Origin: a virus
Reading direction: 5' to 3' (one strand)
DNA: 51,500 nt
Virus record (IMG/VR): IMGVR_UViG_3300021446_000092
Span: 1-51,500 of that record
In this document: positions 1 through 51,500 of the stretch, piece by piece
Numbering within the stretch: the first letter of the stretch is position 1
How the letters are laid out: each line of letters opens with the position of its first letter
Notes under the pieces: generated by a model
Database searches by the model: none
Seen by the model: only the letters and a program-made list of their open reading frames with translations
What the model was told of the DNA's origin: nothing
Made by a program: the position numbers and the translations under genes

Positions 1-72
1 CTCAAGTTCACCTTCTACACTCAACTCTTGCACCCGGTATGTAATAAAGGTTTGCTTCAAGCTAATTCTCCA
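1..72 (-). promoter_or_regulatory. Conserved promoter + 5' leader cassette, copy cut by window edge
   Basis: ctcaagttcaccttctacac...gtaataaaggtttgcttcaagctaatt matches copies at 3605, 4644, 31281 and inverted copies at 16662, 17148. nt 1-27 are identical to 51474-51500, so it probably drives CDS 51147..51473 across a circular junction. Confidence 0.7.
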
Positions 73-146
73 CTTGCCGGAGAGTGCAAAGCCTCACGCC
101 TACGGACCGTAGTCTGAAGCGGCGCAATGGAATGCGCAGGACAACG

Positions 147-346
147 GGTGAACGCCGCCGCACCGCGAAAACCGCGTTCAGGGACAGCCGCCGCAGGCGC
201 TCTGCGTCGAAGGCAAGACGGCGCGCGGGAGGTGAAGCCCGCGCGCGCTTCAGAAAGGCGTCCGGTTGGTGAACTTGAGATGAACGCCCTCCGCCCGGGC
301 CGCCCTGGAGGTGAAACAGGGCGACCCGGTGAACGCGGGGTTCACC
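147..346 (+). repeat. Non-coding cluster of five GGTGAA(C/G/A) motifs, including an orphan leader fragment and a hairpin
   Basis: GGTGAA at 147, 231, 268, 310, 328. 268-282 = GGTGAACTTGAGATG, identical to the last 15 nt (SD to ATG) of the cassette. 328-346 = GGTGAAC-gcggg-GTTCACC, a perfect 7-bp hairpin. Confidence 0.6.
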
Positions 347-414
347 TCTCGGGAGTCTGTAAGCGGCGGCCGCCTATGAGTCCTCCGGCTCCCCGGAGTC
401 CTCCGCCGCCTTGA
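280..414 (+). CDS. Doubtful 44-aa Arg/Pro/Gly-rich ORF behind the orphan leader fragment
   Basis: The ATG at 280 directly follows GGTGAACTTGAG. Composition is basic and unlike the acidic proteome, and the ORF overlaps the 3' end of 374..952 in antisense. Confidence 0.15.
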   Translation: MNALRPGRPGGETGRPGERGVHLSGVCKRRPPMSPPAPRSPPPP

Positions 415-952
415 TAGCCGCCTCCAGTTCCGTGACCGTTATCTCCGGATCTATGTCCCGTACGCCAAGCGTCTCTAAGTCGAGTGTCTCAAAGTCGGGC
501 CGGCTCCCGCTCGCTGGTGTCACGTAACCGGATGAGGCGCTCTGCGGGATTATACTCTCGACGCTATCCGGGATTGCACTCCCGGGGCTGTCCAGTAGTG
601 ACGGCGGATCCGGCGGGGAAGACGCCCACTCTGTCTCCGGGTCCCCGGTGGCGGTCAAGTGAGTCTGTTCCGGTGCGTCGAAGTCCGGGAAGTTAACGTC
701 GGAGTCCGGGAGGTTATGCCGGGCCGCCACGGCGCGGGCGCAGTCCGGGCAGGTGTCCGGATCTTCGATGAAGTCAACCAGGGAGTCCCAGGAGTCCTCG
801 ACATGGGCAACGAAGCCGTCCCGCTCGTGGCCGCACGCCGCAGGGTTTTGGGAGCCGGTGGAGGCTCCACACGGCCATTCCTTTGTGGTCCCGGACCGCA
901 TCGAGTCCCAAACGTGGTACCGTTCGTCGCCAAAACAGGTGACGTAGTTCAT
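374..952 (-). CDS. Acidic hypothetical protein, member of a CPxC-motif paralogue family
   Basis: 192-aa ORF with halophile-type acidic composition. ATGA overlap with the upstream gene at 949-952. Motif SWDSLVDFIEDPDTCPDCARAVAARHNLP is shared with four other ORFs. Confidence 0.8.
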   Translation of the reverse strand: MNYVTCFGDERYHVWDSMRSGTTKEWPCGASTGSQNPAACGHERDGFVAHVEDSWDSLVDFIEDPDTCPDCARAVAARHNLPDSDVNFPDFDAPEQTHLTATGDPETEWASSPPDPPSLLDSPGSAIPDSVESIIPQSASSGYVTPASGSRPDFETLDLETLGVRDIDPEITVTELEAAIKAAEDSGEPEDS

Positions 953-1365
953 CCGAATAGCCCCCCAAACACGGCTTCTCCGTCTTCACTGTCCTCGCCG
1001 TCTCCGCCGTCCTCGCTGTCTTCGCTTTCCTCGACGTACTCAGCCGCCGGGGGCCACCTGTCAGCGAGGCCCATCTTACAGGAGGGACAGAGATCCGGGT
1101 CGTTCACAAGCTCCTGAAGGTCGGAGAATGCCGCCATCTCAGTGACGTGGAGTAGGTCCCTCGGAAAGTCCTTATGCCCTCCCCCTCCTTGCGAGTTTGC
1201 TTCCTGTACCGAGATCCCGCAGATAGCCGAGGGAGACGTTCTCGACCCGCTCACGGTATATGACGCGGTGTTCGGAAAATCGGGGTGCGACTCCACCAAG
1301 CCGGTGTTGAGCGGCTCGATGTAGATGTGGAACGGCTCGGTGTAGTGGTTGATGAACAGGGCCAT
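949..1365 (-). CDS. Acidic hypothetical protein, CPxC-motif paralogue
   Basis: 138-aa ORF coupled to its neighbours. Motif FSDLQELVNDPDLCPSCKMGLADRWPP. Confidence 0.75.
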   Translation of the reverse strand: MALFINHYTEPFHIYIEPLNTGLVESHPDFPNTASYTVSGSRTSPSAICGISVQEANSQGGGGHKDFPRDLLHVTEMAAFSDLQELVNDPDLCPSCKMGLADRWPPAAEYVEESEDSEDGGDGEDSEDGEAVFGGLFG

Positions 1366-1643
1366 CAGTCGCCACCTCCGGGGGCCGCGGCGCGGACACG
1401 CCTCCCCGCGTGCCGTTCCATCGCTTCTACTTCGGGGAAGCCGAAGTGGTCCGCCAGCCTTTCCTTACAGTCGCACGAAGTATGGATCCGCCCGTTGTGG
1501 ACGAGTTGCCAGATGGACGCCCCATACTCATCCGTCACTTCATACACAGCGTCGCGGTGCCCGCACAGGGTTTCTTCCCCTTCCTCCAGTCCAAGGCACA
1601 TGTCGGAGTGGTTCGCGTTCTGTACGTCGGTGTAGAACGCCAT
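1365..1643 (-). CDS. Hypothetical Cys-rich protein (92 aa), divergent CPxC-family member
   Basis: Internal ATG (MAFYTDVQN) of track ORF 1365..1787. TGATG overlap with the upstream stop at 1643. C-terminal TSCDCKERLADHFGFPE resembles the family motif. Confidence 0.7.
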   Translation of the reverse strand: MAFYTDVQNANHSDMCLGLEEGEETLCGHRDAVYEVTDEYGASIWQLVHNGRIHTSCDCKERLADHFGFPEVEAMERHAGRRVRAAAPGGGD

Positions 1644-1930
1644 CAGTCGTCCACCTCCAGCGCCTCTACGGTCCACTCCACCGCCGGTTCGCCGTACCGC
1701 TTGAGCCGGACGCGGTCGGGGCACAGATCCGGGTTCTGGGCGTCCTCGGGTGCCACGTCGAAGTCCGCGGGCGTGACCGTCGGCCATACGTTCCGTCCGG
1801 GGGAGGCGCTTGGAACGTCCAGGGTACTGGCGGGCGTCCGGATCACGAACCCGTCTCCGACGCCGGCAACGGAGTTGGGGAGGTGTAGCCCGCGCTCGGT
1901 GAGCGCGAGGGTCCCGCGCGGCTCCGTCAT
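1643..1930 (-). CDS. Hypothetical protein (95 aa), degenerate CPxC-family member
   Basis: Internal ATG (MTEPRGT) of track ORF 1643..2308. ATGA overlap at 1927-1930. Motif EDAQNPDLCPDRV. Confidence 0.65.
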   Translation of the reverse strand: MTEPRGTLALTERGLHLPNSVAGVGDGFVIRTPASTLDVPSASPGRNVWPTVTPADFDVAPEDAQNPDLCPDRVRLKRYGEPAVEWTVEALEVDD

Positions 1931-2214
1931 CTCTCCACCTCCGGAAGCTCGTGGAACCGCTCGCGGAGCGTCACGCTGTTCGTGTCGAACCGCTCCGCCA
2001 CCATCGACTGGGTGGGCCGGCCAGCGCCGGGCGCGGCGCGTGGGCGCGTCTCCAGATACGCGGCGTACACGGCCGCCGCGGCGACCCCCTTCGGGGCCTT
2101 TCCGTAGTGCCACGACTCGTCCGCCTCCGCGAGCGCGACAGCGCGCTCTACCACGTCGTCCGGGATCCCGTCCGCCTTGGCCTCGATGATACCGACGGGC
2201 GTCTCGGGGTACAT
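1927..2214 (-). CDS. Solo TFB/TFIIB-type cyclin-repeat protein (95 aa)
   Basis: GIPDDVVERAVALAE...GKAPKGVAAAAVYAAYL...PTQSMVAERFDTNSVTLRERFHEL aligns by eye with the second cyclin repeat of archaeal TFB (GKSPxGxxAAAxYxA ... TQxEVAxxxxVTEVTxRNRYKEL). No Zn-ribbon or B-reader/linker is present. Confidence 0.75.
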   Translation of the reverse strand: MYPETPVGIIEAKADGIPDDVVERAVALAEADESWHYGKAPKGVAAAAVYAAYLETRPRAAPGAGRPTQSMVAERFDTNSVTLRERFHELPEVER

Positions 2215-2351
2215 CAGCACGCACCCCCGGCGAGCTTGTACGCCGCGCCGAGCGCCTGCGCGTCCAGCAGGAACGCCCCAAAGTAGAGTAGCTCGGGCTG
2301 GAAGCCATCCGACCGCGCGGATAGGAGCGCGACCGTGAGCGTGAATATCAT
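2214..2351 (-). CDS. Small hydrophobic protein (45 aa)
   Basis: MIFTLTVALLSARSDGFQPELLYFGAFLLDAQALGAAYKLAGGAC. ATGA overlap with the vWA stop and TGATG overlap with the next start. Below the ORF-track size cutoff. Confidence 0.45.
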   Translation of the reverse strand: MIFTLTVALLSARSDGFQPELLYFGAFLLDAQALGAAYKLAGGAC

Positions 2352-3604
2352 CGGCCGCCCCCGCCGACGTTCATCTGGGCCTCGTAGATCTGGATGAGGC
2401 TCTGGGCGATGTCGTTCTCGTCGGTCATAACGTAGCCGCCCTCGCCGAACATCTTCCGCATCAGATCCTCGTCTGCGCCGGGCTGTATCCCCATCCCGAT
2501 GACGACGTAGCCGTCCTGGCGGTACTTCCGGACTTCCTCTTGCGCCTCGGTTGTCGCGCCGACCGCGTTGTAAGTCCCGTCAGCCATCATCTGCGGCTGT
2601 CCGTCCGTGATAACGACCATCAGGCGCTCGGAGGCGGAAACCTCGTCGCACAGGCCCTTCGCGTGCCGCATCCCAGGCGTGATGGGATCCTGGTAGTTCG
2701 GCCACACGGCGTCCAGATGCTCCCACTCAAAGTCCTCGTCCGGGAGCGTCACCGGGATGATGCGCTGGTTCTCCTTACCCTTCTTTTCCGTGCTGGTCCA
2801 GGCGTTGGCGGTGAAGTCGTCTCCGATTTCCCGGCACGCGATGGCAAGCGCGCCGAGGGCGCTCTTGGCTTCCTTCACGACGCCCTTCATGGAGCCGCTC
2901 ATGTCCATGCTGACGGTGACGGCGCGGTCGCCCGGCTCCGCCTTCTGCTTCCGCTCGTAGAGGCGGTCCTGAGCGGACGTGTCGCCGGCCACAAGGTCCA
3001 CCACAGCGTCCTCGTTGAGGCGCTCGCCGTCCTCGTCCGGGACCCAGCGGTCGTCCGTCTTGAAGCGGCTGAACGCCTCCACGACTTCCTCCGCTTGCCC
3101 CGTCTCGTTAAGGCGGTCGCGGACGGTCTGGTGGCCGACTTCCTCGTAGCCGTCGTCGTCCGGGTTGACGCGCCCGGAGTCGAGGCGCTTCTGCCGGGTG
3201 CGGCGGTCCTGCTCCAGGTCCGTGTCGGCCTGGTCCTTCTCCCGCTGGACCTGCTCGAACTGTTCCTCGAAGCCGTCAAGCTCCGTCACGTCCACTTCCT
3301 GGTCCTCATCCAGTTCGTACTCCAGCCCGGTCCGGCCGTAGTCCTCATCGGCCCGGTCGTAGTCGTCCGGGACGTGTTCGTCCTCACCGTGTTCGTCCAC
3401 CTTGGAAAGCTCCGGGACCGGATCCGCGTCATCGTCCTCCACGATGGCGTCCGGCGTCTCGTCGTCCGCGCCGGACCCGCGCCCGCCCTCGGGAGCCGAA
3501 TCGCGCTTCTCCACGTCCGCGCCGGCCGCGGTGAGCTTCTCGATTTCCGCGGAGGTCAGATCCTCCGCGACCACTTCGCCCGTCTCGGTGTCTATAGCTT
3601 TCAT
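2348..3604 (-). CDS. von Willebrand factor A (vWA) domain protein with acidic N-terminal region
   Basis: MIDAS motif DMSGSM, later ITDGQP. 418 aa. The ATG directly follows a promoter/leader cassette. Confidence 0.9.
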   Translation of the reverse strand: MKAIDTETGEVVAEDLTSAEIEKLTAAGADVEKRDSAPEGGRGSGADDETPDAIVEDDDADPVPELSKVDEHGEDEHVPDDYDRADEDYGRTGLEYELDEDQEVDVTELDGFEEQFEQVQREKDQADTDLEQDRRTRQKRLDSGRVNPDDDGYEEVGHQTVRDRLNETGQAEEVVEAFSRFKTDDRWVPDEDGERLNEDAVVDLVAGDTSAQDRLYERKQKAEPGDRAVTVSMDMSGSMKGVVKEAKSALGALAIACREIGDDFTANAWTSTEKKGKENQRIIPVTLPDEDFEWEHLDAVWPNYQDPITPGMRHAKGLCDEVSASERLMVVITDGQPQMMADGTYNAVGATTEAQEEVRKYRQDGYVVIGMGIQPGADEDLMRKMFGEGGYVMTDENDIAQSLIQIYEAQMNVGGGGR

Positions 3605-3675
3605 CTCAAGTTCACCTTCTACACTCTACACTTGCATACGGAGGGTAATAAAGGTTTGCTTGGGGCAAATTCTCC
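3605..3675 (-). promoter_or_regulatory. Promoter + leader cassette (drives vWA operon)
   Basis: In gene direction: GAATTTGCCCCAAGCAAACCTTTATTACCCTCCGTATGCAAGTGTAGAGTGTAGAAGGTGAACTTGAG-ATG. TATA-like TTTATTAC lies about 48 nt upstream of the ATG, SD-like GGTGA about 12 nt upstream. Confidence 0.75.
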
Positions 3676-3707
3676 AGAAATAGAACGTTTTGAACCGTGA
3701 AGCGCCG

Positions 3708-4643
3708 CTACTCTACGATGCGGATTTCTGCGGCGTCCCGCTCCCCGAGTAGCTCGGCCACCATCCGGCTGTCCCGCGTCTCGCTCCCGCCGTCCTCGCC
3801 GTCCGCGCTGGAGCCGCCAGCCGCGGCGTCCGTGTCCTCGGCTTCCTCCGGGTCGAAGTCCGAATCGTCCGGGGCCTCGTCCGGGTCGAAGTGCCCGCGC
3901 TCCAGATCCTCCATAATCTCCTCGATGAGGTCACGGAGGAAGTCCGGCAGGTCCGGCGTCTCCGGGATGACCTCACGGAGACGGTCCACGACTTCGTGGG
4001 CCATCTCCTCGCGGCGGTCCGGGTCCTGGGTCTGCTTGACTTGCTCCGCCAGCGGGGCAATGTCCATCAGCGCCTCGCGGACTTCCGGGTCGGCGTCGTT
4101 GATGCCCTTGACTCTGCCCGCGAACGCGAGTTGAGTGAATCCCTCGACGGCCTGCTTCCGCGGCGGGATCTCACTCATCGGCGGGCGCATCTCATCGTCC
4201 TCCATGAGGCTCTGAATCGCCCAGTTGTGGACCTTCTTGAGTCCGCGGTACTTCCGGTGCCGGTTGTAGTCGATGTAGTTGTCCTCCAGAATGTTCATCG
4301 CCATTCCGGCGAGCTTCGCGTAGCCGTCGTCGTGTTGCTCCATGAACTCCCGCTTGCCCTCGATTTTGGAGTCGTTGTGGTGCTGAACCTCGTGGGAAAG
4401 CGTGTCCACGAGGAGCCGGAGCGCGTGCGCGCCGGTCGCGTCGTGGTACTTCCACGGCGCGTTCACGTCGAGGTAGACCGCGCGGGTCCCGTCCGGATCC
4501 GTATTGGCGTGGGCCGTCTCATCCGTCCAGCGGACTTCGATGGGGCCGTCGTCGCCGTCGTAGTAGTTCTGCGCGAGGTTCGTCAGGAGCCGCTTCAGGG
4601 CCTTGCTCTGTTCCAGCGCGTCGTCGGGTTTGGTATCGCTCAT
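3708..4643 (-). CDS. HExxH zinc metallopeptidase-like protein
   Basis: 311 aa with motif SHEVQHH and an acidic C-terminus. The ATG directly follows a cassette. Its neighbour is a vWA protein, resembling split DUF2201-type peptidase+vWA proteins. Confidence 0.85.
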   Translation of the reverse strand: MSDTKPDDALEQSKALKRLLTNLAQNYYDGDDGPIEVRWTDETAHANTDPDGTRAVYLDVNAPWKYHDATGAHALRLLVDTLSHEVQHHNDSKIEGKREFMEQHDDGYAKLAGMAMNILEDNYIDYNRHRKYRGLKKVHNWAIQSLMEDDEMRPPMSEIPPRKQAVEGFTQLAFAGRVKGINDADPEVREALMDIAPLAEQVKQTQDPDRREEMAHEVVDRLREVIPETPDLPDFLRDLIEEIMEDLERGHFDPDEAPDDSDFDPEEAEDTDAAAGGSSADGEDGGSETRDSRMVAELLGERDAAEIRIVE

Positions 4644-4715
4644 CTCAAGTTCACCTTCTACACTCTACACTTGCATACGGAGGGTAATAAAGATTTGTTT
4701 TGAGCAAATTAATCC
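4644..4715 (-). promoter_or_regulatory. Promoter + leader cassette (drives metallopeptidase gene)
   Basis: Near-identical to the 3605-3675 copy over about 55 nt. Confidence 0.75.
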
Positions 4716-4830
4716 CAAGCGGTGTCTATAGAGGCTTTGCGGGCCGTTTGCGGCGGATGAGCTGATTATCTTTTCTGATAACGCCGCGGGAGTGGGACAG
4801 GATTAGCCCACCCAGAGTGGCCCGATGTCC

Positions 4831-4859
4831 GCCTATCTTCCCCAAGGGGGAAGATAGGC
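4831..4859. repeat. Perfect 13-bp inverted repeat (stem-loop) in a long non-coding region
   Basis: gcctatcttcccc-aag-ggggaagataggc. Confidence 0.9.
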
Positions 4860-5041
4860 GAGTGGCGTGAGCGGGGGTTTTCCCGGCGGTTCTTTCCGGC
4901 ACCGGAGCAGGTCCGCATCTCGACTGCCCGGCCGTGCAGGTCGGCTGAACCTTCTACTGACCAGAAACTTTAAGGCGGAAACGGGATTATGGCAAATTAC
5001 CGCCGCGGAGTGAACGACACCCACTCCCGGTGGGCCGAACC

Positions 5042-6199
5042 ATGACGACACCGTGGAAAGACATCCAGTTCGCTGGGGTAGGCGGAGCCTCCGGCGGAGT
5101 CGCGTTCAGCGACTACCTCCGGACGCTCTACGGCGTTGCTCCGGCGGACACGACGACGATGAAGGACGCCGTGAGCGTCCTTCAAGACGAGTATAGCATC
5201 GAGGCGCGAGAGGTGGCCTACGACGACCCGACCGCCGCAGAGGAATGGTCGGGGACGGGCCGCCACATCGCCCTCGTCAACCCCGCAACAGGCCGCTTGT
5301 GGCACATCCCGACCCGGGAGTACACGCCGGTCACTCCCGAGGAGAAGTACGGCCCGCTCCTCGCCCGGCTCCGTGCGCGGGACTTTCACGAGTCCGTGTC
5401 GGGTGAGATCCGCCTGTTCCGGGACGGCGGGGAAGTCCACGCGGACTTCCTTCTGGACGACCTTCGGACCGGCGCGGACGACGAGATAGTGATGGGCGTC
5501 CAAACCGGCCACAACTACTTCGGCGGGAAGGCGCTCTACGCCGGTATCATCGCCTACGACACGGCGAACAACCGGATGATGCGCGGCCTGTCGGAGAAGC
5601 GGACCCGCCGCCACACCGGATCTGCCGGGTCGGACGTGGCGGACTGGTGGGACCAGATACTCAACCAAGCCGAGGACGCCTGCGACACGCTCGCGTCGGT
5701 GATTCTGGACGCCCAGGACTACCGCGTGGGCTTCTCTGAAGTCCCGCTGTCGCCCGCGGAGTACCTCACCTACGCCTTCGACGGCACGGAGTACCTCGCG
5801 GAGAACAGCGGCGAAGGCGAGGGACAGACCGGCGGTGCGGTGGCGTACCTTCCGGACGTTCCGAACCCCACGTCCGCCACCTACTCCGGCTGGGAGCTGT
5901 ACGCCGCGATGGCGTCCGCGCTCACCCACGACTTCCACGGGAAGGACGACAGTACGGCCGTCAGGCGGTACGTCCGCCGGGCAAACCGGCAACTGTTCTC
6001 CCCGCCGCGGATGGAGGACGACGTGCTTTCCGACGCCGCGGAGGACCTGGAGGACCAGGAGGATCTCGAAGGCGAGTCCATTCTGGAGTCAATCCGGGAG
6101 CGGCAGGCGTCCATCGGGGTCGCCGTGAAGCGCGCGCGGTCTGACAAGGACCGGCTCCGGACGCTGGTGGATGAAGCGGAGTCCGCGGAGGCGGCATGA
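5042..6199 (+). CDS. Hypothetical protein (385 aa), possibly a DUF932-like phage/plasmid protein
   Basis: Long acidic ORF starting at ATG 5042 (MTTPWKD); a GTG at 5030 is also possible. The family assignment is only an impression. Confidence 0.85.
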   Translation: MTTPWKDIQFAGVGGASGGVAFSDYLRTLYGVAPADTTTMKDAVSVLQDEYSIEAREVAYDDPTAAEEWSGTGRHIALVNPATGRLWHIPTREYTPVTPEEKYGPLLARLRARDFHESVSGEIRLFRDGGEVHADFLLDDLRTGADDEIVMGVQTGHNYFGGKALYAGIIAYDTANNRMMRGLSEKRTRRHTGSAGSDVADWWDQILNQAEDACDTLASVILDAQDYRVGFSEVPLSPAEYLTYAFDGTEYLAENSGEGEGQTGGAVAYLPDVPNPTSATYSGWELYAAMASALTHDFHGKDDSTAVRRYVRRANRQLFSPPRMEDDVLSDAAEDLEDQEDLEGESILESIRERQASIGVAVKRARSDKDRLRTLVDEAESAEAA

Positions 6200-6336
6200 A
6201 CCCCGACGAGCAATCGCTCGCCGTGTGGTGCCGCGAGTGCGAGGACTACGCGAATCCGGTGGATCTTGAGTCCACGGTATCGGGGCGGCTCCTGGTGGAG
6301 TGTGGGGCGTGCGGCGAAACAGAGGTGTGGGGCTGA
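6196..6336 (+). CDS. Zinc-ribbon protein (46 aa)
   Basis: MNPDEQSLAVWCRECEDY...VECGACGETEVWG with two CxxC pairs. ATGA overlap at both ends. Confidence 0.55.
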   Translation: MNPDEQSLAVWCRECEDYANPVDLESTVSGRLLVECGACGETEVWG

Positions 6337-6521
6337 TGGCGGAAGTCAGCCGCCGCCCGGACCAGAACGAGGTCGCCCTGTGGCACCTCACCGCGCACCC
6401 GCGGAGAGAGCGGGAAGCCGTGCTGTTCGACCCGGAGGAAGCCCGGGAGATGGCCGACGAGCTACGCGCCGCCGCGGACGACGTAGAGGCGGCGGAGACG
6501 GAGGACAACGATGAAAACTGA
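6336..6521 (+). CDS. Acidic hypothetical protein (61 aa)
   Basis: MAEVSRRPDQNEVALW...; the start overlaps the previous stop (TGATG). Confidence 0.6.
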   Translation: MAEVSRRPDQNEVALWHLTAHPRREREAVLFDPEEAREMADELRAAADDVEAAETEDNDEN

Positions 6522-7305
6522 TACTATCAAGTACAACGTCCTGAAGGCGCTTGCGGCGGGGGACACCCCGATGACGTGCGAGGAGCTATGGGACGTGATG
6601 GACGAGAAGAACCGGCCTACCCCCCACACGGACGACAGTAAGACGTGGGGGAACCTGACCAGCCACACCGCAACGCTCTGGGGGGACCGCTACCTGGACC
6701 GCCGGAAGCGGGACGCAAAGAACAGGCCGATGGAGTACTGGCTGGCGGCGAAGGGCCGCGAGCTACTCCGGGAGAACGGCGACCTGCCCGCGGAGGAAGG
6801 CGGCGATGAGCCGGTCCCGGAGACGACGAACACGGATGACGGATCCGTCGAGCGGGCGGACCCGTCCGCTGTGAAGTCCGGCCTGGGCCTGGGCGACCCG
6901 GAGGTAGACAGCGAACGGGCGCTTACAGAGACGCTCGGCGGCATCGTATCCCGGCTCCGGGCCGCGGAGAACGCCGTTGATAATCTCCGTGAGAACGCCG
7001 TCACGGAGATGGAGATGAACGGGCGGACGCCGGACGACGTGGAGGACCTGACGGAGCGCGTGGAGACGCTCACGGCCCAGGTGAACGCGCTGGCGGAGCG
7101 CGTGGACGACGGCGGGGAGTACGCCGGACAGTTCGCGGAGCCTATCGACAGGCTCTCGGCGCTCGCAGATGACGGCTACGGACTCTACGAGTTCGAGTAC
7201 GACTACGGGTATGCCGGGAACGTCGTGAACCTCCGGGTGAAGGCGAAGCCCGCTGAGAAGTGCGATAAGGGACCCGCCCGGCGCTCGGACGGGGACACCA
7301 AATGA
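6511..7305 (+). CDS. Winged-helix-like DNA-binding protein with coiled-coil C-terminus
   Basis: N-terminus KYNVLKALAAGDTPMTCEELWDVM...YLDRRKR...EYWLAAKGRELL looks like a wHTH. 264 aa. Confidence 0.85.
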   Translation: MKTDTIKYNVLKALAAGDTPMTCEELWDVMDEKNRPTPHTDDSKTWGNLTSHTATLWGDRYLDRRKRDAKNRPMEYWLAAKGRELLRENGDLPAEEGGDEPVPETTNTDDGSVERADPSAVKSGLGLGDPEVDSERALTETLGGIVSRLRAAENAVDNLRENAVTEMEMNGRTPDDVEDLTERVETLTAQVNALAERVDDGGEYAGQFAEPIDRLSALADDGYGLYEFEYDYGYAGNVVNLRVKAKPAEKCDKGPARRSDGDTK

Positions 7306-7520
7306 GCGAAGACGTGTTCCACAACCAGCCGAAGGGGGGCCTGACCAGCCACCTGTTCCGCGGGGAGGACCTGCGGGCGGCGACGGTGGTCGAGGGCGTC
7401 ACGGACGAGCCGGTCGCGGCGGTCTGCGGGACCATCCGCGCCTACGGTCCGTTCGAGGAAGGCGTCCCGGAGGAAGCGTGTAACAACTGCAAGCGGAAGA
7501 TCCAGAACGATGACGACTGA
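7302..7520 (+). CDS. Hypothetical protein (72 aa)
   Basis: ATGA-coupled ORF with a C-terminal CNNC. Confidence 0.65.
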   Translation: MSEDVFHNQPKGGLTSHLFRGEDLRAATVVEGVTDEPVAAVCGTIRAYGPFEEGVPEEACNNCKRKIQNDDD

Positions 7521-7896
7521 AACCCAACCGACGGCGGACGAACAGACCGACGACAACTTCACCCCCGGCGATTTCGCGGAGGACAGCGAGGAGTCCGGGA
7601 CGATGGTCGTGATAGCGGACGCGGGCCGGGAAGCGCAAGACCACCTCGTGGTCGCCGCGGATGAGACGGTGGCTGAACTGAACCCGGACTACCCGGCGGA
7701 CGACAACGTGCTGTTCTGCGCCTACCGGAACGCGCTGGACTCCACGTTCGGTGAGTCGTGGCGGGAGTGGACGGCCGCGTTCCTCGCGTTCCAAGTCGGA
7801 GACCAAGGCGTACCCGTGTACTCGTTCCCTGAGAGCCGGCTGGCGGCGAAGGCGGACGAGTACACCGCGGACGACGGAGGTGAGGGAGATGCGTGA
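7510..7896 (+). CDS. Acidic hypothetical protein (128 aa)
   Basis: Acidic ORF that overlaps its neighbours by a few nt. Confidence 0.75.
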   Translation: MTTETQPTADEQTDDNFTPGDFAEDSEESGTMVVIADAGREAQDHLVVAADETVAELNPDYPADDNVLFCAYRNALDSTFGESWREWTAAFLAFQVGDQGVPVYSFPESRLAAKADEYTADDGGEGDA

Positions 7897-8194
7897 ACAC
7901 GGCCTGAAAGACCTGACGGCGTTCCAGCGGGACGCCCTCGCTGTCGTGGCGAAGGGCGGCGGCCTGTACGGGCTGGCGGTCAAGGAGCGGCTCGGGGAGG
8001 CGCGCGGCGAGGCCATCAACCACGGCCGGCTCTACCCGAACCTCGACTCGCTGGTCCACATGGGGCTGGTGGAAAAGTCGGAGCGGAACGGCCGGACGAA
8101 CGAGTACGCCGTGACGCCAGCGGGCCGGGACGCGGTTTCGGACTACGCTGAGTGGGTAGCTGAGGCGGACCAGGGGGGTGAGGCGGATGAGTAA
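7889..8194 (+). CDS. PadR-family winged-helix transcriptional regulator
   Basis: Internal ATG (MREHGLKDL). LTAFQRDALAVV...GLAVKERL...INHGRLYPNLDSLVHMGLVEKSERNGRTNEYAVTPAG is a typical PadR pattern. Confidence 0.85.
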   Translation: MREHGLKDLTAFQRDALAVVAKGGGLYGLAVKERLGEARGEAINHGRLYPNLDSLVHMGLVEKSERNGRTNEYAVTPAGRDAVSDYAEWVAEADQGGEADE

Positions 8195-9125
8195 CATCGC
8201 GTGGGATAACATCGCGTGGGGGCGTGTCGCCGCGCTGGCGATGATCCCCATCGTGCTGTTCTCCAGCATCGGGCTGGTGTTTGCCTACCACCAGGTCCCT
8301 GAGGGCCACGTCGGCGTGGAGACCGAGTGGGGAGCCGTCACCGGGAACGTCGATGACCCGGGCGCGGAGTGGAAGGTCCCGTTCATGCAGGGGATTCAGG
8401 ACGTGGAGACGCGACCGCGGACGTACACGATGTCGCAAACCACCGGGGAAGGCGACAAATCCCGGGCGGACGCCATCTCGGTCAAGACGGTCAACGGGAC
8501 GACCGTCAAGGTTGACGTGACCATCCGTTACCGGATCAACGACAGCGAGGCGGATGAGTTCGTTGAGGACTGGAACAACGAGCGGCAGATGGAAAAGCGG
8601 CTTATCCGGCCGACCATCCGCTCCGAGCTACGCGACGAAGCGAGCGACATCCAGACGACCGGCGGGAGCGGTATCTACACCCGGCAGGGCCGGGAGGCGC
8701 TGGCGACTACGGCCCGGACCGCGCTGGAGAGCGAGTTTGCGGATGAGCCAATCGTGCTGGAGCAGGTCCAGATCCGGAACATCGACCTTCCGGACCAAAT
8801 CGACGCCACGCTGGACGAAAAGGAACAGGCGAAACAGCAGGTCGAAGTGGAGCAAGAGCGGATCCGGCAGGAGGAAGCCCGCGCAGAGCAGGCACGGGTC
8901 GAGGCCCAGGGTGAAGCGGACGTTATCGCAACCCGCGGCGAGGCCCTGAGCGAGAACCGCATCGTCCTGAAGGCCCGGCAGATAGAGGCGTACGACTCCG
9001 GGACCGTGTTCGTCACCGAAGGCGGACAGGAGATAATCCTTGACGGCTCCGGCGCGGCTGAGGGCAACACGGACGGGAACGAGACGAACAGCACGGTCCC
9101 CGCGTCCCCGGGGGCGGGAGCATGA
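8187..9125 (+). CDS. SPFH/band-7 (prohibitin/stomatin-like) membrane protein
   Basis: N-terminal TM segment, then VPEGHVGVETEWGAV...ISVKTVNGTTVKVDVTIRYRI...IRNIDLPDQI, followed by a charged coiled coil. Confidence 0.9.
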   Translation: MSNIAWDNIAWGRVAALAMIPIVLFSSIGLVFAYHQVPEGHVGVETEWGAVTGNVDDPGAEWKVPFMQGIQDVETRPRTYTMSQTTGEGDKSRADAISVKTVNGTTVKVDVTIRYRINDSEADEFVEDWNNERQMEKRLIRPTIRSELRDEASDIQTTGGSGIYTRQGREALATTARTALESEFADEPIVLEQVQIRNIDLPDQIDATLDEKEQAKQQVEVEQERIRQEEARAEQARVEAQGEADVIATRGEALSENRIVLKARQIEAYDSGTVFVTEGGQEIILDGSGAAEGNTDGNETNSTVPASPGAGA

Positions 9126-9418
9126 CGGACGGGAGCGACGACGACGGCATCTCCCGCCGGAAGCTCCTCGCCGCCAGCGGGACCGCGGTCGGCGTAGCCG
9201 CCCTCGCCGGGTGTACGGCCGGCGACCAAGCGCAGGAGTACGCCGGGACCGTCTCCGAAGCGGCCGGCATAGAGCCGCCGCAACCGCCGCAGGGAACGCC
9301 GGAGAACGAATACTGGCGCTTCGTAGTGGCGTCGATGGAGTACCAGAACCAGCAGGCCCGCGCACAGAGCCAGGGCATCGCGGCGCTGGTCGATAACGAG
9401 GGGCTGACGGAGGGGTGA
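9122..9418 (+). CDS. Tat-signal lipoprotein (98 aa)
   Basis: SRRKLL twin-arginine motif followed by the lipobox LAGC. ATGA-coupled to the SPFH gene. Confidence 0.75.
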   Translation: MTDGSDDDGISRRKLLAASGTAVGVAALAGCTAGDQAQEYAGTVSEAAGIEPPQPPQGTPENEYWRFVVASMEYQNQQARAQSQGIAALVDNEGLTEG

Positions 9419-9606
9419 CTGTGGCGGCGAAAATCGTGTTCATCGCCACCGCGCTCATCATCGCCGTCGGCGGCTCTACGTGGGCGCTCGCCTGGGCCTA
9501 CCGGAAGCACGTCGAGGCGAGCGCGGAGACGAGGAAAGCCCGCTACGAGCGCGACGAAGCGATGGTCGGAGAAGCCGAACGGGAGGTGAAGAAACGGGAG
9601 CGGTAG
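9415..9606 (+). CDS. Small single-pass membrane protein (63 aa)
   Basis: GTG start overlapping the previous stop (GTGA). Hydrophobic N-terminus and charged C-terminus. Confidence 0.6.
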   Translation: MTVAAKIVFIATALIIAVGGSTWALAWAYRKHVEASAETRKARYERDEAMVGEAEREVKKRER

Positions 9607-9618
9607 CCGCGGGGGACT

Positions 9619-9685
9619 CTCCCCCGTCGCCCCAGACTCGCGGAGGGGCCTGATGAGCCGGGTGAGGTCCGGCGAAACGGAGGAC
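9619..9685 (+). ncRNA. Candidate type III hammerhead ribozyme
   Basis: Stem III 9620-9627 / 9677-9684. GUC cleavage triplet 9626-9628. Stem I GCCCC(9629-9633)/GGGGC(9645-9649). CUGAUGA 9650-9656. Stem II GCCGG(9657-9661)/CCGGC(9669-9673). GAAA 9674-9677. Confidence 0.7.
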
Positions 9686-9695
9686 GACACCAACT

Positions 9696-10070
9696 ATGAG
9701 TCACGACACCGAAGACGGAAACGCTGGACGGAGCGATGAACCGAAGCCGGTCCTGTGGGTGAGTCTCACGTCGGCGGGACGGGCGGAGACGACCGCCGCG
9801 GACCTAACGGAAGCTGGCGACCGCGTGAAGGAAGCGGTCGGGGACGACTACGAGGTAATCGTGGCGGACGACCGTGTCCGCCTCGCCACGGTTGAGGACC
9901 TGCAAGACCTACGCGACTCCATCGACGCCCTGCTCCCGTCGGATCTGGAGACGGAGGCGGAGCGGCAGGAACGCCAGCGGGAGGAAATGGGTCTGTCCGC
10001 GGGCGACGTTATGGGCGGGAACACCGACGCGCCGGGCGTGCAGGAGCCGGAGGGCGAGGATGAAGCGTGA
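9696..10070 (+). CDS. Acidic hypothetical protein (124 aa)
   Basis: Acidic ORF, the first gene after the ribozyme-like spacer. Confidence 0.8.
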   Translation: MSHDTEDGNAGRSDEPKPVLWVSLTSAGRAETTAADLTEAGDRVKEAVGDDYEVIVADDRVRLATVEDLQDLRDSIDALLPSDLETEAERQERQREEMGLSAGDVMGGNTDAPGVQEPEGEDEA

Positions 10071-10399
10071 AGCACTACGACGACTACCGCTCGCTTGCGA
10101 TGGTCGTTGGCGCGCTCCAGAGCGGGGGGTTCGTCCGGACGGACGTGAAGCCCGACGACGACGGCCCGCCGTGGATGGGGCGGCCGCTATTCCTCCACGG
10201 CGGGGACGTATGGTGCGACGAGTGCCGGGAGCTAATCGACCCCGACGACTGGTACGGGGAGGCGTGGCCGAACGTCCTCGCGCGGCAAAAGCTCAAGTAC
10301 AGCGGGACGTGGTGCGGCGACTGCTTCGCGGAGGTAGACCCGGGCCGGTCCGCGGAGGGGACCGATGAGCCGGAGCGACCCGGACGGACCTTCGACTGA
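10067..10399 (+). CDS. Cys-rich hypothetical protein (110 aa)
   Basis: ATGA-coupled. WCDECRE...WCGDCF suggests zinc binding. Confidence 0.75.
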   Translation: MKHYDDYRSLAMVVGALQSGGFVRTDVKPDDDGPPWMGRPLFLHGGDVWCDECRELIDPDDWYGEAWPNVLARQKLKYSGTWCGDCFAEVDPGRSAEGTDEPERPGRTFD

Positions 10400-10598
10400 C
10401 GCCGAGACGGAGATGCCAAAGGGGATCCCGTTCACGACGGAGCGCGCCAAGAAGGCGGTGGACGGCGCGTGGCGGGCCAAGCGGGAGGAAGTCCTGAAGG
10501 AACACGGCCTGTGGTCCGGCTGGCGGTGCGTCCCGCCAAAGAAGGACCGCAAGAAGCCGCTGGAGGCGTACCTGCCCGGAGGCGAGGAGTATGAGTGA
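10365..10598 (+). CDS. Hypothetical protein (77 aa; alternative start at 10413)
   Basis: The ORF overlaps the previous gene by 35 nt. The ATG at 10413 (MPKGIPF) behind GGAG avoids the overlap. Confidence 0.6.
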   Translation: MSRSDPDGPSTDAETEMPKGIPFTTERAKKAVDGAWRAKREEVLKEHGLWSGWRCVPPKKDRKKPLEAYLPGGEEYE

Positions 10599-11361
10599 CG
10601 CCGCCGCCGTTCTGGAAGCCGTCGCGTGGGTCGCCACCGGCTACGTCCTGTCTTCCACGCTGGCGCGCATGGCGTTCTCCCGCCCGGCGCTCCCGCCGTA
10701 CAAGCCGCCGGAGATGGTCGCCGAGCTATGGCGGGTCGGCGCGGCGCTCCATATCTACCCGGATCCGGCGCTCCCGTGCGGGTGCCCGGCGTCGTGGCAG
10801 GACGTGTCAATCGTGTCCGACCGGGACCCAGACGGAACGGTGTACAGCACGATAGGCGCGTTCTCCAACGCGGACCGCGAATACAATCAGGTCCGGACCG
10901 TGGCGGAGGAAGGCGGCGGACTGAAAATCAGGGAAGTGGGAGAACAGACACACAGTTGCCGGATCTGCGGCGGGCGGTGGGTTGAACCGGCGGAGCGCCC
11001 CGACTCCCTCCGCCCCGGACGCCCCGTAGAGCCGGTTGCGGTCCCGAAGCCTACCCCAAGCGAGAAAATGAGAGCCTTACCGGCGGACTGGACGCGGCTG
11101 GACCGTGTACTGAATGAGGAGGCAGGCCAAGTGTCGGAGTACGTCCGCGACGACACCTGGGAGGCGTTCATCGAGGTGTTCGACGCCTCGGACCCGAACA
11201 ACGAGTACCAGCCGGAGCTTGGCCCGGTCTGTGCGGTTCTTCTCACCGGAGATCCGGATAGCGGTGTCTGGGAACGGGACACGGAGTACGGGGACAGCCG
11301 TACTGAGGCGGCAAAACGACTAATGCGGAGGTACAACGATGGAGCGTATGGCACGCAATGA
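10591..11361 (+). CDS. Hypothetical protein (256 aa)
   Basis: Long ORF with a hydrophobic N-terminus, an internal CRICGG and an acidic C-terminal half. Confidence 0.8.
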   Translation: MSDAAAVLEAVAWVATGYVLSSTLARMAFSRPALPPYKPPEMVAELWRVGAALHIYPDPALPCGCPASWQDVSIVSDRDPDGTVYSTIGAFSNADREYNQVRTVAEEGGGLKIREVGEQTHSCRICGGRWVEPAERPDSLRPGRPVEPVAVPKPTPSEKMRALPADWTRLDRVLNEEAGQVSEYVRDDTWEAFIEVFDASDPNNEYQPELGPVCAVLLTGDPDSGVWERDTEYGDSRTEAAKRLMRRYNDGAYGTQ

Positions 11362-11494
11362 CAGACACAAGTGCCCGAAGGACGGGTGCGGCGGAACGCT
11401 CCAGCACACGGGCGAGAAGCGAGAGCTATACGGCGGCCACCACGTCTCCGTCATGGAGTGCGGCCTGTGTGGAACGGAGGTGGAACGCGGATGA
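11348..11494 (+). CDS. Zinc-ribbon protein (48 aa)
   Basis: MARNDRHKCPKDGCGG...MECGLCGTEVERG. Lies in the third frame, missed by the track. TGATG junction to the next ORF. Confidence 0.5.
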   Translation: MARNDRHKCPKDGCGGTLQHTGEKRELYGGHHVSVMECGLCGTEVERG

Positions 11495-11673
11495 GCAGAT
11501 GGGTGCTTTCCCGCCGGGCGAACGCGATGGCGACCGGGTGGCTCATCTACTCCGCCCTCGCCTACGGGTGGGCGCGCGACCACGTCCCGCTCCCGCTCCT
11601 GCTTACGGCGGGCGTCGTCCTGTTCACCGCGGAGACGCACCGCTACATGACGGGAGGGTACGACGGTGAGTAG
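11491..11673 (+). CDS. Small membrane protein (60 aa)
   Basis: MSRWVLSRRANAMATGWLIYSALAYGW...LLLTAGVVLF; two hydrophobic segments. Confidence 0.55.
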   Translation: MSRWVLSRRANAMATGWLIYSALAYGWARDHVPLPLLLTAGVVLFTAETHRYMTGGYDGE

Positions 11674-11699
11674 CCGCGTGCTGGCCGTGGGGCAGAGCG

Positions 11700-12149
11700 G
11701 TGACTGACCTGTCGGACTTCAACGGCGGGATCCAGCCGCCGGACCCGCCGCAGATCAAGATGGTCAAGAAGGTCCCGCTGGCGTTCGGCGAGAACCGTAA
11801 GACAGCGGGCTGGATAGGCCCCGTTCCGGAGCGGAAGGCGCTCGGCTTCGTCACAAAGCGGGACTCGCAGGAACACCGGATCCGCGCGCTCAACGCCTAC
11901 AGCATCTCGGAGAAGGTGTTAAAGCGGCTGACCGCACAGGACGTGCAGGTCGTTCTCATCCACGAGAAGGACCGCGACCGCGTGCTGGAGTACACGCTTC
12001 AGCAGTTCCGGGACGCCGATAACGTCCCGGAAAAGTACCTGATGCGGCCGGACGACCCGCAACGCTTCGTCCGGCTCCGCGGGGCCGATAGCTGGCATCA
12101 CGCCGATACGCTCTACATCCCGCGCGACGAACCTATCGAGTATGGGTGA
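11700..12149 (+). CDS. Hypothetical protein (149 aa)
   Basis: GTG start with coding-like composition. Confidence 0.8.
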   Translation: MTDLSDFNGGIQPPDPPQIKMVKKVPLAFGENRKTAGWIGPVPERKALGFVTKRDSQEHRIRALNAYSISEKVLKRLTAQDVQVVLIHEKDRDRVLEYTLQQFRDADNVPEKYLMRPDDPQRFVRLRGADSWHHADTLYIPRDEPIEYG

Positions 12150-12807
12150 GACTGTCATCGAGGCGTTTGAGCGGCTGGCGCGCGAAATCCTCGACGCGCC
12201 GGAGGTGACGCCGGATCTCTCCCCGGTGAGTACCACCGTCTACGTCAAACACCACGGCGGTAAGGGGAAGCTCCGCGAACTGGAGAAGGCCCACTTGGAC
12301 GCGGAGATGGTCGGCTTCCCCGCGTCGGACAAGCTCATCGACATAGAGGTGTCGGAGGTAGAGTACGTCATCTCGGGCGACCCGCACGACCCGTACGAAC
12401 CGCCGCCATCTACGCCGGCCAGCGGCGGCTCAGGCGGCTCCGGCGGATCCGGGGGCGTTCCGTCCGACCCGCCCGCGGAGGACAGCGAGGAGCGCGAGAC
12501 GGCCGCGGAGGGTCCGGCACGCCCAGACCCGACGCTCTATGAGCGGTGGGAGCAGGCCGACGACAAGATTCACGTCGCCGCCGGATCATGGCTTGGAGAC
12601 GCAGACCACCGGCAGGACTACGAGGACGGGACCGAGAAGTACGTCCACGCCGAGGGGCCGGAGCCGACCGGGCCGCCTGACGGCCGGATAGATGACGGGT
12701 GGGAGTCCCTCACCGACTTTGCGGAGGACTCAAAGACCTGCCCCGCCTGCTCAGAAGCGATAGCCGACTACTACAACCTGCCGGAATGGAAGGTAAAAAA
12801 TGGGTAA
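12142..12807 (+). CDS. Hypothetical protein with GS-rich linker and C-terminal CPxC family motif
   Basis: C-terminus GWESLTDFAEDSKTCPACSEAIADYYNLPEW matches the motif of the paralogues at 374-1930. Confidence 0.85.
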   Translation: MGETVIEAFERLAREILDAPEVTPDLSPVSTTVYVKHHGGKGKLRELEKAHLDAEMVGFPASDKLIDIEVSEVEYVISGDPHDPYEPPPSTPASGGSGGSGGSGGVPSDPPAEDSEERETAAEGPARPDPTLYERWEQADDKIHVAAGSWLGDADHRQDYEDGTEKYVHAEGPEPTGPPDGRIDDGWESLTDFAEDSKTCPACSEAIADYYNLPEWKVKNG

Positions 12808-13204
12808 AGGAAGCGACGGCGAACGAGAGGTGGTGAATCGACTGGAAGATGCGATGGGCTGGCGCGCGCTCCGCGCGCCGGGGAGCGGCGGCGGGACTGA
12901 CCGGGAGCGGCCGGACGTGCTGGCCGGGCGGGACGGCCGCGTAGTGATGTTTGAAGTCAAGACGAGTAGCGGGAAGCCGGTGTACGTCGGGAAGGATGAG
13001 GCGGAGGCGCTCATCCAGTACGCCGCGGACTTCGGCGCGGCGGCGTACATCGCCGTCCGCTGGAAGTCCGTGAACATCCGGGATACTACGGTCTACGTTG
13101 CGAACCCGTTCGATATGCACGAGACAGAGCAGAACTACCGGGCGAAGTACGAGGACTGTACGGAGAAGAACGCCTGGACGACGCTTGCGGATCTCTGTGG
13201 CTAA
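12800..13204 (+). CDS. hjc: Archaeal Holliday-junction resolvase (Hjc-like)
   Basis: GSDGEREVVNRLED.GW.ALRAPGSGGGT...PDVLAGR....VMFEVKTSS......V...EAEALIQYAADFGAAAYIAVRW follows the Hjc/PD-(D/E)xK pattern. Confidence 0.85.
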   Translation: MGKGSDGEREVVNRLEDAMGWRALRAPGSGGGTDRERPDVLAGRDGRVVMFEVKTSSGKPVYVGKDEAEALIQYAADFGAAAYIAVRWKSVNIRDTTVYVANPFDMHETEQNYRAKYEDCTEKNAWTTLADLCG

Positions 13205-13665
13205 GGACCGTCGCCCCCCTCGTCGCTGTCAGCCTCATCCTCCCCCTCAGTTCCGTCGCTTAGAGATCCGGGATCTTCCGGTTCTGGACGCCCGCCGTCC
13301 GGGAAGTGGTCTGTCCCACGGAGGAACCCGCGGCCAGACGGCGGCGGTACGTCATCGACTCCGGAGGTATCCAGTTCGTCGTCTACGGAGTGAATGAGGA
13401 GATTGATTTTCTTGTCCACGGAGTAGAGTTGCTCATGCGTCTGTTCTGCGTGGGTATCGACCTTGTTCTCTAACTGGTCGAACCGTTGCTCCGTTTCAGA
13501 CAGAAACCCGTCGTAGGTGTCGTCGCCGTCCTTCCCGAGCAGGCGGAGTTTGAGCGCCCGCGCTACGTCGTAGTTCCACTTTATCAGCGCGCCGTAGGCC
13601 CCGAGTACGGCGATAAGCACAGTCACCGACAGCGCCAGCGCCTCCCACGTCTGGACTTCTACCAT
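13201..13665 (-). CDS. N-terminally membrane-anchored coiled-coil protein (154 aa)
   Basis: One TM segment (LALSVTVLIAVLGAYGALI), then a coiled-coil region and an acidic tail. Its stop overlaps the Hjc stop convergently. Confidence 0.8.
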   Translation of the reverse strand: MVEVQTWEALALSVTVLIAVLGAYGALIKWNYDVARALKLRLLGKDGDDTYDGFLSETEQRFDQLENKVDTHAEQTHEQLYSVDKKINLLIHSVDDELDTSGVDDVPPPSGRGFLRGTDHFPDGGRPEPEDPGSLSDGTEGEDEADSDEGGDGP

Positions 13666-13780
13666 CTTGTCTACTAACCACTCGCCCCGGGGACATAAAC
13701 CTCGTCACTCCTCACGCCGGATCTGGAATTAAGCGAAACCTACCCGGAGACGGGTGAGAGAGTATTCTACGGGAGAGTGA

Positions 13781-14554
13781 TTAGTCAAGTATAGAGATAT
13801 GGTCCACGTAGGTAGCCGCGTCTCCGTACCCGAAATAACTGGATACGGACCCGCCAATCCCCCCGGTCGTAGGAAGCCCATCTAACTCTAAAGATCCCGC
13901 CGCCTCGTCTACCTTTGTCCCACCGTCGTAAACTCTCACAGTTATATCCACTCCGGATCCGCCCACGTCTACAGGCGTCCCCGACTCCCGGAAAAAACCG
14001 GGTCCTGCGCCCGTGTTCCGAACAGGATCACCCCCCGCGTAAACGTAACTGTGGTCTCCGTGAGAACCAACTACGGCAGTTTCACCTGACACATTTAAGA
14101 ACCCGGACCTGCTCCCGGCGTAAGTCCAGTCTATCTCAAAGCGTAGGTAGCCCTCGGATATGGATTTAAAATAGGAGGCGTTAGTAGCGAGTATGACCTC
14201 TTTTCCGCCGTCTCCGTCTGCGTAAAATACCTGTAGTTCGTTATCGTCACCGTCTAATTTCAGTACGTAGCGTTCCGGGTCTACCGTTTCGCTTTGGACG
14301 GCAAACCAAAAAAAACCGTTGTTATCGGAGGGGTCGTCTAGAGAGAGATAGACCTCGAACGTGTCCCCCGCCTGTGGATACGCTGGTAGCCCCTCTGTCG
14401 AGACGACATACTCTGACTGGGTAGTAGTGTCTACGTTTAGAATTTCGAGGGCGTGGTCTCCGACGGCCGCGGTCGAAACTATGTCTCCCTCTCCCTGTCC
14501 ACTCTCTGAATACTCCGAAAGGTCCGCGTCCTCGTAGTCGTCTACAATTGTCAT
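13781..14554 (-). CDS. Putative receptor-binding/adhesin protein (lectin-like beta-sandwich?), low-GC gene
   Basis: 257 aa. The N-terminus (DDYEDADLSEYS...GLPAYPQAGDTFEVY) is paralogous to the N-terminus of 34541..36379. Lies immediately downstream of the tail-fibre gene. Confidence 0.85.
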   Translation of the reverse strand: MTIVDDYEDADLSEYSESGQGEGDIVSTAAVGDHALEILNVDTTTQSEYVVSTEGLPAYPQAGDTFEVYLSLDDPSDNNGFFWFAVQSETVDPERYVLKLDGDDNELQVFYADGDGGKEVILATNASYFKSISEGYLRFEIDWTYAGSRSGFLNVSGETAVVGSHGDHSYVYAGGDPVRNTGAGPGFFRESGTPVDVGGSGVDITVRVYDGGTKVDEAAGSLELDGLPTTGGIGGSVSSYFGYGDAATYVDHISILD

Positions 14555-16615
14555 TTATGGCCGGTTCAGCTTCTTAGCGAACAGGTTAGTCTCAGCGGAG
14601 AGCGGCGTCCGCGTCCCGCTACTCGCATCCCGCCGGCATTGGAGGACAAGGTACTCCCCCGCGGTGAGGTCCCCGACCCACGAGATGTGGAGCGAGGACT
14701 GGTCGTGGCCGTCCGTTTCGCGGGTGTACCCGGTCTTCCCAGCCGCTTTCAGTTGCGTCCCGCCGCTCCCCGACGAGGAGCGGTTCTTGAAGAGGAAGAT
14801 GTTGGGGTTGTCTCGGTTCGTTCCGTTGAGGCTCATCCCAACCGTCACATGGACCTCGTAGGTCCCGCCCTCTTCAACAGTCAGCCGCGTTGGCGCGTTA
14901 GTCCCGTCGTAGCTGAACGGGTAGTCCTGCATCGGCGCGGCGGTCCACGGGAACAAGACACCCTGATTGATGTTGGTTGACTCGTCGCTGGTGGTGAGCT
15001 TGGCAACGGGCGTGGTGGTCTCCGGCGGCGCTTCGACCGTGACCGTCTCGTCGCCGTTGTCCGTCAGCGTGAAGTTGGGGCCGAAGTCGAGGGAGCGTGC
15101 CGGAGCGACGAACGTAGCCCCGTTGTCCTCCACGCCGACGCCCTGCGTGGCTTGGTCGTCTATCTCGTAGACCTCGAAGTCCAGCACTACGTCGTTCCCG
15201 CTCCCCGGGTCTGTGTCCCACGTTGCGTCGATGATAACGTCCAGTTCTTGGTTCGCGTCGTCCCAGTACGTCGTCCACGTGTAGGAGAAGGCGTAGTCGG
15301 CGGCGAAGGACGGGTCGGAGTCAACACCCAGTTCGACGTGCAGGTTGGCGGTCTGGTCCGCCGTGACGCTCTGGACCGTGTACGTGGTCGCGGTGCCTCC
15401 GGTGTGGGTGAAGGTTCCGGTGGCGAGGTTGGTCTTTCCCGCGACGTTGGCGTCGATGGTCGCGCTCCCGTCGCCGTTGTCGGTGGCGTCCAGCGCCGCT
15501 CCGAAGTCGAGCGTCTGCGCGGCGGTTACGGTGGCAGAACCGTCGTCCTCGACGCCGACGCCAGCGAAGGCGTTGGAGACGGTCGTCCAGTTGCCTCCGT
15601 CCGAGGTAAGGAGGATCCCGGAGTATTCCGCGTCGATGGTGACGCTGGAGGCACCGTCGATAGTCTCCGTCCCTTCCGTGTCGATTGTGATGGGGTACGT
15701 CGCGGCGTCTCCCGTGAGGTCAAGGACGGCGATGGTGTTCCCGGCGGTTGCGTCGGCGGAGGCGAGCGTGATGGTGGACGCGGCGGCGATGGAAACGGTG
15801 TCAACGAACACCTGCTCCTCGTCCGCCGTCGTCTTTGCCGCGGAGGTGACGGTGGTGGACGCCCGCTGGTCGTCCAGCTTCCCGCGTTCGATAGTCGTGG
15901 AGCCGGAGATGTCGCCGTCAACGAGGGACCCGTCAGATACTTCGTCGGTCCCGACCGCGCCCGCCCTGATTTCGTCCGCCGCGACGGCGTCCGTCGCTAT
16001 CTCATCGGCCGTGATTGCCCCGGTCGCCACTTCCGCGGTTCCTACGGAGTCGGTTTCCAGATCCGCGCTCTGAAGCGGGTAGTTACCTATCTGGGCCGCC
16101 TCCTGTAGCTCGTCCAGCGCGGCGGCAACGTCCGAGACGCTGTAGGTCCCCGTCGTGTCATCGTAGTGGGTTTCTTCCGCCTCGTTGCTGAAGCGCGCGC
16201 GCCAGTTCAGGATCCCGGAGTCTCCTATGTCCGTCGCGTTCTGTTCGACGTAGACGAACGCCAGCGGCGCTTCATCGCCCTGCACGTCCGGCGGCTCCGG
16301 GGACGCGCCGGGCGTCCCCTCACGGACGCCTGTCGCTCCCGTGGCGGTGTCGAGGTACACCGTGTCCCAGCGGTCGTAGTTCGCGTCGCCGCCGCTCAGG
16401 GTGTGAGTCTCGGCCGCGCTGACGGTGTGTTCCGTGGCGACGTAGTAGTACGTCCCGGCAGAGACGCTTATCTCCAGCGCGTTGGCCGTCGATGTGACCT
16501 TCAGGTCGCCGTTGCTCACGATACCGTTCCCGGCGAGGCTCTCGGTGACGGCGCGCCACATCACCTCGAAAAGCGGTTGTCCTTGCGGCCATTCAAAGGG
16601 TTCAGCACTCGGCAT
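14555..16615 (-). CDS. Tail fibre protein
   Basis: 686 aa from ATG 16615 (MPSAEPFEW); the track ORF extension to 16843 runs through a promoter cassette. Short I/V-x-x-D-E-I/V-type fibre repeats (ITADEIATDAVAADEIRAGAVGTDEV) and an internal duplicated segment. Confidence 0.9.
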   Translation of the reverse strand: MPSAEPFEWPQGQPLFEVMWRAVTESLAGNGIVSNGDLKVTSTANALEISVSAGTYYYVATEHTVSAAETHTLSGGDANYDRWDTVYLDTATGATGVREGTPGASPEPPDVQGDEAPLAFVYVEQNATDIGDSGILNWRARFSNEAEETHYDDTTGTYSVSDVAAALDELQEAAQIGNYPLQSADLETDSVGTAEVATGAITADEIATDAVAADEIRAGAVGTDEVSDGSLVDGDISGSTTIERGKLDDQRASTTVTSAAKTTADEEQVFVDTVSIAAASTITLASADATAGNTIAVLDLTGDAATYPITIDTEGTETIDGASSVTIDAEYSGILLTSDGGNWTTVSNAFAGVGVEDDGSATVTAAQTLDFGAALDATDNGDGSATIDANVAGKTNLATGTFTHTGGTATTYTVQSVTADQTANLHVELGVDSDPSFAADYAFSYTWTTYWDDANQELDVIIDATWDTDPGSGNDVVLDFEVYEIDDQATQGVGVEDNGATFVAPARSLDFGPNFTLTDNGDETVTVEAPPETTTPVAKLTTSDESTNINQGVLFPWTAAPMQDYPFSYDGTNAPTRLTVEEGGTYEVHVTVGMSLNGTNRDNPNIFLFKNRSSSGSGGTQLKAAGKTGYTRETDGHDQSSLHISWVGDLTAGEYLVLQCRRDASSGTRTPLSAETNLFAKKLNRP

Positions 16616-16661
16616 TTGGCGGATTGACGTGTTCTGGGGCCTTAGTTGTGCCCCCGCTCTT

Positions 16662-16732
16662 GTAGAATTAGCTTCAAGCAAACTCTTATTACCCTCCGGG
16701 TGAAAGTATAGGGTGTAGAAGGTGAACTTGAG
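16662..16732 (+). promoter_or_regulatory. Promoter + leader cassette (plus-strand orientation)
   Basis: gtagaattagcttcaagcaaactcttattaccc...gtgtagaaggtgaacttgag followed by ATG 16733. Confidence 0.75.
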
Positions 16733-16861
16733 ATGAGCAAATGCGAAGCAACGGTCAGATGTACGGACTGCGGGAAATTCCACCACGGCCAACCGGACGA
16801 CGCTCCGCTGTTTGGGTGCCCGGACGGGGAACTTGACGCGCACGAGTGGGAGGCGTTCTGA
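16733..16861 (+). CDS. Zinc-ribbon-like protein (42 aa)
   Basis: MSKCEATVRCTDCGKFHHGQ...FGCPDGELDAHEWEAF. The ATG sits at the canonical cassette position, with an ATGA overlap to the next gene. Confidence 0.6.
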   Translation: MSKCEATVRCTDCGKFHHGQPDDAPLFGCPDGELDAHEWEAF

Positions 16862-17097
16862 TGACGGACGACGCGCCCCCCGAGATCCGCGAGGACGATG
16901 AGGTGACGTTCGATGGCGACCGCTACGAGGTGAAGGAAGTCTACGACGACGGGTTCGTGTACGCCGAGCGGAAGTCCGATGGGAAGGGGATCCTGTTCCG
17001 CCCCGAGGACGCCGTCGGGGATGGTCCGGTGACGCTCATCCCGGCGGAGGTGCTGGAGCAGGGCGAGGACGCCGTGGACGAGTACCTCAGCGAGTAG
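16861..17097 (+). CDS. Acidic hypothetical protein (78 aa)
   Basis: MTDDAPPEIREDDEV...; coupled to the upstream small ORF. Confidence 0.7.
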   Translation: MTDDAPPEIREDDEVTFDGDRYEVKEVYDDGFVYAERKSDGKGILFRPEDAVGDGPVTLIPAEVLEQGEDAVDEYLSE

Positions 17098-17147
17098 CCG
17101 GAGCGCCGAACCGGGGCGTCAGGCCCCAACACTATTATGCACACAGG

Positions 17148-17217
17148 TATTTGCTTGAAGCAAACTTTTATTACCCTATACCTGCAAGTATAGAGTGTAA
17201 TGGAGGTGAAAAACAGT
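17148..17217 (+). promoter_or_regulatory. Divergent copy of the promoter + leader cassette
   Basis: tatttgcttgaagcaaacttttattaccctatacctgcaagtatagagtgtaatggaggtgaaaaacagt-ATG. The TATA/BRE-like part is conserved and the leader 3' part diverges (GGAGGTGA). Confidence 0.7.
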
Positions 17218-17508
17218 ATGGAACACAAAGTCCACCGCGACGTGTCGGACGAGGAAAAGCGTCTCTGGTCGGAGTTTCAGGACGCGCTCGAAGCCTCAGA
17301 CTTCGAGAAGGTTTCCGTGACCGAGGTCGCCGTCCAGCGGGTCGGGATCCACGAGACGCGGTCGCGGCAAATCGTCTCCACGTGGGAGAACGAGGGGCTG
17401 GTCATTTCCGGAGGGGCCGGGTCGTATGACCACGCCGCGCTAACCGAGTACGGCCGGCAGGTGGACAGCATCGTTTCGACCAACACGGGCGGCGAGTCCT
17501 GGCGTTAG
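17218..17508 (+). CDS. Winged-helix-like DNA-binding protein (96 aa)
   Basis: MEHKVHRD...VSVTEVAVQRVGIHETRSRQIVSTWENEGLVIS resembles an HTH/wHTH regulator. Confidence 0.8.
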   Translation: MEHKVHRDVSDEEKRLWSEFQDALEASDFEKVSVTEVAVQRVGIHETRSRQIVSTWENEGLVISGGAGSYDHAALTEYGRQVDSIVSTNTGGESWR

Positions 17509-17586
17509 GACTCCCCCCGTTCTGCGGCGGGCCTGATGGGACGGCCCGGGGTTCGACTCCCCGGCAGGCCCCTCCCCGTCCGGGAG
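17508..17586 (+). ncRNA. tRNA-like minihelix element (acceptor-like stem + T-arm) followed by a small hairpin
   Basis: GGGCCUG(17529-35)/CAGGCCC(17565-71). CCGGGG(17546-51)-UUCGACU-CCCCGG(17559-64). CUCCC(17572-76)/GGGAG(17582-86). No D or anticodon arms. Confidence 0.5.
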
Positions 17587-17616
17587 CGCCCCGGGCGGAC
17601 CAAGGAGCTAAGAGCT

Positions 17617-17850
17617 ATGATAACAGACACCAACGGTATGGCGACAGAACCAGAGTCGAAACGCGGGCTGACGGACCCGGAAGTCCGGCAGGTATCGCAA
17701 CAGACCGCGCTGGAGGAAGGCGATGGGTCGTTCCAGCCGACCCTCGTGGAGTGCCCCGCGTGCGAGCGCGACGGGACCACGACAGAGGAAACGAACGTGT
17801 GCCTGGGGTGCGGCGCGTGGTTCCTCGTCACCCCCGGAGGGGACCAATGA
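17617..17850 (+). CDS. Zinc-ribbon protein (77 aa)
   Basis: ATG 17617 behind GGAGC. ECPACERDG...CLGCGAWF. Confidence 0.7.
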   Translation: MITDTNGMATEPESKRGLTDPEVRQVSQQTALEEGDGSFQPTLVECPACERDGTTTEETNVCLGCGAWFLVTPGGDQ

Positions 17851-18206
17851 GCGACCAGCCTGCCTACGAACCGGCGGATCTGCCGGAGGAAACTGCCGTG
17901 GAGATAGCGGTGGGCCGGGACGGGACGAACGACCCGTCCGCGGTGGGCGTAGTCATCGGCCGCTGGGAGTGGAAGTCAATGCAGAAGCGCAAGACCGCGG
18001 AGTGGAGCATCGACGGCGTGGAGGTCAAGGTCGTGCAGGGTGTGGACGACCAAGCGTTGATGACGACGGGGCCGGTCCGGGATCCGGACCTGTTGGAGCT
18101 ACGGCTGACGGACGAGCAAGTCACCACGCTCCGGGACAGCGGCGTGGCACGGTTCGACGCCTCCGGGACGTTCCCGTTCCCCGTGACGGTGGTGCGCCGT
18201 GACTGA
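17847..18206 (+). CDS. Hypothetical protein (119 aa)
   Basis: ATGA-coupled (MSDQPAYEP) with acidic composition. Confidence 0.75.
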   Translation: MSDQPAYEPADLPEETAVEIAVGRDGTNDPSAVGVVIGRWEWKSMQKRKTAEWSIDGVEVKVVQGVDDQALMTTGPVRDPDLLELRLTDEQVTTLRDSGVARFDASGTFPFPVTVVRRD

Positions 18207-18336
18207 AACAGCGAGCGCGGACTGCCCCGGGGAGTGGTGCCCGGGGAAGTGGCCCGAGGACGGCGAGAGCCTGTCGTGCTGGCCGTGCTACCGGGAGCGG
18301 GAGCAACTGCCCGCGGTGCCGAGGTGGTTCCCGTGA
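18199..18336 (+). CDS. Possible Cys-rich small protein (45 aa)
   Basis: GTG start overlapping the previous stop. MTETASADCPGEWCPGKWPEDGESLSCWPCYRE.... Confidence 0.35.
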   Translation: MTETASADCPGEWCPGKWPEDGESLSCWPCYREREQLPAVPRWFP

Positions 18337-18419
18337 GCCACGCAGAGGCGCTTCTGTTCTGGGTCGCGCTCCTGATGCTGGCGTACCTGTGGGCGGGGAT
18401 GTACGTCGCGGTCAGATGA
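18333..18419 (+). CDS. Possible 28-aa hydrophobic peptide
   Basis: GTGA-coupled. SHAEALLFWVALLMLAYLWAGMYVAVR. Confidence 0.25.
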   Translation: MSHAEALLFWVALLMLAYLWAGMYVAVR

Positions 18420-19407
18420 TACGGAAGCCGACTGCCGTCGTGAACCGCGTGTCCTCGGTTTTCTTGAACGAGTCGAAAGTCCCCCGCCACACCAGCGAGC
18501 CGGTGTTGTCAAACACGCCTACCTCCGTGTAGTCGTAGGGCTGACCGGACGGTTCATGCTCGAACTGGGGTGCAGAAACGGTGATTACCTCCAGGTCAAG
18601 GTCGCGCTGTGCAGGTTTCCGTAGTACCTCGTTCTCCAGAGCGGTGTCGCTCCCCGCTGGATCTGTCCCGCCGGTCCCCCACGCCAGTTCCTCCAGCCCG
18701 ACGACGGTGGACTCCAGTTGGAGCGCGTCCGCGACGGCGCTCTTACCGTCGTCCGTGACGACGCTGGAGCCAGTCCCGTCGCCATCGACACGGACCGTGA
18801 GGTCAACGCGGACTTCCTTTTCGATGGACGGCGACTGGATGGTGGTTGTCGTCCGGGAGAGTAGCCGCCCAGTCGAGTCGAACAGGCCATACTCGGCCAC
18901 TTCACCGGAGTCGCCGACCGCGGAAAAGCGGAGGCTTCCGCGGCCGCGGACCTCGTTGAACGCTTCGCCAGCCCGCAGGCCGTAGGCGAAGGTCCGTCCC
19001 GTCTCTGCGTCCAGTCCCGCGTCGGCCGGAGACGGCTCCCCCGTCCCACCGCCTATCGCTATCTCGGCCAGCGCGCCGTCCTGTCCGTTGAGCGTGTCCC
19101 TGACAGCGTTCCGGCCGGCGCGGGTCCACTCGGTCGCGGTTATCTCCGCGCCAATGAGCGTCCAGTCTCCGCGCTGGTCGCCGGAGACGCCGTGCCCGCT
19201 CCCGTGCCGGTCGCCGTTCGGGTGTCCGGAGACGAGGGCGTTGTTCAGGTCCCGCGTGTAGACTTCGACCTTGGCGACGGCCGGCCGGATCCCGTTCCGG
19301 CCGAACACGAGGTTCTGGTCCCGGCGGTCCGGGACCGTCACGAACCGTCCGTCGATTTTGGACACGTCGCGCCGGTTCTCGGCCACTTGGTCCTGTATCC
19401 GGGGCAT
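18412..19407 (-). CDS. Tail/baseplate-associated structural protein (331 aa)
   Basis: ATG 19407 (MPRIQDQ), 2 nt after the upstream stop. Last gene of the minus-strand tail module. The function is assigned by position. Confidence 0.85.
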   Translation of the reverse strand: MPRIQDQVAENRRDVSKIDGRFVTVPDRRDQNLVFGRNGIRPAVAKVEVYTRDLNNALVSGHPNGDRHGSGHGVSGDQRGDWTLIGAEITATEWTRAGRNAVRDTLNGQDGALAEIAIGGGTGEPSPADAGLDAETGRTFAYGLRAGEAFNEVRGRGSLRFSAVGDSGEVAEYGLFDSTGRLLSRTTTTIQSPSIEKEVRVDLTVRVDGDGTGSSVVTDDGKSAVADALQLESTVVGLEELAWGTGGTDPAGSDTALENEVLRKPAQRDLDLEVITVSAPQFEHEPSGQPYDYTEVGVFDNTGSLVWRGTFDSFKKTEDTRFTTAVGFRII

Positions 19408-19409
19408 GA

Positions 19410-20201
19410 TTACTGAACCGATTTTGCGACGCCCGTCGGGTTCCAGCACGCGAGGATGGGGTCGGCGTCCCCAATGGCGTAGTCGGCGCACACGTAGTCG
19501 TCCTTCGTGACGCTGAACTCCACGGCCGTCGTTGCGTTCCCTTCGAGACGGACTTCCTTAGTGCTGATGACGCTCCCGTTCTCCGTGAGCGGGACCTGGG
19601 CTGTTACGCCGTAGTTGTTCGGATTCGTCACGTCCGCGGAGAACGTGATGGGCGTCCCTACGTCCGTCACATTGTCAGCGTCATCGCTCTGGAAATTCGC
19701 GTAGGTGACAGAGTCCTTCGTCCCCCGCGGCGGGTCCTGCCTGGATACCTCCACCCGGACGCCGAATATCTCAGCCGTCCCCGCAGGGACCTGAACGCCG
19801 TCGTAGGAGATGCCGTCGCTCTCGTGAAAGCGGATCCCCGCGGCGGGAGCGCCGTCGGCCGTCAGTGAGTCGGAGGTGTACGTGGTTGCCGTGTCGAAGT
19901 AGCTCTGGAGTTGCTGGTAGGTTGACCACCCATCGACGGAGGATTGGAAGTCGTTGTAGGAGTTAAATTCGTTCTTGAGCCGGGCAATGAAGGCATCCGC
20001 CTCTGCCGAGGACCACCCGTGCGTATCGACCAGTTCTGTCTTCAGTCCGCTGTATGCGTCGGTCTGGTTGACCACGAGGTCCGAGAAGGCATCCCAGTCC
20101 CCGACCGTCTGCTTGAGATGCTCCACGTCGGAGGCGACCTGGCTGACCTTCCGGCCGCCGCGCTTGATTCCAAGCCACACCAGCTTCTCCTCGGCGTCCA
20201 T
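19410..20201 (-). CDS. Tail/baseplate-associated structural protein
   Basis: The ATG at 20201 overlaps the upstream stop (TGATG); a GTG at 20204 is also possible. Confidence 0.85.
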   Translation of the reverse strand: MDAEEKLVWLGIKRGGRKVSQVASDVEHLKQTVGDWDAFSDLVVNQTDAYSGLKTELVDTHGWSSAEADAFIARLKNEFNSYNDFQSSVDGWSTYQQLQSYFDTATTYTSDSLTADGAPAAGIRFHESDGISYDGVQVPAGTAEIFGVRVEVSRQDPPRGTKDSVTYANFQSDDADNVTDVGTPITFSADVTNPNNYGVTAQVPLTENGSVISTKEVRLEGNATTAVEFSVTKDDYVCADYAIGDADPILACWNPTGVAKSVQ

Positions 20202-21655
20202 CACGCACCACCCCCGCCGGTGTAGCCGGAGAAGTGGAGCGTGACGTAGCCGGCGTTATCGACTTCGGTCTTTGTGACCGTGTAGATTTTGTCCACGTTT
20301 TCCGGACTCCATTGGACGCGCATCCCTTCCCCGACGCTCACGTCGGCGTAGGACAGGTCGGCGACCTCGAACGAGATGGCGGTGTCGTGCCACGCATTTG
20401 CCTCCAGGTACTCCGTGGCGCGGCGGTCCGCTTCTGCCTGCGTCTGTATCTCCCGGTCCACTATCTGGTCCTCCCGCTCGGAGATCCCGTAGAAGCCGAT
20501 AGAGGCGTTATCGACTGCCGTCACTTGGATGTCTCCCGCGCCCTGTACCGTGACCTTGTTCGTGATTCGGTCGTAGTCCCGGTTGAAACTGTAGTCCGTG
20601 ATGGGCGTAGAGTCGGTGATGGACAGCGGCGCGGGCCGGCCGCCGCCCGGTTCGTAGTGCAGGTCGTCGTTCTCATCGACCCAGGAGTCGTAGCCGTCCT
20701 CCTCGCCCAGGGTCTTGAGCATCTGCATTACGTTCTCATCGAACCGGCGGGTGATGACGTTGCCGGTGTCCTCGACGTTGCTGACCGTCACGTCCACGTT
20801 CCGGGTCTGCGTCACGAACGGGAGCGTCTGAGCGTGGTCGATGCCGACCGCCCGCGGCTCCGGTAGCTGTCCCTTCAGCCGGAAGCGGTACTGAAGCGCG
20901 CCGTCCGTGGAGAGTGGCGTCCCGATGCTCGCCTCCGTTTCCGCGTCCTCGGCGGCGAACGTGTACTCCCGGAAGTTCGTATCCAGCCGCTCCGGCGTCC
21001 AGATGTAGTTGTTCCCCGCGTTGTCCCGCAGATCCACCTCGCACTCGATTTGGTCCCCGCGGTTGTTCACGAGCATCCGGGTCGTAAGGCGCATCACCTG
21101 TCCGTCACCGGGGACGGCGGCGCTCGGGACGCCCGTGTACGTAACGCTGTACTCCCCGGACTCATCGGCGGGCCACCCGGCGAAGATAACGTCTGATCCG
21201 TGTTCGTGGACCCGTTTCTCGTCCGAGGACAGTAGCTCAAACTCCGGCGTGTCGCTGGTCCAGTCCGTGAGGGAACTTCCCTCGTGGATGGTCTCCGGGG
21301 AGCGCACGGTCGCTTCCTCCTGCACCGCCCGCCGGATGATCTCGCCGGAGTCAACTTGGTAGAACGGCCGGTGGACCTCGATGTACCGCAGGACGACCCG
21401 GTTGTCGGAGATGGTGAACTCCAGTTGCTCCTTGTTCTTCCCGGCGGTCGGGGCCTTCGTTACCTTCCCGTCGAACTCGACGCTCCCGTTCCGCTTCACG
21501 ACAGCGTCGTCGCCGGATGAAAAGGCGCGGTTCGTCTGGGTGTCGCCCACGACCAGCTTGCAGGTCCCGAGCTTCCCTTCGTCGCCGGAGGTGGGTTCAA
21601 CGCCGTTGATGGCTTCGACCGCTGTCCCGTCAATCTCCGCGGACCAGTTGACCAT
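20201..21655 (-). CDS. Large distal-tail/baseplate hub-like protein (484 aa)
   Basis: Second gene after the tape measure (the Tal-like position). Confidence 0.9.
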   Translation of the reverse strand: MVNWSAEIDGTAVEAINGVEPTSGDEGKLGTCKLVVGDTQTNRAFSSGDDAVVKRNGSVEFDGKVTKAPTAGKNKEQLEFTISDNRVVLRYIEVHRPFYQVDSGEIIRRAVQEEATVRSPETIHEGSSLTDWTSDTPEFELLSSDEKRVHEHGSDVIFAGWPADESGEYSVTYTGVPSAAVPGDGQVMRLTTRMLVNNRGDQIECEVDLRDNAGNNYIWTPERLDTNFREYTFAAEDAETEASIGTPLSTDGALQYRFRLKGQLPEPRAVGIDHAQTLPFVTQTRNVDVTVSNVEDTGNVITRRFDENVMQMLKTLGEEDGYDSWVDENDDLHYEPGGGRPAPLSITDSTPITDYSFNRDYDRITNKVTVQGAGDIQVTAVDNASIGFYGISEREDQIVDREIQTQAEADRRATEYLEANAWHDTAISFEVADLSYADVSVGEGMRVQWSPENVDKIYTVTKTEVDNAGYVTLHFSGYTGGGGA

Positions 21656-21661
21656 CAGGAG

Positions 21662-22120
21662 TCACCCCACGTACACGTCGTAGTGGGTCCACTCCAGCGT
21701 GAACTGGTAGTCCCGCGGCTTGTCGTTCTCCCGGTTCTCGGTGATAGCAACCTCGGTCAGGACTCCGTCGATGGGGCCGCGGAGGTTCGCCCCCTGCTCG
21801 TAGTTCATCACGTTCAGGCCGTCCGCGGTCGTCGGCGTCCACTCCTTGACGGCCCGCTTCAGTTCCTCGCCCATCCCGAGGTCGTCGTCGGAGTACGTCC
21901 CGCTGTTCGGGTAGTCCTCCGGATCCACGTCCTTGATAACGCCGGTGATCTCGTACGTCTCCTTTGAGAGCTTCGGGTTGCCGCCGGATAGCCCGGAGGC
22001 AACGCCGAGGAGCGCCTTCGTGACGACGCCCATCGAGATGGTGGACTTGACGCTGTTCGCCTTCAGGGTGAACGTCTCCGAGCCGTCGTTCTTGACGATG
22101 GTGAGTCCGGTTTCGCTCAT
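21662..22120 (-). CDS. Distal tail protein-like (152 aa)
   Basis: Lies immediately downstream of, and coupled to, the tape measure gene (the Dit position). Confidence 0.85.
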   Translation of the reverse strand: MSETGLTIVKNDGSETFTLKANSVKSTISMGVVTKALLGVASGLSGGNPKLSKETYEITGVIKDVDPEDYPNSGTYSDDDLGMGEELKRAVKEWTPTTADGLNVMNYEQGANLRGPIDGVLTEVAITENRENDKPRDYQFTLEWTHYDVYVG

Positions 22121-23376
22121 GCTATCAGGCTCTCGATTTCGTCGCCAAAGCTGTCACCGATTTCGTCAGCAAGCTCCTGTAGCTCGGTCCGGGTCAGGGT
22201 ACTCAGGTCGAGCGTCTGGTCCCCGATTTCGATGACGACTTCCCGGATGGTGACGTTCCCAGACGACCCGCCGCCAGCAGAGCCGCGCTGTACGTCTCGC
22301 GTGACCTCCGCCGGGACGACTGCCTCGCCCGGGTGGAGGAACGCCGCGCCGGCTTCCTCGATGAGGCCACCCGTGTTGAGTTGCGGAAGGTCTATCGACC
22401 CGCCGCCAAGGGTTTTCTCCGGAATGTCCTGCCCGGCGATTTCACCGCCGCCGATGGTGACGGTCGGGACTTCAAGCGAGTTGGGGATCATCGCGTTGAA
22501 CCCCGTCTTGAACGTCTCTCCAACCGTTTCGCCAAGGCTACCGAGCTTGTCGCCTATCTCTCCGGCGGCGTTCGTCAGACCGCTCACGAAGTCGCTCACG
22601 AACTTCCCGGCGCGGGCGAACGTCCGCTCCCACGCCCCCTCGAAGATGCCGAGGATCTTCTTGACGTTCTCCCACGCTCGGCTGAAGCCTTCCGTCAGCC
22701 CGCCTTCGAGGAAGCCCGTCACGAACCCGGTGATAGCCGCGCCGATGACGGCGAGCGGCCCGGCGACGAGCGAGATAGCGGCAAGGAACACGTCCCGGAC
22801 GGTCGGAGACAGGACGCCGCGGAGGTACTGAGCGAAGCCCCGGACCTTGTCCAGAACCCCCGTGACCTCCAGCGCCATGACGGCGAGGACGCCGATGGCA
22901 ACGCCGATAGCTCCGGCGACGGCCATCGCCCCGGCGCTCCCGGCGGCCAGCCACGAGACGAACGTCCCCCCGGCGCTTGCGACCGCGGAGAGTGCGGAGA
23001 GCAGACCGCCCGCGAGGTAGCCCCCGACGGCGGTCACGATGCCAAGTAACGTCCCTGCCACCCCGGTTATCGTTCCCCATACGGCTCCGAGCGACAGCGA
23101 GATCCCGAGCGCCTTTGTCACCACAGTTATCAGGAAAAAGAACGCCGAGGAGAGAAGCCCGAGCGTCCCGGACAGCTTCCCGGCGCGGCCGCGGAGGTTT
23201 CCGAAGCGGCCGCTGGCTTCCCCGGCGCTCTCGCCAGCCCGGTTCACCGCCTCGTTCGACTGTTCGGCCTTGGCGCTTGTCTCGTCCAGTTCCTCCTGAA
23301 GGCGGTTTGCCTTCTCCGCCGCTTCTTCGGCCTGCCGGATCTCGGCGGTCCACCAGACCGCGCCGATGGAGGGCAT
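22117..23376 (-). CDS. Tail tape measure protein
   Basis: 419 aa: an N-terminal coiled coil, then a long Gly/Ala-rich hydrophobic region. Located between the chaperone-like genes and the distal tail genes. Confidence 0.85.
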   Translation of the reverse strand: MPSIGAVWWTAEIRQAEEAAEKANRLQEELDETSAKAEQSNEAVNRAGESAGEASGRFGNLRGRAGKLSGTLGLLSSAFFFLITVVTKALGISLSLGAVWGTITGVAGTLLGIVTAVGGYLAGGLLSALSAVASAGGTFVSWLAAGSAGAMAVAGAIGVAIGVLAVMALEVTGVLDKVRGFAQYLRGVLSPTVRDVFLAAISLVAGPLAVIGAAITGFVTGFLEGGLTEGFSRAWENVKKILGIFEGAWERTFARAGKFVSDFVSGLTNAAGEIGDKLGSLGETVGETFKTGFNAMIPNSLEVPTVTIGGGEIAGQDIPEKTLGGGSIDLPQLNTGGLIEEAGAAFLHPGEAVVPAEVTRDVQRGSAGGGSSGNVTIREVVIEIGDQTLDLSTLTRTELQELADEIGDSFGDEIESLIA

Positions 23377-23781
23377 CTAACCGCCCCCCTTCGCGCGGGC
23401 CTTCCGCGCTTCGGCTTCCTGTTCTTCCTGTTTCATCTGTTCGTGTTCGTCGTGTTGGTGGAGACGCCCCATAACTTCTTCTACGCTCATCCCGGGCTTC
23501 TCCACCTCATGGACCGTTTCCACCGGCTCCGCGTCGATGCTGGATACGTAGTGGAGCGCCACGGCGAGGGCGACGGAGACGGCCACGGCGCTCACAAGGC
23601 CCGTCTCGTACGCTGTGAGAAGCCCCACGCCGAGCAGGGTCCCAGCGGCCGTCCGGACGCTCCGTGGCGTGAGTGCCGCGACTGCGGCCAGCAAGCCGCG
23701 CGGCTCCTCAGTTGTCCGGTAGGTGTAAGATTCGCCGCGGATGTCCTCCAGCGAGTAGCCCGCCTCCTTGACCAGGACCAT
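23377..23781 (-). CDS. Hypothetical membrane protein upstream of tape measure (134 aa)
   Basis: Two hydrophobic segments and a charged C-terminus. The stop abuts the TMP start. Confidence 0.75.
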   Translation of the reverse strand: MVLVKEAGYSLEDIRGESYTYRTTEEPRGLLAAVAALTPRSVRTAAGTLLGVGLLTAYETGLVSAVAVSVALAVALHYVSSIDAEPVETVHEVEKPGMSVEEVMGRLHQHDEHEQMKQEEQEAEARKARAKGGG

Positions 23782-23849
23782 CTCGATTGCCTTCGGGACG
23801 TGTTGCAGTACGGCCGGATCATCTATCTTCCGCCGCCGTACTGCCTGCC

Positions 23850-24284
23850 TCAGTTTTCCTCCTCGTCAGCCTCCAGATCCGAGACGGGGGCGGGTAGCTT
23901 ATCCTCCAGTTGCGTGCCGTAGCTCGCCTTGAGTCCCTGGAGCCACACGGTGAGGTTTTCCGGCTGAGGCTCCACTTCGACTATCATCTCTTTTGCTATC
24001 TCCCGGTAGTAGTGCGCGAAGTCCAGCTTGCCGTCGCTCTTTCCCGTCCGCTTCAGGGAGTCCGTGAACACGTCGTTCTTCTTGGCCCACGAGGCGTCCG
24101 TGAGCGTCACGACGTACACTTCACCCGAGTCCTCGTCCACGAGCGGAACGTCCCACGTATCCTCCGGGTTCGTGGTCGCGTCCATCGCGTTATCCGCGAC
24201 GTGCAGGTCGTCCCGGTCGCGGAGGTGCGGGGGTAGCTGGTCGCGGATCTCGTCCGACAGACCGTTGTTGGTGTCGCCAGGCAT
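23850..24284 (-). CDS. Tail assembly chaperone-like acidic protein (144 aa)
   Basis: Position between the major tail protein and the TMP; very acidic. Confidence 0.8.
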   Translation of the reverse strand: MPGDTNNGLSDEIRDQLPPHLRDRDDLHVADNAMDATTNPEDTWDVPLVDEDSGEVYVVTLTDASWAKKNDVFTDSLKRTGKSDGKLDFAHYYREIAKEMIVEVEPQPENLTVWLQGLKASYGTQLEDKLPAPVSDLEADEEEN

Positions 24285-24287
24285 GGC

Positions 24288-25274
24288 TTACGCGAGGTAG
24301 CCCGCGGAGCTATATGAATCCTGCACCTCGATGGTGATGGACTCCGGCTCTATCGTCGCCTCCACCTCGACCTTCCCGGACTCCCCGGGGATGGTGTGCG
24401 GCGTCTCAGCGAAGTTACAGCCGTCCGCCGTGATGGTTATGGTGTCGCCGTTCGACCGCTCGAACGCCATCTGGGCGGTGAACCCGCCCGCTGTCGGGTT
24501 CAGTAGCTCCTGGTACAGGGCGTCGTCCTCGATGGTGAGCGTCGTGGATAGCTCGTACTCCGCGTTCCCGTAGGTTATCTCGTACGGGTCCTTTGCGTCT
24601 CCGCTCGGCGTAGCGGCGTCGTCAACGATGTAGCGCCCCTCCTGAAGGTTGTTCGTGATGGACAGCGTGAAGTCCTGAAACCGAGCGAAGGACGACCCAA
24701 ACAGGGAAAGCTGGCTGGCCGCGTCCGAGAACAGCCACGGGTCCCGGTCCGGGACGGAGATACCGGCGGTCGGGCTGGATCCGGTCCCGACGCCGAGCGC
24801 CCAGTACGACAGGTTGACGGTAAGCTCGTCGTCGTTGTTCATCTGAAGCTCGCCGGACGCCGGGACGCACCCCTGGAACGTCCGGACGAAGTCGGATCCT
24901 CCGCCCCGGCCGTAGTACACGGCTTCGAGGGTCTGCGACGGCGGCTTCCCGTCGTTCTCGGCGGTCAGGGTGTGGGTGTTCGGCGTGGTCGTGTCATCGA
25001 AGGACTCCGCGCCGAGCAGATACGCCAGCGGAGCGCCGTCCTGAAGGATGATGGGAATATCCCCGCCCTGGTAGGACCGCTGACCTTGGTGTTTCTGGAA
25101 CGGCTCCCGCGTCCCGCCGATGACGCGCGTGACCATCCACTCCTGCTCCGGGTCCGGCGGCGTCGCTTCCTCGGCGACCTTCCCGAGCGTCCGGGTCGGG
25201 GAAACCGCGGTTCCCTGCGTCGATTCCACGCCGACAGCGAGTTGAGTGTCCTCGCCTTTGTACGGGTCAGCCAT
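24288..25274 (-). CDS. Major tail (tube) protein
   Basis: 328 aa in the canonical position after the neck genes. No sheath gene is present. Confidence 0.85.
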   Translation of the reverse strand: MADPYKGEDTQLAVGVESTQGTAVSPTRTLGKVAEEATPPDPEQEWMVTRVIGGTREPFQKHQGQRSYQGGDIPIILQDGAPLAYLLGAESFDDTTTPNTHTLTAENDGKPPSQTLEAVYYGRGGGSDFVRTFQGCVPASGELQMNNDDELTVNLSYWALGVGTGSSPTAGISVPDRDPWLFSDAASQLSLFGSSFARFQDFTLSITNNLQEGRYIVDDAATPSGDAKDPYEITYGNAEYELSTTLTIEDDALYQELLNPTAGGFTAQMAFERSNGDTITITADGCNFAETPHTIPGESGKVEVEATIEPESITIEVQDSYSSAGYLA

Positions 25275-25283
25275 GCTCTTACC

Positions 25284-25595
25284 TCACTCCTCGTTGTCCT
25301 CCGCCTTAGTCGTGTCCCCGTCAGACCCGCTCTCAAGCCGCTCGAAGCTGGGGTAGTGTTCCGCGATGGACTCCTCGATGGCCTTGGCGCGTTTGCCCGC
25401 CTCTTGGGGACTCTCGCCGTGGCTGAACTCCTCGGGGACCCGCTCCAGCAGGTCAAAGTCGTCCGGGTCGTCCGCCGACCCGTTGGTCTGGAGCGCGGCG
25501 CGGAGCCGCGAGCGGTCGCCGGGGAGTAGTTCTGATCCGCTCCGGTCCGCGTCCGGGATCCGGTACAGCTTCGTCGTAGTGGTTGCTCGGAGCAT
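25284..25595 (-). CDS. Hypothetical acidic protein (103 aa)
   Basis: Internal ATG (MLRATTTTKLY) of an Arg-rich track ORF. Confidence 0.7.
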   Translation of the reverse strand: MLRATTTTKLYRIPDADRSGSELLPGDRSRLRAALQTNGSADDPDDFDLLERVPEEFSHGESPQEAGKRAKAIEESIAEHYPSFERLESGSDGDTTKAEDNEE

Positions 25596-25618
25596 CGTTG
25601 TGTATCGTCGGATATGGT

Positions 25619-26089
25619 TTACAGCGTCCGGGCCTCGGCGGAGTAGTCCCACGAAAGCTCGAAGGCCCACCAGTTGAACGCTTGGTCGTTGATGGTAGCG
25701 CCGCTCACGTCTACGGTGTCCCAGTTCCCGGGCGTCCCCTCGCTCCGCTTCCGGGCGTACTCCGCGAGGACCAGCAGTTCGGACCAGAGTTGCTCCCGGC
25801 GGGAGCGCCCCCGGGGCGTTGCGACTTCCACGAACGCGGTCGCGCTCAGGTCTACTGCCTCCCGCGGCCCGTCGATGTACTCCTGGCTCCGCTCGCTCGT
25901 CTCGCTCACCAGGACGTACTCCTCGGTGTAGTCCACGCCCTTCCGGGCGTTCCCGTCGTTGTCCTCGCTCCACAGTTCGACGTGAGCGGGCTTCTCGACG
26001 CCCGCGGACTCTGGGAGGTTCCCCCAGTTGGTGTCGATGAGGCGGCGCGTCAGGTCGGCCACGTCCCACTCCAGGTCGGAAACCGTCAT
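25619..26089 (-). CDS. Neck/tail-completion protein (156 aa)
   Basis: ATG 26089 is ATGA-coupled to the upstream gene. The function is assigned by position. Confidence 0.8.
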   Translation of the reverse strand: MTVSDLEWDVADLTRRLIDTNWGNLPESAGVEKPAHVELWSEDNDGNARKGVDYTEEYVLVSETSERSQEYIDGPREAVDLSATAFVEVATPRGRSRREQLWSELLVLAEYARKRSEGTPGNWDTVDVSGATINDQAFNWWAFELSWDYSAEARTL

Positions 26090-26631
26090 TCGCCACCTCC
26101 GGACGGCTCCCGCGGCGGCAGGTCCTCCGCGGAGTCGAACCACTCGATGCTCCCGGACTGGAGAAGCGTCCCGCGGTCGCTCGCTTCGTCGCGGATGATG
26201 CGCTGGGACTCCCGGAACATCCCGTTGACAACCTCCGCGAGGATCTTCTGGTTCGCTTCAGGGTCCTCGCTCCCGGCGTAGCTGGAGACGACTGACGGGG
26301 CCTTGTCCTTCCCCTTCTCCAGCGCCCGGTTGCCGAAGTACACGCCGTCGGTTCCGTTCTCGTAGATGGACCATTGGACCAGCCGGGCGACCCCCTCCAC
26401 GGTGTTGTCGCCGGCTTCCTTCAGCCCGGCGTCCAGATCCCCCCACTTCCGGTCCACCCAGTCGAGGAGGGGCTGAAGCGGGGGCGGACTGCCGGCGTAG
26501 GAGGTTGGAAACTCCACGTACTGCGCGTAGTTCACGGAGTAGTTTATCATCGCGGCTCCCTCCATGTCCTCCAGCAGTTCCTCCGCCTCGAACGCTCCGG
26601 TCCGCGTCCGGACGGTTCCCTTCTGCGGCAT
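26086..26631 (-). CDS. HK97 gp10-like head-tail joining protein
   Basis: NYAQYVEFPTSYAG resembles the gp10-family YAxxVEfGT motif. TGATG-coupled. Confidence 0.85.
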   Translation of the reverse strand: MPQKGTVRTRTGAFEAEELLEDMEGAAMINYSVNYAQYVEFPTSYAGSPPPLQPLLDWVDRKWGDLDAGLKEAGDNTVEGVARLVQWSIYENGTDGVYFGNRALEKGKDKAPSVVSSYAGSEDPEANQKILAEVVNGMFRESQRIIRDEASDRGTLLQSGSIEWFDSAEDLPPREPSGGGE

Positions 26632-27407
26632 CAGATCATCACCTTTGAGACGCGGTACTCCGTTAGCTCGTCCCAGGCGTCCTCGCGGAGGCGTTGGGCG
26701 GCCGTGGACTGGTCGGGCGTGTTCTCCGGGCCGGACGAGAGCATCGCCCCGTACTGGTCGGTGTCGATGAGGTCCGCGGCGACCAGCTTCGCCGTTGCCA
26801 TCCGGACCGCACGCGGTATTTCCTCCGGGACGTTGTCGCCGTCGAGCGCCGAGGTCTGTCCGATGCGGTACGTCAGCCGGACCCGGGGGTTCACGGCTTT
26901 CCCGGAGCCGCGGACGGGGCCGACCAGAAACTCCGACACATCGACGTACAGGACGCCCTTCCGGGTGTCCAGATACCACTTGGAGTCCTCCGACCGGGTG
27001 CCGCCGTCCGTAGTAATGTCCTGAACCCCGTCCTGAAGGAACACCTCAACCTTGTCCCCCTGCGCGTTGTCGATTTCTTGGAGGTGCATGTGGGGGAGGA
27101 ACGCCTTTCCCCACTCATCGATGGGGTTGAGGAAGCCGTGACGGGACGAGCGTCGGCGGCGGCGCTCCAGGGAGCTTTCGGACGTGTGGTGAAACTCCAC
27201 GTCGAGGATCCGGTCGGCTGTCTTACGGGTCCGCCAGTACCGCCGCGTCTCGTCTTCGACGGATGAAGTGGCGTCCGCTATCATGTCCTTCACCTGCGAC
27301 AGGGTCGGGTCTGACGTGGCGCTGAAGTCCTTGTTGCGGATGTAACGCTCTACGTCGTCCGGAGAACAGTACACAGCATCGCTATCAACGAGTTGGTTCG
27401 TGGGCAT
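26631..27407 (-). CDS. Head-tail connector/adaptor protein (258 aa)
   Basis: First neck-module gene after the capsid genes. N-terminus YCSPDDVERYI...LSQVKDMIADATSSVE is typical of gp6-like connectors. Confidence 0.85.
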   Translation of the reverse strand: MPTNQLVDSDAVYCSPDDVERYIRNKDFSATSDPTLSQVKDMIADATSSVEDETRRYWRTRKTADRILDVEFHHTSESSLERRRRRSSRHGFLNPIDEWGKAFLPHMHLQEIDNAQGDKVEVFLQDGVQDITTDGGTRSEDSKWYLDTRKGVLYVDVSEFLVGPVRGSGKAVNPRVRLTYRIGQTSALDGDNVPEEIPRAVRMATAKLVAADLIDTDQYGAMLSSGPENTPDQSTAAQRLREDAWDELTEYRVSKVMI

Positions 27408-27427
27408 ATCTGTTACTACGGGAGAAG

Positions 27428-27442
27428 GGGGCTTGAAGCCCC
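27428..27442. terminator. Short intergenic hairpin after the capsid genes
   Basis: GGGGC-ttgaa-GCCCC in the 44-nt gap between 27452..27727 and 26631..27407. Confidence 0.3.
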
Positions 27443-27451
27443 GTTACGCCC

Positions 27452-27727
27452 TCACTCGTCCGGGACCACGACGAGGACTTCCACGTCGTCCGTGGTGTCC
27501 CCGCCGATGGTCGCCTGCGTGGTGCCCTTGCTCGACACCGTTTCGCCGCCGGTCGGTCCGGTGACGAACACGTAGGGTTCGGACTCCAGCGGCGAGTCGA
27601 TGCCGTCGATGTCCGTGAACGTGAGCGTCGCGGTCCCGGACGACAGGGTGACTGTCGTGGCGTGTGCCCGGCCCTCGATGAGCGGCGAGCCGCTCCCCGA
27701 GCGGGTCAGGGTCATGTCCCCGGGCAT
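27452..27727 (-). CDS. Small beta-rich protein next to MCP (possible head decoration, 91 aa)
   Basis: Thr/Gly/Ser-rich, immediately downstream of the MCP gene. Confidence 0.7.
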   Translation of the reverse strand: MPGDMTLTRSGSGSPLIEGRAHATTVTLSSGTATLTFTDIDGIDSPLESEPYVFVTGPTGGETVSSKGTTQATIGGDTTDDVEVLVVVPDE

Positions 27728-27730
27728 GGT

Positions 27731-28918
27731 TCAGGCCAGGGCGTCGAGCGCCTGGATCCGCGTGGGTGCTTCGCTGACGAGCGTCCCGTAGGCGTCCGTG
27801 GCGAACGTCTCCTCGGGGCTGGAGCGCGCCAGCGGATGCATCGTCACGTCCTGAAGCATCGCCATGTAGTTGGCGGAGGCGTCGAACGACAGGAACACGC
27901 GCTGGCTGTCCGTGTTCGGACTGCCGTGGGACTCCATGATCATCGTCCCGTCCACGTCGAGCGCCTGGAAGCCGAACGAGAAGTCGTCGGCCGGCGTGTC
28001 GTAGCGGGTGAAGTCCTGCACGTCCTCCTGAAGATCCTGGAACGTCTTGTGGTCCGTGATGTGGACGATGTCGTCCCGGGAAGCACCGTCGCGGCGGAGC
28101 TTCCGGATCTGGTCCCGGACCTTCGAGAGCGTGATGGACGCCCCCGCCTCGTCGGAGACGTTCGCGGCCGGGGCGAGGTCCGTCAGGCCCTCGAACCCGG
28201 TGGCGTCGTTCGCGCCGGCCGTCAGGTTCGACCCCTGCCCGACGATAAGCTGGCGCTCCTCGTACTTGCGGATGGAGCGGACCTGCTGGTCCTCGGTCAG
28301 CGCCCGCGTGGAACGGAGCGTGTTGGCCGCAAGCTGAACGAAGTCGGTGACGCTGTTCTGACGACCGTAGGAAACCACTTCGTAGGTGTGGTTCGTGTAC
28401 GTGTCGTCGTTCTCCGGCCACGCCGCCGCGCCCTCGGAGAACTGCGACGCCTCGCCGGTGTCCGTCAGTTCGTCCACCTTGACGGTGTCCTCCTGCACCG
28501 CCGTCCGCGCCACCATGTCGGCCAGGGGCAGGTCCTCCTGGTCGGTGATGAACACGTCCGGGGTGAAGAAAATGGGCAGGCTGTACGAGGTCCGGTCCAC
28601 GGCCTTCGACTGCACCGCCTTCTCAGCGGCGTCCCGGAGGGAGTAGCCCTGGGCCGCGAGGTCGTTGAACTCCTCGTAGACCGGCTCCCACTTGTCGAAC
28701 ATCTTGCCCTTCAGGCTCACCGGCTCCCCCCGCCCGGAAAGGAACCCCATCGGGTCCCAGTAGGGAACCTGGTCGCCGGGCAGTCCGCCCGCCGCGGCGG
28801 CCTTCTCGATGAGGTCCCCGAACGACCGGCGGTGCGCGACCTGCGCTTCCCGCTTGTTGATGCCGCCCGGTGCGGCCTTCGTCACGCCCTGCTCGTGGTT
28901 CTTGACGATTCCCGTCAT
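27731..28918 (-). CDS. Major capsid protein (HK97 fold type)
   Basis: 395 aa directly after the protease/scaffold gene; size and pattern are typical of HK97-like MCPs. Confidence 0.9.
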   Translation of the reverse strand: MTGIVKNHEQGVTKAAPGGINKREAQVAHRRSFGDLIEKAAAAGGLPGDQVPYWDPMGFLSGRGEPVSLKGKMFDKWEPVYEEFNDLAAQGYSLRDAAEKAVQSKAVDRTSYSLPIFFTPDVFITDQEDLPLADMVARTAVQEDTVKVDELTDTGEASQFSEGAAAWPENDDTYTNHTYEVVSYGRQNSVTDFVQLAANTLRSTRALTEDQQVRSIRKYEERQLIVGQGSNLTAGANDATGFEGLTDLAPAANVSDEAGASITLSKVRDQIRKLRRDGASRDDIVHITDHKTFQDLQEDVQDFTRYDTPADDFSFGFQALDVDGTMIMESHGSPNTDSQRVFLSFDASANYMAMLQDVTMHPLARSSPEETFATDAYGTLVSEAPTRIQALDALA

Positions 28919-28921
28919 GGT

Positions 28922-30376
28922 TTACATCAGCCCCTCGAAGTCGTCGTCGCTCCACGAGTCGGGGTCGGTGCGGTCCTCCTGACCGGCGGTGTTCTCGTGG
29001 ATGTGCTTGCGGATGACCTCGTTCCGCTCATCCTCGTCCGCCGGAAGCTCGGACTTCTCGACGCCGAGAATGTCGGCCATCTTCTCTTCGACCTGTTCAT
29101 CCAGGTCCTCCTGCGGGGTCGCCTCCGGCTCGTCCTCGCCGTCCTTGCCGAAGACTTCCTGCTCCAGGTCGTCCACGCGGTCCTGAACGGACTTCACCGT
29201 CTCGTTCGTCTCCTTGACGGTGTCGTGAATGTCCTGAAGGGATGGACCGTCGCCGGATCCGCTCCCGGCGTCCTCGTCCTTCCCCGCGTTCATTTCCGGT
29301 TCCTCATCTTCGTCGCTGTCCTCGTCGTCCTCCTCGTCCTCCTCGCCGTCCTCAGACTCTATCTGCGCCTGGAGCATCTGGATGAGGTCCTTGACCTCGC
29401 TGTTGGAAAGCCCCTTCAGGGCTTCCTCGTCCAGGTTGCTGAGGTCCACGGGGGACCCGGAGTTATCGTTGTCGTTTTCGTCAGTCATGGTTTCACCAGT
29501 ATCGCCGGTTGCGCCCTTCGCGGCCAGCGCCGCGGCGGTCGCCCCGCTGGCTTCTTGCGCTTCCTCCGGAGACACGTCGCCGCTCAGGAAGTCCTCCACG
29601 TCCAGTTGGGTCGCTTCCCCGTAGATGGAGAAGCCTGTTAGCTCGCCCTCCTTGACGCGCTCCCACGCTTCGTCGGAGAACTGCACGCCCATCATCCAGG
29701 TCCCGGCAGGGTACTCCCTGCTCTCGGATCCGTCCGGGAGCGTGAACGTTCCGGACTCCTTGAGCGTCCACGACTCGATGGGGACTCCCTTCCCCTCGAA
29801 CAGGTCGTGGTCCGTGTCTATCTTCCGGTACTCTGCGAGGAAGTCGTGAGCCGCGGACTCTATCTCGTCCGCCGGGATCACGTCGCCCTGCTTGTCCGTC
29901 TCGTTCGGAATGAGAACGGGTGCCCACGCCTTCTGTTCCTCCTCGTCCTGCTCGTCCTCCTCGCCGTCGGCCTTACTCCAGACCGGCGCGCGGCCGCCGC
30001 CGTCAACGGCGACGGTCTTGGAAGTGTGCAGGACGATGGGGGAGGTGACGCCCCAGTCCGCGCCCGCGTGTTCGGTGTCCGCGTCTTTGGCGTACACCCA
30101 TTGGGAGTCGATTGCGGGGTTCTCGACGCCGGAAACGTAGGTGACGGACAGGTTCGTCAGGACCTTCTCCGCATCAGGGTCCTTGAGGGACTCCACGAAG
30201 CTCAGGATACCACCATCTTCAGGGTCGTACTCCTGCGCGAGGTCCTTGTTCGACTCCATCCAGCCACACATCGCATCCGGATCTTCTACGTCGGGGTCGT
30301 CCTCGAAGTGACGGACGCACGCCTCGAAGTCATCGAAGGGGCCTACCGGCTTCTGCACGTCGCCGTTCTCCGTCAC
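28922..30376 (-). CDS. Prohead protease (XkdF-like) fused to acidic scaffold region
   Basis: KAWAPVLIPNETDKQGDVIPADEIESAAHDFL is typical of the XkdF/S78-like domain. The C-terminal half is extremely acidic coiled coil. GTG start at 30376. Confidence 0.9.
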   Translation of the reverse strand: MTENGDVQKPVGPFDDFEACVRHFEDDPDVEDPDAMCGWMESNKDLAQEYDPEDGGILSFVESLKDPDAEKVLTNLSVTYVSGVENPAIDSQWVYAKDADTEHAGADWGVTSPIVLHTSKTVAVDGGGRAPVWSKADGEEDEQDEEEQKAWAPVLIPNETDKQGDVIPADEIESAAHDFLAEYRKIDTDHDLFEGKGVPIESWTLKESGTFTLPDGSESREYPAGTWMMGVQFSDEAWERVKEGELTGFSIYGEATQLDVEDFLSGDVSPEEAQEASGATAAALAAKGATGDTGETMTDENDNDNSGSPVDLSNLDEEALKGLSNSEVKDLIQMLQAQIESEDGEEDEEDDEDSDEDEEPEMNAGKDEDAGSGSGDGPSLQDIHDTVKETNETVKSVQDRVDDLEQEVFGKDGEDEPEATPQEDLDEQVEEKMADILGVEKSELPADEDERNEVIRKHIHENTAGQEDRTDPDSWSDDDFEGLM

Positions 30377-30620
30377 ACACGGTCCGATGGGCTACGGGGA
30401 CTTAGATGTAGTGTGGGATACCCCCGCTCAGAAACAAGACTGACGCCGTTGACAGCGGTGACAGTTGACGCCGCGGGACCTGACGGGAGCGCCGGAGAAA
30501 AGCCAGCGCCCCCGGCTGACGACACCAGAGGTCAGCGGGCCGAACGCCCGATGGCTGGGGACACCGGGCACTTCGGACCAAGAGGGGTGGGGAAAAGAAG
30601 GTTCGGGAACGCCGGTGGGC

Positions 30621-31280
30621 CTACCGCTCCAGTTCAACTTCGACCAGTTCTCCCATGAACGGGTAGTAGCCGCTGGAGAACAGCGCGGGCGTCCCGTTAT
30701 CGTCCGCCTTGACGCGCTTCGTCTTGCCGTCGCTGTCCCAGAACACGATGCCGGTGGTCTGCGCGCGGACGCCGCGGCCCGTCCGCTCCCCGGCCACCTG
30801 CGCGCTCTCAACCTCGCCCTCGTACGTGTTCAGCCCGTTCCCGTTCTTCTTTTCGTACTGGACCCGGACGGTGTCGCCCTCCGACGCCGCGCCGCACAGC
30901 GCCTCCAGTTCGTCGTCGCCCTCATCCCCCTCATCGCCGCCGTTCTCCAGCCGGTGGCGGCGGTCCGCGACTCCCTTCCACTCGTAGCCCGCATCCTCCG
31001 CCTTCTCCGCGAGCGGCTTCAGGCCGGAGATGTCCAGCGTCCACGCCCTGCGGTCCTTATCGAACGTGTAGTGGTGGTCGACCCACTCCAGCGACTTCAC
31101 CAGGTCGTTCGGCGGCGTCGCGCCGTCCGGAACGTCCCACGGCGCGGGCGTTTCCACGGCCGCCTTCTTGTCGTCGTAGTCGTTCTCGTAGGAGTCCACG
31201 ACGCGGAACACCAGTTCGGTCTCGTCTTCGTCCTCGCTGTCCTCCGCCTCAAACTCGTACCGCCGGATGCTTGCACTCAT
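30621..31280 (-). CDS. Acidic hypothetical protein (219 aa) with its own promoter cassette
   Basis: The ATG directly follows the cassette at 31281. Inserted between the portal-side genes and the protease. Confidence 0.85.
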   Translation of the reverse strand: MSASIRRYEFEAEDSEDEDETELVFRVVDSYENDYDDKKAAVETPAPWDVPDGATPPNDLVKSLEWVDHHYTFDKDRRAWTLDISGLKPLAEKAEDAGYEWKGVADRRHRLENGGDEGDEGDDELEALCGAASEGDTVRVQYEKKNGNGLNTYEGEVESAQVAGERTGRGVRAQTTGIVFWDSDGKTKRVKADDNGTPALFSSGYYPFMGELVEVELER

Positions 31281-31350
31281 CTCAAGTTCACCTTCTACAC
31301 TTACAGCTTGCAGGGGATGGGTAATAAACGTTTGCTTGAAGCTAATTCGG
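31281..31350 (-). promoter_or_regulatory. Promoter + leader cassette
   Basis: ctcaagttcaccttctacacttacagcttgcaggggatgggtaataaacgtttgcttgaagctaattcgg. Confidence 0.75.
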
Positions 31351-31393
31351 GTATGAAAGGACTTCAGAAACCGTCACGAAAGCGGTCTATCGT

Positions 31394-31678
31394 TCAGTCC
31401 GGGTCCGCAGCCACGTCCTCCAGCCAGTTGTAGAGCGTCCCGCGGCTGACCTTCTCCTCGATGCCGTTGGCGTCCAGCGTGTCGTTGATCCGCCGGAGCA
31501 TCTGACTCTTGGACTCCGTGTTGTCCGCCAGTTCCCGCAGGACCGAGGGGAGCGCCTGGCCGAACGCCGACTCCACCTCTCGCTGTCGGTCCGTCCGCGC
31601 GCCGTCCTTCGCCATCTGCTTGAAGATCCGGTCGTAGTCCTCCTGCTTCTCGATGTGAGTGTGGTCGTGGTCTGTCAT
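31394..31678 (-). CDS. HTH-containing small protein (94 aa)
   Basis: Internal ATG (MTDHDHTHIEK). C-terminal VSRGTLYNWLEDV is HTH-like. Confidence 0.7.
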   Translation of the reverse strand: MTDHDHTHIEKQEDYDRIFKQMAKDGARTDRQREVESAFGQALPSVLRELADNTESKSQMLRRINDTLDANGIEEKVSRGTLYNWLEDVAADPD

Positions 31679-31932
31679 AGTAGTCCTCCGGACAGGACGT
31701 TCCCCGTCCCGATAACGACAGCCGCCTGGACGAGCGTCCCGATGACGTAGCCGCCCTTGTAGTAGTGCGGTTCCTTCTGCACGTCCTCGTTGTCCGGGAG
31801 TGCCCCCGGACGGGCCTTCCACGAGCGCATCCCGTTGAACACCCCGTGAGCGAGCGCGTGCCACTCCGCGGCGTAAGACAGGAACCCGTCTCGCTCCGTC
31901 CCGTCCTCGGAAGCGCCGTCAGGACCCGCCAT
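31675..31932 (-). CDS. Hypothetical protein (85 aa) with hydrophobic C-terminus
   Basis: The ATG at 31932 overlaps the portal stop (TGATG). Confidence 0.65.
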   Translation of the reverse strand: MAGPDGASEDGTERDGFLSYAAEWHALAHGVFNGMRSWKARPGALPDNEDVQKEPHYYKGGYVIGTLVQAAVVIGTGNVLSGGLL

Positions 31933-34124
31933 CAGTCCCAGTCCACCCCCGAGGAAGCCGCCCGGACGAAGGTATGGCGCTCGTTCGGGTGGACGGCGTG
32001 GCGGCGGAAGTCCAGATTCTCGAAGTATTCCTCCGTCACGTCCCGCTCGTAGGCGACAAGCCGCTCCATCTCCACCGGATCCCCGCCGAAGTCCGGGTTC
32101 GTCCGGGCTTTCAGTTCCTCGCACGCCTCCGTCGTCCGCGTGTCGTCCGGTCCCTCCCAGTAGAACACCGGGTCGTCGTCCCCGGGAAGGTCTTCGTAGC
32201 CTTCCTCCCGGGCTTCGTTCAGGACAGACGCGGTTTCCGTCCGGGCGACCGTCTCCAGCTTGTCCTCCGGGACGCCGGGCCACTCGCCCTTCATCCGGTC
32301 CACCACGGAGTCCATCGACCAGCCCTGGGGCTGAGTAAGCGCGTCCGACAGAATCTCCTTGAGCCGCTCCACGGTCCGGTCCGGGACAGACTCGATATTC
32401 TCGAACACCGCGCCGCCGTCGATGGCGTCTCCGATACGCTCCCGGACGTATTCCGGGACGGCGTCGCTCTCGGTCCAGACGCGCTTCTCTATATCGTCCA
32501 GCGACTCCGGCTGGATCTGAGTCCGGTGTGCCTCCAGAAGCGTCTCGTCCAGCTTCGCCACCTCCTGCTTCGTGAGCGCCGTCCGCTCGCCGTCCCCGCC
32601 GTCCTTATCTGCCGGGACGATAGAGTCCCCGCACCGCGGACAGCCCGCGTCCTCGGCAAGCTCTTGTTTCCCGAACCGCGCTCCCTCGTCGTTGCAGTAC
32701 AGGTCGCCATCGGGGATCCGCTGGTGGCCGTCCGCCAGCGGGTCGTCCTTCTCCAGGCTGAACGCCTCCGCTTCCGCGCCGCCGGATAGACCGAACGGGT
32801 TGCCGCCCTCGCCCGCGGGTCCTTGGTCGTCCGGCGCTTCGACCGGGCCGTCCTCTATCTCCAGCCGGCCGTCGTGGAGCGCCACGTCGCGGCCGAGGTT
32901 GTCCCACGACTCCGCGGCGGCCGCAAGCTGGTCCTGGTACTGGGCCTCGCTCTGTTTCTCCTCGGTCGATGTGACCGTCTCGAACTCGAATTTCAGGTCC
33001 TCGCTGATGTCCGGCCACACCAGTTGACGGTTTATCGCTTCCTCCATCTGCCGGAGCAGGACGTGGAAGCCGCGCTGTTTGTACGCCTCCGTCTGCGCCG
33101 TGTTCTGCGCCTTGTTACCCTCTTGGAAGTCGAACCCGGCGTAGGGGGCGTTCACCTTGAACACCGCGCCGAGGGACTGAATCCAGAGCTTGTTCCGCTC
33201 CATGAACTGTAGCTCCTGATACCCCGGATCCAGCGGCGTGAACTGCCAGTCGCCCATCGAGACGATGGCGCGGTGACGCTCCCCCTCCTTGAGTTTCCAG
33301 TTGCTCTTGACCTTCTCGTAGGAGTCCACCGCCATCGGCGTATCTTCATCCTCCTTGACGGAGACGATACCCGGCGGCATCCCCTCTTTCAGGTCCTTCT
33401 TCTCCTTCTCCCCCAGTTCCTCCAGTACCTCGATAACGTCCGACCCCTTCTCGACCGCGCCCATCCCGTACACGTGGTCCTCGCGGCTGGACCACTCGAA
33501 CCAGACGATTTCTTCAAGGTCGTACCGCTGGCTGACAGCGCGTTCCGAGAAGGAAACCTCGATGTACTGCTCCGTCATCCCGTGGTCGTCCACAATCTTG
33601 TAGAGCCGCGAGGAGTCCACGGGGACCGCTTCCGCCAGTCCGCCGTCTGGGTAGTAGTGCTTCACCCACGCCCCGTCACCGAGCTTGAGCGTGTTCTTCG
33701 CCGCCATTTCCCGAAGGTCGCGGAACGACTTCTCGGGGTTTAGCTGTTCCAGCTTCCGCTCCGCATCTGCGATAGCGTCCGCGTCTACCTCCGTCCGCTC
33801 ATCCCGCGGTTTGAGCGACCACGGCGCGGTCGCCGCGTCCTGCGCCATCGTGTCGATGTACGCCTGCACGACCCAGTTCTCCGACAGTTCCTTCAGCCAG
33901 CCGGCGTCGTAAGGCTTCATCGCTCCCTCGCGGTTACGGACGCTCCGGGCGAGCTTCGGCGGGAGAGATGTTTTACGGTCCGGTTCCTGCTTCGAAACCG
34001 TCCCCTTATTGACCACCTCCCCGCCGCCTGGGCGGGACTCTTGGGGCGAGTGCCCCTCAACGTATTCCTGGTCGGAGCCGTCGCCCGTGGTGATGAAATC
34101 GCGGAGGCGCTCGAAACCGGACAT
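31932..34124 (-). CDS. Portal protein fused to MuF/SPP1 gp7-like head morphogenesis domain
   Basis: 730 aa. The N-terminal ~450 aa are portal-like. A central CNDEG...CPRCGD zinc ribbon follows. The C-terminus VARTETASVLNEAREEGY...FYWEGPDDTRTTEACEEL is MuF-like. Confidence 0.9.
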   Translation of the reverse strand: MSGFERLRDFITTGDGSDQEYVEGHSPQESRPGGGEVVNKGTVSKQEPDRKTSLPPKLARSVRNREGAMKPYDAGWLKELSENWVVQAYIDTMAQDAATAPWSLKPRDERTEVDADAIADAERKLEQLNPEKSFRDLREMAAKNTLKLGDGAWVKHYYPDGGLAEAVPVDSSRLYKIVDDHGMTEQYIEVSFSERAVSQRYDLEEIVWFEWSSREDHVYGMGAVEKGSDVIEVLEELGEKEKKDLKEGMPPGIVSVKEDEDTPMAVDSYEKVKSNWKLKEGERHRAIVSMGDWQFTPLDPGYQELQFMERNKLWIQSLGAVFKVNAPYAGFDFQEGNKAQNTAQTEAYKQRGFHVLLRQMEEAINRQLVWPDISEDLKFEFETVTSTEEKQSEAQYQDQLAAAAESWDNLGRDVALHDGRLEIEDGPVEAPDDQGPAGEGGNPFGLSGGAEAEAFSLEKDDPLADGHQRIPDGDLYCNDEGARFGKQELAEDAGCPRCGDSIVPADKDGGDGERTALTKQEVAKLDETLLEAHRTQIQPESLDDIEKRVWTESDAVPEYVRERIGDAIDGGAVFENIESVPDRTVERLKEILSDALTQPQGWSMDSVVDRMKGEWPGVPEDKLETVARTETASVLNEAREEGYEDLPGDDDPVFYWEGPDDTRTTEACEELKARTNPDFGGDPVEMERLVAYERDVTEEYFENLDFRRHAVHPNERHTFVRAASSGVDWD

Positions 34125-34190
34125 CTGTTGTCCGCAATATCTTGCTGGCAGAGTAAAGGTGTTCCCCCTCGCAGGGAGCCTCAGCGGGGG

Positions 34191-34544
34191 TTACGGCTCT
34201 TGGACCGGAAACTCCCCAGACCAGATCTGCTTTTCATCACTCCCGTCGTCGTCGACGACCAGCCGTTGCCACAGCGTCTCCCCGCCGAGGTCCGAGGTAA
34301 CGTCCTGAGCGATATGAACGTTGACGCGGCCCGCCGCCGCGTCTACGACCGTCACATCTACCCCCGTGGAACTGTCCGAAAGCGTCGCCCGGCTCCCGTC
34401 CGCGCCGCGGCGCGGGAGCAGGTACCACTCCACCGTCGAGTTGTCAAGCGGCTTCGCCGTCCCGTCCGCCTGCTCGATGGTAAACTCCCACGTTACGTTC
34501 TCCCCAGCGACGTAATCACGGAACGGCTCAATGGAGTGCGTCAC
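34191..34544 (-). CDS. Hypothetical beta-rich protein (117 aa)
   Basis: ATGA-coupled to the upstream repeat protein. Confidence 0.75.
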   Translation of the reverse strand: MTHSIEPFRDYVAGENVTWEFTIEQADGTAKPLDNSTVEWYLLPRRGADGSRATLSDSSTGVDVTVVDAAAGRVNVHIAQDVTSDLGGETLWQRLVVDDDGSDEKQIWSGEFPVQEP

Positions 34545-36379
34545 GCCGAATCCTCCTCGTTCATGGTCCGCTCAACGGAGCCGTCCCACGTAAGCGTTCG
34601 TACGGTGAACGGGGCAGAGACGAGCGCCCGGGGGAGGTTCGACCGCGCTACCGCCAGCGTCCGGGCCGGCGTTGCCGCCGCCGAGACGCCGCGGCTGACC
34701 GCCGGGTCGGCCACGAGGACTCGGGCGATGCTGTAGGCGAGCGGCGCGGACCCGCTCCCCTCCCCAACGCCAGCCGCGTTCAAGCCGGCAGTCCGGGATA
34801 CCCTGGCCGCGCCGGATCCGGTAGCCGTCCCGGTGGCGTCGAAGGGGCGCGAACGGACGGGCGTCGCCGTCCCGACCGCCGCGCCGCTCCCCGTAGCGGT
34901 CAGCGGGCGATAGCGGTCCAGCGCCGCCGCCCCGGCCGCGGCCGAGATCCCCGCGCCCAAGAGCGTCCGACTGCGGAATAGCCCCGCCGCGCCGTCACCC
35001 GCCGCAACGCCGCCGCCGGACAAGGCGCGCTCCCGGCGGGGTTGAGCCGCCCCGCTCCCGACGCCGCTCCCCGCGGCGCTCAGGCCGCGGGTGAACAGTA
35101 TGACAGCGTCGCCAGTCGCCGTCCCGGCCCCGGCCGCCGTAAGGGGGCGGGCAACTACGACGGCCGCGGAGCCGACGCCTGTGCCGGCCCCACTCCCGGC
35201 GAGCGGGCGGACTCTGGTCACGTCCGCCGCGCCAGTTCCTATCCCGTCACCCCCCGCGTCGAGTGCCCGCGGCCGGAGTAGCGCCGCCGTCCCACTTCCC
35301 GCGCCGGAGCCAGCGGCGGTGACAAAGCGTGGGCGGGTCACGACGGCCGTCCCGTCGCCGGCCGCCGTGCCGCTCCCGGCGAGGAGGCGGGCCAGCGTTA
35401 CGAGCGCCGTTCCCGACCCGGAGCCAGCGCCGGCCGCTGTGAGGGTGCGAACTGCGGAGGCAGTTGCCGCCCCCGCGCCCGTCCCGACTCCGCTCGCGCT
35501 CGTGAAGCGCGGACGGAGGATAGCCGCCGCTCCAGCGCCCGCGCCGCTCCCGGACCCGGCCAGCCCGCGCGTGAGGGTGGCCTGCGCGCCACCTGCGCCG
35601 TTCCCCGCGCCGCTCCCCGTGACGGACCGCTGGCGGAGCGCATCCGCTGTCCCATCCGCTCTCCCGCTCCCCGCGGCCGTCAGCAGGCTGGCGCGTGTGA
35701 GAGCGGCGGACCCGCTCCCGACGCCGCTCCCCGTAGCGGTGAGGGAGACGGCGGCCGACCCGAGGAAGTCGCCGCCGAGCGCATCCCAGTAGCCTACATC
35801 GCCGACAGATCCCGAATAGAGGCCAATACCGCTCCCGGTCCACGGTGTATCCGAGTCGCTGGCGCTGAGAGTCCCAATCTGGTCGCCGGTATCGTGGTCG
35901 TAAACCGTCGCGTCGATGTTCCCGGACGAGTCCCACGTCACGGAGATCCGGGCCGGGTTTCCGCGGATGTCCGCCGAGAGGGTGACGCTGTCTAGGAGCG
36001 TCCGAGAGCCGGCGTCATGGCGGTATATGCGGGCCTCGTTGATCTTGTTCGAGCCGTCGTGGGGATGAACCGTGACGGAGTAGCCGTCGTCTGGGTTCCC
36101 CTCGCCGCCGAAAATAACGCCCGGCGAGCTAAACGTCACGACGAAGCTATTATCGTCGTACTGAGCAGTAGCGACTATCTTGATGGTGTCGCCCGGCGAC
36201 GGGTAGGCGTCCAGACCGGAGTACGACTGGTGATAGTTCGACTCGGCAGTGGAGGCAATCTTCGCCGCGTAGCTCCCATCAACGTTGTGAACCGTCGCGC
36301 GCTCCAGATCACTCGGTGTTGAATACTCGGAAAAGTCAGAGTCCTCGTACGAGTCCAGAACGTCGTAAGAGACGGGCAT
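34541..36379 (-). CDS. Lectin-like N-terminal domain + about 17 tandem 20-aa Gly/Ala repeats (612 aa)
   Basis: The N-terminus is paralogous to 13781..14554. The repeat consensus is roughly L-x-A-A-G-S-G-x-G-x-G-x-A-x-x-x-R-x-R-x. Confidence 0.85.
   Translation of the reverse strand: MPVSYDVLDSYEDSDFSEYSTPSDLERATVHNVDGSYAAKIASTAESNYHQSYSGLDAYPSPGDTIKIVATAQYDDNSFVVTFSSPGVIFGGEGNPDDGYSVTVHPHDGSNKINEARIYRHDAGSRTLLDSVTLSADIRGNPARISVTWDSSGNIDATVYDHDTGDQIGTLSASDSDTPWTGSGIGLYSGSVGDVGYWDALGGDFLGSAAVSLTATGSGVGSGSAALTRASLLTAAGSGRADGTADALRQRSVTGSGAGNGAGGAQATLTRGLAGSGSGAGAGAAAILRPRFTSASGVGTGAGAATASAVRTLTAAGAGSGSGTALVTLARLLAGSGTAAGDGTAVVTRPRFVTAAGSGAGSGTAALLRPRALDAGGDGIGTGAADVTRVRPLAGSGAGTGVGSAAVVVARPLTAAGAGTATGDAVILFTRGLSAAGSGVGSGAAQPRRERALSGGGVAAGDGAAGLFRSRTLLGAGISAAAGAAALDRYRPLTATGSGAAVGTATPVRSRPFDATGTATGSGAARVSRTAGLNAAGVGEGSGSAPLAYSIARVLVADPAVSRGVSAAATPARTLAVARSNLPRALVSAPFTVRTLTWDGSVERTMNEEDSA
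34718..35749 (-). repeat. In-frame tandem repeat region (period about 57-60 nt) inside CDS 34541..36379
   Basis: Protein residues about 211-554 parse into about 17 units such as LTAAGSGAGSGTAALLRPRA and LAGSGAGTGVGSAAVVVARP. Confidence 0.8.
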
Positions 36380-36389
36380 TTAGCCGTCT

Positions 36390-36548
36390 CTACCAGCAGA
36401 GTTCGCCTTTGTCCCCGAGGGGTTCACACCCGGAGCCAGCGTCGAGTGCGCCGGCTCCGGTGTCAGCCGCCATCGCAGGATCCACGGCGAGCAGTACGGT
36501 TAGCACGAACGCTACGACCAGCATCGAGAGGATGAGTTTCCGGTCCAT
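36390..36548 (-). CDS. Possible small secreted peptide (52 aa)
   Basis: MDRKLILSMLVVAFVLTVLLAVDPAMAADTGAG...CEPLGDKGELCW has a signal-peptide-like N-terminus and two Cys. Below the track cutoff. Confidence 0.4.
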   Translation of the reverse strand: MDRKLILSMLVVAFVLTVLLAVDPAMAADTGAGALDAGSGCEPLGDKGELCW

Positions 36549-36625
36549 TGTGGGTCACGGATACCGGCGGTGCCGGGTATCCAACCGTGTATTTGACAGG
36601 TAACGCATTAGGCTTTTTCCCCCGG

Positions 36626-37039
36626 TCAGTCCAGCGCGAAACTCAGGTCGCCCGCGGAGAACACGGCCTTGTCGCCGGAGTTGATAGCCTTCTGCGTGTC
36701 TACGGCGTATGCCGCGAGTGCCGTCTCTCCGGTCGCTCCCTGCGTGTCGTCCCAGAGCGCGACGTGGGTGACGGTCCCCCAGTCGTTCGTCGCCTCCCCG
36801 AAGTCTACGTCGGCCGCGTTCTGAAAGTCGTTCTCATTCGGGGTATCCCACCCGGACCCGGCGGCGACGCTGACGCGGGAGTAGTCCGCGGCGCTGACCT
36901 CGGTACTCCCGTCAGGCGACTCCCCGGGATCTGCCGTGTGAAGGCCGACGTAGAGCGGGTCGGGGGGCGTGTCGGGGGCGACCCCCTGACTTATCCAGTC
37001 CCGGATCTCCGTTTCGCTGTAGTTCGTCAGGTCGGACAT
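36626..37039 (-). CDS. Conserved-looking phage structural-type protein of unknown function (137 aa)
   Basis: LYVGLHTADPGESPDGSTEVSAADYSRV...NAADVDFGEATNDWGTVTHVALWD, a pattern I associate with phage virion proteins. No firm family call. Confidence 0.8.
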   Translation of the reverse strand: MSDLTNYSETEIRDWISQGVAPDTPPDPLYVGLHTADPGESPDGSTEVSAADYSRVSVAAGSGWDTPNENDFQNAADVDFGEATNDWGTVTHVALWDDTQGATGETALAAYAVDTQKAINSGDKAVFSAGDLSFALD

Positions 37040-37085
37040 ACGACAGCGTTCTGGTTCCAGCGTCTTAACCGTTCGCGTGGAGCCG

Positions 37086-38783
37086 CTACGACGTGAAGAC
37101 AGCCGGCCCGGTGTCCGTGCTGGAACCGCGCCGGTCCGAATGGGCCATATACCGCATAGCGTCCATCCCGTGATTATCGTGGTCCTGCGGCTCCTCGCTC
37201 TCGTCGTCTTTCCAAGCGTAGCCCCGCATCTCCGAGAGCGTGGAGCCGGGGCGGTCCCGGTTTGAGAGCCGGGAGTCTATCTGGTGAGCGCGAGCGCCGC
37301 GGATGAAGTACAGTCCGGCGCGGTCGTGTTCGTCCGGGCGGAGTAGCCGCGTCACCGTTTTGATACCGGCGCTCACGTCCTTCCGCGCCTTCGTCGTCCG
37401 GAGCCGTCGCCAGTTCGGCGGGTCCGAGTGGCCGGCGTACTCCTCGGCTACGGCGTCCCGCGCTCCCTCCAGCCAGTCCGCCCGGTCGCCGGTGTCGTGG
37501 TCCGCGTAGACCGCCTGCACGTTCCGTAGTTCCTGCTCGCTCATCAGGCCGACCGCTTCCCGGACAGCGTCGTCCGGGAGGGTCCGGGTTTTCATCCACT
37601 CGCGGTACAGGACGTGGCCGTGCGTCTCCGTCTTGGCCCACCATTGGATCACCAGCGGGTCCGGACGGTATCCCCAGTCCACGCTCATCACGACGGGTGT
37701 TCCGTCCGGCGGGTAGAGCCGGGCCGGGACGTACTCCCCCCGGGTGTTCGGGTCCCCGACCGGCGTGGAACGCGCCGCCTCCATCTCCCGCATATCTGCC
37801 TCGGCGCTGTCCGGGAGCGTCCAGTCTCCGGGGAGAAGATCCGGAACGTCCAGCGGGTCCAGAACGTGCAGGTTGTCGCTGAAGTCGGAGTAGACGAGGC
37901 CCTGATAGCCGCGCCACTCGCCGCCGATGTAGCGGTCCGCGTCCGTCCCGGAAAACTGCGACTCCAGACGCTCCATGTAGTCGTCCGGGTTATGGATGTT
38001 GTCCTCCGCTGTCCCCTCGTACACCTCGCCAACGCCCTGCTCGTAGAACCGCTTGTACATCCAATGCGTCGGTCCGGCGGGGTTCGTGGCCGAGAAGATT
38101 TGCCGGACGGGAAGCTCCGGGACCCACGGGTTCCCCAGGTCCGAGAGGCGGAGGCGGCCCTGAAGCATCTCCCAGTCCTTCTCCGTTATCTCGATGCCCT
38201 CGTCCACCCCCACGAACCCGAGGTTCATCCCGGCTATCTTCTCCGGCATCTCGCCCGGGCGGGAGCCGGTGTTCAGCCCCTCGTAGTACAGTTCCGACGC
38301 CGGTGTGAACGCCACGGCCCCGCGGCTCTTACACTCCGGACAGCCCCAGTTCTCAGACTCCCGGAGCTTCTGCCGCTTCTTGACCGGGAACATCTTGGTC
38401 GAGGTCCAGCCGCAGTCCCGGCAGTACACGGTCGGGTAGAACGGACTCTGGACGAGGATCCGGTGTTGGCTCTGGTTGTGACCGACGATGTGAGACTCCG
38501 GGATAACCTCCGTCAGCAGGGTCTTGAGCGTCGTGTTCCGGATGGACGAGAACGTCTTTCGGGCGAGTAGCCCGACGTTCCCCGGATAGAGGGACAGCAT
38601 CAGGTAGACCTTCTCGTCCAAGGCGCGGGTCTTCCCCGCGCCGAACGCGCCCGACCCCAGGACTTCCTCCGCCTGCGAGTGGATGAACCCCTCCTGCCAC
38701 TCCAGCGGCTTGAACCCCCAGAGCGTCGTCCCGCCAGCCGAGGCGTCCGGCGGCGGATCCTCCGGCAGGTCGGCGCTACTCAT
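37086..38783 (-). CDS. terL: Terminase large subunit
   Basis: Walker A GSGAFGAGKT, Walker B LGFVGVDEG, and a C-terminal nuclease-like region ending HDNHGMDAMRY. A zinc ribbon is inserted between the Walker motifs. Confidence 0.95.
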   Translation of the reverse strand: MSSADLPEDPPPDASAGGTTLWGFKPLEWQEGFIHSQAEEVLGSGAFGAGKTRALDEKVYLMLSLYPGNVGLLARKTFSSIRNTTLKTLLTEVIPESHIVGHNQSQHRILVQSPFYPTVYCRDCGWTSTKMFPVKKRQKLRESENWGCPECKSRGAVAFTPASELYYEGLNTGSRPGEMPEKIAGMNLGFVGVDEGIEITEKDWEMLQGRLRLSDLGNPWVPELPVRQIFSATNPAGPTHWMYKRFYEQGVGEVYEGTAEDNIHNPDDYMERLESQFSGTDADRYIGGEWRGYQGLVYSDFSDNLHVLDPLDVPDLLPGDWTLPDSAEADMREMEAARSTPVGDPNTRGEYVPARLYPPDGTPVVMSVDWGYRPDPLVIQWWAKTETHGHVLYREWMKTRTLPDDAVREAVGLMSEQELRNVQAVYADHDTGDRADWLEGARDAVAEEYAGHSDPPNWRRLRTTKARKDVSAGIKTVTRLLRPDEHDRAGLYFIRGARAHQIDSRLSNRDRPGSTLSEMRGYAWKDDESEEPQDHDNHGMDAMRYMAHSDRRGSSTDTGPAVFTS

Positions 38784-39168
38784 CCCCGCTCTCGTCGTCC
38801 CACTCTACCGCTCCCTGGGCGTCCGCCGCCGCCGCGGCTACCTCCGGCGGAACGTCCTCGGGAGCGGGCTGGTTCTCCGCTTGGGCGCGGGACCGCGCCG
38901 CGCCGCGGCAGTCCGGACACCGCTTCTGGGCGGACAGGTCGGACCCGAACGTCAGCCGGTTACACGCCTTGCAGAACTGCGCCCGCGGGTGAGGCGCGAC
39001 GCCGATTTCCGCCGGGTCCGTGTAGCGGGTCAGCGGCTCCGCGCAGTCCGGGCAGACGTAGACCCGGCGGCCGTCCGACGCGAACGCCCATCCCCAGGCA
39101 TCCCCGCCGCACCCAGCGCACTTGGTGTCAATGTCCTCTTGGTATCCGAGGTCCATACACGTCCTCAC
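38776..39168 (-). CDS. Multi-CxxC zinc-finger protein (130 aa; alternative start at 39156)
   Basis: CAGCGG...CPDC...CKAC...CPDC. Overlaps the terL start by 8 nt. A small-terminase role is possible but unsupported. Confidence 0.7.
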   Translation of the reverse strand: MRTCMDLGYQEDIDTKCAGCGGDAWGWAFASDGRRVYVCPDCAEPLTRYTDPAEIGVAPHPRAQFCKACNRLTFGSDLSAQKRCPDCRGAARSRAQAENQPAPEDVPPEVAAAAADAQGAVEWDDESGDE

Positions 39169-39274
39169 GGGCAGGAGCGGGAAAGAAGTACCGGGGCCGG
39201 AGTCTTGTACGCCGCGCGGGATACTCCCCAGGGGTTTTCGCTCAGACCCGGGGGAGTATTTCGTGGGGAGCGAA

Positions 39275-40012
39275 CTACTCCGCCGCCCGGCGCTGTTCGT
39301 ATAGCTCCGCCGGGGTGGTGTCCGTCCGGCGGGCGACGTTGGCGCGGACAGCCTGCCCCGACAGGCCGTAGACCTCGCCCACCGTAGACGGCGGGTGGTA
39401 CTGGAGCAGGCGGGCCATCGTCTCGGCCATCACGTTCTGCCCCGCTTGCCGGCGCTCCTCGGCGGACACACCGAGCGAGGACGAGATCCGGCCCACGGAG
39501 TCCGGCGCTTTGAACCCCAGCCGCTCGGCCATCTTCGCGCCGCTCAGGCCGTGCCAGTAACACCGGAGCATCACCGAGCGGCGCTTCTCCAGAAGGCGGG
39601 CCTTCGCCCGGTAGCGCCATTGCTTCCGGCAGTCCTCCGCGTGCTGGTGTTCTCCCTGCGAGACAGGCGTCCCGCCGACCAGTTCCTCCCGGACCATCAG
39701 CGCCCCGCACTTACACTCAGCGTACACGTCAGAGTACACTTCGCGGCCCGGGTAGTGCGGGTTGACGTAGCGCGCGCCGCCGCTCCCGGCGGAGTAGACC
39801 GGCGGGATTTTCCAGGATCCCATCAGGGTTATCATGCCCTCCGAGACGGTCCGTGCCCGGCGGGCGTCCATGAAGTCCTTCGGCTTGAACGTCGCCGCCG
39901 TCTCCGGAAGCGCGTCGATACCCTGCCGGAGCTTCACCGCCGTCTCCGCCCGGTCGTACCGCTGGTGTTCAGTCGGCAGGAGGAAGTCGTGAACGTCGCC
40001 CCGGACGTTCAT
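39275..40012 (-). CDS. HTH DNA-binding protein (245 aa), possible small terminase or regulator
   Basis: ATG 40012 is ATGA-coupled. Sigma-region-4-like segments RRSVMLRCYWHGLSGAKMAERLG and VGEVYGLSGQAVRANVAR. Confidence 0.75.
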   Translation of the reverse strand: MNVRGDVHDFLLPTEHQRYDRAETAVKLRQGIDALPETAATFKPKDFMDARRARTVSEGMITLMGSWKIPPVYSAGSGGARYVNPHYPGREVYSDVYAECKCGALMVREELVGGTPVSQGEHQHAEDCRKQWRYRAKARLLEKRRSVMLRCYWHGLSGAKMAERLGFKAPDSVGRISSSLGVSAEERRQAGQNVMAETMARLLQYHPPSTVGEVYGLSGQAVRANVARRTDTTPAELYEQRRAAE

Positions 40013-40242
40013 GTCTCCACCTCCCCATCCGCGGCGCGCCTCCGGCACCACCAGCAGACGTAGCGGCCCTTTGTCCCCAGGTCCCGGTACTCCGTCCGCG
40101 GCCGGCCGCAGTCCGGACAGGGGGCGAGGAGCGTGTGGTACTCCATATCGTTCATCAGGACGCGGCCGTACTCCTTCGTCCACTCGTACTCTGGGGCGGC
40201 GCACTTGTAGCAGTCGCAGGGCACCGGAGCGGAGGCGGCCAT
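40009..40242 (-). CDS. Zinc-ribbon protein (77 aa)
   Basis: CDCYKC...CPDCG...CWWC. TGATG-coupled to the methyltransferase gene. Confidence 0.65.
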   Translation of the reverse strand: MAASAPVPCDCYKCAAPEYEWTKEYGRVLMNDMEYHTLLAPCPDCGRPRTEYRDLGTKGRYVCWWCRRRAADGEVET

Positions 40243-40742
40243 CACAGGTCTGCCCCCGTCAGGACGGTTCCCATTTCGTCCAGCGCGTCGAAGTACGCCG
40301 GGGGGAAGTCGCCATACGAGGCGATTCCAGACGGGAACGTGGCGTTGTTCTCCCCGCCGATGAACGAGACGCGGCCGCGGATGAGCGTCAGGTAGTCCGC
40401 CTTCGCGTAGTAGTCCTGAAACCAGCCCGTGTCCGCTGATACCGGGATGAGCGCGGTAAGGGTGTCCGCCCGGCCGCTGTCGTACTCGTTGAACGCCTTG
40501 CGCGCCCAGCGCGGGTTCTCGGTCCGGCCGTAGGGAGGGTTCAGCCACACGTCGCCGTACCACGCCAGCGCCAGCCCGTCGTCCGCCTTGGTGTAGCGGT
40601 CCTCGGCGTATGGCTCCGGCTCCGCGCCCGCCGCCGGATCCAAGTCAAAGCCCCCGACGGCGTCCGCCAGCGGCCGGACGTACTCGGGTGGCGTCCCCCA
40701 CTCCACGCCCGCGTCGGACTCGTCGTAGTGGCCGTCACTCAT
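40242..40742 (-). CDS. DNA N6-adenine methyltransferase (phage Dam-like)
   Basis: 166 aa. Catalytic NPPYG motif (WLNPPYGR) and an overall layout like small phage Dam enzymes. Confidence 0.85.
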   Translation of the reverse strand: MSDGHYDESDAGVEWGTPPEYVRPLADAVGGFDLDPAAGAEPEPYAEDRYTKADDGLALAWYGDVWLNPPYGRTENPRWARKAFNEYDSGRADTLTALIPVSADTGWFQDYYAKADYLTLIRGRVSFIGGENNATFPSGIASYGDFPPAYFDALDEMGTVLTGADL

Positions 40743-40792
40743 CCGTTACCTCCTGGGCGCACTCCGGATAGGTGACGGATCCGGTGCCGGTG

Positions 40793-41083
40793 TTACTCAC
40801 TGTTGACCACCCAGTCCTCGCCGTCCTCCCAGTTGACCTCGCTGACCGGGACGTGTTTCTGACAGCCAGCGCAGTACGTCTTTCCGTAGTACGACGGGTC
40901 GCGGGCGACGGACTCCGGAAGGTCGCCGGTCATCGTGGTCCGCGTCCCGCACTCCTCGTGGATGTACGTCTCCCGCGGCTCCTGCTCAAACCCGCCCTCG
41001 TCTACGGTCGGGTAGTTCTCATACTGGCCGTCCGCCCGTTGTTCGCCGTAGTCGAAGTCGCCCGGCGGCTGGTCGTCACTCAT
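40793..41083 (-). CDS. Acidic Cys-containing hypothetical protein (96 aa)
   Basis: HEECG...CAGCQ suggests zinc binding. Confidence 0.7.
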   Translation of the reverse strand: MSDDQPPGDFDYGEQRADGQYENYPTVDEGGFEQEPRETYIHEECGTRTTMTGDLPESVARDPSYYGKTYCAGCQKHVPVSEVNWEDGEDWVVNSE

Positions 41084-41621
41084 CGGTGTCCTCCAGCGGG
41101 ATCTCCACGTCGTCGGCGTCCCCGTCCGCCGCGTCCGGGTCCTCCAGTTCCAGGCCGACCATCTGGTCCGGGTCGACGCCCTCGAACTGCGTCAGGTCCA
41201 CGCCGACGAGCGCCTTCCGCTCGTCCTTCTCGATGGAGGCGTCCAGGTCCATCTCCATCCGGTCCGGCGCGCGTTCCTGCTGGCCGGTGTCGAACAGCCA
41301 CTCGTTCCACGATTCGAGGATCTCCACGGCTTCCATGTACTCCCCGCGGTCCGCCTTCTCCCGGATAGCCTTCCGGTAGATGATACTGCTGATTAGCTCC
41401 GCGTCCTCGGATAGGTCCTCGTGAATGTCGTCCCGGAGCGCCTGTATGTCCCGGGTGATTGTCGATGGGGCAACGTCGTACCGCTCCGCGAACTTCTGCC
41501 GTGAGAGCATATCCGGGTGGCCCGCCTCGATGGCGAATTGGAGTAGCTCACTCCGGCGTTCGTGGTAGGTGTAGTCCTCCGGGTCCTTCGCCGGGTCGAT
41601 TTCTATGTCCTTGTATCCCAT
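41076..41621 (-). CDS. HTH protein with acidic C-terminus (181 aa)
   Basis: ATG 41621 behind GGGGTGA. FAERYDVAPSTITRDIQAL is HTH-like. Confidence 0.8.
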   Translation of the reverse strand: MGYKDIEIDPAKDPEDYTYHERRSELLQFAIEAGHPDMLSRQKFAERYDVAPSTITRDIQALRDDIHEDLSEDAELISSIIYRKAIREKADRGEYMEAVEILESWNEWLFDTGQQERAPDRMEMDLDASIEKDERKALVGVDLTQFEGVDPDQMVGLELEDPDAADGDADDVEIPLEDTDE

Positions 41622-41771
41622 AACTGGTTCACCCCGCTCCCGGTGGCCCCCAGCGCCCCGGTGCCGTCCCGCGGTTCCGCGCGTGCGTGGGGGGCGATTG
41701 CGTCCGATTGCGGTGTATCTCAGTACCATCCCGCTCGACTTGAACCTTGGGACAGCGAGGAGATACAGCGG

Positions 41772-42395
41772 TCAGGAGATGAGTCCGGCGTTCCGTGCAA
41801 TCGTGGCGGCGTTTGCGTCCAAGTCGTCCGGGTCCTCGTTGTGCAGGACGTGGATGAAGTCCCGGTCCATCCAGCCCTCATACTTCGTCCGGCGGCCCTT
41901 CAGCCACGTTTCATCCTGGTCATCGCCGCGCGCGTCATGCCGCTTGTTCAGGTCCTCCTCGGGAGCGTCGAGGACGTAGCCCCGGAAGCGCGTGTTGGGG
42001 AGGGTCTGGACGTGGTTGACGAAACGGTCGGACCACAGCCTATCACCCTCGTACAGGACGGTGTTGAACGGGCGGTCAAACGGGTTCCGGGCGGCGTGGT
42101 TAAGGAAGTCCTCCACGTCGTCGGTGACGGCCATGCTCAGGGTGTCTGTGCCTTCGCGCTCGTCTTCGCCGTAGCGGCCGAGGACGGCGAGCTTCTCGTC
42201 GTGGTAGAGTTGGCCTGCAAGGAGTCCCCAGTTGAACACCTCGAACGCGCCGGCCCACCGGAGAACGTGTTTCATCAGGGTGGACTTGCCGGTCGCAGGT
42301 TCCCCGCCGACGCCGATAACGTACAGGAGCGGGCCGTCAGTATCGGTCCCAGGGTCCGGCTGGTCCGGGGCGTCACCGGGTCCGTCGTCGGTCAT
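41772..42395 (-). CDS. P-loop kinase-like protein (207 aa), candidate DNA 5-hydroxymethyluracil kinase
   Basis: Walker A GVGGEPATGKST in a small kinase-sized protein. ATGA-coupled within the modification cluster. The substrate is inferred from context only. Confidence 0.8.
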   Translation of the reverse strand: MTDDGPGDAPDQPDPGTDTDGPLLYVIGVGGEPATGKSTLMKHVLRWAGAFEVFNWGLLAGQLYHDEKLAVLGRYGEDEREGTDTLSMAVTDDVEDFLNHAARNPFDRPFNTVLYEGDRLWSDRFVNHVQTLPNTRFRGYVLDAPEEDLNKRHDARGDDQDETWLKGRRTKYEGWMDRDFIHVLHNEDPDDLDANAATIARNAGLIS

Positions 42396-42715
42396 ACGTG
42401 TTCCTCCGCAAGAGCGCGCAGGTCCTCCATTCCGGGGACGGTATCGACCCACTCGATGGTGGTAGCGCCGCCGTGGCCGTGGACTTCCAGCGCGTCTTCG
42501 ACGCCGTCCTCGGAGTGATAGGATGCAAAGCCGTTGCGCCCGGTCTGTACGCTGTCGTTCTCGTGGTTGAGCCATTGGAGGTCAACGGCTCCGTCCGGCC
42601 AGCGGACGCCTACTGCGACGGTGCCTGTACCGCTGACGCCGCTCTCATCGGTGGTCCGGACGAGCTTGAAGCGGAGCGGTAGGTTGGTGTCGGCTTGTGG
42701 GTGTTCTTCTGTCAT
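42392..42715 (-). CDS. Hypothetical protein (107 aa) in modification cluster
   Basis: Coupled ORF with no recognisable motif. Confidence 0.7.
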   Translation of the reverse strand: MTEEHPQADTNLPLRFKLVRTTDESGVSGTGTVAVGVRWPDGAVDLQWLNHENDSVQTGRNGFASYHSEDGVEDALEVHGHGGATTIEWVDTVPGMEDLRALAEEHV

Positions 42716-42772
42716 CCCGTGGGGGAGTACGGGGCGGGGGAGTAAGAGCGTGGGGGAAACGCGGGGCTGGAT

Positions 42773-43747
42773 TCACCAGAGGTTCAGGAGCCGCAGGGCA
42801 CGTCTGGCGCATATCGGGGCCAGTAGCAGGCCGACGCGGTGGCCGCCCGTAGCGACGACGCCGGAGGGAAGGTCAGAGCGGATCTGTTCGACCGTGATGG
42901 TATCGCATACGGGACGAACGCCGTCCTGCACTTCTGCGAGGTCGTAGTCTCCGACGATTTCCCCGGCCTTCTTCATCGCGCGGTTCAGTTCAGCTTCGTT
43001 CCCGCCGAGGTCCTGTTCGGTGGTGTCCCCGAAGCGGTACTTATCCCGGTACGGCCGGAGCGTGAGGTGGGAGTACGGCCGCGGGTAGATGGTGTGGGGC
43101 GTGCTGTCCGGGATAGACTCGGGGAGCGCGTCCTTGGTCTCGTCGTAGGCGCGCGGCGGGTCCTCGTCGTAGTCGTGCGGTTCTACGAGCAGGGCGCGGC
43201 CGCGGAGCGGTTCGACGCCGACCGTGGGAAGGTCGGAGGCGCGGAGTAGGTCGTCGGTCCAGGCTCCGGCGGCGACGAGCAGGTTGTCGCATGTCGCGGG
43301 CGGTTCGCGGTCCCCGGTGAAGTGGACGGCCCAGTCCGGTCCATCCTCCTGTGGTGTGGGGGAGATGCGGCCGACTTCCTTCTCGGTGACAGGCTGGAGG
43401 GTGAGGAGTTGACTGCATTCCTCGATGAGGTAGCAGTCGTCCCGAAACTCGCCGTCCTTGCCCTGGAAGGACGTGTATAGCTCGCCGGTATCAAGGAGGT
43501 TCACGCGCCCGTCAAGCCAGTCCACGGCCCATTCGGGGTAGGACTCGTCCCACCAGTCCGGGAGCATCTTGGAGGTGGTGACGCTCTCGTACCACCACAG
43601 TTGGATGATGCCGGCGGCGACCTGCGACGCGCCGAGGTCGTGGTCCGCGTCCCAGATGGTCACGTCGTAGCCGCGCTCCACGGCCATCTGGGCGGCGGTC
43701 ATCCCCCAGAAGCCGCCGCCGATGATGCCCAGGTCTGCGTCCGTCAT
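42773..43747 (-). CDS. FAD-dependent oxidoreductase, D-amino-acid/glycine oxidase (DAO) family
   Basis: N-terminal LGIIGGGFWGMTAA...DVTIWD (GxGxxG, beta-alpha-beta). LLVAAGAWTDDLL...VEPLRGRALL. C-terminal VVATGGHRVGLLLAP. Confidence 0.9.
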   Translation of the reverse strand: MTDADLGIIGGGFWGMTAAQMAVERGYDVTIWDADHDLGASQVAAGIIQLWWYESVTTSKMLPDWWDESYPEWAVDWLDGRVNLLDTGELYTSFQGKDGEFRDDCYLIEECSQLLTLQPVTEKEVGRISPTPQEDGPDWAVHFTGDREPPATCDNLLVAAGAWTDDLLRASDLPTVGVEPLRGRALLVEPHDYDEDPPRAYDETKDALPESIPDSTPHTIYPRPYSHLTLRPYRDKYRFGDTTEQDLGGNEAELNRAMKKAGEIVGDYDLAEVQDGVRPVCDTITVEQIRSDLPSGVVATGGHRVGLLLAPICARRALRLLNLW

Positions 43748-43890
43748 TCAGCCACCTCGATGGCGGTGTATTCGATTTCTGTCAGCCGGTCCAGTTCGTC
43801 GCCGTGGGTCTGGTTTACGTGTTCCATGTGTCCGTCGAAGCTGAAGTTGATGTACGGGCAGAGCGGGCAGGTCAGGACCGTTTCAGTCAT
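43744..43890 (-). CDS. C2H2-like zinc-finger peptide (48 aa)
   Basis: CPLCPYINFSFDGHMEHVNQTH. ATGA-coupled on both sides. Confidence 0.5.
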   Translation of the reverse strand: MTETVLTCPLCPYINFSFDGHMEHVNQTHGDELDRLTEIEYTAIEVAE

Positions 43891-44825
43891 ACGTTCACCC
43901 CGCCGGGAGTGGGCGCGTCGTCCGGGAGCGTGGGGACGTTCTCTTGGTGTTCCCACCAGCGTATCAGGCCGTCGTCGGCGTAGAGGCGCTGAAGGTCGGA
44001 GCGGACGCCGCTCCAGCCGTGCGCCTCCCCGAGAAAGATGTGGGGGAATACGTCGGCGCGGGCTTCCCACCAGACGGGCGGCGCGAAGTCCAGTTGGTTC
44101 CCGTACAGGTCTATGTCGTGGCCGACGTAGTAGTGGCCCTTGACGGCGGAGTTGAAGTCGCACAGGCACGTCTCCATCTGGTCCAGCCCGGAGAACTGCA
44201 CGCCCTCGTGTCGGCAGTCCGCGAGCATCTGTTTCTGGAGGCTCACGTCGTTGGCGCACCGCTTCCAGTCCTCCCCGGTTATCTTGACCATCCCGGGGAT
44301 GGGGCCGGCGGTCTTGGACTTCCCGCCGACGCCGATGTCGGAGGCGGTGATGGGGTAGTCCATGACGTGGGCGAGCAGATCCGCCCACTTGTAGGATGCC
44401 CACGGGCCGTTCCACGGGACGCTTTCGTACTGGTCCCGGGCTTCGTCCCACCCCTTCTCTCCCTCCAGCGTGTTCCACAGCGACGGCTCCAGCAGGCCCG
44501 TCTCGACGGTCTGCTTGACGTTCTTGAGCGCCGGGGACGGCTGGCCGCGGAAGCACCTGCGCTCGGTCCCTGTCGGTAGTGCAAGCTCTGACTTTGGCGG
44601 GACGGTCGGCTCCGGGTAGTCCTGCCACAGCGTCATCGCGCTCCCGACGTGGTAGAACGTGGTGTACAGGTAGAGCCTCCAGAGCCGCGCTTGCTCACCG
44701 AGGTCCTGAAGCTCGAACACCCGCTTGAACCACGGGTATATCGGGTCCACGTCCCATGACCAGAGGTGCCAGCGGCTCCACTCGCAGAAGTCCTTGAACA
44801 GGTCCGGGTCGTAGTCTATCTCCAT
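43887..44825 (-). CDS. Trp-rich protein of unknown function (312 aa), candidate base-hypermodification transferase (aGPT-Pplase-like) by context
   Basis: Long ORF between the dioxygenase and the FAD oxidase. I recognise no motif, so the function is inferred from gene neighbourhood only. Confidence 0.85.
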   Translation of the reverse strand: MEIDYDPDLFKDFCEWSRWHLWSWDVDPIYPWFKRVFELQDLGEQARLWRLYLYTTFYHVGSAMTLWQDYPEPTVPPKSELALPTGTERRCFRGQPSPALKNVKQTVETGLLEPSLWNTLEGEKGWDEARDQYESVPWNGPWASYKWADLLAHVMDYPITASDIGVGGKSKTAGPIPGMVKITGEDWKRCANDVSLQKQMLADCRHEGVQFSGLDQMETCLCDFNSAVKGHYYVGHDIDLYGNQLDFAPPVWWEARADVFPHIFLGEAHGWSGVRSDLQRLYADDGLIRWWEHQENVPTLPDDAPTPGGVNV

Positions 44826-44841
44826 CCCCAGCGCCTCCGGG

Positions 44842-45831
44842 TCAGTCCCCGCCCGCGGAGTAGTCCCGCTGGCTTGGCTGTTCTTCCGCCGCGCCCAGTT
44901 CGTCCGGGTCGTCCGCGTAGTCGCGGATCTCCTTGGCGCGCTTCAGTTCTTCTTCGGGCGTCCCGCACTCGGCCATCTCCTCGCGGTAGTACAGGACGAC
45001 GCTCAGGCGCTCGTAATAGCCGTCGCTGGAGTGGAACGGGCCGTTGCCGTGCCACTCGTGTACGTCGTTCAGGAGAACGTCGCCGGCCCGGGCGTCGTAC
45101 GCCATCCCGAACTTCGGCTCGATGAAGTACGCCCCCTCGTAGTCGCCTGCGTCGATGACCGGCATGACGCCGAAGCCTTCCTCGTAGTCGCCGGAGTCGG
45201 TGTGAAGCGCGGTCTGCCAGTTCAGGTTGACGGTGACGGTGGTGAAGGGCGTCCCGGAGATAACCCAGTCGTCCACCGTCTCCTTGGCGACGGCGTTCTG
45301 TCGCTCGTACCGCTCCGGGACGTACTCCGCGAAGGCGTCCCCGGCCCGCTGGAAGAACGGGATTGCGCGGGCGAATTTCTTCGGGTTGTTCACGTTGTAG
45401 GCGGTCTGTCGGCAGTACGGGATCCGCGGGTAGCGGTCGTAGTAGCCGGCGATGCCGGTGTTCGGTTCCATCTCCGGCTTCACCTGCGTCGTCTTACTGA
45501 CCGACCCATCCTCCTTGACCCGCTTCTCGCGGCTCCCCTTCCCGGTCGCCATGCCGCGGTTGACGGAGCCGGTGAACGCCGCGGGGCGGAGCGCCTTGTA
45601 CGCCTCGATACACTTCTCCTGTTCGATGTAGTCGTGGAGGTAGACCGCCAGTATGTCGCCGTTCGGCTTGTACACGATGGCGGAGCCGGTCGTCTCTCCG
45701 GAGATGAGCGTGTCCCAGTCGTCGTCCGTCAGTTTCTCCCCGGCCATCGCCTCCACGTCCTCGTCGGCCATGCAGTCCGATTCCTCCAGCCGGATCTCAG
45801 TCAGTCCGTCGTCGCGTTCAGCCCGCTCCAT
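44842..45831 (-). CDS. 2OG-Fe(II) dioxygenase, probably TET/JBP family
   Basis: Facial triad candidates ALHTDSGD (HxD) and VHEWHGNG (distal His), then RLSVVLYYR (RxS 2OG-binding pattern), with spacing typical of the double-stranded beta-helix. Confidence 0.85.
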   Translation of the reverse strand: MERAERDDGLTEIRLEESDCMADEDVEAMAGEKLTDDDWDTLISGETTGSAIVYKPNGDILAVYLHDYIEQEKCIEAYKALRPAAFTGSVNRGMATGKGSREKRVKEDGSVSKTTQVKPEMEPNTGIAGYYDRYPRIPYCRQTAYNVNNPKKFARAIPFFQRAGDAFAEYVPERYERQNAVAKETVDDWVISGTPFTTVTVNLNWQTALHTDSGDYEEGFGVMPVIDAGDYEGAYFIEPKFGMAYDARAGDVLLNDVHEWHGNGPFHSSDGYYERLSVVLYYREEMAECGTPEEELKRAKEIRDYADDPDELGAAEEQPSQRDYSAGGD

Positions 45832-46595
45832 TAGTCGCCAGCCTCCAGCAGTTCCGCCTCGCCCTCGTCCATCTCTGCGCGCTCCGACTCCCGGCGGACC
45901 GCTTCCTCCACGGCGTCGCTCGTGGTGTCCAGGTCGTACTCCCGCTTGAGGGTCGTGACGCGCTCTTGGAACGTTTGCTTGGCGTCCTCGGTCATGAACA
46001 GTTGGACCATCGCGGTGGCGGTCGTCTCCCCGAGGTGTTCCATCGACCGCGGTGTGGTGTCGTCCTCGCTGTCGGCGGCGTCCGCGGATCCGCTGTCGGC
46101 GTCCGCGTCGGTGTCCTCCGCGTCGGCGTCCGCGTTCTCGCTGTCGGCGTCGCCGCCGGACTCCAGCAGTTCCTCCGGGTCCATCTTCGTTGCGAGGTTC
46201 TGGGCGAGGTCCTGGGGCGCGTAGAAGTCCACCTTGAACCGGGACACGTCGATGTCGTACTTGTCCATCAGTTCCGCCACGCGCTCCTCGTCGTAGGACC
46301 CGGCGCGGTCGTTGTCCGCCATCGCTATCTCCATCATCTCGTCCTCGTCCTCCGGGTCCACGACAGACACGTAGGCTTCCTCCCGGCCCATCTCACGCAT
46401 CGTCTTGAGGCGCTGGTTGCCGCCGATGACGGTCCCGTCGCCGGTGACGATGAGCGGCTTGAACTGACCGTGCGCCTCCAGATGCTTCCGGAGCCGCTCC
46501 AGGTCAGCGTCGTTGACTTCCCGCGGGTTGTCGTCCCACAGTTCGAGGTCGGCCACGTCCGCGTAGGTCTTGCCGCCTTCTTGTCGCGTCTCCAT
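45831..46595 (-). CDS. ParB-like nuclease/N-terminal domain protein with poly-acidic linker
   Basis: ATG 46595 (METRQEGG). LELWDDNPREVNDADLERLRKHLEAHGQFKPLIVTGDGTVIGGNQRL matches the ParB/Srx fold signature. Confidence 0.85.
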   Translation of the reverse strand: METRQEGGKTYADVADLELWDDNPREVNDADLERLRKHLEAHGQFKPLIVTGDGTVIGGNQRLKTMREMGREEAYVSVVDPEDEDEMMEIAMADNDRAGSYDEERVAELMDKYDIDVSRFKVDFYAPQDLAQNLATKMDPEELLESGGDADSENADADAEDTDADADSGSADAADSEDDTTPRSMEHLGETTATAMVQLFMTEDAKQTFQERVTTLKREYDLDTTSDAVEEAVRRESERAEMDEGEAELLEAGD

Positions 46596-46807
46596 AGTCG
46601 GCTGAATGACCGCTGGACGCTTAGAATTTCGGGTTGCGCGGGTCTGTGTGGTTTGCGGCGGTTCTAAACTATCTGCGTTGGTCTGCACGGCTGAGTCCTG
46701 AACAGCTAATAAGTGAAAGAACAAATTGAAACAAATTAGTGGGTATATACTAAGGTAGGATACCCTGCAAGGTATAATTGCCTCCAGGGGTGGAGGCGTG
46801 AATCGCT
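46596..46807. promoter_or_regulatory. AT-rich divergent intergenic control region
   Basis: Separates the minus operon (46595 leftwards) from the plus gene at 46808. Contains aataagtgaaagaacaaattgaaacaaattagtgggtatatactaagg...ggtataattg and the hairpin CCTCCA-gggg-TGGAGG next to the ATG. Confidence 0.5.
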
Positions 46808-47437
46808 ATGTCCAGCGAGCAACAGCAGAGGATCCGGCGGGGGGATGCCATCCGGCAAACTTCCACGGACTACGACACAGACGCACAGGCAGAGGTAGCC
46901 GAAGCAATCGCGGAGCAATGGGGCGAAGGCGAAAGCGTGTCGGACATCGCGGATGCCGCGGGCCGCTCGCCCTCGTTTACGCGCGTGTCTCTCAACGAGT
47001 ACTTCGAGGTCGTTGAGAGGGGGGATAACCCCGCGGACCAGCGCGTCGAAGGCGAAGGCGAGGGAGAAGCCACGGCGGCCGGGGGCGCGGAGGTTGACGA
47101 GGACCGGGTCGCGCTCCTAGCGGACTGGTACGGCGTGTCGGAAGAGAAGGCCCGCACGCTCGCCGCCGCGGAGGCGCAGACCGGCATCGAGCTTCGCGGT
47201 GACGAGCGCGTTGGGCACCCGGAGACGGACCCGAACGCGCGGGCGGGAGATGAGCCGGATGGGGATCCGGAGCCGAGCGAGGAGGGAGATGCAGAGCCGG
47301 AGCAGGCGGCCGCGGGCGCGATGCAGAAGTCCGCGGAGGTACGGCCCGTCGAGAACGTTCCGGCGACCGAGGAGGCGATGCAAGCGTACCGGCTTGGCTT
47401 CCAAGACGGCTTCGCGGCCGGGAGGGAGATGGAGTAA
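46808..47437 (+). CDS. Acidic hypothetical protein (209 aa), possible HTH
   Basis: Acidic ORF. ESVSDIADAAGRSPSFTRVSLNEY is HTH-like. Confidence 0.8.
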   Translation: MSSEQQQRIRRGDAIRQTSTDYDTDAQAEVAEAIAEQWGEGESVSDIADAAGRSPSFTRVSLNEYFEVVERGDNPADQRVEGEGEGEATAAGGAEVDEDRVALLADWYGVSEEKARTLAAAEAQTGIELRGDERVGHPETDPNARAGDEPDGDPEPSEEGDAEPEQAAAGAMQKSAEVRPVENVPATEEAMQAYRLGFQDGFAAGREME

Positions 47438-47439
47438 CG

Positions 47440-47595
47440 ATGGCGTCCGGAGAGACGCGGGCACCTGAGGATGACGTGCCCGTATGCATTGGCCGGATCC
47501 TCGACCTGCACCTCGAACAGCCGACGCGGGTCGAGATAAAGCCAGACGCCAACGACGACCACTACCACATCGTGTGGGAGACGGTCGAGAACTGA
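47440..47595 (+). CDS. Possible small protein (51 aa)
   Basis: MASGETRAPEDDVPVCIGRILDLHLEQPTRVEIKPDANDDHYHIVWETVEN; starts 2 nt after the upstream stop. Confidence 0.45.
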   Translation: MASGETRAPEDDVPVCIGRILDLHLEQPTRVEIKPDANDDHYHIVWETVEN

Positions 47596-47632
47596 CGGTT
47601 CGGCGGGTCCTGGTTCGGCCCACCTGATTCTT

Positions 47633-47929
47633 TCACGCGGCTTCGTGGTCGGTGTCGATTTCTACGTCGGTCGGTTCGTCCATCCGAACGTCCTCGTAGA
47701 CCTGCTCCAGAGCGCCGTGGTCCTCCAGCCAGCAACAGAGCGGGGATAGGTCCGCCATCGCCTCCTGAACGCTCCCGTCGAAGTCCGTCCGCACGGCGTC
47801 CTCGAAGGCGTCCGTCTCCAGCGTCACGTCTACGAGACGGACAGCGGCGGCGATACCGTTGTAGTGCGGATCCTCCCGGATCCGGGTCCAATGCTCGTCA
47901 CACCACGGGTTGAGTCCTTCCTCGGCCAT
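47633..47929 (-). CDS. Acidic hypothetical protein (98 aa)
   Basis: ATG 47929 (MAEEGLNPWCDEHW). Last gene of the right-end minus operon. Confidence 0.75.
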   Translation of the reverse strand: MAEEGLNPWCDEHWTRIREDPHYNGIAAAVRLVDVTLETDAFEDAVRTDFDGSVQEAMADLSPLCCWLEDHGALEQVYEDVRMDEPTDVEIDTDHEAA

Positions 47930-47972
47930 ACGCGGGGCTTCGGACGCTGGAGGCAAGAAGGCTTCGAGCGGT

Positions 47973-48149
47973 CTACCTCATCACAGTCTGTCCCCTGAGG
48001 AAAGCGTCCCGGACGCGACGGTTGATTACCCAGTCCGGCGGGGCGTCAGCGAGGATGCCTTCGACGGCGCGCTCGTACTTCCGGAGCGGTACGTCGTCCT
48101 CGACGTACGCATCGCGCGCCGCGCTGATGAGCGCGTCTGTCTCCGTCAC
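47973..48149 (-). CDS. Possible small protein (58 aa)
   Basis: GTG start overlapping the upstream stop (GTGA). MTETDALISAARDAYVEDDVPLRKYERAVEGIL.... Confidence 0.35.
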   Translation of the reverse strand: MTETDALISAARDAYVEDDVPLRKYERAVEGILADAPPDWVINRRVRDAFLRGQTVMR

Positions 48150-48346
48150 GGTAAGTCCTCTACCAGCGCGCCGGTTTCGTCGCGCCGGTACGTCTGGTGG
48201 AGGTCAACCATGTAGATGGAGGCTTCCGAGTGCTTCTTGCCGCATTCGTCGCACCGGACGACAGTCTGGGGGTCGCTGTCCCTCCGCCGGTATTCTGTGA
48301 ACCGGGCGCAGTCATTACAGTTGACCCGGAGTTTGAGGTTGGTCAT
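48146..48346 (-). CDS. Zinc-ribbon protein (66 aa)
   Basis: VNCNDCARF...VRCDECGKKH. ATGA-coupled. Confidence 0.6.
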   Translation of the reverse strand: MTNLKLRVNCNDCARFTEYRRRDSDPQTVVRCDECGKKHSEASIYMVDLHQTYRRDETGALVEDLP

Positions 48347-48765
48347 CGAGACGGGAAGCGCGGCCCGCCCTGGTGCTTCTTGATGTGTACCTCCCCGTCG
48401 CGGGCGTGAAGGTCCACGGCCTGCTGTCCAAGCCGTGCGGCGTCCAGCGCCTCCCGCGGGAGGGTAAGGACCAGCGAGTTGCCGTGTTCCCGGATCTCCC
48501 GGGTCCCGGCGTCCTTCCACTTCTCTCCGACGCGGACCGTGAGGTGAAGCCCCTCGGCCCCCGCGGCCGCGTCAACGATGCTGGCTTGGTAGTGGTCCAG
48601 AAGGTCGTGGATGCCCGGCGGGATCTCGTTCCGCGTGAGTAGGAGGGTCACGGTGGGCGGGAAGCGGTCGCCGTCAATCTCCACGGCGGAGACATATGAC
48701 CGCCCTTCGGCGTCGTCCGCGAAGGTCCCAGCGTGTTCACGTCCCGTCGTGCTTGATTCGGCCAT
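48343..48765 (-). CDS. Hypothetical protein (140 aa) with AbrB/SpoVT-like C-terminal segment
   Basis: ATG 48765. A TATA-like TTTAAG lies about 31 nt upstream, suggesting a leaderless-type promoter. NSLVLTLPREALDAARLGQQAVDLHARDGEVHI resembles a swapped-hairpin DNA-binding domain. Confidence 0.75.
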   Translation of the reverse strand: MAESSTTGREHAGTFADDAEGRSYVSAVEIDGDRFPPTVTLLLTRNEIPPGIHDLLDHYQASIVDAAAGAEGLHLTVRVGEKWKDAGTREIREHGNSLVLTLPREALDAARLGQQAVDLHARDGEVHIKKHQGGPRFPSR

Positions 48766-48820
48766 TACACTCCGTATTTGCCCCGGTTTGCTTAAAGAGT
48801 TTCCGTCTCCGCGGGGCGTC

Positions 48821-48852
48821 TCACGGCCGGACTCACGCGGAAGGGCTTCCGC
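48821..48852. repeat. Copy 1 of a duplicated hairpin-containing element (copy 2 at 49018-49056)
   Basis: tcacggccggactcacgcggaagggcttccgc versus tcacggcgactcacgcggcggaagggcttccgcgtgag. Both contain the stem GCGGAA/TTCCGC. Confidence 0.7.
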
Positions 48853-49018
48853 CGCCTGGAGAGCCGCGGGGCCGCCCCGATTTCCGTCCGAACGTACAGC
48901 CTTCGGAGGAAATAGGTCCGGTCCCACAACTCTCCGCAGTATGCTTTCAGCCGCCCCAGCGTGTTAATCTACACCTTCACTCTGAACGGGATGGGGAAAA
49001 GTGTTCCGGGCGGGGTGG

Positions 49019-49519
49019 TCACGGCGACTCACGCGGCGGAAGGGCTTCCGCGTGAGGAGTGGCCGTTCGGAACGTCTCCAGGTCGATTCGGAGTTGCTTC
49101 CCCGCGCCCACTTCGTCCGGTGTCTTGAGGTGGAACCCCGGGACTTGCTCCGCCAGTTCGTCCAGGTGGGTCCGCGCCTGCCGCTTGGAACACTCCGCCA
49201 CCGCGGACGCGGTTTCGGTGTCCACGTGCGACTTCCCACTCCGCGTGGCCTCGGCCTTCTCGATGAGATGCTCCACGACCTTGACCTTCCGAGCGCGCTT
49301 GCTCGGGCCGTCATCCGACAGGAGCGTCAGGAGGTACGTCCGCTCGGCCACCTCCCGGACCGTGTCCTCGACCGACGTGATGCGGTCTAAAAGTAGGTCA
49401 GCCTTCTCCACCGGACTCATCTCGTCCACCGCCGCGGGATCCTCGCTCACCGCGGCGGCCCCTTGGTGGAGTATCCGACGGAGCGCCGCCGCCTCCACCG
49501 GCTCCAGGCCGTCCGTCAT
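49019..49519 (-). CDS. Hypothetical protein (166 aa)
   Basis: Acidic ORF, ATGA-coupled upstream. Confidence 0.8.
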   Translation of the reverse strand: MTDGLEPVEAAALRRILHQGAAAVSEDPAAVDEMSPVEKADLLLDRITSVEDTVREVAERTYLLTLLSDDGPSKRARKVKVVEHLIEKAEATRSGKSHVDTETASAVAECSKRQARTHLDELAEQVPGFHLKTPDEVGAGKQLRIDLETFRTATPHAEALPPRESP

Positions 49520-49893
49520 ATCTGCCGGACCTCGCCACCGACGACGTACACCTCGCCGGTCCGCTTCAGCCGGTCCAAGGCGTCGTCGGCGGCGGACGGA
49601 GACACGCCCTCGTCCGTCGCCGCGGCGAGTAGCCGCCCCTCGTCCACGCCGTCAAGGTCCTCCTCGTCCGTGATACGGTCCAGGTGGCCCAGGAGTACGT
49701 CCCGCGGGGCGTCCGCCCGGCCGCCGTCCGGCTCCGTCTCCACGCCCGTCTCACGGACTTTCCGGGCGCGGAGCTTCTTTATCCGCTCCCGGATCCGCTC
49801 TTGCTCCCGCTCCAGTTCCTCGATTCGCGCGCCGATACGCTCCGTCTCCAGCCCCCGGCGGTCCGCCGGGGTAGTGTGTTCACCATCTGTCAT
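49516..49893 (-). CDS. Coiled-coil + winged-helix-like protein (125 aa)
   Basis: ATG 49893 (MTDGEHTTP). C-terminus GVDEGRLLAAATDEGVSPSAADDALDRLKRTGEVY resembles a wHTH. Confidence 0.75.
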   Translation of the reverse strand: MTDGEHTTPADRRGLETERIGARIEELEREQERIRERIKKLRARKVRETGVETEPDGGRADAPRDVLLGHLDRITDEEDLDGVDEGRLLAAATDEGVSPSAADDALDRLKRTGEVYVVGGEVRQI

Positions 49894-50011
49894 TGGTTCG
49901 GCCCGGCCGAACCGTTCACTCTCCGTAGTATTAGTTCGTTCGGACAGGAAAACCGCGTCAGAGAAGCAGCCGGACCGCAATGAAGGTGATGAACGCCGTT
50001 CCGCCGGGCAC

Positions 50012-50404
50012 CTACGGACGGAGCGCACCCCCGGACTCAACCGTGCAGTCGTCGTGCCGTTCCTCCGCTTCCCGGATCCGGTCTATCTCCCCCTCGGCGA
50101 CAGCGCACGCGCGGCGTATCTGCTCGGACTCGGACACCGGCTCGTACTCCCACCCGGTCAGGCGCTCCCGAAGCCGCTCCGTCCACGTCGGGGTGAGCCG
50201 CGCGCCGTCAAACCCGCCGGAGATGCGGCTGTCGCCGTCGGCGTCCCGGTGCGCGGTTGCGGACACGCACCGATAGTCGCCATCGGCGTCCTCGCGGACG
50301 ATGAACTTGACCATCCCGCCGCGGTACTCGTAGGCGTCCGTGTGGAGCGTGATGTTCGCCCGGAGCGCGTAGTCAAGCTCGCTCCCGCTGATGTTCGGCG
50401 TCAT
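50012..50404 (-). CDS. Hypothetical protein (130 aa)
   Basis: TGATG-coupled ORF with acidic composition. Confidence 0.75.
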   Translation of the reverse strand: MTPNISGSELDYALRANITLHTDAYEYRGGMVKFIVREDADGDYRCVSATAHRDADGDSRISGGFDGARLTPTWTERLRERLTGWEYEPVSESEQIRRACAVAEGEIDRIREAEERHDDCTVESGGALRP

Positions 50405-50700
50405 CAGGCCGCCCCCGCTACCGGACCTTCGTCGGGGTACTCGCTAATATCCCGGTCCGAGCAGGGGCCGCACCACCGCGCCGTCGGGGCCGGCTCCCCC
50501 ATCACGTTTACCTGCATACACTCGTCCGGGACCTGTTCCGACTCCGGGCGGCAGGCGACGTGCCACTCTCCGTGGAAGATGTTCACGCCACAGTCTTCAC
50601 ATTCTCCGGTTGGGTCAGGATCCGCGGCGTCACCGTCTGGTTCCTCATCCGTTGACCCAGGGGTGAACTCGTGTTCACAGGACGGGCACGTTACCGTCAT
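50404..50700 (-). CDS. Zinc-binding acidic protein (98 aa)
   Basis: CPSCEHEF...CEDCG...CGPC. Confidence 0.7.
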   Translation of the reverse strand: MTVTCPSCEHEFTPGSTDEEPDGDAADPDPTGECEDCGVNIFHGEWHVACRPESEQVPDECMQVNVMGEPAPTARWCGPCSDRDISEYPDEGPVAGAA

Positions 50701-51047
50701 TATGCGCTCCCTCCCGTCTCTACTACGTCACCGAGAACGTCGTGCTGGTCGGCGAGGCTCCGGATAGTTTCCTCTACCTCTGCGGCCGCCTCGACCTCGC
50801 CGTCGTCGAGCAGGACTTCGCGGTACACCGTCAGCGACGCCACGCCGCGGACCGCGTTCATCTCCCGGACCGTCACCGGGTCGTCCTCGTGTCCCTCGTT
50901 GAGGGAGCGGCGGAACGCCTCCACCTGCTGTGAGTCGTTGTCCAGCCCGCCCGCGAGCAGGAAGCCGCGGGCTTGGTCCAGCGCGGCGCGGAGCGTGCGC
51001 CGTTTGTCCGGGTCCAGTTCTATCTGTAGCTCGTCGTCTGGTGCCAT
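50700..51047 (-). CDS. Acidic helical hypothetical protein (115 aa)
   Basis: First gene after the tRNA-like spacer; the ATG at 51047 lies behind GGGAGGGAGG. Confidence 0.75.
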   Translation of the reverse strand: MAPDDELQIELDPDKRRTLRAALDQARGFLLAGGLDNDSQQVEAFRRSLNEGHEDDPVTVREMNAVRGVASLTVYREVLLDDGEVEAAAEVEETIRSLADQHDVLGDVVETGGSA

Positions 51048-51061
51048 GTGCAGTAGCCTCC

Positions 51062-51122
51062 CTCCCAGGTCGCCCCGGGAGAAGCCCCGCCGTGGAGTCG
51101 AACCACGGGCCGCCGCTCGGGG
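51062..51122 (-). ncRNA. Second tRNA-like minihelix element + hairpin (minus strand)
   Basis: The minus strand reads CCCCG-agcggcggc-CCGUGG-UUCGACU-CCACGG-CGGGG, then CUCCC...GGGAG. Same architecture and T-loop as 17529-17586. Confidence 0.45.
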
Positions 51123-51146
51123 TGCCGCAGGTGGTTGTGTGCGTTG

Positions 51147-51473
51147 CTACTCCGTCAAGACGAGCGGGTCGCTCGCGCTCCAGGGGCCGCCCGTATCGGA
51201 AGCCCCGTAGTGGTCGCGGGCGAGGTTGTGCATCCACTCGGAGAGGATGCCGCGGCTGATCCCGAGGTCGTCGGCCCAATCGGACAGTTCGTAGCCGGCG
51301 GAGTCGCGGAGGACCACGAGGTTGTCCGTCTCGGCCAGCTTCTCGATGTGTTCCTCGGCCACGTAGTCCTCGACTGAGAGCGAGGCGGAGCTGAGGTCGA
51401 TACCGTTTTCGGTGAGGCGCGCGCCGTCGTCGGTGCTGTTCTCGGTTGCGTCGTAGGCGTCAGTAGCGTTCAT
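51147..51473 (-). CDS. Acidic hypothetical protein (108 aa), cassette-driven
   Basis: ATG 51473 (MNATDAYDATE) directly follows ctcaagttcacc.... C-terminal LGISRGILSEWMHNLAR is HTH-like. Confidence 0.8.
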   Translation of the reverse strand: MNATDAYDATENSTDDGARLTENGIDLSSASLSVEDYVAEEHIEKLAETDNLVVLRDSAGYELSDWADDLGISRGILSEWMHNLARDHYGASDTGGPWSASDPLVLTE

Positions 51474-51500
51474 CTCAAGTTCACCTTCTACACTCAACTC
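51474..51500 (-). promoter_or_regulatory. Leader part of the promoter cassette, cut by the window end
   Basis: Identical to nt 1-27. Confidence 0.7.

Follow-up and report, generated by a model that had tools for sequence, protein, structure and literature searches.

Thymidine hypermodification in bacteriophages

In Pseudomonas phage PaMx11 thymidine hypermodification proceeds from 5-hmdU through 5-PmdU, Nα-GlyT and 5-NmdU to 5-AcNmdU (Lee et al. 2021, PMC8989533), and structures of the gp46-gp49 pathway have been described (Wen et al. 2024, PMC11472151). ParB-dependent T-dioxygenases have been demonstrated experimentally and are associated with kinase and AADT genes (O'Toole et al., PNAS 2026, PMC13229309), with the characterized enzymes of 5mYOX clade C1 coming from bacteriophage metaviromes (PMC13229309). 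A module in Rhodococcus phage Tonitrus has been annotated as a thymidine hypermodification system (PMC11955845); the literature searched reports no chemistry for this module or for that of Microbacterium phage Kozie. The exact module analysed below has already been described bioinformatically in bacteriophages.

The window and its gene string

The stretch of DNA analysed here (51,500 nucleotides, the window) is a metagenomic contig and not an isolate. Judged by homology, it represents the nearly complete genome of a siphovirus of the Haloarcula type, a tailed archaeal virus that is Saparoviridae-like. Comparison with Haloarcula hispanica tailed virus 2 (HHTV-2, Saparoviridae) shows that 37 of the 58 ORFs of the window have collinear homologues in that virus, with identities of 84% for the capsid, 79% for the terminase and 77% for an Acb5-like protein, and these similarities bear out the archaeal-virus origin proposed in the original prediction. 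That prediction also described a minus-strand string of seven genes running from 46595 to 41772; all seven ORFs are present at exactly those positions, each starts with ATG, and the motifs quoted for them are real. The features are as follows.

46700..46760, minus strand: AT-rich promoter-like region (TATA-like TTAGTATATA; 28% G+C)
45831..46595, minus strand: ParB-like protein, 254 aa (PHROG ParB families, AF2/Foldseek)
44842..45831, minus strand: predicted TET/JBP dioxygenase, 329 aa (Pfam PF12851)
43887..44825, minus strand: predicted amino-acid:DNA transferase (ADDT/AADT, formerly aGPT-Pplase2), 312 aa (Pfam PF18724)
43744..43890, minus strand: C2H2-like zinc-finger ORF, 48 aa (weak Pfam matches)
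42773..43747, minus strand: short FAD oxidoreductase of the PaMx11 gp47 type, 324 aa (DAO, 8z2o/8z79)
42392..42715, minus strand: Acb5-family protein, 107 aa (PF26761, phrog_7499)
41772..42395, minus strand: P-loop kinase, 207 aa (Walker A, phrog_800)
46808-47437, plus strand: divergent HTH gene, sharing the AT-rich region with the operon

The genes are closely packed. The ParB stop and TET start overlap by 1 nt (TAATG), and 4-nt ATGA overlaps are present at the transferase/zinc-finger and zinc-finger/FAD junctions, with a further ATGA overlap between the 107-aa ORF and the kinase; the TET and transferase genes are separated by 16 nt, and the FAD and 107-aa genes by 57 nt. Upstream of the operon, between it and the divergent HTH gene, is a 50-nt block (46700-46749) of 28% G+C, compared with about 65% for the genome, which contains TTAGTATATA and is part of a putative promoter region (46700..46760). 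Packaging genes start directly downstream of the cassette. We also note that its neighbours include an Acb5-type anti-CBASS gene and a Dam methyltransferase, and constitute an anti-defence neighbourhood.

Predicted functions of the gene products

The ParB/Srx fold predicted for 45831..46595 is backed by profile and structural comparisons. PHROG ParB families are matched at 1e-20 to 1e-22, and the protein's own Pfam ParB_N score is weak and sub-threshold (16.5 bits). The AF2 model has an N-terminal nucleotide-binding domain (residues 1-115, pLDDT >85), short helices (130-147), a disordered acidic linker (147-200) and a two-helix C-terminal domain (203-246), with no HTH DNA-binding domain in the model; the best Foldseek matches are to M. 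xanthus ParB with a bound CTP analogue or CDP. The same architecture is reported for 5mYOX-associated ParBs (PMC13229309). A ParB homologue adjoins the TET gene in 75 of 80 IMG/VR loci and in all five halovirus-like loci, and the protein is probably an activator of the adjacent dioxygenase.

The second gene product matches Pfam PF12851 with 85.3 bits (cut-off 34.9; 3.5e-24), and residues H210-x-D212, H258/H261 and R275 are invariant among 36 TET homologues. Its AF2 model (pLDDT 88) has CcTet, CMD1, human TET2 and NgTET1 as its best 26 Foldseek matches, such that Pfam and Foldseek agree with the original assignment to the TET/JBP rather than the prolyl-hydroxylase type. A search of all ORFs of 250 aa or more found no homologue of a C5-methyltransferase or of thymidylate synthase (dUMP hydroxymethylase), and the precomputed Pfam table, which covers the 21-kb cassette locus, lists none either. 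For this reason thymine is favoured as the substrate, with 5hmU formed in situ. The enzyme is thus predicted to oxidize thymine to 5-hydroxymethyluracil on DNA, although sequence alone does not separate T from 5mC as the substrate.

The 312-aa protein scores 29.0 bits against Pfam PF18724 (ADDT), above the cut-off of 26.2, and aligns with PaMx11 gp46 by hhalign over 223 columns (95.6% probability, E 1e-8). Its profile matches the PDB entries 25qc ('Amino acid:DNA transferase', 4e-9) and 8z2m ('Glycinyltransferase', 8e-6), and it is 32-33% identical to actinophage proteins named 'aGPT-Pplase2'. Ten of the 12 active-site residues of gp46 are kept, among them the catalytic Cys222, the metal ligands E218/T219 and the glycine ligands D27/W142/K146; the gp46 pocket residues K261 and E265 are not conserved. 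A role as the transferase that exchanges the phosphate of 5-phosphomethyl-dU for an amino acid, probably glycine, is predicted. The protein had been proposed as an amino-acid transferase, which agrees with PF18724 and its likeness to gp46, but also as a possible new family with no recognizable motif, whereas PF18724 is a known family.

The enzyme encoded at 42773..43747 matches Pfam DAO at 2.2e-23, consistent with the glycine/D-amino-acid-oxidase family named earlier. With a profile of 36 sequences, the best PDB match is to 8z2o/8z79 ('Flavin-dependent lyase', E 5.4e-21), in which profile positions 2-289 align to chain positions 3-285, and this gp47-type lyase is the best full-length match; glycine oxidases give partial matches of 8e-15 at best, and the family is shorter than the metabolic glycine oxidases. 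Residues W51, Y180 and R242 of gp47 are retained as W52, Y225 and R278, and the changes F52 to Y53, Q182 to H227 and K268 to R304 are conservative, while Y244 differs (V280). Identity to Microbacterium phage Kozie gp3 is 29% over the full length. We predict that this is an Nα-glycinylthymine oxidase/lyase, yielding 5-aminomethyl-dU and glyoxylate.

The kinase carries a Walker A motif (GEPATGKS) and an invariant EGDR motif. It scores 25.4 bits against Pfam Ploopntkinase3, just below the cut-off of 27; of the 52 members of its family, 43 match this profile. The protein also matches phrog_800 (3.3e-9), which includes the validated 5-HMUDKs M6 gp54 (2e-39) and PaMx11 gp49 (5e-30), and hhalign with the kinase family gives 95.9% and 95.6%, respectively. 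There is no match to Pfam HMUDK_HMUD1 at E up to 1, a profile that PaMx11 gp49 itself matches weakly. A 5-hydroxymethyl-dU DNA kinase is predicted, in agreement with the type of P-loop kinase first suggested.

Two ORFs appear to be passengers. The 48-aa ORF and its coupling are real, and its identity as a C2H2-like finger is backed by weak Pfam zinc-finger matches (E 0.01-0.1); no homologue is present in the related loci L004, L007, L008, L009 and L011 or in the phage loci, and it is probably not a core pathway component. The 107-aa ORF was earlier listed as unknown but belongs to a known family, with a precomputed Pfam match to PF26761 (Acb5) and a match to phrog_7499 at 2e-25. Acb5 is an anti-CBASS, cyclic-dinucleotide-cleaving family. 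With this ORF as query, tblastn matches are found in Streptomyces phages and Haloarcula viruses only, the same distribution as in the literature, and it is 77% identical to gp26 of HHTV-2, a virus without the cassette. By its homologies it is an Acb5-type component of the viral backbone and not a pathway step.

Recurrence of the cassette

The ParB-TET-ADDT-(FAD)-kinase arrangement is found again in five more high-GC contigs with acidic proteomes. ParB-TET is present in all five of these halovirus-like contigs, ADDT in four and the kinase in three. The closest relative, L011, has identities of 76% (ParB), 85% (TET), 77% (ADDT) and 67% (FAD), and has no kinase up to the contig end. L007 and L008 carry the same ADDT (66-73% identity) together with a different, uncharacterized Rossmann protein, and L007 also has a GNAT; because these tailoring partners differ, the module is combinatorial. 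Among 80 IMG/VR bacteriophage metavirome loci, ParB is present in 75, ADDT in 54 and the kinase in 55. All five genes are present in 10 of the 80, nine with the ParB–TET–ADDT–FAD–kinase order of the window and one with another order, in viruses that span 27% to 73% G+C. This recurrence, in five contigs and most of the 80 loci, argues that the gene string is not a chance assembly.

A proposed pathway and its alternatives

Given the observed family memberships, conserved catalytic residues, gene order and recurrence, the operon is likely to be a post-replicative thymidine-hypermodification cassette of a Haloarcula-type virus, following the route T to 5hmdU to 5-PmdU to Nα-GlyT to 5-NmdU. The chemical steps, the choice of amino acid, the need for ParB and the biological role are inferred as follows. 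Thymine in the viral DNA would be converted to 5-hydroxymethyl-dU by the TET/JBP dioxygenase, activated on double-stranded DNA by the co-translated ParB-like protein that lacks a DNA-binding domain. The P-loop kinase would phosphorylate the hydroxyl to give 5-phosphomethyl-dU; Cys222 of the ADDT would then attack C6, the phosphate would be expelled, and an amino acid, most likely glycine, would be attached through its amino group to form Nα-glycinylthymidine. Oxidation of the N-Cα bond by the gp47-like flavoenzyme, followed by hydrolysis, would release glyoxylate and leave 5-aminomethyl-dU. No acetyltransferase is present in the window, and 5-NmdU is therefore the predicted end product. The modification, if made, would protect the DNA from host restriction or from other nucleases. 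The original prediction had the same outline (5hmU made in situ, phosphorylation, amino-acid transfer and trimming by the FAD enzyme), as homology to the biochemically established pathway of PaMx11 gp46, gp47 and gp49 also predicts, and the searches place neither the dioxygenase in a non-nucleic-acid clade nor the kinase and 312-aa protein among unrelated functions.

Since K261 and E265 of gp46 and Y244 of gp47 are not conserved, the donor amino acid and the final base are both tentative assignments. A pathway with the same start could lead to a different product, possibly an undescribed adduct, through a non-glycine amino acid or amine or through another oxidation by the FAD enzyme. Donors do vary in the ADDT family (glycine in M6 and PaMx11, others in other phages), identity to gp46 is about 23% with two pocket residues differing, Y244 and Q182 of gp47 are replaced across the whole subfamily, and in L007 and L008 the same ADDT is accompanied by other tailoring proteins. 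We nonetheless regard this as unlikely, as the glycine contacts of gp46 (D24, W146 and K150) are all conserved, the FAD family finds its best full-length PDB match in the Nα-GlyT lyase, and R242, which binds the carboxylate, does not vary.

It is considerably less probable that the pathway is cytosine-based, with 5mC from a host methyltransferase oxidized to 5hmC by the dioxygenase and elaborated by the kinase, transferase and flavoenzyme. In other clades phage TET homologues do act on 5mC, the characterized T-dioxygenases also oxidize 5mC iteratively in vitro, and most of the structural neighbours found in the PDB act on 5mC. However, there is no C5-methyltransferase in the window and none among the genes called in the five halovirus-like loci, published 5mC-type phage TETs adjoin C5-MT and glycosyltransferases rather than ParB, kinase and AADT (PMC13229309), and ADDT, the gp47-like lyase and 5-HMUDKs are characterized on uracil-derived bases only.

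We give least credence of all to a set of neighbours without a common pathway (ParB in partition or as a nuclease, the kinase as a nucleotide kinase or small terminase-like factor, the FAD enzyme acting on small-molecule amino acids). In its favour, the cluster is directly upstream of packaging genes and holds the unrelated Acb5 and zinc-finger passengers, and phrog_800 and the RefSeq M6 gp54 entry carry the label 'terminase small subunit'. That label is known to be wrong, however, since biochemistry has established M6 gp54 and PaMx11 gp49 as DNA kinases. The ParB also lacks a DNA-binding domain, the five genes co-occur from 27% to 73% G+C with the same order in 9 of 10 loci, and the FAD family, whose proteins are shorter than the metabolic glycine oxidases, best matches a DNA-acting lyase.

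Comparison with known systems

The putative thymidine-hypermodification cassette occupies a slot upstream of the packaging genes that in HHTV-2 likewise opens with a ParB gene, although the two ParBs differ (30% identity over the nucleotide-binding domain). HHTV-2 lacks the TET, ADDT, FAD lyase and kinase, and its slot has a TET-associated glycosyltransferase (Pfam TAGT, 2e-30).

PaMx11 shares with the window an ADDT (both PF18724), a short FAD lyase and a phrog_800 P-loop DNA kinase in nearly the same order, at sequence identities of about 23-25%. It differs in that 5-hmdU is made before replication by a dUMP hydroxymethylase, a thymidylate-synthase homologue, in place of which the window has the TET/JBP dioxygenase and ParB; the window also has no acetyltransferase, and its host is archaeal. 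In 5mYOX clade C1, as here, TET/JBP is immediately 3' of a ParB without a DNA-binding domain, composed of a nucleotide-binding domain, disordered linker and C-terminal domain, and the neighbourhood contains a P-loop kinase and AADT, without C5-MT and often beside terminase. The best structural matches are also alike: MxParB for the ParB and, for the dioxygenase, members of the TET family, human TET2 among them. ParB dependence is experimental in clade C1, and by this likeness would extend to the window.

Kozie gp1-gp4 have an identical TET-ADDT-FAD-kinase order followed by terminase, with identities of 29% (TET), 33% (ADDT), 29% over the full length (the gp47-like FAD enzyme) and 27% (kinase), but no ParB adjoins the TET. 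Tonitrus gp1-gp8 include ParB, TET, ADDT and kinase, but with another tailoring protein (gp8) that matches those of L007 and L008 and not that of the window. Both modules are at the packaging end of the genome, as in the window, although the hosts are bacterial. The shared order in nine of the 80 metavirome loci and in Kozie makes this a known kind of cassette, so that the original view of a pathway uncharacterized in an archaeal virus stands for the host but not for the module, which is known from bacteriophages. The novelty lies in the archaeal host and in the sharing of the module across domains.

Genome context

By gene content and synteny, the window is an almost complete genome of a Saparoviridae-like haloarchaeal siphovirus that is known from metagenomes only. 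The isolated virus Haloarcula hispanica tailed virus 2 (HHTV-2, Saparoviridae; NC_021340) contains collinear homologues of 37 of the 58 window ORFs, with 84% identity for the major capsid protein and 79% for TerL. The window also encodes an archaeal Hjc resolvase, together with portal, prohead protease, tail tube and large terminase proteins; its G+C content is 65% (0.8-0.9 at third codon positions) and its proteome is acidic. The HHTV-2 synteny, the two protein identities, the resolvase and the acidic proteome bear out the archaeal-virus origin given in the original prediction. An ENA contig of 52,983 nt carries an identical TET protein, and the 1,483 nt by which it exceeds the 51,500-nt JGI contig forming the window lie within an AAA ATPase gene spanning the window ends, which is consistent with a circularly permuted genome. 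Three features outside the modification cassette are as follows.

1-373 and 51474-51500 (locus L002, 2772-4193): AAA_5 (MoxR/CobS-like) ATPase, cut by the window ends
17487-17572, plus strand: tRNA-Arg(TCT), in the tail/accessory region
34541-36379, minus strand: 612-aa ORF, Gly/Ala-rich repeat protein, between the packaging genes and the portal gene

The gene at 2348-3604 encodes a VWA protein that pairs with the end-cut ATPase. In the 612-aa ORF, a globular N-terminal part precedes numerous Gly/Ala/Ser/Thr-rich repeats that end in R-x-R-like spacers, and the packaging genes beside it are the large terminase and two small ORFs; in HHTV-2, by contrast, no gene separates terminase and portal. 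This ORF is responsible for a local G+C content of 75%, and a hidden C5-methyltransferase in that block (34.5-36.4 kb) is ruled out, as the block is the repeat protein itself.

Organization of the proposed modification cassette

The seven minus-strand ORFs of the cassette have exactly the coordinates originally proposed and each begins with ATG. They are listed here in the direction of transcription with their predicted products, followed by a methyltransferase gene that lies downstream.

45831-46595, minus strand: ParB-like protein (PHROG ParB families, AF2 model)
44842-45831, minus strand: TET/JBP dioxygenase (Pfam PF12851, fold, Fe(II) residues)
43887-44825, minus strand: 312-aa amino-acid:DNA transferase (ADDT/AADT, formerly aGPT-Pplase2; Pfam PF18724, hhalign to gp46)
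43744-43890, minus strand: 48-aa zinc-finger ORF (weak Pfam support)
42773-43747, minus strand: short DAO-fold FAD enzyme, gp47-type (family profile against PDB)
42392-42715, minus strand: 107-aa Acb5-type anti-CBASS protein (precomputed Pfam PF26761)
41772-42395, minus strand: P-loop kinase, predicted 5-hmdU DNA kinase (Walker A, phrog_800, hhalign)
40242-40742, minus strand: Dam-family N6-adenine DNA methyltransferase (Pfam PF05869, 2.5e-16)

All but one of the six junctions are tight: ParB and TET overlap by one base (TAATG), TET and the 312-aa gene are 16 nt apart, and ATGA overlaps occur at the 312-aa/zinc-finger, zinc-finger/FAD and 107-aa/kinase junctions. The sole larger gap is the 57 nt between the FAD and 107-aa genes. 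Upstream of the operon and facing a divergent HTH gene, positions 46700-46749 have 28% G+C compared with 65% for the genome and include a TATA-like TTAGTATATA, in agreement with the AT-rich region noted at the operon start. The 48-aa zinc-finger ORF has no homologue in any related locus.

The dioxygenase and its ParB neighbour

Pfam PF12851 (Tet_JBP) matches the dioxygenase with 85.3 bits (cut-off 34.9; E 3.5e-24) over positions 2-164 of the 164 in the profile, and H210-x-D212, H258, H261 and R275, which cover the Fe(II) triad HxD...H and the 2-oxoglutarate-binding Arg, are invariant among 36 homologues. When the AF2 model (pLDDT 88, pTM 0.85) is compared with the PDB by Foldseek, ranks 1-26 are taken by CcTet, CMD1, human TET2 (TMq up to 0.64) and NgTET1, with FTO and AlkB far behind at about 1e-7. 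The modelled fold is nearer to nucleic-acid TET enzymes than to protein hydroxylases. The TET/JBP identity first proposed is upheld by the Pfam score, the invariant triad and the uniformly TET-type character of the 26 best structural neighbours, and none of these points to a non-nucleic-acid clade. The protein continues for 40 residues beyond the invariant Cys289, with predicted helices at 284-301 in the model; ParB-dependent T-dioxygenases have a C-terminal extension past the last residue common to both subclasses (C280 of 5mYOX176; O'Toole 2026, PMC13229309), to which Cys289 may correspond.

The adjacent ParB-like protein matches PHROG ParB families at about 1e-21, and its best Foldseek matches are Myxococcus xanthus ParB bound to a CTP analogue or CDP, in keeping with the original family assignment. 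Its AF2 model begins with a confidently predicted nucleotide-binding domain (residues 1-115), continues through short helices and a disordered acidic linker of about 50 residues, and ends in a two-helix C-terminal domain; no HTH DNA-binding domain is present in the model. The ParB activators of a phage thymine dioxygenase subclass have the same architecture and structural neighbour (O'Toole 2026, PMC13229309). The window locus resembles that subclass both in having an adjacent ParB of this domain layout, devoid of a DNA-binding domain, and in its kinase and AADT neighbours without a neighbouring C5-methyltransferase. By this analogy, the window ParB is probably an activator of the adjacent dioxygenase, a role that the original prediction did not specify.

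The kinase, transferase and flavoenzyme

The kinase contains a Walker A motif (GEPATGKS) and an invariant EGDR motif. It scores 25.4 bits with Pfam Ploopntkinase3 (PF18751), below the cut-off of 27, and a Pfam search gave no match to HMUDK_HMUD1 (PF18748). PF18751 is matched by 43 of the 52 members of the kinase family at E values up to 1e-3, and the orthologue in the halovirus-like contig L007 has a strong precomputed match. phrog_800 contains the window kinase along with M6 gp54 and PaMx11 gp49, both biochemically proven 5-hmdU DNA kinases (Lee 2021, PMC8989533), and hhalign comparison of the kinase family gives 95.9% with M6 gp54 and 95.6% with PaMx11 gp49. The Walker A motif, the shared phrog and the hhalign values all favour the predicted kinship with 5-hmdU kinases. 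PDB sequence searches with either the kinase or the dioxygenase alone were uninformative. We note that M6 gp54 (locus L096, 8686-9249) is labelled 'terminase small subunit' in RefSeq, as is phrog_800 itself; this is evidently a propagated mis-annotation, and one that would hide 5-hmdU kinases from automated annotation.

The 312-aa protein was put forward as the transferase and as a possible new family, and only the first of these holds. It matches Pfam PF18724 with 29.0 bits (cut-off 26.2) over profile positions 127-229 only, whereas PaMx11 gp46 scores 97 bits, and it shares 32-33% identity with proteins from actinophages labelled 'aGPT-Pplase2 domain protein', so the new-family claim is refuted. 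Alignment to gp46 with hhalign has 95.6% probability over 223 columns, and a profile search of the PDB finds 'Amino acid:DNA transferase' at 4e-9 and the gp46 'Glycinyltransferase' at 8e-6. Ten of the 12 crystallographic gp46 active-site residues are kept (C222, E218, T219, W142, K146, D27, Y54, Y58, E88 and D237), the two changes being K261 to H and E265 to L. Among the gp46 equivalents are the nucleophile Cys247 (C222 here), the metal ligands E243/T244 and the glycine ligands D24/W146/K150. The PF18724 match and the conserved active site thus support a predicted transferase.

The flavoenzyme belongs to a family of 285-330 aa proteins, the length of PaMx11 gp47 being 286 aa. The family profile matches the gp47 'flavin-dependent lyase' structures 8z2o/8z79 end to end at 5.4e-21, and the next PDB match is a glycine oxidase at 8e-15, partial only. 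The DAO fold and the gp47 match are in line with the glycine-oxidase-like FAD family originally named; over its full length the family matches gp47 better than it matches metabolic glycine/sarcosine oxidases. W51, Y180 and R242 of gp47 are kept, Q182 to H and K268 to R are conservative changes, and Y244 is replaced by V throughout the subfamily. For R242, a role in binding the carboxylate of the glycine adduct has been proposed (Wen 2024, PMC11472151).

Substrate and predicted pathway

Methyltransferases were sought among all window ORFs of at least 250 aa and in the precomputed Pfam table of the 21-kb locus around the cassette. Neither a C5-cytosine methyltransferase nor a thymidylate-synthase-like dUMP hydroxymethylase was found in these two sets, and the only methyltransferase recovered was the Dam-type N6-adenine enzyme. 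A kinase/AADT neighbourhood lacking a C5-methyltransferase is the published mark of T-dioxygenases (O'Toole 2026, PMC13229309). Judged by it, the context indicates in-situ thymine oxidation and not oxidation of 5mC or pre-replicative synthesis of 5-hmdUTP.

A plausible scenario is that the ParB-assisted TET enzyme would convert T in duplex DNA to 5hmdU, which the kinase would phosphorylate to 5-PmdU. Cys222 of the ADDT would then add at C6, the phosphate would leave, and an amino acid, probably glycine, would be captured to give Nα-GlyT. Oxidation of the N-Cα bond by the flavoenzyme, followed by hydrolysis, would yield 5-NmdU and glyoxylate. PaMx11 and L007 have an acetyltransferase and the window does not, and the pathway is accordingly predicted to stop at 5-NmdU. 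We consider it likely that the operon directs thymidine hypermodification of the TET-kinase-ADDT-flavoenzyme type, and we are somewhat less sure of 5-NmdU as the exact product. Homology to solved systems supports the overall interpretation originally offered, with corrections to the transferase family, the 107-aa ORF and the role of ParB.

The modular, combinatorial nature of the cassette and the few pocket residues that differ from gp46 and gp47 leave some room for an ADDT with a different donor or for a different final product, which we regard as plausible but unlikely. A cytosine-based pathway is very improbable: the methyltransferase it would need is missing from the two sets searched, and the substrates known for the enzymes acting downstream do not fit it. 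Least credible is that the genes are unrelated neighbours, given that their order recurs across very different viruses.

Other genes of the operon neighbourhood

The 107-aa ORF, first described as an unknown, belongs to the Acb5 family. It has a precomputed match to Pfam PF26761 (Acb5), is 77% identical to HHTV-2 gp26, and tblastn finds it in Streptomyces phages and Haloarcula viruses only; local Pfam, which is without the Acb5 model, and NCBIfam returned nothing. Acb5 is a cGAMP-cleaving anti-CBASS family with a published distribution of Streptomyces phages and Haloarcula viruses. Because HHTV-2 has gp26 and no modification enzymes, the ORF is best read as a backbone anti-defence gene and not as a step in the modification pathway. 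Its position within the modification operon, with translational coupling to the kinase, suggests that this archaeal virus has an operon of mixed anti-defence function. The Dam-type gene, about 1 kb downstream of the cassette, has no homologue in HHTV-2, and its predicted product would give a second, independent DNA modification.

Related loci

ParB-TET pairs with 45-85% identity are found in five further high-GC, acidic contigs, as follows.

L011 (NCBI LKMJ01003117): ParB-TET-ADDT-FAD
L007: ParB-TET-ADDT-GNAT-309aa-kinase
L008: ParB-TET-ADDT-307aa-kinase
L009: HNH/ParB-TET-Nramp-ADDT-kinase
L004: ParB-TET, Acb5 homologue and weak TAGT-like protein

Beyond these genes, L007, L008 and L009 encode homologues of the small HTH protein found ahead of the packaging genes in the window, followed in L007 and L008 by terminase. 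L007 additionally has a GNAT acetyltransferase. In L009 an Nramp-family metal transporter gene (2557-3819) lies between TET and ADDT, and its product might supply Fe(II) to the dioxygenase. The 309-aa and 307-aa proteins of L007 and L008 were considered as gp47-like and rejected, the alignment being limited to the Rossmann N-terminus. They match gp8 of Rhodococcus phage Tonitrus at about 31% identity, forming a Rossmann-like family of 293-309 aa with an N-terminal GxGxxGS motif (L007, 3211-4140; L008, 4010-4933; Tonitrus locus L013, 3761-4642). This family has no Pfam match and occupies the place of the gp47-like FAD enzyme in the sister haloviral contigs and Tonitrus; it is probably a tailoring enzyme of uncharacterised type. 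In L004 (5739-9165), ParB-TET occurs without ADDT or kinase, and the same region encodes, besides the Acb5 homologue, a protein of 268 aa that weakly matches TAGT (E 1e-3); L004 may thus represent a glycosylating (base-J-like) form of the slot.

More distant relatives come from an alignment-based scan of IMG/VR. The 80 best dioxygenase matches (39-46% identity) are taken as bacteriophages from their G+C contents of 27-62%; 75 have an adjacent ParB, 54 an ADDT and 55 a kinase. All five genes (ParB, TET, ADDT, FAD lyase and kinase) are present in 10 of the 80, nine of them in the window order ParB-TET-ADDT-FAD-kinase, and in the tenth, phage locus L016, FAD and ADDT lie upstream of ParB-TET. The cluster had no megablast match in 50,697 phage records, locus searches of GTDB genomes and IMG/VR with the TET protein alone gave no confirmed relatives, and no provirus copy was found in GTDB species-representative genomes by a search sensitive to close relatives only.

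Comparison with known systems

To our knowledge, thymidine hypermodification has been characterised to date in bacteriophages only, and the only archaeal-virus DNA hypermodification that we know of is 7-deazaguanine in haloviruses. No such cassette was found in the searchable literature on aGPT-Pplase, TET_JBP or hypermodification with archaeal viruses or haloviruses, in accord with the claim that the pathway is uncharacterised in archaeal viruses; unsearched papers may exist.

On balance we favour, with some reserve, a first archaeal-virus thymidine hypermodification that is post-replicative, ParB-activated and TET-initiated and has as its product 5-aminomethyluracil or an allied amino-acid adduct that may be undescribed. 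Haloarchaeal viruses and high-GC actinophages would have the entire module in common, and its slot would be an exchangeable cassette with ADDT/FAD here, ADDT/GNAT/gp8-like in L007, and a glycosyltransferase in L004 and HHTV-2. If true, 5hmU-kinase-AADT chemistry works in hypersaline archaeal hosts, and complete anti-restriction modules pass between viruses of two domains. Salt-adapted forms would also become available of four enzyme types that attract interest for sequencing and DNA-labelling chemistry: a T-dioxygenase activated by ParB, a DNA kinase, a DNA glycinyltransferase and a flavin lyase that acts on DNA.

At the syntenic slot (11128-12790), HHTV-2 differs in having another ParB (gp21) and a TET-associated glycosyltransferase, gp22 (Pfam TAGT, 2e-30), annotated 'beta-glucosyl-HMC-alpha-glucosyltransferase'. 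No TET, ADDT, FAD lyase or kinase was found in the whole HHTV-2 genome, and a check for a divergent TET was also negative up to E 1, which leaves a hydroxymethyl acceptor with no evident source there. The modification slot upstream of the packaging genes is apparently exchangeable in Saparoviridae-like viruses.

Related modules occur in two isolated actinophages: Microbacterium phage Kozie matches the window order with TET-ADDT-FAD-kinase-terminase, and Tonitrus has ParB-TET-ADDT-kinase-gp8, termed a thymidine hypermodification system by its authors (PMC11955845). The downstream chemistry has been solved in PaMx11 and M6 (Lee 2018/2021, PMC8989533; Wen 2024, PMC11472151), TET_JBP-initiated hypermodification variants were previously noted in metaviromes, and a 2026 study described T-dioxygenases that depend on ParB and are associated with kinases and AADTs (O'Toole, PMC13229309). 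The kind of system is therefore already known and no new mechanism is revealed; what the window adds is an archaeal host, the apparently exchangeable slot and a module common to haloarchaeal viruses and actinophages.
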